Assembly: GCF_006345805.1 (NCBI RefSeq)
Contig: NW_021836000.1
Coordinates: forward strand, 1-64,000
DNA length: 64,000 bases
Reading direction: 5' to 3'
Source of the DNA: Octopus sinensis
Lineage: Eukaryota
In this document: piece after piece, positions 1 through 64,000 of the stretch
How the letters are laid out: each line of letters opens with the position of its first letter
Numbering within the stretch: position 1 is the first letter of the stretch
The notes under the pieces: model-generated
What the model saw: the letters and a program-made list of their open reading frames with translations, nothing else
Told to the model about the DNA's origin: nothing
Database searches by the model: none
Program-made: the position numbers and the translations under genes

Positions 1-101
1 AGACATTGTTTTTAAATCTTAAAAACTCGCGATAAAATACAATTTTTTTTATTTTAATTCCTAATTGATCACAATTAGTATGTGTTTTACAATACATCAA
101 A

Positions 102-3100
102 TTATTTTTTTTTGATTGGTGGGAATTCTTCTATTAAAGGTTTTAGTTAATTATGATAACCAGTTTTTAATTTTTCATGCCAAGTATTAGCTCCAGGATA
201 TTCAAATTTAGAAATCTAGAATTTACTTTTATATAAATTACTTTTATCTGGCGTTTCGTATTATGAACTATTTAATTTAAGTGGTTACATAGATAATTAC
301 ATTTATAATTATGGGGGATTGCATTTTTAGAATTTTGACAGTCTTTACATGATATTTAATAATACCTTCAATATCAGTTTTCTCTTTTTCTTCACGACTA
401 TACGATAAATTTGCTATAAATATTATTTTTTCGTTTTTTACCTGATTTTTTTTGAATTCTATTTCCTGCAAACCTCCGAGCTCTTATTTTTGCTAATCGA
501 GCAGTTTGCGACTGAGTAAAACCCCTGTATCTATGAAATATTGAATTAAAACCATTCTTTCATTATCGAGATTTCATTGCTTGATAGGCAGCCAGAATAA
601 TACTTTACTTCTAGTGAAGGAATTTCATTGTTTAAATCTGAATTATTCACTTATAAATATTTTTTGTCAATAATAAATACTATTTTCATCGTTTTCTGGT
701 ATAAATTGTTCGGTTTTAGATGAACAAACGTTAAATTCACTCGAAAATTTTTCTGACTCCAAACTTTTATTTAACTCTTCAATTTCTTTATAATTTTTAA
801 CTTCCTGTTGAATTGTTTTATTGTTTCATAATTTTTAAATTTACATTTTTAAGGTACAATTTTCTTCATCTACTGGTATGACATTTTTAACTATTGACGA
901 GACATATTCATATGATGTTTCTTCTGTCTCCTGGGGTAATATATCCTTTTGAATCTCTTTAGTTTCTTCATTAATTGGATCTTCTTTTTCGTTTATTTCA
1001 TTAAATTCTGTTGTTTTGTTTTTGACATTATATTTTGCAAATAGCTTGTTTTTTCTCCAAGCACGCTGAAATAGTTGATTTAATTTACTACTTGTATTAT
1101 GATTGCAGCATTATTCTGTAATCTTCCTTTAATTTTTTTCCCCAAGACTCGTTAACAGAATTTTCCATGTTAAAATCATTATCACCGTACAACCATTTTA
1201 AATGGTTTAATAATTTTTCACCTATTTGATTCTGAATTTTTTTGCACTTAAATAAACTAAATTGTTAATAAACATAATAAACCGCTTTGCTTTGTTTAAG
1301 ACACACAATCTCCTTTCCGAAATGATACAATTTATTGTAGAATTCATTTATAACTGAATGTTCAGTAATTTTCTCAATATATTCTACATTTACATATAAC
1401 TCTTGGATCGAAAATGGTAGTGAATTTGATATGACAGTGTATTCTACGGATAAATATAATAAATTTAATAAACCTTCTATCGGATTATCCCGAATGTTTA
1501 AAATTTCGAGTGATACCAGATTTTTAATGTTTACTACTTCCTTGATGCTAAGATATTGAAATAAAACGGAAAACCAATTCTTTGACAAGTTCAAAAATGA
1601 AAGATGAGGTAGAAAATAGCTAGATAAATCGTTAATTGATGATATGTTGTTGCAAGAGACGTCAAGGTGAATAAGTAGGGGAGTTTTCGATAAATCAATC
1701 ATCTTGATATCAGTTTAATTTAAAAAATACTGTTTTAAGATAATTTTCTTTAATATCAATATGAATTATGTGCGTGTTTGACAAGCTTTCAATTTTTCTG
1801 ATAAAATTGAATGAAACATCGAGATAAACTAGAGAAGGAAGCATTTCCAAACCAACGCATGAAATAAGAGCGCAATGATTTGCCATAAGAAACATCACAG
1901 ATCCCATTAAATGAGGGAAATCTTATTGATTTACATATAAAAACTCAAATACCCAAACGATCAATACAATTTGAAGAGATATTTAAATATGTCAATTTAT
2001 AACATTTGTTTAGTGCAGGTAGTGCTGAAAGATTGTTGTTTGATAAATTCAGATATTCAATGTTTTCTGAATTAGAAAAATCACAATGAATCAGCCTATT
2101 ATGCTTCGGAAGTTATATAAATTAACTACCTGGAGATCAATTCTAGAAAGCAAAGGACACGATAAAGATAGATTTGGGATTGAAGTAATAGTACAATTTT
2201 TGCAAATCAATACAGTAAGATCCGAAAATCTGTTAATATCTTTAATACATCTAATTTCAGGATGATTTTTAATTTTAAATATCTGAAAAAAATATTTTAG
2301 ATATATACTTTATTATTATTTTTACCTAAAGATAAGAATTCTTCAAGGTCAATGAAACATGATTTATTTTCCAATTTATCGTCTGGAACCAATTTTTTGG
2401 TAATTTTTGGTTTCTCCGTGCGATCTTTTGGTTTTATTTCATTTTTCTTAATTCTATGATTTTTAAGAAAATCAATACTGTAGGGTAGTTCTCATTGTTG
2501 ACAATTTTTCTAAAATATCATTAACCTCACAGGTTTTATTAAATTGATTTTCAACAAATTTGTTGTTTGTTTCGAATATGAAATTCTTAATTTTTATATT
2601 TACAGAATTATGTTCATCAGCTTTTGTCGACAGAGATAGAGAATCGTTTTGTTTAATACCTTTAGTTTTAAAATTATTATAAATTCTATTACAAAGTTCT
2701 GAATAATCTGAATTGTTGATTTTTATGGAATTGGAAAGTACTTCACTGTTTGGGCTATTTTCCATTTTTTCAACACTATCTTTTACGTCTTTTTTTTCAT
2801 TAATTATTTGATTGGAGTCAGTGCATTCTAATTCTGATTTCTTTTCTTCTATAAATTTTATTTTTATATTCAAATTTTTCCCGTCATTATATTCACCAAT
2901 TTGTGAGTTAGTAAGGTATTATTTTCTAATTTCCTTTCTTTGAATTCAGAATTTTCAATCTTCTTTATTGAATTATCAGTCAAATCTAATGTAACATTAT
3001 TTTCGTATGTTTCTGGAACAATTATTTTTTCATTTTTTGTAATGCCTATTTGTTCTAAATCTTCTTGAGAGTAAGAAAAACTATTTGTAATTTCTTTCTG

Positions 3101-4297
3101 TGCAGCAGAATTTAAAATTTTATATTCAAATAAATTTTTTTTTGATTCAAGCAATCTTTTTAGTTTCCCAGTATTATTATTGGATTTCTTGTTGTCGCGT
3201 TCAATTTCGATTTTTAATAGTGCGCTTAAATATTTAACAAAATAAAGTTTACCTCTCATGTTTAACATTAAAAGTTTCAATTTTGGGCACTAATTTATCA
3301 TTAATATATTTTAGTTATTACTTAATTGGAGATTATTTGAAATGTAATTTTTTCTACGATCTAAATTTTTTTGAGATATTAATTTTTTCAAATATTTGTA
3401 AATTGTTGTAGCTGCTCCATGGCGTTTTCGGACTTCTATAAACTCCAACTCTTTAGCTTTATCTGCATTCTATAAATTCAAAAAAAATGGTGACTTTTTT
3501 TGAGATTTGAACTTTCCTTTTAATTTCATTTTTATATTCCCTTCTTACTCTATTTGTAAGTAATTAATCAAATTTAACTTGTACATTCGCCAATAGGATT
3601 GAATTTTAATTGCTGCTTCATTTCTTCTAATCTTTATACACTCAACCATTGATTTATGATCAGATAATATTTCATTGTAACGATTTGTATAATTTAACTA
3701 AACCACTGAATTTTATTGGATACCTTGAAATCTGTTCTCTCTTTTTCGATCTCCTCTATGCGCTGTAGTATTTCAAGTTTTGAATTTTCTTCAGCATTCT
3801 TTAATCATTAAATTTAAATTTTACAATTTTTTCTTTCTCATTGTGATCCATGTGTTGTTTTATTTTTGGAATTATATTTGTGCTAAACTCTCCTAAAGAA
3901 TTGTGTACATTATTTGTCATCTTTAAAATATAAATAAACTTTATTTAAATACCTTTTCAGTATTAGTCTCTTGAGAAGTTTCATATATGCTTCCTTCAAT
4001 GTATTTCAGATCTTCAGGCTCAATTTCTTTATTTAATGTCGTTTAAAATATACCAAGGTTAATTATATTTTTAATGCATTCATTTTGTTGAGAAGTCAAA
4101 ATAATCTATTTAAATTACTAAGAATTTTTTACTCCAATTGGATTTGAATTTTTCACAATGGAAACTGGTTCAGAATTTAGAAAACTTGTGCACTCAGTAA
4201 TTAAATCATAACAAGTCGTCATTTTATTATTAAGCCACTGTGACACGTTGGACGAGTTAATTTTGCTCTCAATTTCAGAAGTATCCATATCATTCAT
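102..4297 (-). CDS. LRRIQ1: Leucine-rich repeat and IQ motif-containing protein 1-like, multi-exon with many 23-33 nt introns
   Basis: LRR exons (LEMLPSLVYLDVSFNFIRKIESL; LPHLSFLNLSKNWF). Two IQ motifs: EAAIKIQSYWRMY near 3590-3620, and NAAIIIQ|RAWRK across a 26-nt intron near 1060-1110. C-terminal EW|GFTQSQTARLAKIRARRF resembles the LRRIQ1 WGF motif. ATG at 4297; spliced stop at 102-104. Confidence 0.8.
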
Positions 4298-4303
4298 GAC
4301 TGT

Positions 4304-4317
4304 ATTTCCCTGGCAAC
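4304..4317 (-). promoter_or_regulatory. RFX X-box-like motif GTTGCCAGGGAAAT just upstream of the LRRIQ1 ATG
   Basis: Near-match to the RFX X-box consensus, within 10 nt of the start codon of a cilia-associated gene, in otherwise very AT-rich DNA. Confidence 0.6.
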
Positions 4318-4726
4318 CTCTCTAAATTACTATATAAACTTTTTTAAAAAATAAAAAGAAACTTTTTATAAAAATTAATTTTTTAGCATCAAAATTTTAA
4401 TAACTAAGAATCCATGTTAATGCCATCTCGGCTTATCCGATAAATTTAGGGATGACAAAAGTAACTCTACATTGCTGTTTTCAAGAATTCTGTTATCCTG
4501 TCACTATGTGGCCAATAAAGTTTATTTTAATTTTAAAAATTTCAAATATAGAAGATTTCAAGACACTATCTAATTCAATAATTAAACAGGAATCTTTAGG
4601 TCCGAAATCGAAAAGGCAGATAGATATCGAATATTTAAATTTTGTTAAATGAACTTAAACACTTGACCGAATTCTTTTTTCGTAATAAACTAATTAATAT
4701 AAAAAAAACTTAAATTGTCGGTTAAC

Positions 4727-4860
4727 TTGCCAGGAGAGCCTGGTCCTCAACTAAGACCTGTGACCGTCGCAAGACCAGCTGTCTATTACAAAGATTTTCA
4801 TTTGCCATTCTTCGGAGGAATCGTAAGTCAATCTCTTCGTCGGTGGCGTTATCTATTAAT
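4727..4860 (+). mobile_element. Degenerate 3' tip of a CRE-like non-LTR retrotransposon
   Basis: Translates DRRKTSCLLQRFSFAILRRN, matching the C-terminus (DPRE.W L.QRI..AILRGN) of the CRE copies elsewhere in the window. Confidence 0.5.
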
Positions 4861-5036
4861 TAATATGAACTATATTTTCTGTTTCTAATTTTAAATGATA
4901 TAACTCCTAAAAAATTGTTTGAAAGATTTATCGTTAGACTTAAAAAAAATGAAATCAATAAAGTTAAACATTTATTGAATTCTTTATTTTTTAAAATATT
5001 CGATTAGTCAATAGTTAAATTGATAATCAACAATTT

Positions 5037-6457
5037 ATGAATAAATTATTTTGACAGTTTCGATATATACTCGTGATATAATAACTATTCTCAAAAATTC
5101 AGATGAGCCATTTGAATTAGTATGATTAAAGTGCACTTTATTTTGTAATTAATATTAAATTCAAATGATTTTATAGACAGTTTCTATGGAGGTGATTATA
5201 AAACAATCATTATCGAAATAATCGTTCAATGAATGGATTTGAAAGGCATAAAGAGGTTTACTAAAAATCTAATGTTCCAACTAGAAACCTGATTCATGCA
5301 AACTAGTAGATGATAATGTTTTAATTCATACAAAACTAACCGACGCCTACGATATAATTCATGTAGGAATTTTAATAAATTTTGAATTTCAACTAAACAT
5401 TCACATTTAGAAACAAAAAATTAAAATTCAGGCACTTGAAATGTTACTGAAAAAATTCCCTGCTGAAATTAAACAAATGAAGTTATTAAATTAATTCAAA
5501 TTTATAGAACTATAACTTCTGATGAAAAATATTCATTTGAAATCAATAAAATAAATTTAAACGATTCTAACCAATCGAAAATTAATAAACTTCAATATCA
5601 AAATGTAAGATTAAAACTCAAAAATCAAGAACTTGAAAAGGTAATAGAAATCTCATAAATTGGTAGGAAAATGAAATTCTGAAAAATGACCAAAGTCGGT
5701 TGTGTCGTGAAATAAGAAAATTGCGAGATAAAATCAATAATCTTCAAAAAGAAGTAAAAATGATTATATTATGATCCCGAACTTAGAATGAGTGTAAATT
5801 AAATGAAGAATATTGGATACGAAGAAAGTTATTTTCATATGACTATTAATCACGTAGTTTTAAATTTTGTGAAGATAAGAACAATACCAAAATCAATGAT
5901 TTGAACAGAATAATAAGCACACTCAAATTTGAATGTGAATTTCATCAAAAAAACGTATGTATCATACTAAGATAGTTCACAGACTCAACTAGCATACGAT
6001 GAATTACAATCATTTCAAAATCACTTAAAAACGAATTATCGACAAAAGATAAAAGATTTAAAGTTTAAATGATATAAATTACACAAAGGCTTTTACAAGA
6101 ATCACTTAAAACTGCATTCTATTGCTATTTAGGGCTGATAAAAGTAATATAGTCATTATTTACTTATAGACGCTACTAGGGAAATTAAATGATAATATTA
6201 TTGCAGTAAGAACTAATGTATCCTTCAAATTAGAATAATTTGTTAGAAAATAAAATCAACAAAGAATGGAAAGTATAAATAAAGAAGGCGAAAATCATTT
6301 TGATTCTTATGAAGATTTTGATTGGACTTGTTTTTGGGATGAAGACCATCTAAAAATACCGAATGAACTAATACAATATGTGAATACAACGAATGGAGAT
6401 GTCAGTGAATTAGAAAAGGAAATTTGTCGAGTAATGGAAAATGAATGTAAAAGCTAA
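5037..6457 (+). CDS. Coiled-coil protein of unknown function, about 10 mini-introns (5' end uncertain)
   Basis: Open frame is kept by successive GT-AG introns, mostly 26-33 nt (e.g. 5641-5666). Heptad-rich exons (KLKNQELEK|ENEILKNDQSRLCREIRKLRDKINNLQKE). AATAAA follows the stop. Confidence 0.6.
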
Positions 6458-6897
6458 TTAACTGTTTTATTTAAAATGGAATAAATTTTTCACAAAATTA
6501 TTGATTCTCAGTGGTAAATGAATTTGGTCGCCACATAAAATAAAGTCCTATTTTTAAAACGTGCTTATCTTCTAAACTTAATTAGTTGACTAAAGTAGTG
6601 ACAATTAATAATTAACATGATATCTTATAGTTTGCCTTTAAAGATGCTCTCAGGACCACTCAACACTATCTAATAAGGAACTCTTCGTCGGACGATAATT
6701 CCATTCGCTTTTAAATTTTAAACATACCTCCAAAACTACAATTGGAAAAAATGAGATATATAAAACGGATTTTCGGAATCACCTAATTAATAATAATCTC
6801 AATAGCCGTTGAGATTAGACTATTTTAGGGAAATAATATTTTTATGAGTCCACTGCAATAAAATATAAATTTCAACATTAAAAAGTAAATAATATAT

Positions 6898-8084
<1,187 letters not shown>

Positions 8085-8112
8085 TTTGTGTTCACAGAAG
8101 CAGAGGTGGAAC

Positions 8113-8118
8113 CACGTG
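8113..8118. promoter_or_regulatory. E-box CACGTG about 29 nt upstream of the DIMT1 ATG
   Basis: Canonical Myc/Max-type E-box; the same motif sits at an equivalent position before DKC1. Confidence 0.6.
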
Positions 8119-8389
8119 AGATTTATTTAATTTAAATAATTGTAACGAATACTTTTTGTTCTTTAATTATTTATTTTAAATTTATTCATATTATAAAAAG
8201 ATTATATTGTAACTTGGTGTCCAAAATGTGTTCTTTTTATCTTTAAACAGTAATTTAAATCAATACGCCATTGTAAAAGTTTGTTCTGGGAAAATTTTCC
8301 TGACTTATCGAATTATCCAAAATGCTGAAATTGAACTAACCCCATAAAAATAAATTTATTAAATTAGATATTTTTTATTTCAATAAAAG

Positions 8390-10600
8390 GTGTTTAGATA
8401 TAATATGTGAAATTATACTAATTAAAAATAAATAGCTACACATGATGAAAATTGTTATAATCGTTTTAAATCCCATTGAGATAAACCACATTTTTGTTTT
8501 ACCAAATCCTAAAATATAAGTGTTTAAAATTTCAACTATACTTACTGTTTATCGAAATTAATTTGTAAAACGAATGAATATAATAATAAATGCAGCTGAT
8601 CACAAAAAATGTGGAAAATTTTAATTCACTTATGAGTCGGTGTACTATTCTTTTTGTTGATTTGGACAAAATTTTAAAAATCTTTGACATGCAGTTTAAA
8701 TGTAAAATTTCTTCTTTTGGATAATGGTCTGGTTCCTTTACTTCATGTATAAATTCCACTAAAGGAACTACTAATATATCATTAAAATGTATTTTGCCTG
8801 AATTAGTTTGTTTTTTAGCTGTAGTAAATTCATATATTTTAGAACTTGTTTTGTTTATTAGATCTGTGACATAAAACTTGTATTTAGTCGATTCTCTAAG
8901 TTTTTTGACACATAACTCATTTGTGTTAATGCAGATATACGTTTTATTTCTATTTTTAAAATAATATTTACTACTTTAGTCCAGGATTAATTTTAGTAAC
9001 TTTATATTTATTATATATTGTGTTTGACGACCATTCCAACGTTAATGAATTAAAACTGAACTTTTTGCATTGCAATACAAGCTCCAATTTTAAAGTCTTT
9101 ACTTCCATGATTTGACTGAAATTTGCCAAAATACAATTTTCATTTCCAAGAGGTCTTATTTCAATACTATTAATAAACAAATTTAAACAAATAAAAACCA
9201 ATAGATACTTTGTGGCATTAGATTTTTAAATTTATAATCGTTTTTATCAGTTTTGATCGATTTGTTTTTGTCTATCAAAATTTCATAGTTAATTACAAGA
9301 TTTTTCAGATCATTAGGCTTTTCCCAATGAATATGAATTTCTTCAAAATTGACGAATGAAACTGAAATATTTCTAATTACTCCATAGTTCTTGCTTTTAG
9401 TAGTAAAAAATATAAATGGTGTAAATAAATCATGATTTTCATCAGTTACACTCTTAAAAATTAATTTAAATCTATACAGATATTCTGACTTTGTATTTAT
9501 TGTTAGGCAACAAGTCCGAAATTATTGTAGATCTTTCACCTTTATTCTTAATTAAGCAATTATTTTCATATTCGTTAATTTGTAAAAATTCAAATGAACG
9601 ATTAGATATAGTTTCATTAAAATATTCAATTTTAAATTTGGAGCAAGTTTCTGGATATGCAACTATCCAGTACAAAGAAATAAATTTAGCTCCGATTGAT
9701 AAAATAAATAATCCTGTTGGTGGGGATAAACTTGAATTAGAATGGTTCAATGAAAAATTCGATTCATAATACTTCGAAAATTCGCTTATATAATTGCGTA
9801 AAGGAGGAGTTCTAAATTTATGATTTTTTGAAGTTATACTATAATTTTTAAATTATAATTCAACCTACAGCCATATTCGGGTAAGAAAATATTAATTTTA
9901 AAAATATAATTTGTATCATCTTCTAGACCGCTTAAAATAATATTATCTCGGTGTTTGAAAAAATTAAAAAGATTTCGTTTAAAATCTGGAAAGTCCTACA
10001 TTTGTGTTTCGTTGGAAATAACCTTTTTTATCCATACAGAAAAAATAAATTTTGTATTTAATTTTTTAGAAATTTCTTGAGATATCTCCTATGAATTTTT
10101 AACAATCACGAAGACATTAATTTGAATATATGCATCATAGGATGAAATTCTGATTAACGCGTAAGGTCCACAAACCACAGAGCAAAAACAGCGGTTTAAT
10201 GTTGTAATTTGAATTTCGGGTGATAAGTTACTTTGATAAAATTTTGTAACAATCATTAATCTAAAAATATTCATTTATTAGGATAAAAATATTCTTAAAG
10301 AATAATACTTCAAACAAATAGTCGAGTTTGCTTCCAAATTAGCAATGTATAATTTGAACGTCGACGTGCCAACGGATATTTTGTAGATTTTGCTAATTTA
10401 AAATGAAGAAATTAACGACGTAACAAATAAATTTTAACTAAACCAACATTTTATTGCATCCTTCTGTTCGAGTCGAAGAATATTGTCGAATAACGTGAAA
10501 TGAAGAATTAGGAAAATTTTTAAAGGCACCAAAAAATTTTACAGAGCAAAAAAAATTTACAATTGCGTAATGAGAACTTACATGAATTATCTATTATAAT
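8390..10600 (-). CDS. Fibronectin type III repeat membrane/surface protein (boundaries approximate)
   Basis: FN3 signatures (SPPTGLFILSIGAKFISLYW...ISDLLPNNKYKVRISV; IHIHWEKPNDL...YKFKNLMPQSIY|SIEIRP), hydrophobic C-terminal segments, mini-introns. Confidence 0.65.
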
Positions 10601-10862
10601 CATATATTATCTTTACTTTAAATATTGTATTTTCCCAAATATTTTCATTCATAATTGAATTAAGTTCTTTATGATTTGAATCTTGTGCGGTTCTTTAAAA
10701 AAATAAATTCACAACTAAGATAAGATAAATTCACAACTACGTGAAATGATTATAATTGAAAATTTAATAAAATAACATAAAATTTGTTAGCTTAATTTAA
10801 ATTATTATTATTAATAATTGAAAAAAAATATATTAAACTTTTTTTTTGTGAATAATAATGAA

Positions 10863-11599
10863 ATGTATAAAACGTTTAAATTTGGAGAGCTGAATAAGGA
10901 AATTAGAATAATTGAAGTGCTATTTTCATAATTCATTTAAATTTCAGGTGAAAGAAAATAATTTTTATGAATTTGTTTGGCCATCTGCAGTTGTCCTTTC
11001 ATACTATTTATTGCACTGTCAACAAAAATTGAATGGTTCTCGTATTATTGAGGTTTTTAAACTTTTTAAAATAATTATTATGATATTTAGTTGGGATGTG
11101 GTGTCGGACTTGTATCATTAACTGCAGCTCTCTGCAATCCATCATTTGTAATAGCAACTGATTCAGAAATATCTTCAACCAAAATTAACATAAGAGAAAA
11201 TAATTTACAACATATTATTACTCCTTATAAACTCAGATGGGGAAATTTTCAAGATCATATTAACCCTCAATTACCACGGGAATATGATTTGATATTACTC
11301 GCTGATTGTTTCTACGCGAAGAGCGATTTTGAAAATATTTTGTGCAGCATTAATTTCTTGATGGCAGGCTCTAGGAATTGTGAGGCATGGATAATTTATC
11401 AAGTTCGGTGGTATTATTTTTTTTAATTTTTAGTGTTGATTGGTCATTAATACCTCTTCTTAGAAGATGGAAACTAGTTGCTGAAGCTGTCCCTATTTCA
11501 ACATTCTTAAAAGATCTTAGCATTTTAAATTTGTGTCAATATGGAATTGGAAATGAATCTGATCCAGTTTTGCAATTGATAAAACTAAAACTTGTTTAA
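10863..11599 (+). CDS. METTL23: Protein methyltransferase METTL23-like (family 16 methyltransferase), 3 short introns
   Basis: FVWPSAVVLS, IIE|LGCGVGLVS (SAM motif I), LRWG, DLILLADCFY (DxxY), YQVR|SVDWSL as in METTL23. Confidence 0.85.
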
Positions 11600-11727
11600 T
11601 AAATTTTTTGTATTTGTAAAAGATCACCTCTCATGAAACGGAATATTTTTAAAACTAGCTATATTTGAAAGGGTGACCGAAGCTTCACAAACCTAAGGTT
11701 TTCAAATTATTCCTCCTTTTGGAAAAG

Positions 11728-11985
11728 TTACGTCGTGTTGACTACGTGAAAAGGATTTTTCAGTTGAACTGATATAATTGATTTGATTACATTTTTGTCT
11801 AGAGGTTCGAGAGACAAAGCCGTCAACGTTGTTAAAGGGAAAAAAACAAAGATCACAAAAGTTGTCCAGAGCCACGCCATGTTATTTCTAATGGCTTTTC
11901 TATATGGACTAATAAATTTTTCATGTCTTCTTTGTAGTCTAATTTTGACATTAAAATTACCGCAAATGAGAAAGAACTTAAACAA
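11728..11985 (-). mobile_element. Degenerate APE-endonuclease relic of an RTE-like LINE
   Basis: LICGNFNVKI...RNN resembles the GDFNAKIG...RN.NG motif. Confidence 0.35.
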
Positions 11986-12099
11986 ATTACAATTTTGCTA
12001 AAATAAATACAAATTAAAACAAAAAGTACGGAATGCCATTCTGGTTTAAAATCGACCTAAATTTTGGATTATTACTGTGCCTGATCTAGCGAAACAAAA

Positions 12100-12900
12100 C
12101 AGCCCAGTGCACTATAGGATTATCGTAATTTTAAACTTCTAATGTCATACCTGACTCCAGTAAAGGCATGATGTCATGGATGTCGGGAACATTTTTTAAA
12201 GAATTGCTGCTATAAAGGCAGGTTCTGTATCATCTTTAAAAAACTTTATGCCGGTAAAAACCGGATTCGTAGTTTGACGAAGTACCAAAACTGAAATCGA
12301 TGCTTTGCACGAATTCGTTTCATTTTCAAAGGTTAATCACAGAATTCTGGCAATGATTGACCCAAAGAATGTGTCAATTTTTACTCTGTAAAATGAAGTT
12401 CAAAGGATGACCTTCAAGCCACTTTTATCCTCCCTCTTAATCTATTATTCTTAATCTATGCTATCTGGATGACGGAGTAATTAGAAGAACCCCTAAAACT
12501 ATATTGAAATCACTTTTGTTAAACTTTTAGCTCTTGAACTTGAATTACTTGAAGATTAGTTTGAAAGCGTGAAAAAATGTGCAAAAAGCATTCTGAACAT
12601 CTGTTTTGCTACGCAGTTCTCTCTCAATACAATGACCAGAAAATATCTTTTGGTATGAATGATTACCTTCTCGCTTGAGAAAAAGTGGGATTACGTACTC
12701 CATCTAACACAACCTGCCAATTGCAATGAAAATCACTAATCTACGCCAATTCGTACGAAGAATTAAATGAACGAATGACAAAGGCCAATCGGCATGCTTA
12801 AGAATGAGTATCCAGCCCCCGAGGGGTGCAAAGGAGAACTACTACCCCTGCCTTCTGGACGAAGAATCCTTGAGAATCAGAGAAAAATGTAGTTCGGAAT
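12100..12900 (+). mobile_element. Old, heavily decayed CRE-like reverse transcriptase relic
   Basis: Frameshifted remnants of VGNIF.RIAA, ID.KN, Q.D...PLL and YLDDG in the expected order. Confidence 0.55.
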
Positions 12901-13149
12901 GAGGATTATGTTAAATTAACAATAAAATGAAAATTAAGAAACAAATGATAAATGAGTCTGAAGTTCTGATCTCCATTTCTGATAAATAACTAATGCAATT
13001 CGCGAAACTTATTTAGTACACCAACTCAATAAATAAATTTAATCCCAGATTTTGATTTCAATTATAATGTTAATAAACTGTGCTTTTCATGTTAATAAAC
13101 TGTGCTGTGCATTAATAACATTTTAGTATAATATTTGTCTGATTCTTTT

Positions 13150-13470
13150 GGATATGCTGGCGTTTTAGCCGTGGCCGCCTTGGAGGGTTACTCCAGGGGA
13201 CTGTTGTGTGACGAGTCTTCTATAGATATAAATCTGGTGATTCCATTAGAGCGCCCACGTTGACCAGATTAGTGGCTCTTATATTTAAATTTCAAGGAAG
13301 GAATAAACATCGCAAGAAACAAAACGTGGCGCGCGTATAGTTTATAAGTATTCATACAAGATTAACATTATGCTGGAGTTATGGTTTGACCCTAAGAGGT
13401 CTTTTGGGTTTCTTTGTGCCGCATTCCCTCCCAAATCAGGGGGAATAGGGTTAAATAAATAAAATAAATA
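13150..13470 (+). mobile_element. Probable LINE 3' end relic
   Basis: GC-richer island ending ELWFDPKRSFGFL (LW.DP...FL terminal motif) followed by an AAAT-rich tail. Confidence 0.35.
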
Positions 13471-14679
13471 GTTGTTTATTTGGTATTCACATGGATGAAT
13501 TATTTTTCAATGAGTATGATAGGGGTTAATTGCTTATTTCCTGGCATGTGGCATGTTTGAACATTAATAAAGCTAAAAAAGAAAACTCAGAAGTGGGCAA
13601 AATCAATTGTATTTTTACTTCAATAAAAAGAGAAAAAAACATTTCTCATAGAGAGTCTTTTATTTTATATCCAGCGGTAAATAAATGTTTTCTACCAACA
13701 AAATGATTTCTGAAAAAAAGCAATCCCATATCCTTTTATCTTTTTAACGGCAGATTTTCTCATAGTCGACATGTATTCATCATTAGATGTGATTTTTTTT
13801 TAATTGAACAGAATTTTTTTCGGATATGTCTGTATGATCTGATTTGAAAAGGATTTAATTAGTTCTGAGGATAATCTCATTTGAAGTCAGGTTTCATAAG
13901 TATATTGTAAAATATATTCTGTCATTGCCCGATTATGAAATAAAAATGTGAAAATCTGTTCCTTTGTTGTTTTAAAATGGACTTGAAAGTAGCTGGTTTC
14001 ACTAATGGAAATGTATCGCAAGTGATTCAGCCTTTTCTGGGTTTAATTCCAGCTACGTTCATATCATCGAGTGATGGTTTATCAAACAAACCATTGAAAA
14101 AATTTCGTAGAAAAATATCTGATAGATCAGCTAGCTTATTTACTGTCGGAATAATTAAATTAAAGATAAGAAAGCTGAAAGGAAGGCTTTTTTAATGAAA
14201 TGAAAAATAGCTCCAGGATCGTAAATAAATTGACGGATTTAAAATCCGAGTTGGTGTTAAGGTGAGTGCGAGTAATTCCAATTTTTGTTTTTATTGTTAT
14301 TTGTTTAGCTTTTATTAAGCTTATTTGTTAAGTATAACAAATTTCTTTTTTTCTAGGAAATTAACCTTTTTTCAAATTTTCATTAATGCCAGTTTTTTAC
14401 TTTTTTGAAAAAATCCAGTAAGTTTCGTTCTTTTAAAATCTTTAGACATGTTATCAAATCTTCTTACGAACGACAATTAGTACATTTCTGATTTGTTTAA
14501 TATAATTGTATTCTATTACATGAAAATTGATAATCAAACTGAATCAAAAAAGTAAATCTCTTAGTAATTATTTTTTTAATCTTAAATATTCAATTTTTAT
14601 TGATATCAATCCTCGAATGGTAAAATGAACTTTTTATAAGAAAAGATTCAAAGAAATCAAAAAAATATTTAAAAGCTAA

Positions 14680-16050
14680 GCTTATATTGCGCTAAGTTTT
14701 TTCGAAAGATTTATTTTCCCCTTGATCTAAATACATAAGTTACTACCCGACAACTTTTTCGATTCTTAAAAACATATCATTATAAGCGGCTGAGATATCA
14801 AATGAAATCTCATTCTTATAGAAAATAACAAAATCGTCTTCGATTAAGATATTAATATCTTCGACTCCTTCAGTCTGATTAAATCTCACGACTTCCTATA
14901 CCATAGTAATACACAGAAGAAAACCATATATCTTTTTTGAATATCTTCTACTTGTTCAGGATCCTAAAATTATAGTCAAATCAAATCACACAATTGAAAG
15001 TCTATTTGCAACAATATACAAAGGAGCACTGACATACAAATGTGACATGCTAAAAATATAAGAAACAATACAAACTTTTTTAAAATAAAAAATTGAATAA
15101 ATTCTTTATTCATAATACGGAAGTTATCCATGTGGCTCACACTAAATACTCCTTTCTGGTTTATTGAAGAGACAAAAGGACATGCTGATTGATAAACACT
15201 TTCAATTGATTGCTGACTACAAATATAAAAGAATAATACAACCCTTCAACCAGTTGGTAATACGTATCGCGTATCGAATTAGGAATATCTGGAGTTAAAA
15301 TTAGAGACGACGGCCAAATATAGTAACAAATGGCAACTAAAGCTGACATTTTTAACCGTAGCTGTTTTATCTATTTTTATTATTACAAGAAATAAACAGC
15401 TTTTCCATAACCAGGATTGGTTTCATTCGTTGTTGTAATCGATGCAAGTCCCAAAATTAAACAATCACGAGCCCTTGTGACATTTGGTCAAAGATAAAAC
15501 AACTGAAAGCAAAAAAACCTTACATAACCCCTTTTGACAAGTTCTACATAAGAACAAAAGTAAAACAAAATCCAATGAACAAGACAAATCCATCCTACAA
15601 ATAAGCAAGACTAATACTCTGAAAACATCCATATTGGATATAAAGAAGCAAGCCCTTCTCCTATTCCCAGCAATGCAATTTAGCCTAGCAGAAACAATAA
15701 GAGAAAAGTAAGCAAGATAGACAGGTACTGCAGGCAGTGAAAATAACTTAACTAAAAATGTTAAAAACAATAATAACCTCGCTGATTCTCATAATCTTTG
15801 ATGTATTTGTTTATTGAGACAGTTACGTCACAGAAATACAATCGAATACAAGATTCAAGTCCCAGAGATTTTCGACTCCTGGAGTTCATTGCCGTTAATT
15901 TCAAACTAGAATACATACGTTATAAGAATATATACCCCCAAAGCAAGACTACTAAGTAGCTCAAATAAATAAAGCTCACTAAATGGAGTTGTGTTAGTAA
16001 TCCGCGTTTCCTTAGAAGTTCGAGATAAATTTCGATCAATCGGATATTTT
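14680..16050 (-). pseudogene. Unassigned multi-exon hydrophobic-protein gene or pseudogene
   Basis: Short coding-like segments separated by GT-AG mini-intron-like stretches, with in-frame stops; no family recognised. Confidence 0.3.
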
Positions 16051-16939
16051 TTAACTAAATGTAAAATATTTAAAAAATTTTAATTTTGTAATAAAATAAA
16101 AGGAGAAAAAACTTTAGTGATAAAGCTACCATGGAAAAATCTAATTGAGAATAAATATTAAAGCAGTATTTCATATTACCGAGTAATCGAATCAGTTTTT
16201 TTAGATTTGTCATAAAATCCGAAGCCACTTCCTTGCATGTTTGATCATTCTATCATAATGAATCAACAAATGATACAGGACTACGAAAATACCAGTCATA
16301 TATACGATAGTGGTTGTAAATGGCAGCTTGTATTGAATTTTCTGGAATTATTTTGGCCATTGACAGTTCTTGTAAAGTGGGCCAAGGAGTGTCAGGGAAA
16401 TTCTGAGGCGTTAATTCATTAAAGCTAAAAAATATTATGTTTTTAAAGTATTTACTCGTTTAAAAATTTATTAATGGTATTATTTTTAATATGATCGCCC
16501 AAGGAGGATAATAAATTAATCACAGGCTCCAATTCTTTATTCTTAATAGCCGTCATAACAGAAATAAGTCAACACGTTATAATAAATTTTATTTAATTAT
16601 TAATATCAAACATAATAAAATAATAAATTTAATAGAATTATTTTTTTCTACGTCAAACTGGAACAGGATTTTTTTACCTGTAAGATGAAATTTAATTGGA
16701 AAATTTCCTTTATTTGGAGATTTATGATTGTTATTTTTGGTTAGAATTTTATCAAACAGAAAAATCAAATTTAAAAATTTTAGTTTAAATGCAAATGTAA
16801 TTTTTCTTATGTATAACTTTAATTTGAGAGTCTTAATAATTGAAAAAATACAGCAAGATTTCAACCGTACAAAGAACAATTTGCAAATCCCAAACCTTTG
16901 AACTGATAATAAAAAACGAAAAATGGAAATTATCTATAC

Positions 16940-18199
16940 CAGTGGTTCTCAACCTGGGGTCCGCGGACCCCTTAGGGGTCCGCGAAAGATTCTAGGGGGT
17001 CCGCGAGATTTTTCTGAAACTTTATTCAAATGTTTATATTTAATGACAACAATTTTAAATTAATATATAATAGAATTAAATCATAATTAATAATATCTCT
17101 TTTAGATATATTATAAATTAATATATTTTAATATTCAATAATACTGAGGGGGCTAAATAAATTAATATATTTTAATATTCAATAATACTGAGGAGGCTAA
17201 ATTACTTTAAAGCTGAATGTAACTCAATTATTTATAAAAATCGTATATATATTTATTTTTTAGTAAAAGTTAATAAAATTTTTAAGCACGCTATTGATAT
17301 GAATTCCTCGAATGTTATTAAGATACGCAAATATAATCCTGATTATATAAAATATGGGTTTATTTGTATTGATAAAGATGGATTTGAAAGCCCAAAATTT
17401 GTTGTGTGCATGAAAATTCTGTCACACAATAGCATGAAACCAACAACTCGTGTGAGACCACTTGCGCACTGTCATCCCTATATAATCCACAAAAATAAGG
17501 ATTATTTATTTCTTGCGTAAAACGATGAAAAATCAAGTATTGAATCGTTTCATACAAACTTTGCCTTCTGATAATTCCATGCTATTAGCATCTTACATGA
17601 TCTCATTACGTATAGCGAAAGAAAAGAAACCTCATAATATTGCCGAAAAACTTATTCTTCCTTGTTGTAAAGACATAGTACGTACTCTTAATGGCACTCA
17701 TGCTGAAAATATGATTTCGGAAATACCATTATCGAATGATACTGTTCATCGACGAATTTCTGAAATGTCAGAAAATATTAAGTGCCATGTTATTGATATT
17801 ATATTATTTATTTTAACAGGTGGTAGAACAAATAAAAACTTCATGCCATCAAAATTTTGCTATACAAGTTGATGAATCCACCGATGTAGCAAACTGTGCT
17901 CAATTAATAATATTTGCTTCTCAGCACTTCTCAATATAAAAAATAATCATCGCGCAAGACTGAATATTGAAGATGACATCAGGGTTTGCTTATCGACAAC
18001 CGAGCCTCTTATTGAAAAAATTGCCTCGAAAAAACAATATCAACCTTCTCACTAATTTTCTCTATTGATTTAATAATAAATGTTGTTTTTAGATAAGTAA
18101 AATTTTTTTGACAAAAAACTTAATAAATATGTATGGGGTCCGCGAAATTTTTCATTTACTCACAAGGGGTCCGCGGACAAAAAAGGTTGAGAACCACTG
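16940..18199 (+). mobile_element. Internally deleted hAT (Buster/ZBED5-like) DNA transposon
   Basis: TIR CAGTGGTTCTCAACC / GGTTGAGAACCACTG, GGGGTCCGCG subterminal repeats, RKYNPDYIKYGF, IAKEKKPHNIAEKLILP, IPLSNDTVHRRI, QVDESTD and a C-terminal dimerisation remnant. Confidence 0.9.
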
Positions 18200-18336
18200 G
18201 TTTATAGCTAATTTATCATTAAAGAATTGAAGGCTGTTTTTTCTTTAAAAGAACATCAAAATTCTTTATTTTGCAATGAGTTACAAGGTAAACAAGAAAT
18301 ATAATTTTTAAGACAAATACAACTTACTGAATACTA

Positions 18337-18723
18337 ATATAATCAGGATTATATTTGCGTATCTTAATAACATTCGAGGAATTCATATCAATAGCGTGCT
18401 TAAAAATTTTATTAACTTTTACTAAAAAATAAATATATATACGATTTTTATAAATAATTGAGTTACATTCAGCTTTAAAGTAATTTAGCCTCCTCAGTAT
18501 TATTGAATATTAAATATATTAATTTATTTAGCCCCCTCAGTATTATTGAATATTAAAATATTAATTTATAATATATCTAAAAGAGATATTATTAATTATG
18601 ATTTAATTCTATTATATATTAATTTAAAATTGTTGTCATTAAATATAAACATTTGAATAAAGTTTCAGAAAAATCTCGCGGACCCCCTAGAATCTTTCGC
18701 GGACCCCAGGTTGAGAACCACTG
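18337..18723 (-). mobile_element. Inverted near-identical copy of the left ~400 bp of the same hAT element
   Basis: Reverse complement of 16940-17347, ending in TIR GGTTGAGAACCACTG at 18723. Confidence 0.9.
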
Positions 18724-19085
18724 CTATAAACGTTTATTAAGAGATTCGTTCAAAAGTGAAACATTTTTTAGTTCTTCTTCATTAGTTTTTAGCTGTTCTT
18801 TCAAAATATAATTAGATTTTAATTGAAGGTTAAAATTCTATAGTATTAAATTTCTATAAAAAAACATTAAAGAAATCCTCAATTTCTGATATAATATTTA
18901 CAAGATCACTGTTGTCCTGAATCATTTTTGTCACCACAGTATTTTTTACAACTTATAAATAAATTTATCTTTTACTTTTATTTAATTGATTTTTTTAAAA
19001 TTTAAATTTTTTCTGAGTAGATATATCTGGGAGAAAAATATTTTAGTAGAATTATTATTTACCAAGACTTTAAATGATGACATCC

Positions 19086-22000
19086 TTTTTTTTTTTTTTT
19101 TAAATAAAATTTCAATATTTTCATTATTAATAATGTCAGTTAATAAATTCAGAGAAGAGATTGATTTGAGATTGATTTGAGAAATCAATTGAGGAAGCCC
19201 GCTGCCTGTATGGAAAGCGAGTTCCCTCGGAGTATGGCTATTCCGATCCTTTGTCTTAGCCATACTCCTTCACGAGGATCATTTTTCTTTGTGGCGAGCA
19301 TTCTTCCGAGTTCGCGCAAGAACTCGGCAGTCGCTGGGCCAACAGCTCCTGATGACTCAGCCGCAACAGGGGTGAATCTGTAGCGGTCCCCGAGGAAGGA
19401 ATATTTTTTGGTTTTAAGGTTTTCCGCGATTGAGGCAGCTGCTCCAGGTGTCTGAACCGATTTAAGGAGATTCGTGCTTGAGTAAGTATCGACGCAAGTT
19501 GCGTCCCAGACCAAAGATCGTCCGGAGTTGAAAGGGAAAAGAGTCATCCCGTCAGGTCTCTTTCCATCACCTCGATCGAGACCCACTGGTTCAAGCTGTG
19601 CTGGGAAGCCTGCAGCCTTCAGAGCTCTGACGATCACGTCGTTCAGAGCGGCGTGACGTGGTCCTCTTCCGGCGGATCTCCTGCAGGATAGCGGGTGCAA
19701 TCCCTTCGCATCGACCGTTTTCCCGCAGCGGCATCGGTGCTCCTGGCAAACGTCTAGTCCAAGTCTTTGTCCGATTCCAATCCTCAAAGAATCGTCGTCC
19801 AAAAAAGTCCCGAGATTTGGGCAAGGGATTGCACCAAGCCATGCTCCGCTCCCTCCACTTGAGGCTGACACCAGGCAAGCAAGGCGATGTTGATTTGCTT
19901 CTTTTTTAAGCCCTTCTGAAATTTTGGAGCAGACAATGTTATCCCAGTTCCTTTGTTTCGTTGTGTCTTCGGGGATTTTGAGTCCTGACCCGTTCCAATC
20001 CCGGCAAGCTTCATCAAATGACTCATTCCAGCGAAGTCCAATAGTGTGACGAAGGACTTGCCGTGTCAAATGGTTGCAGCTTGAGAGAGACGAAAGATAT
20101 GCCGGGTACGCGACCTCCAGCGCCGATCTTAGACCGACACCCCCAAATCCAGAGGGAAGCTTACATTGCTTCCAACCGAGTTCGTCGAAGCGGACGTTGA
20201 TTAGTGACTCAACAGTTTGTTTGAGAGATTTGTCTATCGAAAGTAGACTGTCGTAATGTTCGTGGCAGGGTGAACTTCGCAGTAGGTATAAAAGCTTGGG
20301 TAGTCCGATGTTGTTTCTCATCAGGAAGAAGGATGTGTGAGAGTCGAGGCATGACAATCTTTTTGCGAGGCGAGACAATTCTTCATTTTTAGAAAGTAGA
20401 TGGTTCCTGAGTTCGTCTTCACTGAGTGGACATCCAAGGAAATATAGTTTATCAACTGGCACAGTCGGGATCCCGGGAAGCAGTTCGTTGAAAAACTCCT
20501 TGATAGAGAGAAAGTCGGTGTTTGAGTATGAGACATTTATTAACTCTGATTTGTTAATATTGATGTCCAATCCCAAGTGTTTTAATGCGGGAAGTGCTTG
20601 ACGTAAAGAATTGTATGTTTCCTCGAATGATCCTCCAATTGTGGCATCGTCGAGATACCAGAGATTTAGTTGTGCGTCAATTGATCTCACAACATCATCA
20701 ATTGTCAGGGCAAATAAGAGGGGTCCGAGCGGATCTCCCTGCTGGACACCAGTTTTTGATTTGATGATTTCATCATCAAAAACCAGAGACGTATCTTCTC
20801 CGTATGACAATTTAACAAGAGGGAAAAGCATGGGAGCCCTCTTCCAACACGTTTCCATAATGGAGTCTCTTCTGAGAGAATTGAATGCATTGGTTATGTC
20901 CAATTTGATTCCAATGCATTCGTTTGCAGTATTCTTCTGTGTGAAGAAACGCCTTGCGCATGAACCGCTGCCTCACATCCGTTCTGGATACTAACACCCA
21001 TTTGTTCTGGGAAGAACTCCGCACCGAGTGGGCGGCTCACGAGGGTCGAAGCAATCTTCGCTGCGAGTCTTCTGAAATAGTTTCCGACCGCAATGGGGCG
21101 GATTCCTCCGTTGGGTTTTTTGAACGCGAGTAGCCTTGCGGAGAAGAGCAATTCTCTGGCGTACTCCGGGATGTCGCCATTCACCATTTTCCTTATTAGG
21201 TCCGTGATCGATTTAACAAGACAGCGTCCTGCTTCCGAGGTGTAAGTGGACGTTAGGTCCTTGATATGGCCGGGGCGTAACCCATCCAAGCCTCCGCTGC
21301 TGCTAGCGGCAAAGGAAGCGATTCCGTGCCGCACTTCTGATTCGGTAATCATAATCTCTTGGGTTCCTTCAGGATTCGAGAACTTTACATAATCACTCGG
21401 TGCACTTGGGTGCTTCTGAATTAAGGTATTCAGGACCTCGGGGGTGCTAGACAGCACGGTGTCATCGGACGTGATAACCCGTAGGGCTGCCCGCACATCG
21501 CCCTCCAGAAGTTTCCGATTCACTCGCTCCTTCAGTTTGTTGGGGGCATCTTTGGTGAATGCTCCTCTGGTTTTGACCGCATTGGCAATAAGTGGCTGTT
21601 CAAGTATTGCGTGTATGCTATGACTGCCGAAATTCAATATTCTTCCTTTCAGTTTCCCGGTTAAGTTTAGCCGGGGTTTGTTTCTTTACTCTGGTTATCA
21701 GATTCCGTTGTAGGTGTTCCGAGTGCAACAGGTGCGAAGCATATAAGTTTTAGCCAGGATTCCCAGCTGTCAGAGGACAGTGCGTTGTCAATGAGGTCTG
21801 AAGGCACGTTGCTGCGGCAATACGTGCTCCTTTTGGGATTTTTACTGGGATTTTCCTGGCTTTCCGGAGGTTCGAGATCTTCAAGAGAATGTGGTCAGTA
21901 TGTGGTGATGTAAAGTTTGGCTGAGCTGTTGTTTCCCGCCTGGGGACCTCGTTTCCAATACAAGGGGGGCACTGCCAGCTTGACAGCGTCTCGGCGCAGG

Positions 22001-22220
22001 CTTTGCTCATTTTTATGCAGCCCAAATGGGCGAATGATTCACATGGCGTGCAGTTAATTCCAAATTTCCTGATATTCGACTGCCCACAAAGAGACATGCC
22101 CGAGTTGTCCTCAGTGGCTTTGTTCCTCGTACTTCGTCTTCGCTTCGTTCTTTATTTACCATCTGAGGTTTCCGTTATCACACCACAGCACACCTCAGAA
22201 TTCAGCCTCAGATTCAGCTT
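19086..22220 (-). mobile_element. Near full-length CRE-clade non-LTR retrotransposon (PHD finger, RT, CCHC, restriction-like endonuclease), frameshifted
   Basis: N-terminal PHD-like Cys/His pattern (INCTPCESFAHLGC...WQCPPC). RT motifs IRPIAVG, DITNAFNS, GVQQGDPLGPLLF, WYLDD. CRCG...HPLSC, RH, RPDG...VWDAT. Poly(A) tail seen as poly-T at 19086-19101. Confidence 0.92.
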
Positions 22221-22226
22221 ATATTC

Positions 22227-23137
22227 TGTCCGAGCCTAGGATGTTACCGAGCCTAGGTCGTTACACTTATGGACTTAAAAAAAATTCAAAAAATATTTGA
22301 ATTCAATTTCAAAATCGACTTTGTCAAAATAAATATTATAAAATGACAATACTTAAAATGGAATTGGATGCCAATATTTTCGATGATAAAATTTAAAATT
22401 AATGCCAACTAGTCTGTGCTTTAAAATCGATTTCCTAACTAAAAATATATTTTAATTTATGAATTGCTATTTTGTTCAAATAAGAAAAATTCAAAATGCT
22501 TCAAATAAAAAAAATACGCAGAAAATGTTATTTTATTCGAAAATTTTGTCTATTTGAATGTTCGGCTATAATGTTTCTCTGCTAATTAGGATTTAAATTT
22601 TTTTATTAACAAAACAATCAAGACAAATTATGTTATTTAAATTTTTTAATTCTTTTCATAAGCGTCTTCTTAGTAGTTCCATCGTCCATTTCAACTCTGA
22701 CCATATTATGCGGGAGGTTTTCACTTATTGTACAAACTTCTCCGTATGGACTTTCGAATTTCTTGAGTGCAAGTGAAGGATTGGTACCATAGTCCTTTTG
22801 AATCCTTATCTACAATTTAGAATAATTTGAGTTTACCTTATCTCCAATTTTAAATGAATGTTTTGACTGATGAACACCCATGAACACGCAATCGATACCA
22901 TCCATATCTCTTACAAAAGAACGCGACATAAGTAACACAGAAGAAACACGCCTTTATATATATATTACAATTACAGATGTATGGTTATCCGGATATTTTT
23001 GTTTCAATATTTAATAGATTAATTTTAAATATTAAGAATAATTTTATTAGGATTAGGGATAAATTAATTTTTAATCTTTATAGAAAAATAAGCGAAATGT
23101 CACGACCTAGGCTCGGTAACAACCTAGGCTCGTGACA
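22227..23137 (-). mobile_element. Non-autonomous Ginger2/TDD-like TIR element (TGT...ACA) with 5-bp TSD
   Basis: ~35-bp TIRs with internal GAGCCTAGG repeats; TSD TATTC at 22222-22226 and 23138-23142. Retains an integrase C-terminal remnant (SFKIGDK|IRIQKDY...MVRVEMDDG...RIKKFK) with a 27-nt intron at 22810-22836. Confidence 0.85.
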
Positions 23138-23680
23138 TATTCTGACCCTAATACTTATTTTATTAAATATAACACTTTTTTACTATTTGATTTATTTTCA
23201 TTTTTTTTTGTTTGGAGATGTGAGTAATTTTGTTATATTTTGTCTATGCCGAGTACAAATAGAGTGATATCTCGTCCAATTTTTCTGAACCATTACGCAC
23301 GATAGCGTAAGATATGACACCATCGTTGTATCTATTAAAAAAGACAACATTTGAGTTTATTTGTTTAAAAGCTCAATATTTTTGTGAATGGATAACATAA
23401 ACAAAAATTGTTTTAAACTGCTGCGTATAAGATGGATGACCTGGCAGTTACCTCGGACGATCGCCAACGAGACTCTTGGAAAAAGATGGAAAGTCTTGTT
23501 GGATTCTTGTTTACCCTTGCAATCTTTGTCCTCAGCCGACGAAGGAAAGAAAAGTTTAGTCTTAATTTGTACATGGTTATATTTTTTGACCTTGTAGACG
23601 TCAAAATAAAAGCTCTTAATTATCACAACATTATTTTTATGCAACAATTATAAATTCTAACTATGCCTTGTACTGATTTA

Positions 23681-23929
23681 CAGGGTATTTCATTAATATA
23701 TCCTCTAATTTCATAAATATCCTCTGATTTCATAAATAAATCTTCTTATTCCATAAATATATCCTCTTATTTCATAAATATATCCTCTTATTCCATAAAT
23801 ATATCGTGTAATTTCATCAATATATCCTCTTTTGATGAAATTACACGATATATTATGGAATAAGAGGATATTTTATGAAATAAGAGGATATATTTATGAA
23901 ATTAGAGGATATATTAATGAAATACCCTG
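23681..23929. mobile_element. Foldback MITE: long inverted arms built of ~22-bp tandem units, TA-flanked
   Basis: CAGGGTATTTCATTAATATATCC...GGATATATTAATGAAATACCCTG; internal ATATATCCTCTTATTTCATAA-type repeats invert at about 23830. Confidence 0.85.
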
Positions 23930-23989
23930 TAAATTAGTCTTTGTTCATTTACTTAAATAATTTAAAAAATTTATTTTTTAATTGATAAA

Positions 23990-24480
23990 CCTAAATATAT
24001 TGCAAAATTTTTAACGTGGATTTGTTTCTTGTAATGGGTTCTTATAGGGTATGTCAAAGATTTTCCAGAGTATTGAATTTTAGTATCTCAAATCTGACGA
24101 TCCAAAGCTCGTCATTAATTTGGACAACGAAACCGAGATGGAGTATTTAGCTAAATCTCTATATGAATATTCACATCGAGGAGTAAACAAGATTGAGTAT
24201 GTGTGTCGACAAAGAAACTTCATTGCCAAAAATGACATAATCAGAAAAGTCATTCGAAATTGTGAAGTATGTAAATTTTCCTGACCATTGTAAGTTTTAA
24301 TTCTTTTTAATTTTTAATGTAGGTTGGTGATATGAATCATCATATTTTTGCTTCTTTTCCGAATGAAAGGTTTCAGCTAGATCTTGTAGATCTAAATGGG
24401 TTTTAACAGTCATCGATGTTTAAGTAAGCTTTTAAACAATTTATTCAGATTTTCATTTGGAAATGACGACTAACACGCTA
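23990..24480 (+). mobile_element. Degenerate copy of the HHCC-integrase (Ginger-like) gene
   Basis: Clear homology to 45200-45600 (LDNETEME..AKSL...SHRGVNKIEY...IRNCEVCK; ERFQLDLVDL), with intron-like segments at equivalent positions. Confidence 0.7.
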
Positions 24481-24679
24481 CGTAATGAAGATTTTATTAA
24501 TTATATCCTGAGTACTAAACTTTTTTTAGCTCAAGGACTTAAATCGATAATTAAAAGTTCATTTAATGACCACACAAAAAATTATTTATGTTGTTAAATA
24601 AAAGAAAGAGTGACAAAAATAAGGCTTTATTTGGTTTGGAGTTTTATTTTGTAGTAACAGGGAGTGAATTCGAAAACAA

Positions 24680-25050
24680 TGTACTTAAAAGTTGAATCAG
24701 ATGTTCATCTTTTAATTGATTTCGATACTTTGTTTTTAATCGCGTAAGTTTGTTGAAAAGAGCTACACAAGCATATGTTGATCAAATATTCATGCATTTT
24801 TTGTGCATTACCAAACAAGTTCTGATATTTCTATTTTAAATTCAAATCAAAAATCCAGAAGCTCATTTGACTTAAATATCGCGGAAAGTTGTAAATCTGA
24901 CTGGATTTTAATTATCTCCAGTTGATATACGGATTGAACAGTTGCAGTGTCTGTTCCCATAAGTGATGAAAATTTTTTCATAATGGGTAGAGATGTTTAA
25001 AATCGTCAAAACGTCTTCGAATTCCTTAATTAATGTACCAATAACAGATT
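24680..25050 (-). mobile_element. hAT C-terminal dimerisation-domain relic
   Basis: STYAC...F.KL..IK.KYRNQLKDEHL..LL pattern. Confidence 0.55.
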
Positions 25051-25234
25051 TTTTAATAATGTTAAGAAGGCCGTCTTTGAGAATCATCGAATGAAATAAT
25101 TAATTAACATAATAATTAAATATGTCTATTTCAATGTAGCAACAAAATCAAATGTCAAATTTAATTTAAAAGATAAAGGATTTACATACAACTTCAGTAG
25201 AATTTCAAAGGAATTTCCATGGAATGGTTTATAG

Positions 25235-25660
25235 CAGCGTTTCCCAGAGTTGGTGCCGCGGGCAAGTACTAGGGGTGGCGCGAAAAATTATTTTATTATT
25301 TAAGTAATTTTATTTAAACAAAATAAATAGATTCTAAACAAATAACGGCCGTGTCGATATCTATAGTTTTATCGTTATTTTTTTATAATTTTTTGAAAAA
25401 ATTGGGCATTTTTACATGTTCTAATAAGATAATGATTTTTTTGATGATCATTTCGAAAAGATTGACTTAATTTCGTTTTCGAATATCACGAATAGCAGGA
25501 AAATACTTTATATAGATTCTCTGACAAATCTGCCAAAATCTTGAAAAATTTTTGAACAAATATTTATTTAAAACATTATTTAGAGGTGTCGAGGATAAAG
25601 TCAACATTTTTAGGGGTATCGTTTATATACCTTGGGAAAGAAAGAGTTTCGGAAACCCTG
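25235..25660. mobile_element. hAT-type MITE
   Basis: Imperfect TIR CAGCGTTTCCCA / CGGAAACCCTG, GGGGT-containing subterminal motifs, degenerate 8-bp flanks GTTTATAG / GCCCATAG. Confidence 0.55.
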
Positions 25661-25756
25661 GCCCATAGCCTAATCGAAACTATTATAAAATGTTTATATC
25701 GCCAAACAAAATTAAAATTTGACACACAGTGGGGGAGTGGGAAGCTCCAGATGCGA

Positions 25757-26088
25757 ATCTAAGCTTTGAAACAATAGTTAGGGACCTCTCCATTATAGGA
25801 TCCAGTTAGCAGAAAAAATAGTGAAGAGTAGGAACAAGACATTGTACTAATTGAGTCACACTGGCCTGATAAATCGTAGACAAAAAGCTTAAAAAATACT
25901 CTTTCAAGTTTTATTGCGTTGAGAGCTCGAGTGTATTTCTAGCCATTTCAAATGGGTGTTGTTTGGAATCATAGCAACGGTGGACTAGTAAAAGTGAGAT
26001 GGGGGTATACTTTTTTGGATTTCTTTCTTTTTTTCACGTTTAAATACCTTGGGGTTTCTTTTACAAAAATATAAAATAAATTTTTTGT
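25757..26088 (+). repeat. Dispersed repeat, copy A (decayed 3' end of an unknown multicopy gene or element)
   Basis: Colinear homology with 31884-32318; both end at CAAAAATATAAAATAAATTTTTTGT. Confidence 0.8.
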
Positions 26089-26091
26089 CAA

Positions 26092-28206
26092 TTGGAAAAT
26101 TTTATTACTTTTTTTTCGACACATACCTATTCTTGTTCGACAAGACTTTCCTCCAATATCTCCTGCCCTTGCGGAAGTGCCCAACTCATATCTGTTCTGG
26201 GATTCAATGCCAACGCCACGGTTCTGCATTACGGTTCAGTCCCCGTGTTGCGACAGCAGACGGGATTTCCGACCGAGACATGTTTGAGAAACAACTTTCT
26301 GTGTTCCTTCTCAGAAATGCCTCTACTTACATTAACATCGCCAAGTATTTCAGGATCTGGAATTGTGTCTACAATGTCTCCGTCAAGCCCTCCACAATGC
26401 TCAAGGACATTGCTGATTACCGCGAACCAGACTTTTGTTGCCACGTTGAAGAAACTGTTTCCGGACATTATTCACTCAAAGTCAAATGGGAATTGTCTCA
26501 AATTAAGGAGAGTTGGCCCTCAAATTATTCAACGGGGAATGTTCGTGCTGAACAGAGATCAATTCCGAAATTTACAACACAATTTACTACGAATATTAAC
26601 GTAGGTGGTCCTATGCTCTATTCGTAAAGTCAAGAAAATGTCCAAAACTGTTTAAGACGTTCAGATTTGGTTGTCCAAATCCTTCAACCCAGACAAAACG
26701 AACTTTGAGGCGATCAACTCGCCCAACTGGGTCAGCCTAATTCTGTCAAGTCTTATGGTTGGGCCACTGTCCCGTTTTCAGTTGATTGACCGACGTGTGT
26801 TCTGACCTCCCTCTCCAGTTGATTGTACACTTTTTGTTTTGCTCGGCTTATTTCTGGTCCCATCGACAGCCCCAGTCTATATGTGTAGCCGAGGATGTGA
26901 TTGTCCCGTCTTGTAAGTTCAGTGAAGCCGTGATCACCTCCTTCGAGTTCGAATCCACCAAATACAGTAAACACGTTTTGCGTTCCCTCAATGCTGTATG
27001 CCTGCTGATTCATTCAGATGTACTATGTTCTCCACCAACACGGCGTGTCTCACTCCCCTCTCGCCTGGCCGAACCCTCACCTCTCGAATATCTCCAGTCG
27101 CACCAAAGAACGAATTTTCGAGGAATTCAGTGTCCGTCGGACCAACTGTCTGAGTAGTCAATTCGTGGAAGGATTGTCCATCAAGGTGAGCCAATCAGAC
27201 AACCAACTGCCTCGGTGTGTCATCTGCCGTGAAATTAGGGACTCGTGGCAGAACAGGCTGTACCACACTTTCTTGGTCAAGTCGTGGGAGGTTGGCTGTG
27301 ATTGTAATGCATTGCTCGGGTTCACTCGGACGGGGGAGGACGGGGTGCGCGCCAACATTTCCATGGCCTGCCAGATCGAATGTTTATAAAAAAACTACCG
27401 AATTGTACTCCTCAACCTCACCACTGCGGAGTCTGGTCAATTTGGTGATAAACCTGTCGTTGTGTAATAAGTGTTGGTGACGTCCTGCAAACATGTCATT
27501 CACAAAAAGTGCATGTCGCGAATTAAAGACACCCCCAAGTACTGTCCTCTGTGCTCCACCACCTTCAACTGGGCTACCCCACTCACTACGAAAAGGAAAC
27601 CCGACTTGAATACTGACACGCGGAGTGTCCGTTAATGTTTAGAGGACACTTTCGGTGCCGAACTCCGCGACCATCGGGTAGTGTCCACAATAATGTCGCA
27701 GCTCAAATTGAACAACCTGACCGAGTTTTTTGAAGTGATTACAAACCAAGTGATTACAAACCAATTTCCCCAATTGGTGGCCACGTGCTGTCGACTGACA
27801 TTCTTCAAATATGTCATGTCTGAGGGTCTGTCTCCAAATGTCCTCGTTGTAAATGTCATACTCACGTCCGGTCCTCGTTGATTTCAGAATCCAACCTGCT
27901 AACCCATTTCCTCAAAATCTCCGCCATTCTGCAAGCCCTCTTGTTTGGAGTGGAAGCAAACTGACTCGATTAGCGATATTTGTGATATTCTGGGTATTTC
28001 CATTTCTGAGATGAGACGTGACATTGCTCGACTGTTTGCGGAATGCACATTCAGCACACATTCGGAGGTATTTCTTTATTTGGTCATTCGGTCAGCAGGC
28101 TGGTCTCCTCAATGTCGCCCCGGATCCTGCTCTCGTTTCCTTGCCGGTCCACCTCGTGGAGTTGTACGACCTCATTGCAGACAGGGTGTGCTGGCATGAC
28201 TCTTAG
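26092..28206 (+). pseudogene. UBR1/2/3-family (N-recognin) E3 ubiquitin ligase C-terminal fragment, frameshifted
   Basis: Winged-helix-like MLKDIADYREP...GHYSLK. Split RING-H2: CVICRE near 27216, long insert, then SCKHVIHKKC...YCPLC near 27480-27556. Terminal PALVSLPVHLVELYDLIADRVC. Multiple frameshifts and stops. Confidence 0.7.
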
Positions 28207-28249
28207 TAGATAGAATAACTTGAGTTATCCAATAAAATGTATTTTATTC

Positions 28250-28780
28250 ATTCATCAGAATCATTACGAATTGTATGAAGTCTACTCCGGCCGACCATAT
28301 GAATCAGAAAACCAACATGATCAAACTTGCAGACCATTTCGAAATCTTTGAACCCAAATCTTTGCCTCAGCGAGTATGATCAAAAACCACCCAAGTCACA
28401 ATCTCATGACAACACCAACCCCTGACAGAAACATCAAAAACATTCCACTACTGCCGTATTCTAAACTCATTCTCTAACAAAAAATCATCTGAAATAAAAG
28501 AACTAATAACTAAATCCTTCTTGAACGCAATAACCACCAACAATATCCCCTAAAAAATAAACACAGCTGAAAAAGATCTCATCCGCAAAGATAGGTTTGA
28601 ACTCGCAAGATTTTGCTGTTGGAATCATCCACTTTGGTACTTCGAACATGTCCTTGAAATTACTGAACAACGTGGGAGCAATGTCGAGAGAGTGCTGTCT
28701 CCGATTTGTTTCGTAATTCCACTCTCTGTTGGGGATTGTCGGGCAAACTGACATTCAGACAAACTTACTGGTGTGGGCAC
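28250..28780 (-). pseudogene. Convergent 3' fragment of an unidentified gene with mini-introns
   Basis: Coding-like GC content, GT-AG mini-intron-like segments, stop followed by AATAAA, tail-to-tail with the UBR fragment. Confidence 0.3.
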
Positions 28781-28789
28781 TGGATCCCA

Positions 28790-29530
28790 AAGTTTTTAAA
28801 ATTTTTCAAAAATTAGGACATGAAAAAGTTGCTCTGTCTGGACCTACGATTAACAAAATTAGATCCATGGTCGCATCTAAAATATCAATGAATGATTTCA
28901 TATCGTCTAATGTTTGGCTTCAAAGATTTATGAAGCTAAACAATTTACAATACAAAACATTGGACGCTAAAGTTGTCCTTTATGATAAAAAATATTTTTA
29001 AATGCGACGAAACTGTACTCTTTTTCAAATATACAACAACTAAGTCATTTGTGCAGCACGGAGAATATTCGTTCTGTTTTAAGCAACACAAAGAAAGGGT
29101 TAGTCTGCTTCTCTGCCGCAGCTATCTTAGACATGAACTTTCCATTAGTTATTGGCAAATATAAAAACCCTCGATGCTTAAAACAATTTAATTTTGATGT
29201 TTTTAACGTCATGCATTCTTTTAGAAATTTGAGGATGACAATTGACAATTTTAAAACCTGGATTTTAAAAATAAATTTAATAATACTTTCAGAAGAAAAA
29301 AATATATTAATGTTGTTAGATAATGCTAGTCCACATCTATTAGTTGATTTTTCAAACGTTAAATTTTTTTACTTACCTAAAATACAACACATTAATCTAG
29401 CCATTGGATATGAGGATAATTAAAAGATTCAAAATAAATTAAAGCAATTTACTTATTAAATTCCTTTTCCTTTATGAATTAATTAATTAATGATTAACGA
29501 ATGGTGGCTAGTTGACACTGATTTTGACAT
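28790..29530 (+). mobile_element. pogo/Tigger transposase relic
   Basis: SNVWLQRFMK, IFKCDET, KERVSLLLC, IGKYKNPRC, LLDNASPH; paralogous to 33963-35374. Confidence 0.75.
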
Positions 29531-29839
29531 TAATTAAATTGTATCAAATTTCGCAATTAATATCAAATTTCGCACATGAAATTAGTTTTTTTCCATCAAA
29601 AATTTTCTACATTAGTGTACTTGTAAATCCCTAATTAAAATAAATTAATTAGAATACAAATGGAAAGTAAAATGGCAATGGCATTTTTTGACCTTTCAAT
29701 TATTATTTTTTGATTTTTTAAAACTGGACATCCGGATTCAATAAACTGACATAAATTGTGGCTTTTCATCACTTCAAAATTATGCTTTGTGTGAATTTCC
29801 GAATTAAGCACATCATGATTTTCCGCTAGAAATAAAATA

Positions 29840-30930
29840 CAGTAAAACCTCTGGTGCTCGCCACCTCTGTTACTCGCCACCTCTATTGCTCGCCACATAT
29901 TTTTCAAAAAATTAAAAATTTCTAGTAAATTTTGATAAATATTCTATTGCTCGCCATTTTCTAAATCTCGCCATTAATTTTTAAAAATATTTTTTTTGGT
30001 TAAACTATTTTTTATATAAAAGTTGATCAGAAACAAGAAATTGATACATTTACTTCTTTGATCTCTGCAAAGATTCAACAATATAATGCTGAAAACATTT
30101 ATAACGCTGATGAAACTGGGATTTTTTACAAATCTATCCCTTCAAAAAGTGTTTGTCAGCAGGTTCGATATGGATATAAAATCCTTAAAGAACGGTTTAA
30201 TATTTATTTATTTTTTAGATTTTCTTTGTTGCTATGCTCAAATATGACTGGGACAGACAAAAAAATTATGATTGGAAAGTTCCAGAAACCTCGCTGCTTT
30301 AAAAATTTTTAAGTCGAAAATTTTGTCGATTACTTCATTCACCAAAAGCATGGATGACAAGTAAAATTTTTAACGAATGGCTTTTAACATGGGATAGGCA
30401 TCTAAAAAAACGAAAAATTCTTTTAGTTGTGGATCGATTCCCATCCCATAAACTTTACGCTGATTTAGAGTCAATTGAAGTTCTTTACCTACCTTCGAAG
30501 ACTACAACAATTCTACAACCAATGGATCAAGGAATCATTAGATCCTTCAAAGGATATTTTAATAAACTTAAATTTGAGTTTATGTTAGAAAAAATTGAAA
30601 ATGGAGAAAATCCACTGGAAGCTCATAAAAAATTAACCTTAAAAGACGGTCTTCTTTTTACATATTTTGTCTGGAAAAAAGTAACGACTAAAACAATTAC
30701 AAATTGTTTCGGACATTCAAAAAGGATCGAATGTGAAAATCAACTCGAAAGACAAACTGTTGAAATTGATAATTATGATCAAATGGTAAATATCTTGAAA
30801 ATATTGGACCCGGTGGATAAAGATGATTTTATTAATCATGAATTTACCGAAATATATGAAATTGAAGATTACCTTAAAATTGCTGGAGATTTTTTCCCAC
30901 AAAAATAAATTAAAAATATTAATAACCCAC
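29840..30930 (+). mobile_element. pogo/Tigger element, left TIR plus partial DDD transposase
   Basis: TA|CAGTAAAACCTC TIR with CTCGCCA subterminal repeats; NADETG, AWMTSKIF, LQPMDQGII. Confidence 0.85.
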
Positions 30931-31883
30931 ACGTCATTTTTATAAAATAATTTACCTTGAGTTCAATCACGACAAATACTGACAATAACACATTTTATTG
31001 ACCTGTACAGTCCAGTCTGACACAGAATACTTTTGTAATATCATCTCAATCTAGATATACATAACATACTATACTCGACTAGTAACACTAATCACTATAC
31101 TCATTTCCCACAGTCACCCGAATTTTGGCATGATTAAAGGAGACTAGTCTTAGCCAAATCTGCACAGCTGGGGGGGATTACTCAATACACCTTCAACAGT
31201 AAAATCTAAAAATAAACACAGAATTTACTATTTCTTAACATGAGCATTTTCTGTGTATCCCTAATAGGTTAATATTGATGTTGTTATTTTTTAATCGTTT
31301 TTTATTGAAGAAAAAGTCACTATTATAAGGCACTTGCGGTTGCATGTATGATGGAGAGTGCATTGACACGAATAATAGTCATTCCAATTTTTGGGAACAA
31401 CCATGACACTTACCGAGGCTCCCCACTTCGCACAGCGACTTTTGATCGGACTTTTTTGATAAAAAAAATGTCATTAGAGGGCCGGCTACCCTCGATGTTT
31501 CCACAGTGATAAAAATGAAACGATAACGTTGTCTAAGATTTGTATTTGACGAAGATATGTTCCTTGATCAAAAAAAATTTCCTGCATAGTGGATCCAGAA
31601 AATTATGATGGATTTCAACAAGATGTACTCTTTATTATTTTAAAAACATCGTACTACATGCCATTAGGTTAGCATAATTTTTTAACGTAATATTATTTTA
31701 TACCGACATATTCTGTCACATTATTTTGTCTCGCGACATATCAACATCGTTTATTGTCAAAATAATAGCTCCTTTGAAATTCTTTTTATTTGATGGAAAA
31801 ATTTATTATTTTTTTCTCAGCATTCCATATTTTTGAATACTTATTAATTATTCATTCTGGGTTCCTGGGAAGTTCCATAGACG

Positions 31884-32318
31884 GATCTAAGCTGTGAAAC
31901 AATAGTTAGGGATCCAGTAAAGTGAAAAATAGTAAAGAGTAGGAACAAGACATTGTACTAATTGAGTCACAGTGGCCTGATAAATCGCAGACAAAAGGCT
32001 TAACAAATACTCTTTAAAGTTTTACTGCGTTGAGAGTTCGAGTGTATTCTCTAGTCATTTAAAATCCGTGACAACTGTTTCGCAATCCGTGAGGCTGGGA
32101 GGGAGTCCTAAACTGCAATCATTGATCGATCGTTTTTTGTAAATATCATTTAATTGATGTAGCATGTTTCTAGTGGGCCATTTCAAATAAATGTTGTTTG
32201 AAATCATAGCCACGGTGAACTGATAAAAGTGAGATAAAGGAATATTTTTTTGGACATCTTTTTTCACGTTTGTACACCTTGGGGTTTCGTTCACAAAAAT
32301 ATAAAATAAATTTTTTGT
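31884..32318 (+). repeat. Dispersed repeat, copy B (has an extra segment with a 24-nt intron-like GT-AG stretch)
   Basis: Homologous to 25757-26088; ends 11 nt from the Kir stop codon. Confidence 0.8.
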
Positions 32319-32329
32319 ATTAATAAGAG

Positions 32330-33398
32330 TTAATATTGAGTTAGCTTTGGTTCAATTTGAGGAATTGTTTTCTCAAAATGCTCTACGTCGGCATGCCAAT
32401 CAACTCCACTAAGAGAGAATATATTCGAGAATCTATGATCCCAGAGGACCTCAGTTGAATGGTAAGAAGTCCGTGATTTCACGGAATAACCAGACGATTC
32501 ACTGACTCCTGTCACTGTGACGATAATCTCACATCCATCAGCAATGAACTTTGATTGGTCGTATTTGTAAAGAGGGCTGTTTTCGTCTATCATGTGAGAG
32601 ACCGTTATTGGCCAGCCAGAGTCAGGAGAACTTGAATCAAAATTGGTTGCAAGACGTTTAGAGTGAAAAGGAATCATTTCCCCTTCGGCAGTAATTCGAG
32701 AACAAATGAGACACATTTTAACATTAGAAGCTATAATTTGAGACTTTTGGATATTAAGAATTCGACAAATAAAATATTTTGATTGATTCCTTTTACAAAC
32801 AACCGCATTTTTTGTAAAAATCCAAGTTTTTTGCCTTGAAAGCGGATTGGATATTTTTTTGAATGCAAGTCCAAAAGCCAAAGATTCCAAACAAATTCCA
32901 ATCAGTGTTTGCAATAAGAGAACTATGCCTGAAAGAGGACAGTTTGAACTAACAAACATATGGCCGTATCCAACAGTGCATTGTGTTGCCATTGAAAAAA
33001 CCATTGCTCCTAAAAAAGTGTTTAAATTATGAACACATTCCGTTTCACTGTATAAAAACAGAATGTACCAGATCAGTGCAAACACAACAGAACTAAGTAA
33101 ATATATAAAAATGATGAAAATAAATAATTGTATCCAATTCAGTAAGAGCAGAGATGTCAAAAAATCGGAAATAACACGTTTTTTTATTAAACCGGAAATT
33201 CTACATTTAATTTTTCCGTTTTTTTCGACTAATCGGGAGTTCGTTCTAGCCCACTTTTTGGATGAACTTTGGTGGGAAGAAGGAGCTTCCCCCTCATTCA
33301 TGTAAACTGACAAGTCTGCTTCATTTGAATCCTGATCAACGTAAGACAGATAATAAAAATACTTTGCATGGAAAAAGTAACTCTGTTGAACTGGACAT
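32330..33398 (-). CDS. Inward-rectifier potassium channel (Kir family), 2 exons
   Basis: Exon 1 MSSSTELLFPCK, 31-nt intron 33332-33362, then RLVEKNGK, M1, C-V, TQCTVGYG filter, CP, M2, FTKNAVV, TAEGE, WPITVSHMIDENSPLY, EIIV, SRTSY..TEVLWDHRF. Confidence 0.93.
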
Positions 33399-33872
33399 AA
33401 ATTATGTTAAATTTTTATATTTGACCTTATTTTTTAAAAAATTCTTGAATAAAAATAAATTAAATTTAGAGAGAATTTATTTTATTTTGGTCATTATCCT
33501 GCTATTATGTTTATTCGGTACTTTTATTAATATTATCATTTTAGTACTTTTCATAAGGATTACATAAAATTACAATTAAAACCGAAGTACGTGGATTTTT
33601 CTATGATGTCAAAAGTCTTACATATCACTACAAACCTTTTTCCCTCAAATATTCTGTCCTTCTTTCACACGGGGTTGGCATAAATTTTTTTAGCTTGTTT
33701 AATTTTTGGTGTAAAAAATATTACTCAGCAGAGTAAATGGACAATTTAAACTTTCGATAACTTTAAAAATGATAATTCTTAATTTACTGACTTTATTTTT
33801 CGACTACGGTTTTGCACCCGTAATTTTATTTTTTGCAAATGAGCAGCTTTGATATGATTTATTAAAGTTATA

Positions 33873-35614
33873 CAGTCCGACCCCCAAATGGGGCACCAAG
33901 TGCCCCAAAATGCGGGGGTGCCCCAAAAACAGGGGTTTGTTATTTTTTTAAAAATTAAACCATTAATAAACATCAAAAACATTTTTACTAAAATATTCAG
34001 TTATTTTCTTTTTATTTGTAGAGTTTTGTCTGATATTGTTCGTCAATTTCAGCCGAAAATCAAAAAAATCTCGGAGCATACTTGGTGCAACATTAGAAAT
34101 TTTTTCTTCTAAATTGTTAAGCAGATCTTTTGTTTTTGCTACGACATTTTCACTATTTTCGGTTTCTGAATATGTATCATAAACATTATTGTTCATGTCT
34201 TCGCATTCTCCATCAATTGTTTCGTTAACAACTTGATCTAAATGTTCATCTGTTAGACAGTTTTTTGTTGCATAAGAATCACGGTTCCTGTCGATTTTCT
34301 TCCAACAATTAACAATACTTTTAGCATCTATTTTCTCCCATCCTTTTGAAATTAGCATCATAACCTGACGCAAATTTAATTTACCAATAGAATGTGTAAA
34401 ATCGTTTTCGAAATCTTGAAAACATAAAAATTCCATTAAGAAAGAGGAATAATAATCTTTAAAAATCTTGATTATTCCCATATCCAAAGGTTGTAAATAG
34501 GGCGTTGTATTTTTCGGCAAAAATAAAAATTCGATGTTCGAACATTCGGCAGTTTTATGGCATCCCGCATTGTCAAGTATTAATAATATTTTTCTGTTGT
34601 TTTTGCAAAACGATTCATTTATAAGTGTAAGCCAACTCATAAAAGTCTTTCCAGTCATCCATGCATTTTGAGAAGATGAATACAATAACCCAAAATCTTG
34701 AACATCAAATTTTTTAGACACCGAGGTTTTTTATATTTTCCAATAATCAATGGATTAAGTTTTTCCCCGATTAAACTGCAGCATAGAAGAACAGTGAGTC
34801 TTTCTTTCCCTTGTTTATAACCAAAACACGGTTCGCCTTGTTCAACAAATGATTTTTGAGGAGTTCTTTTTATAAAAAGCGCAGTTTCATCACAATTAAA
34901 TATATTCTCAGGTCCATATTTTAATACTTTCTGGTCATATTTTTCAAAATAATTTTTCACATAAGATAAATCACATGAAGCTTTTTCACCACATATTGAC
35001 TTGAATTGAAGTTCATGCCGCAATTTAAATCTATCAAGCCACCCATTGGAAGCTTTAAAAGAAGTAAATCCAATTTTTGAAGCTGTAACTAAGGCAATTT
35101 TTTTCAAAATAGGGCCTGAAATCGGAATTTTATCTACGCGTAGTCTTTGAAATATTTCAAAGACTTGATCATCAAATTTATCTTTATCGGCTTTAAATGT
35201 GTCATATTCCTCAGAAATAGTATTGCCGTGTTGCAAGAAAGGTACAATATTTCGTTTTATTCTTGATATTGTTCCTTTACTTGTGTTGTACTTTTTCATT
35301 AGTTGCCTCTCAGATAAATTTTTCTTCAAAATTTCTTTAGCAATCTTCAATTTAGTTTCGTAATCCATAACCACAACAATAAAAATATAAATTGAAAATA
35401 AAACAAAAAATAATTAATTTATTATAATTTTATTTTATTTTTAATTCCTTATAAATGATTTTATGGTGCCCCAAAAATTCCATAATTTTTTATCGATTTT
35501 TATTTTTTTTCTGCCAAAATGTACTTTTGGAATAAAGTGCCCCAAATTGCGGGGGTGCCCCAAAATCCGAGGGTGCCCCACCCCTGGGGTCTGCCCCATT
35601 TTGGGGTCGGACTG
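33873..35614 (-). mobile_element. Complete pogo/Tigger DNA transposon; transposase 33963-35374 with one frameshift
   Basis: TIRs CAGTCCGACCCC.AAATGGGGCA at both ends with TA TSD; HTH and CENP-B-type HTH (ASNGWLDRFK), CDET, DNA, QPLD catalytic triad. Confidence 0.95.
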
Positions 35615-35649
35615 TATACTGTTGCCTTAGGCTTAATTTTGCAAGCATT

Positions 35650-36330
35650 TTTTTACTTAATTACACGAATATGTCTTGTTCCTGATACGCCTAGGAGATT
35701 GTTGAAATAATCTCTTCCCTTAAATCTTAATGTTTACTCCAATTCTAGCTTTTGTCACTTTTTAGAAGGTCATTTGCTCGACCGATACAGCAGTCAATCA
35801 TCTAATTTTTCTTATCATCTTTGATTTTAAAAAATTCATCTCTCAAGGAATAATAAAAATGTTCTTTCCAGGTTACAGCCACAAAATAAACTCTCTAATA
35901 AACGGAAAAAAACATTCTGCCAAGTCTTCCATCAAACTGAGAATCTAAACAGATTAGTGCTGTTAATCCATCGGCTCTTGATTAAATACGGACAAAATGT
36001 TTGTCCTAGGCATAGACAAATGACGGTGAATGGACAAAACCGTCGTGAATGAATTATTTTCCTTTATCCTTTGAAGTCTGTCAATCCATCAGTAAAGTTC
36101 TACATGATACACAAACCTGTCAATTTTATCAGAGAGGTTTCCATAAAATAAAAATATTTTGAAAATAATCAGATATAAAAGAATCGGGCATATGCCAATA
36201 TGATGCCAATACTCATCTCGACAAAATATTGCTGAGAGTAGTTAAAGATAGTCTGATATAAATATTAACAAAGTTAGTAGCTGTATTTCCTAAAACAACA
36301 TTTTGCTCTAATCACTGTGAAACAAAAGAA
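35650..36330 (-). mobile_element. Decayed non-LTR RT relic
   Basis: Frameshifted remnants resembling GI.QG...SP and LAYA(DD). Confidence 0.35.
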
Positions 36331-36405
36331 CCCTCTTTAAATCTGATTTAAATGTGTTAAAAAATTTTTGTGTAAATAAATATTTATTATTAAGATTATT
36401 TTAGT

Positions 36406-39400
36406 TTAATTCGTGTACAACTTAACTTCAACACAAAGTTCTCGAAATACAAAATAGTAAGAACTAAAATATAAAAATGTAATTGGTAGCATCATCCATT
36501 CAAAAAACGAGCTTACGGATACAAAATTCTATTTTTTATAAATAAACCTTATCAAATTTAATATTAAACCAAAAACAAAAATTAAACAAAAATTAATTGA
36601 TATTCTCTCTTCTCTTAGGGGAACTACTCCGTTGACCGGTCATGTCTTGACACCTCTCCTCTTCGTATTGCAGTAAGAAAGCAGACTCCTCTGGCAAGTC
36701 AACTGACACTCCCAGTTCTTCTCCTCTAGCGATAAGACTATCCGTTTCCTTCTCAATTTGGTAGTTGTCGACCTTCATGCCATGTTTGTATTCAACGACC
36801 ATGCTCTCCAGGGTTTTCTTGATTGTCACTGATTGAATGTACGCCTTAGTCGGGACCTCTATATTCAACTTTTTCATGTAGGACTTATAGAACTTGGTCA
36901 CTACCCATCCCATGTCAATACGACAGGGACTATCGTGACTTTTGCCTTGTGAATCTGTGCCAATTCTCCAGCAAGTAGATCATACTTGTGGAGTTTCTCT
37001 ACTTCGACTTGCTTTAACCTGTCCTGGGATGTGACCCCGACTTCGATTATCGTTATCTCATTTTTCATTTTATCAAGCACGAAAATGTCTGGCTTGTTGT
37101 TTTTAACTTCAATGTCGGTCTGCAACGTCATGTCTACTCGTATTTCAACACGACTATTTTCCACGACCGACTGGACTGAGTGTGCTTTCAATTTCTTGCA
37201 TTTCTTTATTCCGTACTGACGACAGACGTGTAGATGTATGCATCTGACAATTTCATTGTGTCTTCGCATGTATGACCCGTGAAGCATTCTGCTACATCGA
37301 GTAGCTAGGTGATCCACGGTTTTTCTTGCCGAGCCGCAATGGTTACAATTAGGCTTTGCCTCTCCGAAAAACAAATTGCGATCCTGGGCCAAGCAATATA
37401 GTGCCTCGGCCTTTGGGCCATTGTTCCCATTGGCTAGCCATACATTGGACTCCACGATATCAGCACTCGGTTCCTGAATGCATTTAAACAGCGTTGAATG
37501 TATCATCTTAGATTTAATGGTGTCCATTAGTCTTTTCTTCTGGCACTCCTTAATAAGGTTTACATCCAATTTTGATTGGTCTTCCAGATTGTACTTGAGA
37601 GCGAGAAATCTTGCAATCGTGGTCATATGTGTTTTCTTTTCTCTCAAGACCCGCAAGATTCCTGCTCTTCTGAGGCACAACGAGGCTTTTCTTTCAAGGT
37701 CGGAGAGAAATTGGAGCAGGATGCATTCGCTCTTATTGGAAATTGAGATTAAGCCTCTTCCAAACCATTTCTGCCGAGATATAATCTTTCTTTATTAGCG
37801 GGCTTCAGATGGATTCGTAAAGTAGTTAGAATGCGACGAATTACCAGATCAATGGCATCAAACTCACTCGGTTCAATGTCGATCAATCCGATATAGTAGT
37901 TGTAGAGAGAGAGTGCATATTCGTTTATCGCTTTAAAGAGGTTTACTGCACTTAACTTTGTTTTTGCAAGACTCTCGATTCTCTCTTTCACGTTTCGAGC
38001 AATTGTTTTCATTACCTCGATTTTCTTGACATCACTTCCTCTATCCTCCAAGACTCCCAGGTATCGATACCCAGCACACCCATCCAGACATTTTGTATCT
38101 TTCACATAGTCCAGGTTAGTCGCAGACTTTTCCGAGTTCCTCTTGAGGCCAACGGCATCAAAATATTCATCGACATCTTCCATCATTTTTAGAACGGTGT
38201 CTTCTTTCTCAGCAATTATTTTCAGGTCGTCAATAAACAGCAAATGGTTTGTTGAATATGAAACCGTGAACGGGTCATTTTGACCTATACGCACCTTCGG
38301 GAACTTCATATTCAAGCTCCTACTTAACGGATCCATTACCAGAGTGAAGAGTTGTGGAGAGAGTGAGTCTCCTTGTAAGATTCCTCTTTCCAATTTTACA
38401 GTTCCAATTCTCTTATTGTTAAGTGTCAAAATGACATTCCAATTTTTGATTAAAGTTTTCACAAAATTTGTGATCCAATTCGGAATTCCAGACTGATCAA
38501 GCACTTGACATAAGAATTCATGATTGACAGAATCAAATGCCTTTCTGACATCGATCCACGTTGCAAATAAGTTATTTCCATACTCACTATTGACACACTG
38601 GTTTATTAGTGCTTGTTCCTTTGCGCCTTGGCATTGCCTTCTAGCTCCCAGCTGATTATCCGAGATAAGGTTAAACGCTTCGATATAGTCTGTAAGCTTT
38701 GTATTCACACATTTAGTGACAAGTTTGTACAATATAGGCATGCAGGTAATCGGCCTTAAGTCATTTGGGGAATGGCACTTTTCATTTTTTGGAATGAGGT
38801 ATGTTACTCCTGTGTAAAACCACTCAGCAGGGGAATAGCCTCCTTCACAATTTTAAGGATCTCATCGCACAAATGGCCATGAAGAGCTTCGAACTTTTTG
38901 ATAAAAATCCATAAACTCCGTCACAACCCGCGGCTTTCCAATTGGGTACACACTGGATAACATTCTTGATAAAATCAGTTTTCACGTCACTGGAAGCTGT
39001 TCAGCTCCAGTAATATGCTTACCAACAATAGCTTTAGGAGCACGGTTCTCCTCTTTCTTCCATACGCCCTTCCAGAAAGATAGACACTTATCTTCTGGGA
39101 CTTGACAATCAGAATCTTTGTTTTCACAGTTCAGTCTTCGATAGAATCTTCTCCTGTTTAGTTCAAAACAGAAATTATCTTGTCTAAACGACTTTCTGGA
39201 GCGATAGGTTGAGATTTTTTTCTCCATAATTTTGACTCTATCTTCAATAAGACTAGATACACGCGTGCCAGCTCTCCCTTTCTGGATTTTTTGTATCCAA
39301 ACGAGCATAAAATGTTCAGTGTCTTCTCTTTTTCGTCTTTAGATTGCTGGCCATTAAACTTATTAACGAAAGTTAGATTTTCTCTAAGTTTGGAAATCTT

Positions 39401-40769
39401 TCTTTCCGTATCCTCAAGCCATGTGCTTTTTGTTAGGGGTTGCCTCGTAATGTTTTCATATGAGCATTGCCCGGCATAAATTATATCCGTGATTTCATTT
39501 ATGCTTGCAGGCGGAGAAGATAATATATAGTTCGAAATCACTGCATTAATTGCGACAAGAACATCAGTCTTTAGCAATTTATACGGAATCTTCTTTGTGG
39601 GCATTCTCGCATTTCGTGGGATTGACTTAAGTTCCTGAATTTGGAGATTAAACTCTTCCTTGCATTTACCATAAATGGAGATTTCTGTCTTTGGCAATAA
39701 GTAATCTGAGGTATCCACATTATTTCGACTGCCACAGCCATTAGAGCAGGGCTTTACATTCAGTAAGTTTTTCACATCAGAGACACTCTTTTGAGTGAGA
39801 AAGCGGACGTTGAAACATTCGGCAATAAGTCTCCATCCTCCACGAGGAATTCTGCCAAATCGTCTCTTCGCCGACTCCACAACACCAGAAATCCATTTGA
39901 CTTTGTCGTTAGAGTGTTCCTCCATTTGACTTTGTCGTTAGAGTGTTCCTCACCGATCACCGATTTAAGAGGGATTAGATGGGGTGAGACATGTTCGGTA
40001 GGAGAGTTTCCACAAATTTCATGGGGATCATGTAGCCCCGAAGACTTGCTTCTTACCAATAGTTGTTGGTTATCTCTAATATCTTTTGTAAGAGAGCCCT
40101 CAGGATTTGCTTGCAGACTGGTGAAAACAGACATACACGACACCACAAGAAATTCCGACTTTTTCAATAAACCTTACATTGTTGTTGAAATATTTTGACA
40201 AAATATTGAATATCAGATCTAAAACTTTAAAAATCACATCGCATACACATTGAAAAAGAAATAGCCAAAAGAATTGCCAAAATCCACTCATATATAATAG
40301 CTTCTATAGTTTTAAATTGTGAGTAAAGCATTGTAGAGACTTTGGCAAGAATAAAAAGTCCAATTAAATTCCCAATAAACCCAATGAGTGCTCCGGAAAA
40401 GAGTAATTTCTGAAGTGGGTATAACTATTAAAATTTTAAATGAAAATAAAAAAACCTGAAAATTGAAGGGAATTAAAATTCCAAAAGTGCACACAAATTC
40501 ATTAAGAAATAAAATAGTATTTAAAAAAATATAAATCAAACGGTGAAGAAACAAAATTGTAAAAAATAATGAGAAAAATGAACTTTGCGGTCGATGGTTA
40601 GCCATGTCACAGAACAGTTGTTTTTTATTTAATGTTACCTGACATAAGGAATTATATAGGTAGAGTTTATTTGTTTATTATTGTTTCATATTATAATAGT
40701 CCCAATCACTCCGACTGTGCCCCATATTAAATAAATAATAATTATTATATGAAAATAGCGAGTATACAT
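36406..40769 (-). pseudogene. TMEM150/DRAM (Frag1/DRAM/Sfk1) family pseudogene interrupted by a retrotransposon
   Basis: Paralog of 57795-58746: MYTRYFHIIII...IPYVS|DMANHRPQSSFF...SSFFEWMMLP...EFRELCVEV. Premature TGA, mutated acceptor, internal deletion, 3.6-kb insertion in the last intron. Confidence 0.85.
36552..40165 (-). mobile_element. RLE-type (R4/NeSL-like) non-LTR retrotransposon with 11-bp TSD
   Basis: TSD AATAAACCTTA at 36541-36551 and 40166-40176. RT (DVRKAFDSV, GILQGDSLSP, LLFIDD), CCHC (CNHC...HLATRC), RHN, KPDI...IIEVG...EK endonuclease. Several frameshifts, one caused by a 29-bp tandem duplication near 39893-39950. Confidence 0.95.
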
Positions 40770-41159
40770 TTTGCCCATATTCTACTCTATTGTCTTTTTA
40801 AAACAATGTTATATAACATCCAATTTTCTAGAAAGTCTCCACTAAAAAACACTTTCAACTGTAAAAATACATATTAAATATTCACAGAATTTCGGAACTT
40901 ATTTTATACTGAAGAAAAAATCATTAAATGAGAATGTTAATAATTGGTTAAGAAATAAATCTAATATTGACGATATTTTTAGAAAAGTCCGTCTGTTTGT
41001 ACAATAAACTTTTTATGATAAAAAATTTTTACATATTTTTTTTTACATATTTTAACTATTGTTTTTGAATTAAATATTTGTTTATATTAAATTTTAATTA
41101 TCATTGCTTGTGCTGTCCTGAAAACGTGTTAAAAGAAGGTATTATTAATAAAACATCAA

Positions 41160-41900
41160 GACCACGGTAAAACCGATCAAAAGTCACGGATCTAGATGCA
41201 CTCAACTAGGGACCTTATCTTCGCTTGATGATCTTAGTGACCGACCCCCATATGAGGTAGAAATCAGGTCGATTGGATGCACACACGTGAAGAACTTGAG
41301 TATTTAATTCTGGTTTTCATTGTATGTCTAAAATCTTGAGACGAGCCGATCCAAGTTAGTTTGAAGTTTTTCAGAGGCCTTTTGGATGTCCTGATCCCAT
41401 AAGGCCATTACGATGTCACCCTATATAAAACGACAACATCATTATTGTCGAGGGAGGTCACATGATCACATTACTAATGATAACATTACCAATGAAAAAA
41501 TTTCATTATGTAAAACCCTTCCGAAAACAAATGATGTGCGGTGAGCGACGGTAGGAGGCTGACAAATGGGAACTGGGCGAATCAGATATTCCCCACCTCT
41601 CTTTGGATCCGGAAAGCTGTATTGAAGATTTGGAGGCTAATGCTGATCGGTACAGACAGTTCCTTCTTCCTTGGTTTCTTCATTCGATTAGTTAGCTATG
41701 ACTGTTTGTGCTGGGTTTGCTAAGCAAGCTTGTGGGTTAATAAATAAATTGTCGAGGAAGGGCGGGAGATCTTCAGGAAAAGGTTGAAAAGGGTCGGGAT
41801 AAAAGGGATTCTTGTGGTACTCCGTTTGGCAGGAATCGAGACGTGGATTTCCGTTCTCAGAGTCAAAGGCTTTGTGGATGTTTACATAGCCAAACACGGT
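41160..41900 (-). mobile_element. LINE (I/Jockey-like) RT and C-terminal relics
   Basis: 41340-41450 is a reverse-strand homolog of 63137-63245; a downstream piece resembles a C..C...T..HLF terminus. The region is bracketed by a ~60-bp direct repeat (about 41085-41138 and 41931-41984). Confidence 0.6.
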
Positions 41901-42019
41901 CTTTTGGTGATTTGAATGAAATATTTTTTGTATTAAATTTCAATTAATATTGCTTGTGATGTCTTGAAAATGTGTTAAAAGAAGTAGAAAAATTATTCAA
42001 TAAAATTTTGTTTTTTACT

Positions 42020-42800
42020 CTGAATGGTGGAAAATTTTTTTGCAATTCACAATGAAAATATCCGAACTTGGTTGATAATACTCAAAAAATGCATCAGTCA
42101 AAGTATTCATGTGAACCTCTTTTCAGTAAACTTACGGGAATAAAAAGTAAGTATTGAAATCAATTGACTGGTGAACATTTAATTCAACGTACATCGTATT
42201 CGAACTCACTCTTAACAACAACAAGCCCTGCCGCAAGATGAAAACGAAATGTTGACATCTCGCTTGGGCCAGCCACATAAGATCAAGACAGAAAGAGAAC
42301 ATGTTATTAGGAAACTAACTAATCCAAAAGAAGACAATCCAAACGAAGACACGTGTCTCTGCTCCATCTGAACTTCACTCTTCGCTTTGATAAAATATTA
42401 GACGCCAAACAAAATCAAGTCTCACATTGATTCTCTTATTACGTAATAAAGCATTTTTTCTTTAATAAATAAAATCTTTTTTGTGTGGCCCGGAAATATA
42501 CTCTTTCTTGTCAATTTGACCCTTAAGCTATTTGGCCTTTATATATTAAAACCAAAACAATAAATGGGTTAAAGAGAAATTGATAATTAGAAAACTCGAA
42601 CTTTTAGAGTGTTTGTTCTCAACATTTGATGCTTTTGTGATCCGGATGACTAAATTGATTAAAATATTCTTACTCATCTGGTTTGAAGACAGATTTTTTC
42701 GATTCTTCACGGACCTAAAATCACAGTAGCTAGATAAGCATGATTTTGTGTTCTGGATGTTCATTTTCATGATTTTTGGAGTTCGGTTTTTTTTGGTTCA
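42020..42800. mobile_element. hAT transposase relics (C-terminal piece on +, N-terminal piece on -)
   Basis: Y.CE..FSKL..IKSKY.NQLT.EHL on the plus strand; BED-like remnant on the minus strand. Confidence 0.45.
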
Positions 42801-43685
42801 ATTTTTTGATTATTTTGTTTGTACAAATAAAGTTTATAGTCGACACTTTTATCATTAAAATCAGTTAGGACAATTCGGATATTCTTTCTTGTGACGTTTT
42901 CACTAATAAAGTGTTATCAAAACATCAAATATATTTTATACGTTCAATAATTCATTTTGTCTCAATAAGTATCACAAACCGAAAACGTTATGAGCAGTTC
43001 TGATTGAGAGGACTTATCTTTCCCATAAAAATTTTGCTAGAATAAATTGATAAATTAAATGTAAATTATCATAGGTTAAAAAGAGTCATTCAGTGTAATA
43101 AATGGTCTTCACATTTGGAATGCTACTTAATTGTTATTATTTGTTTCAATTAAAATCTTCATGGTGTCTCCAATAGAGTAAAAATACACTTAAAGCAGAA
43201 AAAAGTGACTATTTATAAATAATACAATCTGTTATACAGTGCTGGTAGAAAAAAACCGGTTTTGGAGTTACTAACTTTTTTTGACGGATAGCATTCAATT
43301 TTCCAACTGAATTGAATTCTTTGGAGTTGATTAGATTTATAATTTTTTTTATTTATAAAAAGTTTCATTAATCGTTTAAAATTTTGAAGATTTAAATTTT
43401 TGCGTGTGAATAAAAAACCGGTTTGCTTTATTGAGTGATATTTTAGTTATTGAATTTTGAGTTTTATAAGCAAATGTTAAATGCAAAAATTAAAGGAAAG
43501 ATCCAAAAAATATGGGACTGCTGATAGGATTCCTGGTTCGGACGTCTTAAAAAGCTTCAGAAAACAGACATTGAAATTCTATTACATCTTATAGAGTGCG
43601 ATCCAAAAAAATCTTCTAACACGTTGAGGAATGAAATAAAACATTTAACTAGTAAGAGTGTCTGTAGAAAGACAATTGGAACTTA

Positions 43686-44095
43686 CATGCCTGACAAAAA
43701 AAATTGGATTTGTAATAAATCGACTTTTTTTAAAATAAATAATAATTTAATTTTCTTACATCATTCTTGGTAAAATTAGAATTATTTTTTTAATTTGTAA
43801 AATTATTTTTGGCTTTTAGAATTTAATTTTAAAGCAGAATTTAAAATTTGCCGGACAAAAAAAAATTGGATTTTTGTTGTTTTTGATCTGATCTCGTATA
43901 AATGAAGCGTAATTCAAAAATCCATTTATCTGATTTTACAAAAGGAGTAATGATTGGATATTACTCTTCAGGAAAAACAATTGAAGAGATATCTAAAAAT
44001 ACTGAAAATTCTCAGATCAACCGTGGGATTTGTGACAAGAAAATTTTCCAAAGAAGGCACCTCTACGCGAAAAATTGGATCTGGACGTGGAGGGA
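43686..44095 (+). mobile_element. Second Tc1-like element, 5' end only, inserted at a TA of the first
   Basis: CATGCCTGACAAAAAAAATTGGA end with an internal repeat near 43850; HLSDFTKGVMIG...RSTVGFV.RKF...RKIGSGR paired-type HTH. Confidence 0.75.
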
Positions 44096-44504
44096 CATCA
44101 ACTTATTAAACTGACGAATGGTTAAACTGACGGTTAACCGACTTGATTTGTTAATACAATTAATTTTATTATAAAATATTATAGGAGAAATATTTATACT
44201 GATGACTACAAACGGAATCAGTAATACCATAAATATATGAACTATTCCCATATAATATTTCTCAATTTTTTCAAATCCCTCAATTTTCGTAGAAATACAC
44301 AAATAGCCGCCAATAGGCATTTTAAATGAGTGATAAAAAATCACGTATGGCACACATAGCATAAGCGACACCACAAGAACACACCCAAGTATAATTCTGG
44401 AGATTTTCGGGTTGCAATATGTGACATGGGCTGCGCGATACCAATGGGCCGCGTGATACCTGACGTGACCTTGAAATGTGCAATTATGACATTGATGGGA
44501 TTAA

Positions 44505-44820
44505 TTTTTTTTTAAATAAAAATAACCAATAACTACAAGTTAATTAATTAAAAGCTTCAAGGGCGGGAAGCCGACGCGATCGAGAAAGAGTTAGAGCGTA
44601 CTATCGCAAGGGACATCCGCTCGAAAAACCATCTCGATTCGCGGGCGTCGCCTGTGATGGCAGACATGCGGGACCCGATCTCCTGAACGAAGCTGATTGC
44701 CTTACTGCCCAAGGAACCGGAAGTCTCAACCGCGAATGGAAGGAATTGGAACTTCTCCGTAAGTGAGGAGTACTTCCGCATCTTTTTGCATTCCGCGGCT
44801 GTGACAATAGATCCAGGAGC
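44505..44820 (-). mobile_element. 5'-truncated CRE retrotransposon fragment
   Basis: KYSSL...FLPFAVETSG...ERMSLAIVRSN with a short poly(A). Confidence 0.8.
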
Positions 44821-45022
44821 GACCGCGACTCATTAAATTATAAATTTTTTAATTAGACCGCGACTCATTCTTATCATTTAATAATTTACTAAATTAGCTA
44901 AAGACTCTCTCATTTTGACAAAAAATTATATTTGTAGGAATTTAATTATCAGAAATTAATTTTTTTGGTGGAAAACCTAAATTTCTTGAGTTATTTCTAG
45001 CGTGCAAGTATATTTTGCAGCA

Positions 45023-45955
45023 ATGTCCGCGTACAAAGGTTATGTAAAGAATAGTTTGGAATATCAAATTTTAAAAGATGCTTTACAGGATAAATTTCCT
45101 GAACATCTTACAAAGCAAAAAAAATATAGACTAGTTAAGAAAATTGAAAATTTTACTGTAATTAATGAAAGGTATCATACAAATTGTAAATGTATAGATT
45201 GTATCTTAAATGTGCGAATTCAGATCACAAGCTAGTGATTTGTCTAGACAATGAACCCGAAATGGAGATCGTTGCTAAAAGTTTGCATGACTTCTCGCAT
45301 GGAGGAGTTAACAAAATTGAATATGAATGTCGACGACGATATTTCACAGTTAAAAATGAGATTATTCGAAAAGTCATTCGAAACTGTGAAATTTGTAAAT
45401 TTGCGCGACCCTTAAAAGTTTTAACTTTTTTAAATCCTAGATTGGAGATATAAATAACCATGTCTTTGCATCTTGCCCAAATGAAAGATTTCAGATAGAT
45501 CTTATAGATCTGAAAAGTTTTTCTACTATAAATAAAAATTTTAAATGGATTTTAACGGTCATTGACGTATATAGCAGGTTAGTTTTTTTAACAATTTTTA
45601 TAGATTTGCATTTGCAAGGCCGCTCTACACTAAGTCCTCAAATGAAGTTTGTAAAAACCACAGATCATTATTTTTCTTAAATGGTCCGTGTCAATTTCTT
45701 CAGTCCGATAATTGGACTGAATTCAAGAATCGTGAAATGACCAATCTATGTGAGGAATTCAATATCGAATTCACGGAAGGACAAACAATCCCCGCTCACA
45801 AGGGATTGTCGAACGCTTCAACCAGTCAATTACAAGAAAAATGGCAAAAATGATCGACAATGATAACAAAAAGTGGCTGGAAAAATTAGAAAATGCAGAT
45901 AGAAAATTCGATGAGCGAAATTTTGATTGTGCCAATGTCCAGACTTAAAAAATAA
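45023..45955 (+). pseudogene. HHCC zinc finger plus DDE (rve) integrase with three mini-introns; frameshifts and internal deletion
   Basis: H...HGGVNK...CEIC; ERFQIDLID; VIDVYS|RFAFAR; LQSDNG; QGIVERFN. Introns 45172-45197 (26 nt), 45418-45440 (23 nt), 45578-45603 (26 nt). Confidence 0.85.
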
Positions 45956-45965
45956 TTAACAAGTT

Positions 45966-46077
45966 TTTTTTTTTTTTTTTTTAATCAATAATAACTGTAA
46001 ACGAAAACAGAGAGAAAAGAGAGTTAACAAGAGGACTTCCCCGCCTCGTAGATGGAGAAACAGTTTCCACGTAAGTT
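45966..46077 (-). mobile_element. Very short CRE 3' insertion with TSD
   Basis: LRGNCFSI...*, poly(A); TSD ATTAACAAGTT at 45955-45965 and 46078-46088. Confidence 0.75.
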
Positions 46078-46122
46078 ATTAACAAGTTATTATTCTTTGA
46101 AGTTTAATATTAATTACAATAT

Positions 46123-46584
46123 TTTTTTTTTTTTTTTTTTTATAAAAAAAACAAAACTTTAATACAGTCAAATTAATTAATAGAGAATTAATGTCGTGAA
46201 CTTGAGGGTTAGTCCGACGACGAAGCACTGCGGATAGAGAGGCAGTTCCCGCGAAGAATTGCAACCGAGATGCGCTGGAAAAGCCAGCTCGTCTCCCTCC
46301 GGTCATTTGTATTCTGTGAGATTCTTCCTCCCACAACCCGTAACAGATTTTCTACCTTCTTTCCAACCACACCGGAGGTCTCAAAGGCTAGGGGGACAAA
46401 CTCAACGACGTTCGGAAGCACAGCGTACTTCGTCAACTTCCTTTCTTCTGCCAGCGCACATGCGTAGCCTGGTGTACTGGCTGTTCCTGTGAGCACAGTA
46501 TCTGAAAAGGAGTCGACGCAAGTTACATCCCAAACAAGAGACCTTCCTCCTCTAAAGGGGAATATAGTCATCCCGTCAGGAAGG
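46123..46584 (-). mobile_element. 5'-truncated CRE insertion with TSD
   Basis: PDGMT...LVWDVT...AILRGN, poly(A); TSD AATTACAATAT at 46112-46122 and 46585-46595. Confidence 0.85.
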
Positions 46585-46706
46585 AATTACAATATTGACA
46601 TTAAGTTAAGCTTCAAGGTCACGTCAGGTATCACGCGGCCCATAGGTGTCACGCAAACCATGTCACACAATATTTATTTCGTTTTAATGGATGTTTCAAA
46701 GATATA

Positions 46707-48015
46707 CAGTAGACTATCCATTTAACGAAAAAAAATTTAACGAAAATATTCATTTTACGAAAGTCAAATATTTTTTTACGTTTTTCCTTAGATAAATTCA
46801 AAAATAAAATTTTTTTTCTTTGTATTAGTGAATATTTAAATATATTTAACGAATATTTAAATAACGAAAATTAAAATTTTTGATAAAATTTTAAAATAAT
46901 TTTTCTCGCTATTTCTTTGTAGTAAACCATGTTTGCAAGGTGAACAATATGAAAAAAAAAGAAAAACTTATCAATTTCAACAAAAACTGGAAGTTATTGA
47001 TTTCAAGAAGAATAATCCTGCTGTTACTCAAGAAAATTTGGCTCAGCGAATAACACTGTTATTATGCACAAATATGGAAGGAGATAAAGAGCATCCGTTG
47101 GTAATCGGAAAATTCAAAAATCCTCATGGTTTTAAAAATATTAATATGAATAATCTTGGGATTCAATATGCAAAGTAATAAATCTTGGATGACCAGTTTA
47201 ATTTTTTAAAAACTGGGTTGAACGGTTAAATTCCAAAATGAGTGTGGAAAATAGAAAGATTTTGCTTCTTTTAGATAATGCGCCAGTTCACTATTTGATG
47301 GCGAATTCAGTAATATCGAATTGTATTTTCTTCCTCCAAGACAACATCTAAGATTCAACCAATTGATCAAGGGATTGTGCATTCATTTAAATCGTTGTAT
47401 AAAAAAGGAATGACTAGAAATTTGAGTATGGAACAAATATAGGAACATTGTCATATACAGATGAACTTACCAAATTCAAATTAGTGAATGCTCTACCTTT
47501 AATTATTGAGGCTTGGAACAAAGTCACAGTGGACACTATCAAAAATTGCTTTAACAAGGCATTAAATAATTGGGCGAAGATAGATGAAAAAATACTTGAA
47601 GAATCCACTGACGAAAAAGGTATTAAATTTAAATCACCTTACAATTAAAGATAATAAAAGTGAAATTATGATTGAGTTTCCTGTCTGTGCACCTGTCGTC
47701 TGCGAAGAAAACGCATATCTTGATACAATACAATGTGAGAAGAAAATGAGCATGAAGAAATAGATAGCACAAATGACAATCCCATTGGTTATGCAGATGC
47801 ACTTAAATATTTGGAAAATATTGAAAAATATTTTTTGCAAGAATCTGGTGAACATATTCACCTAATTACAAATTTGAGAAATATATTGGCAAAAATTAAA
47901 AAGAAGGAACCTAAAATTACCGATTACATGACACATTTTTAATTAAACATTTTTTTTCGTTAAATTCATTTAACGAATGCTCAATTTTCATTTTCGTTAA
48001 ATGAATAGTCTACTG
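46707..48015 (+). mobile_element. Internally deleted pogo/Tigger element
   Basis: TIR CAGTAGACTAT.CATTTAACGAAAA at both ends, TA TSD; RITLLLC, VIGKFKNP, LDNAP, IQPIDQG. Confidence 0.9.
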
Positions 48016-48383
48016 TATATAATTCACAAGTAAAGCACAAAATGAGCATTGGAGAGGCAAATTGAGCAAAGTAATCCGCCCACATTTATTTTGCAAGCTA
48101 AATGTGTATTCCAAAATGTAATTATTAGACATAAATTGCCTGGGAGGCCGATTATTGACCAAAAAATGAGGAAGAACCTTTCAACTTGGATTGTGTATTC
48201 TGGATGTAGGTTGAACGAAGGGAAACTCATTTAGAATGCATTAAATTAATCTGCTTAAATATTATTTTTTGTATTAAATATTACAAATATCCGTCAACGT
48301 CATTATTCCTTTAAATATGTCGCGAGCGCTGAGATCGATCTATCAATGATTGTCAAAGATAAAAATAATCTATTACATCAAAG

Positions 48384-48570
48384 TTAGTTAAGGTTAGTTA
48401 GTTAGTTATGTTACCCCGGCTTCACTAACATGTAGGAAGCCGGCTGTAATCAGGTAGCGAGACGCGAAGATCGGGCGCTCCCAGAGATCCCGAATCCCAA
48501 TAGGCGGAGACAAGTGAGGCGGTCCAGGGAAGGGGAAGAGGTCTTCAGGGGTGAAGGAACGGTATGTTTC
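48384..48570 (-). mobile_element. LINE 3' end with (TAAC)n-like tail
   Basis: DLWERP...YL terminal motif followed by TAACTAACTAAC repeats. Confidence 0.55.
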
Positions 48571-48619
48571 GAAAGTTAGCTAAGGTCAATTATTGACAAT
48601 TAATACATGATAATTAACC

Positions 48620-48905
48620 ATTATTTAAGTCGTCTTGAATTTTTTTAGTCGCCTTTAATGAACTTTCTTAATAGACCCAGCACTTTGTGACTTTGACAAA
48701 ATTGTTAGACAATTTTGTTAGACTCTTTTTGAATGTGTTTTATCCACTCTTTTTTATCATCCGAACCCATCAATTTTGATAAACTCCATGTGATTGTCTG
48801 ATTAAATCTTTCAACTATCCACTGACTCTGTGGATTGTTGGGTCGTCTATGAATTTGAACAATTTTGTACTCTTGACAGACTTTTCTTATATGGTCATTC
48901 TTGAG
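48620..48905 (-). mobile_element. rve integrase fragment (Ginger-like)
   Basis: HRRPNNPQSQWIVERFNQTI...W motif. Confidence 0.7.
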
Positions 48906-48909
48906 ATGA

Positions 48910-49530
48910 AATCTGGGCCGCCGACTCGTCTTCGAAGATGAAACCAGAGCTAGACCAACACCGGCTAGCGTGCCTAATCTCGGCCGCACATCCTCACAGC
49001 GGCTCATGGCTCGGCGCCTACCCATCTACATCAACAGGAACCTTTTTGGATGACGACTGCCTGAGGATCGGGATCTCCCTTCGGCTTGGCCTCAACATAT
49101 GCAGCATCCACCGATGCCGATGTGGAGCCAAAGTCGACGCTAAAGGGCTCCACCCTCTTTCGTGTCGCAGGAGTGCTGGTCGATATCCCCGCCACGCCTC
49201 GTTAAATGACGTCGTGTTTAGAGCCCTCAAGGCTGCAGGCTTTCCGTCACAACTTGAGCCTGTCGGATTGGACCGTGGTGACGGCAAACGCATAGACGGA
49301 ATGACAATCTTTCCTTTTCGGGACGGCAAGTGATGCTATGTGCATCGATTCTTTCTCTCCATCGGCAATCATGTCATCTGCCACTTCCCTCGGGTCCGCT
49401 GCGGAAAAGGCTGAGACGGCCAAAATTAAAAAATACCAAGAACTTGGACGCCGTTTTATATTCGTACCAATCGCTTTGGAGACATCGGGCGTCGCAGGGC
49501 CTCTAACCTCGGCCTTTATCAGCGACTTAG
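48910..49530 (+). mobile_element. CRE retrotransposon 3' fragment
   Basis: HSGSWL, CRCG...HPLSC, RHASLND, DGM, FVPIALETSG. Confidence 0.85.
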
Positions 49531-49658
49531 CCCCCCCGGAGTTTCCCCTCTTTCCATTCCTAACTTCTAACTTAATTATTTTAGTTATAATAAAAAGATT
49601 TTAATAATAAAAAAAAATTAAATAAATAGCGCACAACGAATTTAATTTTACTTGTGGT

Positions 49659-51470
49659 ATGTACATTAAGTCAATTGTAATTGACGGCTTCAAGTCATAT
49701 CCACGTCGTACCGAGATAAAAGACTTTGACAGCCAATTCAATGCTATAACCGGCCTCAATGGTAGTGGAAAGTCGAACATTCTCGATTCCATTTGTTTTC
49801 TACTCGGAATCACCATTCTCTCCCAATTACGAGTCAACAACATGCACGAACTTGTCTACAAGTCCGGCCACGCTGGAATAAACAAGGCCTCTGTTTGTGT
49901 AACATTCGACAACAACAACAAAAAGGACAGTCCAGCAGGCTACGAGAAGTACGACGACATTGTAGTCACCAGACAAGTAATTTGTTCATTTAAAATCAGA
50001 TTTCTATCGGTGGGAGGAACAAATACCTTATAAATGGAATAAACTCAACAAATACTCGAGTACAGGACATGTTTACGTCTGTTCGTCTCAACATAAACAA
50101 CCCAAATTTCCTGATAATGCAAGGAAGGATAACAAAAGTCCTCAATATGAAGCCTGTCGAGGTTTTTTGGTCAAATATTTCAGATTTTGTTGATGATTGA
50201 GGAGGCAGCCGGGACTGGGCTGTATGAAATGAAGAGAGCCCAGGCCTACAAGACAATTAAGAAGAAGGAGTGCAAGTTAATAAAGTTTTACGTGTTTTTT
50301 TCGAATTTTTAGGTCATAGAAGCAGATATTGGACCACTTTTGACTAAATTGGACGCGGAAAGGTCGTTTTATTCGGAATATCAGCCTTCGAATGATCAGT
50401 GTGGCCCTCATGTACTCCTCTACACAGGTATTTACACTTTTTTCATATTTAGAACGAAGTGGAAGAATATAAAGAAAAGATATCAGAAATTGAAACAAAG
50501 TTGAGTGAGAATAAACGCCGGTTGGGTGAGATTGAGAAGGAATGTGGTCAAATTGAGAGAGAAATTACAAGAAAAGGCGCGGGAAATGATAATGTTGGTT
50601 TTTTTGCTGGCAATTTTAGGACGAAATTGACAATCGAGTAGCGAAACTGCAAGCAGAACTGGACGAGAAAATGTTAGTGCAAACTAAACTATCGGCTCAA
50701 CAAAACGCCAAGAAAGAGCAGGTTATATCCGAGGAAAACAAACTAAAACAACTGATCAGACAGAAAGACGATGTTATTACGTAATCAATATGTTTAGGAG
50801 ACAAAATCGTTAGCAGAACGAAGGTTGATTCGGGTAGATCAGAGAAGAAGATTGCCAGTCTGCAAGAGGAGACTGATTTGGCGGCTAAGCGACTATTGGA
50901 ATCAGAGTTCTACTATAATGCACTGTCCACTGGTATTTCCGTGGATGGAAAGAGGAACACTCTTCAGCAGCAGTTGATTGGTAGTGGGTGATAGTAATGG
51001 GTAGACGCAAAGCATGGGGTGTCAGTGTTGGAGACTCAGATTAGACAGACAGAGCTGGAGTATTGTGGCAGTGATGATTGGTAGGTCAATCCAGATTCGG
51101 TCCCGCTTGAAGAAGAGTAGTGAGGACATGAAGAGCACGGAGGATGACTCGACTCCGACTGAAAGGGAGATTGACAAGATGAATGTCGAATTGGAGCAAA
51201 TGAGGAATGAAATAGTCCAAATTGACCAAAAACTGAACATTTATGACAAAAATGAAATCAATTCTAAAAAACAAGACTGAAGAGTGAGATAGCTTCACTA
51301 CAACATAACGTGGACAGTTTACAGTTGTGTTGAGTACATATATCGTAGGACAAGACAATTTAGCTTCCAAAACACGGAAGTCTGCGGTCTCGGGTGACCT
51401 TTATTCCCCTGAATCGAATCGTCCCCAACAAAATATCTGACCAAGTATTAGAAAATGCACAGAGACTAGT
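49659..51470 (+). pseudogene. SMC2: Condensin SMC2 5' half, intron-retaining, with internal deletions and frameshifts; truncated in the hinge
   Basis: [74 protein letters not shown], coiled coil, hinge RVTFIPLNRI...VLENAQRL at ~51390-51470, then junction to the Tc1 3' half. Confidence 0.88.
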
Positions 51471-52199
51471 AAATGGACTGATTAAGTAATAAAAAGATAT
51501 GAATTGTCAAAATTTTTATTCGGATGAACAATGACGCATGGAAAACTATTATTTTCTCTGATGAAGCATCTTTTCAGATTTTTCATACTAAAAAAAGGCA
51601 ATACTATTATCAAAAAAAAGTTCATGTTGTGAATTGAGCCCTATAACGCCTACAGTAAAATTTGGTGGAGGTAGTGTTATGGTTTGGGGCTGTATCTCCT
51701 ATCAAAGAGTGGACAATTTAGTTTTTGTTAATGGAACACTCGATTCCGCTAAATATATAAATGTAATAACGAATAATTTGTTTGTTTCGGAGCGAAAATG
51801 GGACTAAATCAGTTCACTTTTCAACAAGAGTTGGCTCCCTGTCATTAATCTGCGTTGACAACCAACCAAAAAAATTTAGTAACTGCAAAACCGGTTTTTT
51901 TCTACCAGCACTGTAGTTTTACGTATTTGTATAAATAATTGTAAAAATTAACAATATCTATTTTTAAAAAAAACGAAAAATATTTCAAAATTGACTATTT
52001 TTTTATTGGTGATAACGATGATTTAAAAAAAATTTCAACAAACTTAATGTCTTCCATTTTCAAACATATACTTTTCGTTAACGGGTATGGAAACTTTTGA
52101 TATTATTTATAAAGTTCCAGATGCTTATTATTTCGGCCATTTTTAACAAGTTATCAATTATTGTTATAAAATTAAATTCTAATTAATCCTTGTTAATTC

Positions 52200-52815
52200 T
52201 TTGATTGAGAGGACGAGCGAATAAGCAGGCAGTTTCCGCGCAATATCGCAAGTGAAATGAGCTGAAAAAGCCAGCTAGACTCACGTCTTCCGTTAATCTT
52301 CCTCGAGATCATCAAGCCGATCTCCGAAAGGAACCTTAGGGCTTTTGGGGCGATTATCCAACTCTACGCGAAAGTCAGGGGGACGAAAATGTAGGTGTTC
52401 TCCAATGAGGCGTACTTTGCGATTTTTTTCGTTTCGGCATGTGCGGAGGCTGAGCCAGGGCGGGAGGCAGAGTCGATGAGAGATGACGAGGAAAACGAGT
52501 TGACACAGGTGACGTCCCAAACGAGAGCGAGTCCCCTCTTGAACGGGAATAGCGTGGACCCATCGGGACGTTTTCCGTCACCACGGTCTAACCCAACCGG
52601 CTCCAGGACCAAAAGGAATCCAGCGGCGTCGAGCGCGCGTTTAACAATATCATTCAAGGCGGCATGCCTGGGTATTCGGCCGGCACTGAGGCGACAAGAG
52701 AGGGGGTGTAGCCCTCTCCTGTCAATGACTTTTTCGCATCTGTACTGATGTGACTGGTAAATCTCGATTCCAAGGCGTAGATACAAACCAATGCGGACGG
52801 ATTCGTTGTCCAATT
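52200..52815 (-). mobile_element. CRE retrotransposon 3' fragment
   Basis: RHAALND, RPDG, VWDVT, FQLISLAILRGN. Confidence 0.85.
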
Positions 52816-52849
52816 CGTTGTTTCGGCTTTGGTTTGGGATTTCTTCAGT

Positions 52850-53808
52850 AGTCCAACTCTCGAAATTTGTGTTCTATTAAATTTAAATCAGGGTTTTGAC
52901 AAGGCCATTCAAGTGTTTTGATATTTTTTCGCGTGTCCATTCGCAAACAATCTTGGCAGTATGCTTTGTGCCAAAATTTGTTTACAATAAGCAGAATTTA
53001 TTTTTCATCGATAAAAACGATTCTACCAACGCCTTTGGACAATAGCATTATGTTTCCACCACCGTGTTTCACAGTAGAGAGAATGTTATTTAAATTATAA
53101 CTTTCTCCGGGATAATAGCGTACATATCGGTGTCCTATAAGTTAAATTTGCACTCATTGGAAAAAATTATTGTGTTGAGTTTGGCATTCGACATACCAGA
53201 ACATTTGTTTTAAAATGAATTTCTATTTTCAACGACCCGTCATAAAAGTGGTTTTTTAATTGAGTTTTTAGTAATAAGACCGCCAGATCGTAACGTATTT
53301 GATATATTTTGATACTGTGATCATGATCAATTTTATGCATAATTTTCCTTAGCGTAATGAAGTGATTGATGTCATGATATTTAAAAATATCGGTCTTTCA
53401 GAGCCTACTCTTCAAGACAGGGATTCATTATTTTGTATTTTGGAATGTATTTTTTGCACCGCCGATTTCGAAATCTTGTATTTTGTGGCAATAAATCTTT
53501 GCGATAGTCCATTCCCTAAATTTTCGGCAATTAAAATTTTCTCCGCGTCAGATAAGTGCTTAGGCATTAGAATTTATTTATTTAAATAATGATGAAACAT
53601 TTAATATTTATGTGTCACTTTTTTAATAGAAATAGATATTTAAAAAATTATCGTTAAGACAGATTTTAGAATAAAATAGTCAAATTTTGAGTATAATATG
53701 TTTATCAATAAAAATAACAGTTGTTAGCTTTTGAAATTTTTTGAATGATAATTAAAACCTTAATATATTGCATTATTTTTAAATGGTCACTTTTTCCTGC
53801 ATTTAGTA
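52850..53808 (-). mobile_element. Degenerate Tc1-like transposon
   Basis: MPKHLSDAEK...SQRFIATKYKISKSAV HTH; IIFSNECKF; TVKHGGGNIM...KGVGRIVFID. Confidence 0.75.
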
Positions 53809-54051
53809 TATATTGGAATCCAAAATTATAAGAATTAGAATTCAAACTCAGGTTTACGCCTTTTACAACAAATTCTCAAATATTTTGAACTGCACTGCAC
53901 AAACCTGCTCGTGTTCATAGTACATAACTCACCCCATACTAAGCCAACCCGACCTCCTACATGTTCATGTACCACATTTATGAATCAAACACAGTTAAAT
54001 AACCAACTATCTCAGACTTGACTGACCTGCAATTGACTTGCTAAATTACTA

Positions 54052-55850
54052 CTAGACCTGCATACTACAAAAATAAAAAAAACTGTAAAAAATAATAAAA
54101 ACAAAATCATATCTAATTAATGTCATCCCTATTTTTCTACAAAATAACAAATAAAACAACTTTTTTTTCTCTTTCTTTACAAAAGACGTCTCGACCACAT
54201 TTCCATCACAACTAGACATAGACTGATTAACCGTCTTCTTCCTTTTTACAACCACAGTCTCGACATTGGCTGCATCCTCAGTCACAATGGGGACAAATTC
54301 AGCAGATTCCATCAGCTTCTTTCTCTTAGTCCCCTTCCCGGCCACCATTGGAGACACCTCCCATGGAGAAGGTATCGCCAAGTTCAATTTAAACCTCAAT
54401 TGTCGATATTGACTAAATTAGACATCAAATCGTACTGGTCAATCCACTCTTGTGGGGTTGTCTCATTTCTACGTCCATATTGAAGCAACATTCCATTCTC
54501 TATCAAATGTTTCTTCAATTTAGACTAAAACACAATTTCCCGCCATAAATAGACATACCACATCACCAAGTCCCCAACGACGTGGATATGTATCTCTTTC
54601 CATTAAAACCCTCTTAAGCTTAGCCACTACTCCATGACTACACATCCCAATGTCCGCAGACTCCATTTTGGCTACCCCCAAGGCAACCGCTTCTCCTTTC
54701 GTAGTAACTATTACAACCACACTATCCAAGGTGATTCCTTCATCATATCTCAGTACTCCAGGGGCGAGGACCATTGCCCCATAGCACACAGCATTGACCT
54801 ATTTTGTCATTTTTAACATACAGCTGAATCTTTGATAAAAATACGTTTGTAGGATAATAATAAGCCTTCCATTAGTTTGATTACATGTCTGAGGTATGTT
54901 TCGTTATTTTTATTGTCGTAATACCACTGGGCGTCCAAGACGTCATGGAGAGTCACTAAATTGTCCTTAAAAATAATATTTTGACTAGTAATATACATAT
55001 TCGGTAATTTTTCCTGATTGGACTCTTCTTAGTTCAGTCATTTCTGCCCCTACTCCAAGATGTACTCCAATATGCTCACAAAGTGTACGGATATATGTCC
55101 CTGCTTCACATTTTACAGAAAAAAGTGCTATATAATAAAAATTATATTTACCAATGTTTTTATCCTTGTGGAATTCTAATAATTTTGACTCAAAAATTGT
55201 TCGGACTCGCAACTGTCTCTTCACTGCTGCAATCGCTGGAGGTTTTTGAAAAATTGACCCACGAAAATAAGAAAGTGACTAAAAATATTAATAAAAAAAA
55301 CATTTTGAATTTCCGTGATATTTTTTATGGCTTTATGTAAGCTCATGACACAGACATACTCTTTTCCGGCTGTTTGTTGCGATTTGACTAATCTTGTGGC
55401 ATTTTCTATACACACAATAAGACATCCAGTGACCTAAATGGGCTAAAAATGTCTTATTTGTAACCTTTGGGTCTAATGTGCCAGAATGGCCTGTTTTATT
55501 CACTCTGAGAATTCTCTTTACCCACGCCACTACTTCATGGGAGGACGGATTTGCAGGTTTATCCAAATTAATAAATCCAGATCTATTTTTATAGTATAAT
55601 ATATTAAAATGCCTTATATATTGATCAATTGGTCTGTTTAAAGGGGAAACTCCGTATGGGAGAGGTACGTAGTGATTGGTTCGTACATTTAGTTTTTCGT
55701 AGTTCTTTTTAAATTGAATTTAGTGGGGATTACTTTGAGTAATAAAGGCCATTTTTTGGATTTTAAACGTTGGCCTTTAAGGTTTGGTTCTTCTGTCTTA
55801 AATAGGTTTTATTTTAGATTTTATACCATGTTTTCGTGCTCCAGGTCCAT
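54052..55850 (-). CDS. DKC1: Dyskerin / H/ACA snoRNP pseudouridine synthase (Cbf5), about 10 mini-introns; 3' end approximate
   Basis: WPLLLK|[36 protein letters not shown]|[17 protein letters not shown] domain, [11 protein letters not shown], Lys-rich tail. Confidence 0.97.
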
Positions 55851-55869
55851 TATGTGATATACAACACTT

Positions 55870-55875
55870 CACGTG
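55870..55875. promoter_or_regulatory. E-box CACGTG about 20 nt upstream of the DKC1 ATG
   Basis: Canonical E-box in an otherwise extremely AT-rich intergenic spacer. Confidence 0.6.
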
Positions 55876-56097
55876 CTTAATTTATTTTAATAATTTATTT
55901 AATATTTTTATTTATTAATTAATATTATATATATTGTATAAAATTTTTAATACAAAAATAAATCATATTCTTAATTATTTTTAAAAATCAATGATTAACA
56001 TATAAAAAACGAGTTATAGATATTTACTTTATTATTTTTTATAATTATTCTTAAAAACTATTATATTAAATTAAAAAACATTTAAAAGAAATAAATA

Positions 56098-56665
56098 TTA
56101 TTTATTCCTTGATTTCTTGTGGTTTACTGTTGTCCAACCGGATTCTTCCTCATCAACTTGTTTATACAATTCACGATCATTTTCAATCTTTTTATTACAT
56201 TCCTCCATCTCCATTGGAATAATTCCATAATTTAAATCACAAGACAAATCAGAAATTTTGTTTAGTTCAATATTCAGCTGTTGCCAATTCGTCCTTAAAT
56301 TAAACAAATTAACCACAACATGAGCAACCTAATGAAATAAATTTAAAAATTATTTACATAACGAATCGAAATGTCGTCTTCCTCTATAATAAGGCCCAAT
56401 GAGTCATAAAAGAAGTCACAAATGTCTTCTTTGACTTCATCCTCTGAAAGTGGATCTTAAAGTTAAAAAAATGTCAAAAAAACCTTTAATTAGTTGATCG
56501 GTCATTTCATTTATAAAAATGGTCAATTTATTGTCACAATCATTTTCATTTTTTGCGGCCTTTCGATTATATATTTTATTTTTATGCCTGAAATATATTC
56601 CAGTGTTGGAAAAGTTGATAGATTGATTGTTTTATTTTGTATAATATTTCATTGTCGCAATTCAT
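56098..56665 (-). CDS. TSR2: Pre-rRNA-processing protein TSR2-like, 3 mini-introns (first is GC-AG)
   Basis: QLFQHWNIFQ|AAKNE, FFYDSLGLIIEEDD, VAHVVVNLF, and an acidic tail ending EESGWTTVNHKK typical of TSR2. Confidence 0.7.
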
Positions 56666-56789
56666 ATTTTTAAAATACACCACGTAGCCTATTTTAAAAG
56701 CATGATTTTATTTGATTTAGTTTTACAAAAATATTATTTAATTAAATTTATTAAAAAAATTAAAATGCACGATTGACGTTCAGTTAGCT

Positions 56790-57720
56790 GGGGAATTGTC
56801 TACTGTTGAGCTCTTATTGGCAAAAGCTGGCCTTATGGCTCTTTAGGGCTGGCCTTGTCACGAATGAAAGCTGTGGAAGAACTTTTAAATAAGTGACAAG
56901 ATCGATAAAGGGGAAACCCATTTACCGATGGTGAATATATCAAGTCATGTTTTATTAAAACATGTGAAGAACTATTTCACTATTTTTAAATTAAGACAGA
57001 AATCGTGATTAAGATAATTAATATACCTTTATCGGCAAAAATTGTAGCTGGCATGATTTTTAAGATGTCTTCGAATGTAGTTATTTAATAAATTACTGAC
57101 ACTAAATTGGCTAATTTGATTTCAATAACAATAGATAAATCGTGTGATATAAATGACATTACACAAGTATTTTTTACATATTATATTTTGATCTTTTTGT
57201 TTGTTTGTTGGAGGGTTCCATTGGCAAGAACTTTTGGCATTATTGTGTCTAACGTCAGTAAAACTTATTTAAAAAATGCTTTTTGGTATATGCGAGAATC
57301 TTTCAAACATGGTCTTACAATGAAAATGCTTAAATATAAGTTTTAGGATTTTAGAAAAGAAAATACATCTCTATCGTTTATATAACATCTTCTTTGTGCT
57401 AAACTGAGCAATTTAAAGTTATTCCTGTTTGAATTTAACGCAGCTGAGTTCATAATGCAACTTTAGAATTGATATGTAAGGATTTATTGGTATCAAAGTT
57501 TATTCACTTTTCAGAAAAACCTGAAACAATAGAAAAAAAATTATTAGGTAAAATTAAGAGTGATAAAGATTTATACTAAAGAAACCCGACAATATGATTT
57601 TCAAAAGTCTTAGTACTTTTCCGGATTCTTTTTATAAATTAAAAAAATTTGCATATTAAATTTTAAAAATATCTGGGTCAATTCATTTGTATGAAAAAAG
57701 TTTTTGGACTTGATAATTTT
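56790..57720 (+). mobile_element. hAT (GTF2IRD2/EPM2AIP1-like) transposase relic
   Basis: KPFTDGEYIKSCF, IPLSAK, SITIDKSCDINDITQ, GS..L.EK remnants. Confidence 0.6.
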
Positions 57721-57794
57721 TAATATTTTCTGTTAATTTTTTGTTATTTTATTTGTATATGAATGATTTAAATTAAATAGTATAAATAATAACT

Positions 57795-58746
57795 ATGTAT
57801 TTTCGCTATTTTCATATAATCATCATTACTTATTTAATATGGGGTACAATTGGAGTCATTGGGACAATTTTAATATGGAGCAATAATAGATCACTAGACT
57901 ATGCCGATATCACCCCCAGTTTCAGGTACTATACAATAACGAGAAATGTTCAGTAACATGGATAACATTACACTGGAAAGTTCATTTCTTTTATCAATAT
58001 GGAACAATCATAAACCACTAAATTTCACTTATCTCATCCCCTATATCAGGTAGCATTAAATAACGAACAAATATTCAGTGACATGGCTAACAATCGGCCG
58101 CAAAGTTCATTTTTTTCATTATTTTTTACAATTTCGTTTCTTCACGGTTTGTATTATATTTAATATATATAGCATTGGTTATTGCATATATAATATTAAT
58201 CTATAATCGACAGAAGCTGGAAATCCTTCAAAAACCCCAATTATTGAATAATATATTATTCCTTAATGAATTTATATCGGCTTTTGCAATTCTAATTCCA
58301 ATCAATTTCCAGGTTTTTAATTTTCATTGGGAATTCAATTAGTTTGACCCACTTCGAAAGGTACACTTATTCGGAGCATTCATTGGGTTTTTTGGGAATA
58401 CAATCGGGATTTGTATGCTGGTTAAGGTCGCTAAAATGCTTTACCCACAATTCAAAACTAGGCAGGCGATTATATTCGAGTCGATTTTGGCAATTCTTAA
58501 TGTTATTTCTTTTGCGATGTGTATGTGATGTAAGTTTTAACGTCTAGTTGTCATCTTTTATATTTTATCGAACAGCTTCGACAATAGAGTAATGTTTTTT
58601 TATAAAAATAGAATTTTTATCCTGTAAGTTCATTTTTTGAATGGATGATGCTTCCGCTTACATTTTTATTTTTTGGATCTTACTATTTTGAATTTCGAGA
58701 ACTCTGCGTTGAAATTCGCCTTGTGCGAGAAAAATTACCTGAATAA
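57795..58746 (+). CDS. TMEM150/DRAM (Frag1/DRAM/Sfk1) family multi-pass membrane protein, 6 mini-introns, apparently intact
   Basis: Spliced ORF: MYFRYFHIIII...IPYIS|DMANNRPQSSFF...INFQ|FDPLRKVHLFGAF...VSSFFEW...GSYYFEFR. PYISD, NFQ, H..GA, EW and EF are family hallmarks. Confidence 0.85.
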
Positions 58747-59229
58747 TTAATATTTCTTATATAAAATTTGTTTGATTATTCATTATTATAATGCCACAAT
58801 AACAAAATTTGGTCATTGTAGATATAGAGCAAGTACACTTGAAGCAGATAAAGTAATTGTTGAAAAATATTATAAAAAGTTAGTCCCGACGGTTTGAAGA
58901 CTCAAGTGACCTACACAGTGATTAGATAATATTAAGTTATATGTTTAAGACACAAAACTATGTATTAAGAACTGCAAGCCCGCCTTTATAAAATTAAATG
59001 ATATCGCCAATAAGTTTGCGACTACAAAAGCACAAAAGACTAAAAGATCAACTGGAAATATATAACGAGAAATTAATAATTATGTTAATACTTTGGAGAA
59101 TATTTTCGAAAAGGAACTACATAATAAAATATTGTCAGGAATAAAAGAAATAAATTACGAGCAAAACAAACATCAGACACTGCTCCAAATTATTCGTTAA
59201 AATACTCAGTATAACCTACCCTTGTGTTT

Positions 59230-61100
59230 ACGAAGACGTTATAATTATTTTACAAATTGGCAAAAGGTCTTTGTATTCTCTTCTCAGAGGTTTTTCTTTT
59301 TTTGGATAAATTGTGCCTGAGTCCGTCATTAAATTCTTAGTGGATATGCAACCATGTGCTACATTTCTAATTATAAATCTCGTGACCTTAAATACTATTT
59401 TTATTTGCCTTTCCAATGGGTCTTTGCATATGAGCCAACCATAAATATCTACTTAGAAGGGAAAGACTGAATCGATCATTTCGGATATTAATCTCCATTT
59501 CCATAATTACACTCACTTTTAAAAGTTACATAAAATTTCGATTTCCATTCTCCACGGGAACAGTAAATAAATTCTCTCTACACACAAATAGCTTATTATC
59601 TCTGATTAATAAAATTTAATTATTTAGAGATGTGAAAAATAGATTTTCACTAGGTCTAAATTTCTTAAATTTTCTGTCCTGCTAATTCTGAATCTTGTGC
59701 AAAAATACAAATGCAAAAATTTAACAACTTCATTGTGTCTTTGGAGGTAAGAATAATTGAGCATTCTGTTACATCTTGTAGGAAGAAGGTTTGGTATCTT
59801 CTTAATCCACGCTTGTCGTCATAATCCACAGTTTAGTAAAAGGAGACATGTTTCTATCCCGAGTATCTGATGCTTCCGTCAATTAGCTATGGGAATATAT
59901 GTCAAAAAACATTGCTGTATTGAGCACCTGCGTCAAGGATTGCTACTTTCATTAAAGACTACGCACATTCGAATTATTTTTTTATCAAATTTAAATTGCA
60001 TCCAGAATCTCATACGAAATTTGTATGGTTCCGGTTTTCATTGAAAAGAATTCTGAACAACATTCTGGATTGATTTTGTACAAGCCCAGGATCCCGAGTT
60101 GTGATAGAGTATATGTTTTAACAGTTTTTGTAAATATGAATTCTCGTCCTCACCTAGGTCCTTTTTGGGTGATCCATGCTTTCGCTTTAAGTAAGTGTCT
60201 TCCTTCCTGTAATATCCTCATGTAACCGAGGAGGGAGACCCATTTCTTTGTTTTACCATAGATTTCATCGGCCTTATCTTTTCTTTTGTCAATTCTATGA
60301 TTTCCGTTTTTTATGTTCATTTTTAGTATTCAGACTGACATATTCTTTTGAATTAACTCTTTTAGCTCTTCTTTATTTCAAGGACCGGTCTCGATTCTCG
60401 AAGAGCCGAATCAAAATAGATCACAAACAGAATAAGAGATAATGGAACTCCTTATTGGGATCGAGTATTGTTTCAAACCTTCTCTACAATCCATCTCTAG
60501 TCATCGCTTCTAATCATTTTGACCGTCAAGTATTCAAGTACTTATAGAAGTTTGGTTTTATCGATCAAATAGTGCTTGTTTAGACCACAGGTCTGAAATT
60601 CTCAACCTTACCTCGGGTTTGTGTGGTTTTAAATAGGAGCCGCTTTCCTATTGGTAGGGAGACGTCTCTTCTATAAATTTCATATTAGATACAATTGATG
60701 GCTTTGTACAGTATCTTTGTTCCTCATTTAAATAATTTGGCATTTAGATCATTCGAGTCTGAGATTTTTTTATTCAGGTCTGAGTTTGCAAATATTGTTT
60801 CTTTTGTGCTTATTTCATTATCTAATTTCACAGTTCTAAATTGGTCGTTAGTTTTCTTCAATACTTCGATTTTAATATTATTCCGAAATGTTTTCCTATG
60901 CTGTTTAATACGAAGGCGCCGATCTTTTGAAGTATAAAAGCTGAGATGTTCAATTGCGTTTTTTGGTGTTGGAAGAAGCAGATCGTCTGTTGGGAGTAGA
61001 CTTTGAGACACAACTGAGCTAAATCATCTCCTTCCTTTCCACAAAAAACCGACAGGCGTTGATGTTCAGTGCCACGGACAGTCACAAAGTGACAAAATCT
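59230..61100 (-). mobile_element. Decayed relative of the 36552-40165 RLE retrotransposon (RT core deleted)
   Basis: YLQRHNEVVKFLHLYFC near 59700-59750; N-terminal KTFRNNIKIEVLKKTN resembles the ORF start of the 36552-40165 element. Confidence 0.6.
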
Positions 61101-61489
61101 TCCAATCCTTTCAAGTACAAAGAGGAAACAACGACAGTCGACTTGTCGGACCAACGTTTCGTTCTAATGGAAGCAGAAAAAAAATTTCTACCTGCTTGTC
61201 CTCTTTGACCCCTTCCTTCATGAAAATCCCGCAACTCCAGTGATAGTCTTCATAAATCTATACAAGTAGGGGATTATCATTATTTATTATTATCACATAT
61301 TGAATTGCCTACAACTTGTGCATTCCGTTTATGCCATCCTTTTCATCATCCTCTCTACGAAATTAGTTAGATGCTTAATAATTTGATTAAGAAATTAATC
61401 ACGTGTTTTTGTCTCGTGTTTTGGTAAATCATGATGTTCTTTATATGTAACTTAATCAAAATATCGCTGATAATTAACAATCGTTCCAA

Positions 61490-63000
61490 ATCTCTGAATT
61501 TAAAAGAAAAAATGGCTATTATTGAATACTGCAAAAAACTAACATGTAAAACACACTAAAGTTTTCGAAATATTTTCCTTTCTATTCAAGAAGGAAATCA
61601 AACATCGAAATTTAAATTCTATACCACGAAATTTAAAATTCAAAAATATTGATTTGAGTTAAAGGAATGGGTTAATATGGTTGAAGCCGGAGGTGGCTCT
61701 TATAATGATGCAATCCTCCAGGAAAAAGCAAAGTTATTATATGGAAATGGAAATATGTATTCTAATTAAAATAAAGTATTTAAAGGAACTAATGGCTGGG
61801 TGTCGAAATTTAAAAAACGTTACAATATTTATATGAGAATTTCAGATTTTTGTAGATATTTATACAACCAAACTTCGTGGATGACTTCAAAAGAATTCAA
61901 TTTATGGTTGATGGATATAGATGTTCGGGTAAAGTTATCAACCCGGGAAATTATGTTAATTCCCTGACATTAATGTTAATTTAATCGGGCAAACTCATTA
62001 TTTAATCTTATTCTCCCGTTATAATTTTTAAATCATTCTTGCCGTAATTTTTAAATCATATTCTTGGAGTGACATTTCTTGTAAGACGGTCAACAATTGT
62101 TGGAATAAAACATGCCTCATGAGTAGAATTATTGCTCAATGTTCGTTATATTGCATAGTCCACCGTCATGCATTGATGATGAAAACGATACATGATAATT
62201 TGAAAATTTTCATGAATGTAGTAATAAAAACGATAAACTATTTTAAAGCCAAAGCACTCAATTCGCGTCTCAATTTTTAGATATTTTCTTGATATTTCGG
62301 ATCTTAATAAATACTATTGTTTCTAAACAACCCATTTTTAATTTCAGTTGAAAATCTTCCTTCTGAAAATTGTATAATTCAGGAAGAATTTGTCGACATG
62401 AAAAATGATAGATATGAAAAAAACGTATTCACTGAAGTTTTGCAAAGCAATTTCTGGATTCAGATGGCTGATTCCTATTCAGAATTAGCAAAGATGCTAC
62501 TTTAAGTGCTTATTCCATTTGCAACTACATATGAGTGTGAGACGGCATTTTTAACACTACCTACCATTAAATCAAAATTCCAAATAGATTAGATGTGTCA
62601 AATGAAGAAAATTAATTTTCTTAGTAAATTAGCCAATTTGAGAATTGGCCACAATTTTTGAATTAATTTTGTTTATTTAGAAAAATTACTACAAGCAATG
62701 GATTTTGGAATTATAACAACCTCAAGACTCATTTCATGAGAAGAAAGCTAGAGTACTTAACTGATTTGCTGGAGACTTAAAATATTTCTGTATACAATTC
62801 ATACAAAAAATTGACATTAAAAGATGCAATTTTGTTTGTTAATATGGGTTGGGGTGACGTATCTACTGAAACCATTCAAAATTGTTTTAAGATTTTAAAT
62901 AAATCTAGTCACGAAAATCCATTAATTTAACATTATGACATTGAAATTGAAAGAACTGATATTTTTGATCCTTTAATGAGTGAAGATTTTTTAAATATCG
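61490..63000 (+). mobile_element. Interleaved pogo/Tigger and hAT (ZBED5-like) relics
   Basis: LQEKA, GTNGWVSKFKKRY, SWMTSKEF (pogo); HRHAL, FWIQM...VLIPFATTYECETAF (hAT). Confidence 0.6.
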
Positions 63001-63129
63001 AATGCACATCAATTTTTACAATAAATTAGTACTTATTTAAGACCATAATCTGTTTAAAAAATAACCTAAAACTTGAATGACAGCAGACCACGATTAATTT
63101 GTATAAAATACGTGAATTAAGATATTGGT

Positions 63130-64000
63130 TTAGCTAGACAATAATGATGTTGTCCTTTCATATGCGGATGACATCGTATTAGCCTCACGGGACCAGGACA
63201 TCCAGAAGGCCTCTAAAAAACTCCAAGCTAACTTGGATCGGCTCAACCTATGGCTAACTGACAACCGAATCGTGATAAACGCGGAGAAATCCGCCACCTC
63301 ACTTTTCACATCTGATAAAAGATTGGGAATGGCTTCTGTCGACTTGAAGTTTAACAATGTGTCCATACCCTTCTACAGAAGTCAGACCGTTCTAGGGGTA
63401 ACCCTCGAGATGCACCTTTGCTTCTCCTCGGACACAGACAACCTTCTTTACAAATGCAAAAAAAATGAAAATTACACATCGATAAAACAAAATTAAATCG
63501 CTGCTTTTTCCATGATATGATTATGCAGTGTTTATAAAAACTTATTTGCTTAAATTAATTACAGATCTCTTTGACACTATAAAGGTTGATGAACAGCAAG
63601 ACTCTCACGAATGTTATATATATTTTTTAAAAAGTGAATGAAATTATTTTTGAATAATATTATTTTTGAACACTTGATACTTATCTTTGTGTAATACATT
63701 CCAAGATTTCTATTCACCAAAGCTGAAAAAGTGGCCAGCTAACTTCCTCAGCGGTCGAAGAGGCCGGATCCAACAAAACAATACAAGATCGATGTCACGA
63801 TACTTTCCAAACGGAGTCCCTCAAGGCTCACCCCTTTCGCCAGTTCACTTTAACTTATTCTTATCGGACCTCCCGCTGCCAAACGACAAGGACTTAATCC
63901 TACTATCATACGCTGACAATATTGTGATTTCCGGCGTCATCGGCGAAAAGTCTCTTTCCTTTCTAAAAAAGCTTGGCCGCATGATCTCCCATAAACGGGG
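63130..64000 (+). mobile_element. Two LINE (I/Jockey-like) RT fragments
   Basis: YADDIVL...LNLWLTDNRIVINAEKS...LGVTL at 63130-63460; GVPQGSPLSP.HFNLFLSDLP...YADN at 63690-64000. Confidence 0.8.

What the first reader, a model, noticed from the sequence alone, without database searches (positions are those of the whole stretch)
43237..51913. 8.7-kb Tc1-TIR-bounded unit carrying intron-retaining SMC2 and GPCR cargo (Pack-Tc1-like gene capture candidate)
Seen in sequence: matching TA-flanked TIRs lie 8.7 kb apart. The transposase stops at KTIGTY (43685) and resumes close to the expected downstream position (..KRYELSK..WKTIIFSDE, ~51480). The intervening DNA holds a second Tc1 5' end, a GPCR pseudogene and a 5' half of SMC2 that keeps its mini-introns and is fused directly to the 3' transposase half. 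Inference: host DNA was captured at the DNA level inside one Tc1 element, which could be mobilised in trans. Pack-type capture is established for MULEs, CACTA and Helitrons but is less commonly described for animal Tc1, and a condensin ATPase-head/coiled-coil fragment is unusual cargo.
Basis: partly seen in the sequence, partly recalled or inferred. Interest (0 to 1): 0.75.

Follow-up and report, generated by a model that had tools for sequence, protein, structure and literature searches.

The report
Stranded gene capture inside Tc1 transposon
One copy of a cut-and-paste transposon holds an intron-containing duplicate of the front parts of two neighbouring host genes (SMC2 and a receptor), likely pasted in once during DNA repair after the transposon had landed; the duplicate is broken and every version found sits at the same spot, so it is a real but known kind of gene capture, not a mobile gene shuttle.

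Summary
The capture is real; mobility is not supported. Both TA-flanked ends come from one Tc1 (DD34E) insertion: a related repeat joins the two flanks across one TA. Inside lie part of a second Tc1, a 3.2-4.2 kb DNA-level copy of a head-to-head GPCR/SMC2 locus, and 3.6 kb of later nested transposons. The intact parent (SMC2, 1180 aa, 21 introns of 22-33 nt; 338-aa 7tm_1 receptor) lies on two other contigs, about 2% from the cargo. The composite occurs three times, always with the same flanks and junctions; two further copies of the insertion lack the cargo. So the cargo entered in place, once, and no transposed copy was found. The junctions carry 7- and 5-nt microhomology; the replaced 280 nt straddle the nested Tc1's right end. 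The cargo has frameshifts, and one of four terminal direct repeats is lost. This is a single-site Pack-TIR made by gap filling, a class described in animals (PMC8277862: 115 TcMariner cases), large for its class. The scan noted a similar single capture on other DNA of this genome (e1-9912634, untested). Expression was not testable.

The parts
43235..43236 (.). Left TA target duplication of the outer Tc1 (TcA)
   Evidence: flanks rejoin across one TA in a related repeat
43237..43685 (+). 5' half of outer Tc1 (TcA): left end with outer and inner direct repeat (43251, 43413), transposase N-terminus with an 87-nt internal deletion; ends at the TA (43684-5) used by the nested Tc1
   Evidence: family transposase is DD34E with Pfam HTH_Tnp_Tc3_2 and DDE_3
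43686..44110 (+). Nested second Tc1 (TcB): left end lacking the third base of the terminal CAG, 5' coding part, an internal deletion of about 820 nt, last 26 nt of the coding region; right end (215 nt) absent
44104..44121 (.). Left capture junction: 7-nt microhomology TATTAAA (44104-44110) shared by TcB and the host locus, followed by a short repeat of the host breakpoint sequence with a 5-nt spacer
   Evidence: chance 0.001-0.002
44122..48230 (-). Captured 5' two thirds (224 of 338 codons) of an intronless rhodopsin-family GPCR gene, in three pieces (44122-44419, 46668-46706, 48016-48230), with a 126-nt deletion
44420..46667 (.). Later insertion: TGT..ACA element with 56-nt TIRs, 5-nt target duplication CAATA and integrase remnants (Ginger-like; label recalled), holding non-LTR-like fragments; absent from the parents and from copy C12462:17k
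46707..48015 (+). Later insertion: TA-flanked DDE_1 (pogo/Tigger-type) element, present only in the window's copy
48231..49658 (.). Captured head-to-head intergenic region of GPCR and SMC2, with transposon remnants (about 172 nt at 48400-48572 absent from both parents; retroelement-like piece 48905-49569 partly present in parent C12596)
49659..51491 (+). Captured SMC2 5' half (codons 1-597 of 1180) with mini-introns; frameshifting deletions at codons about 191, 220, 356, 483 and a 194-nt deletion from codon 510
51487..51491 (.). Right capture junction: 5-nt microhomology TAATA between SMC2 intron 11 and TcA
   Evidence: chance 0.006-0.008
51487..51913 (+). 3' half of outer Tc1 (TcA): catalytic-domain piece to 51865, a 424-nt deletion that removes the right inner direct repeat, and the outer 48 nt of the right end
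51914..51915 (.). Right TA target duplication of TcA

Best explanation
This is one resident Tc1 copy that holds a broken DNA-level duplicate of a GPCR/SMC2 locus, likely copied in once by microhomology-guided gap repair after the transposon had inserted, and found only at this one site. Order of events: (1) TcA inserted at a TA in an older low-copy repeat (shown). (2) TcB inserted at a TA inside TcA (shown by junction; cargo-free copies read through that TA). (3) A break at or near TcB's right end was widened by 215 nt into TcB and 65 nt into TcA, and both ends annealed to the GPCR/SMC2 locus through 7 and 5 matching bases, so that 3.2-4.2 kb were copied in (junctions shown; break position and repair pathway inferred). 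(4) The region, with the neighbouring dyskerin gene, split into three alleles or segmental duplicates, which gathered deletions and further transposons separately (shown; allele versus duplicate not resolved). The cargo is likely without function (inferred from frameshifts and near-neutral change).
For: Single insertion: joined flanks match C8594 at 83 of 100 columns, score 113 against at most 67 for 500 wrong partners. Parent: contiguous on C10363 and C12596, intact SMC2 and GPCR; cargo 2.0-2.3% from the parents in SMC2. Introns kept. No TcA or TcB in 36 kb around either parent. Same flanks and junctions in 3 of 3 composites; junction pattern 3 exact hits; cargo searches gave the same 5 places, 3 composites and 2 parents. 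Two cargo-free copies of the same TcA insertion carry TcA bases the composite lacks and form the outgroup (12 of 15 informative sites). Microhomology chance 0.001-0.002 and 0.006-0.008. Changes after the copies split: 9 synonymous, 24 non-synonymous, pN/pS 0.72, not different from neutral (p 0.39), against 0.17 between the parents.
Against: No cargo-free copy retains both TcA ends: the two found are cut about 25 nt past the TA by another rearrangement. No intermediate with whole TcB nested in TcA was found. Changes shared by all three copies are 6 synonymous, 6 non-synonymous (pN/pS 0.27, p 0.025), which fits parent-lineage or donor-allele differences but also a short spell of constraint. All 3 dyskerin copies of this organism have the composite beside them, so it may be fixed. 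Genome DNA searches are lower bounds. No read or listed contig was shown to span the junctions (tables cut).
Confidence: 0.8

Rival explanations
1. One-ended or aberrant transposition: TcB first became fused to the GPCR/SMC2 segment elsewhere, and its left end then carried that segment into the TA of TcA, the far end being joined by microhomology.
For: The TcB left end sits exactly at a TA of TcA while the far end is imprecise with 65 nt of target lost.
Against: No TcB or TcA in 36 kb around either parent; no TcB-GPCR junction outside the three composites; it needs an extra, unseen step; both junctions carry microhomology as in gap filling.
Confidence: 0.12
2. A mobile Pack-Tc1: the composite was built elsewhere or has moved as a unit with transposase supplied in trans.
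For: Outer TIRs are 96% complementary with TA on both sides; three copies exist; family copies at different sites differ by as little as 0.6%, so the family moved more recently than the composite's copies split (0.9-2.7%).
Against: 3 of 3 copies share flanks over tens of kb; cargo-free copies share the insertion site; the right inner direct repeat is deleted, and in Sleeping Beauty all four sites are needed (PMC7827188, passages); none of 12 full-length copies examined has a complete open frame.
Confidence: 0.04
3. Two unrelated Tc1 copies joined by deletion, or a misassembly.
For: The assembly mixes organisms and holds rearranged paralogues of this region; no spanning read was shown.
Against: The flanks rejoin across one TA; three copies 1.5-2.3% apart, with different nested insertions and deletions, share all junctions.
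Confidence: 0.02

Closest known systems
Single-copy animal Pack-TIRs formed by gap filling (Tan et al. 2021, PMC8277862; read: parts 1-2 of 10 of the text, section 14, passages)
   Same: Host DNA with a known parent between the two ends of one TIR element; single site; microhomology at the breakpoints; small loss of element sequence (65 of 1461 nt, 4.4%, against their median 4.6%); cargo-free copy of the same insertion exists; TcMariner is their second commonest carrier (115 of 370).
   Different: Cargo of 3.2-4.2 kb against a median of 224 bp (largest human case 3,585 bp); it spans two genes and their shared upstream region; the filler joins a nested second Tc1 on one side and replaces that element's right end; later insertions bring the interior to 8.2 kb, beyond their 5 kb and 80-120% filters.
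Multicopy Pack-TIRs and plant Pack-MULE / Pack-Mariner elements (PMC8277862; PMC8903248, passages)
   Same: Gene fragments with introns between TIRs.
   Different: Those show several insertion sites with distinct flanks; here all copies share one site.
IR/DR-type Tc1 elements such as Sleeping Beauty (PMC7827188, passages)
   Same: The carrier family has TA duplications, a DD34E transposase and ends of about 190 nt with an outer and an inner direct repeat.
   Different: This copy lacks the right inner repeat and an open transposase; binding to the repeats was not tested.

Membership tests
Pack-TIR (Tan et al. 2021) | Both flanks are ends of the same TIR element, from one insertion | tested here: met
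   empty-site-like paralogue
Pack-TIR (Tan et al. 2021) | Internal non-transposon sequence with an unambiguous parent at 90% identity or more | tested here: met
   one parent locus on two contigs, 97.7-98.0% in SMC2
Pack-TIR (Tan et al. 2021) | DNA-level copy, not a retrocopy | tested here: met
   9 whole introns and intergenic DNA kept
Pack-TIR (Tan et al. 2021) | Parent not flanked by the carrier element (excludes segmental duplication and end bypass) | tested here: met
   no TcA or TcB in C10363:12000-47999 or C12596:17000-52999; other transposon families at the breakpoints were not screened
Pack-TIR (Tan et al. 2021) | Pipeline filter for young cases: interior under 5 kb and 80-120% of the parent length | tested here: not met
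   window interior is 7.8 kb between the TcA halves because of later insertions; copy C12462:17k (4663 nt in all) is under 5 kb. This is a search filter, not a biological feature
Gap-filling class of Pack-TIR | Single site, breakpoint microhomology, cargo-free copy of the same insertion | tested here: met
Gap-filling class of Pack-TIR | Cis bias: parent close to the element | tested here: inconclusive
   parent and composite are on different contigs of a fragmented assembly; not within 16 kb of the parent
Multicopy (transposed) Pack-TIR / Pack-MULE type | Copies at different sites with distinct flanks | tested here: not met
   3 of 3 copies share flanks
Tc1 (DD34E), IR/DR type | TA duplication, DD34E transposase, two direct repeats per end | tested here: met
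   family copies; this copy keeps 3 of 4 repeats
Pack-TIR with function (Ssk-FB4 type) | Transcribed and translated cargo under selection | not testable with these tools
   no RNA run listed; frame broken by aa 102-245 in all three copies

The most novel reading that the evidence does not exclude
The break that drew in the host DNA was made by the nested Tc1's own transposase at its right end alone. A nested element would then act as the trigger that turns the outer element into a Pack-TIR, a route between the two gap-filling scenarios of Tan et al. (internal fragile site, full excision). With a second capture noted in another nested pair of this genome (e1-9912634, untested here), nested transposon clusters would be recurrent sites of kilobase-scale gene duplication in an animal with 22-33-nt introns.
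Probability: 0.3. Interest if true: 0.5.

Novelty: new member of a known kind. Interest (0 to 1): 0.3.

Why it matters
It is an unusually complete natural record of one gene capture: an empty-site-like repeat, cargo-free copies of the same insertion, the intact parent, both junctions and three stages of later decay all lie in one assembly. It supports the gap-filling model for animal Pack-TIRs at the top of the known size range and in an organism with ultra-short introns. It does not show a new mobile system or a new gene.

Tried and rejected
True empty allele: none found; the flank searches gave only the composite, the two cargo-free TcA copies and diverged paralogues of the older repeat. Other cargo-carrying TcA copies: the end pattern gave 85 hits, control 0; of 20 regions fetched, 10 were enlarged TcA copies, and their inserts had own inverted repeats or matched repeats of the window. 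Only one insert (L135) was scanned for protein families and held integrase and DDE_1 frames; the others were not, and about nine unpaired end hits were not fetched, so further captures are not excluded. Public runs: no RNA holder listed. Contigs of X1-X4 showed parent-type forms; no listed piece bridges a capture junction, but the tables were cut and contigs drop rare variants, so this is no evidence either way. The fourth junction-pattern hit (C17, one mismatch) was not fetched and is taken as chance. The window's GPCR piece alone gave no Pfam hit; the family call rests on the parent. Literature: searches listed no paper on capture at the end of a nested Tc1 or in dicyemids; only top listings were seen and supplements (including the species list of PMC8277862) were not read. 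No structure or complex prediction was run, as the cargo has no intact frame.
Full report
Setting. The window is G000:C12471:1-64000 in a 2.7-Gb assembly. Its genes have very short introns: the parent SMC2 has 21 introns of 22-33 nt. Among animals such sizes are reported only for myxobolid myxozoans and Dicyema (PMC13644364, abstract and passages). A second dyskerin gene only 77% alike lies on another contig. I infer a small parasite co-assembled with a larger host; earlier AI notes call it a dicyemid, which I did not test.

Observation. The TIRs, the two transposase halves, the second Tc1 end, the GPCR piece and the intron-bearing SMC2 half are all present at the stated places. The outer family (TcA) is about 1460 nt, TA-flanked, with a DD34E transposase (HTH_Tnp_Tc3_2 E 1.4e-12, DDE_3 E 4.6e-10) and ends of about 190 nt that each hold two copies of one direct repeat. 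Its end pattern has 85 exact hits in the assembly, control 0.

One insertion, not two. The 56 nt left of the element and the 45 nt right of it, joined at one TA, match an uninterrupted stretch on C8594 at 83 of 100 columns with one 1-nt gap; score 113, against a mean of 55 and a maximum of 67 for 500 wrong right partners. C10696 and the window's own 53721-53814 hold more diverged versions of the same older repeat. This is a paralogue, not the true empty allele, but it shows that both ends belong to one insertion.

The parent. Window 44122-51491, less later insertions, is colinear with C10363:27899-31142 and C12596:32391-35805. There an intronless 338-aa rhodopsin-family receptor (7tm_1, E 7.7e-19) stands head to head with a full SMC2 of 1180 aa; C12596 has no break, C10363 one 1-nt frameshift that may be a sequencing error (spliced alignment to a profile of 24 of the 120 listed homologues). 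Contigs of two other samples (X3, X4) continue from 51469 straight into exon 12, which matches removal of the predicted intron 11 in the parent. The cargo covers 224 GPCR codons, the intergenic region and SMC2 codons 1-597, 3.2-3.4 kb by the parents and up to about 4.2 kb if the donor held the extra transposon remnants. It is 2.0-2.3% from the parents in SMC2, which differ from each other by 0.8%. No TcA or TcB lies in the 36 kb examined around either parent.

It has not been seen to move. The cargo occurs at five places by two searches: two parents and three composites; the SMC2-Tc1 junction has three exact hits. The composites (window 8677 nt; C12462:17192-21854, 4663 nt; C12462:188426-195199, 6774 nt) share both flanks, over 40 kb in one case and with an inversion further left in the other, and each has a dyskerin gene beside it. 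They share every junction, a 1-nt loss in the TcB end, a frameshift at codon 483 and a 194-nt deletion. They differ by later events: the TGT..ACA element is in two copies, the DDE_1 element in one, another element sits in the right TIR of one, and each has its own SMC2 deletions. They are alleles or segmental duplicates of one event; which, I cannot tell.

The cargo came after the element. C12599:215909 and C9340:55254 have the same TcA insertion (same left flank) and read through the TA at 43684-5 into about 25 nt of TcA that the composite lacks; they have no TcB and no cargo, and are then cut by another rearrangement. Twelve of 15 informative sites group the three composites against these two. 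So TcB and the cargo entered a resident copy.

Junctions. TcB starts exactly after a TA in TcA. It has an internal deletion, runs to the end of its coding region, and passes into the GPCR through TATTAAA, shared by both; a short repeat of the host breakpoint follows. On the right, SMC2 intron 11 passes into TcA through TAATA. Random joins of the same sequences give such matches in 0.1-0.2% and 0.6-0.8% of 200,000 trials. What is missing is one continuous piece: 215 nt of TcB's right end and 65 nt of TcA. I infer a break at or near TcB's right end, resection both ways, and copying from the GPCR/SMC2 locus by template switching. The break position is inferred from the lost piece only; a break anywhere in those 280 nt would give the same product.

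Decay and mobility. Spliced at the parent's sites, the three fragments stop at aa 196, 245 and 102. Changes that arose after the copies split are near neutral (9 synonymous, 24 non-synonymous; pN/pS 0.72, p 0.39), against 0.17 between the parents. Changes shared by all three (6 and 6; 0.27, p 0.025) cannot be assigned to a branch without an outgroup and leave a short period of constraint open. Codons near gaps were left out of these counts. The right end lacks its inner direct repeat; in Sleeping Beauty all four sites are needed (PMC7827188, passages), an analogy not tested here. Twelve full-length TcA copies with distinct flanks were recoverable from the fetched loci: none has a complete frame (best 320 and 295 aa), they differ by 0.6-8.4% (median 3.0%), and the window's copy is 6.2-7.7% from all of them. 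The family thus likely moved after the capture, yet no moved composite was found.

Other enlarged copies. Ten enlarged TcA copies among 20 regions fetched held what look like nested transposons; only one insert was scanned for protein families, and some unpaired ends were not fetched. I saw no family of cargo carriers.

Comparison. Tan et al. 2021 (PMC8277862; parts 1-2 of 10, section 14 and passages read) report 370 animal Pack-TIRs, 115 of them TcMariner, nearly all single-copy, 67.6% with breakpoint microhomology, median cargo 224 bp, formed by gap filling after the element had inserted. This case meets their defining features and fails only their size filters for young cases. Pack-Mariners are also described in rice and maize (PMC8903248, passages). 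What is less usual: the size, two genes with their shared upstream region, and a filler that replaces the end of a nested second element. Searches listed no paper on that last point; only top listings were seen and no supplements were read.

Verdict. Real, single-site, decaying Pack-TIR; new member of a known kind; interest 0.3. The labels 'Ginger-like', 'pogo/Tigger-type' and 'retroelement-like' for the nested pieces are recalled from terminal motifs and Pfam hits, not from a repeat library.

Noticed in passing
window 54500-55720 (minus) and L131, L132, L133: Dyskerin (PUA domain, E 6.5e-18) with mini-introns occurs three times at 0.6-1.6% divergence, each beside the composite; a fourth, 77% alike, lies on C28 and looks like another organism's gene.
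   Followed up: partly
L060 (C12599:215338-220045) and L059 (C9340): These contigs hold two blocks of the window (41851-43685 and 32046-40769) in swapped order, joined at the cut TcA copy through about 230-250 nt of other DNA: a circular permutation that could reflect a tandem duplication or a circular DNA intermediate.
   Followed up: no
L116 (C12462:3000-12999) against window 23138-33872: One of the three versions of the region has an inversion of roughly 10 kb left of the element.
   Followed up: no
L140 (C8853) and L141 (C12605): A 700-nt internally deleted relative of the TGT..ACA element of window 44420-46667 sits at the same position (about 540) of TcA in two contigs; in L140 the flanking TcA differs in structure, so the nested pair may have been copied together.
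   Followed up: no
window 16975-18707: An element with long, nearly perfect inverted ends (153 and 178 nt arms at 99-100%) containing 44-nt tandem units, Foldback-like and young.
   Followed up: no
window 23672-23938: A 270-nt fold-back of 21-nt tandem units in both orientations.
   Followed up: no
window 19489-19850, 44557-44829, 46209-46586, 48905-49569, 52364-52873: At least five fragments of one kind of non-LTR-like endonuclease region (motifs ..RHA.LN..DG.RPDG..WDVT..ETSG) are scattered through the window; no Pfam hit for the three tested.
   Followed up: partly
window 48400-48572: A 172-nt insert with an apparent 15-nt target duplication, in the three composites and in neither parent; SINE-like.
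   Followed up: no
L055 5556-6572 (C10363, minus): The parent GPCR is intronless although its neighbour SMC2 has 21 introns.
   Followed up: no
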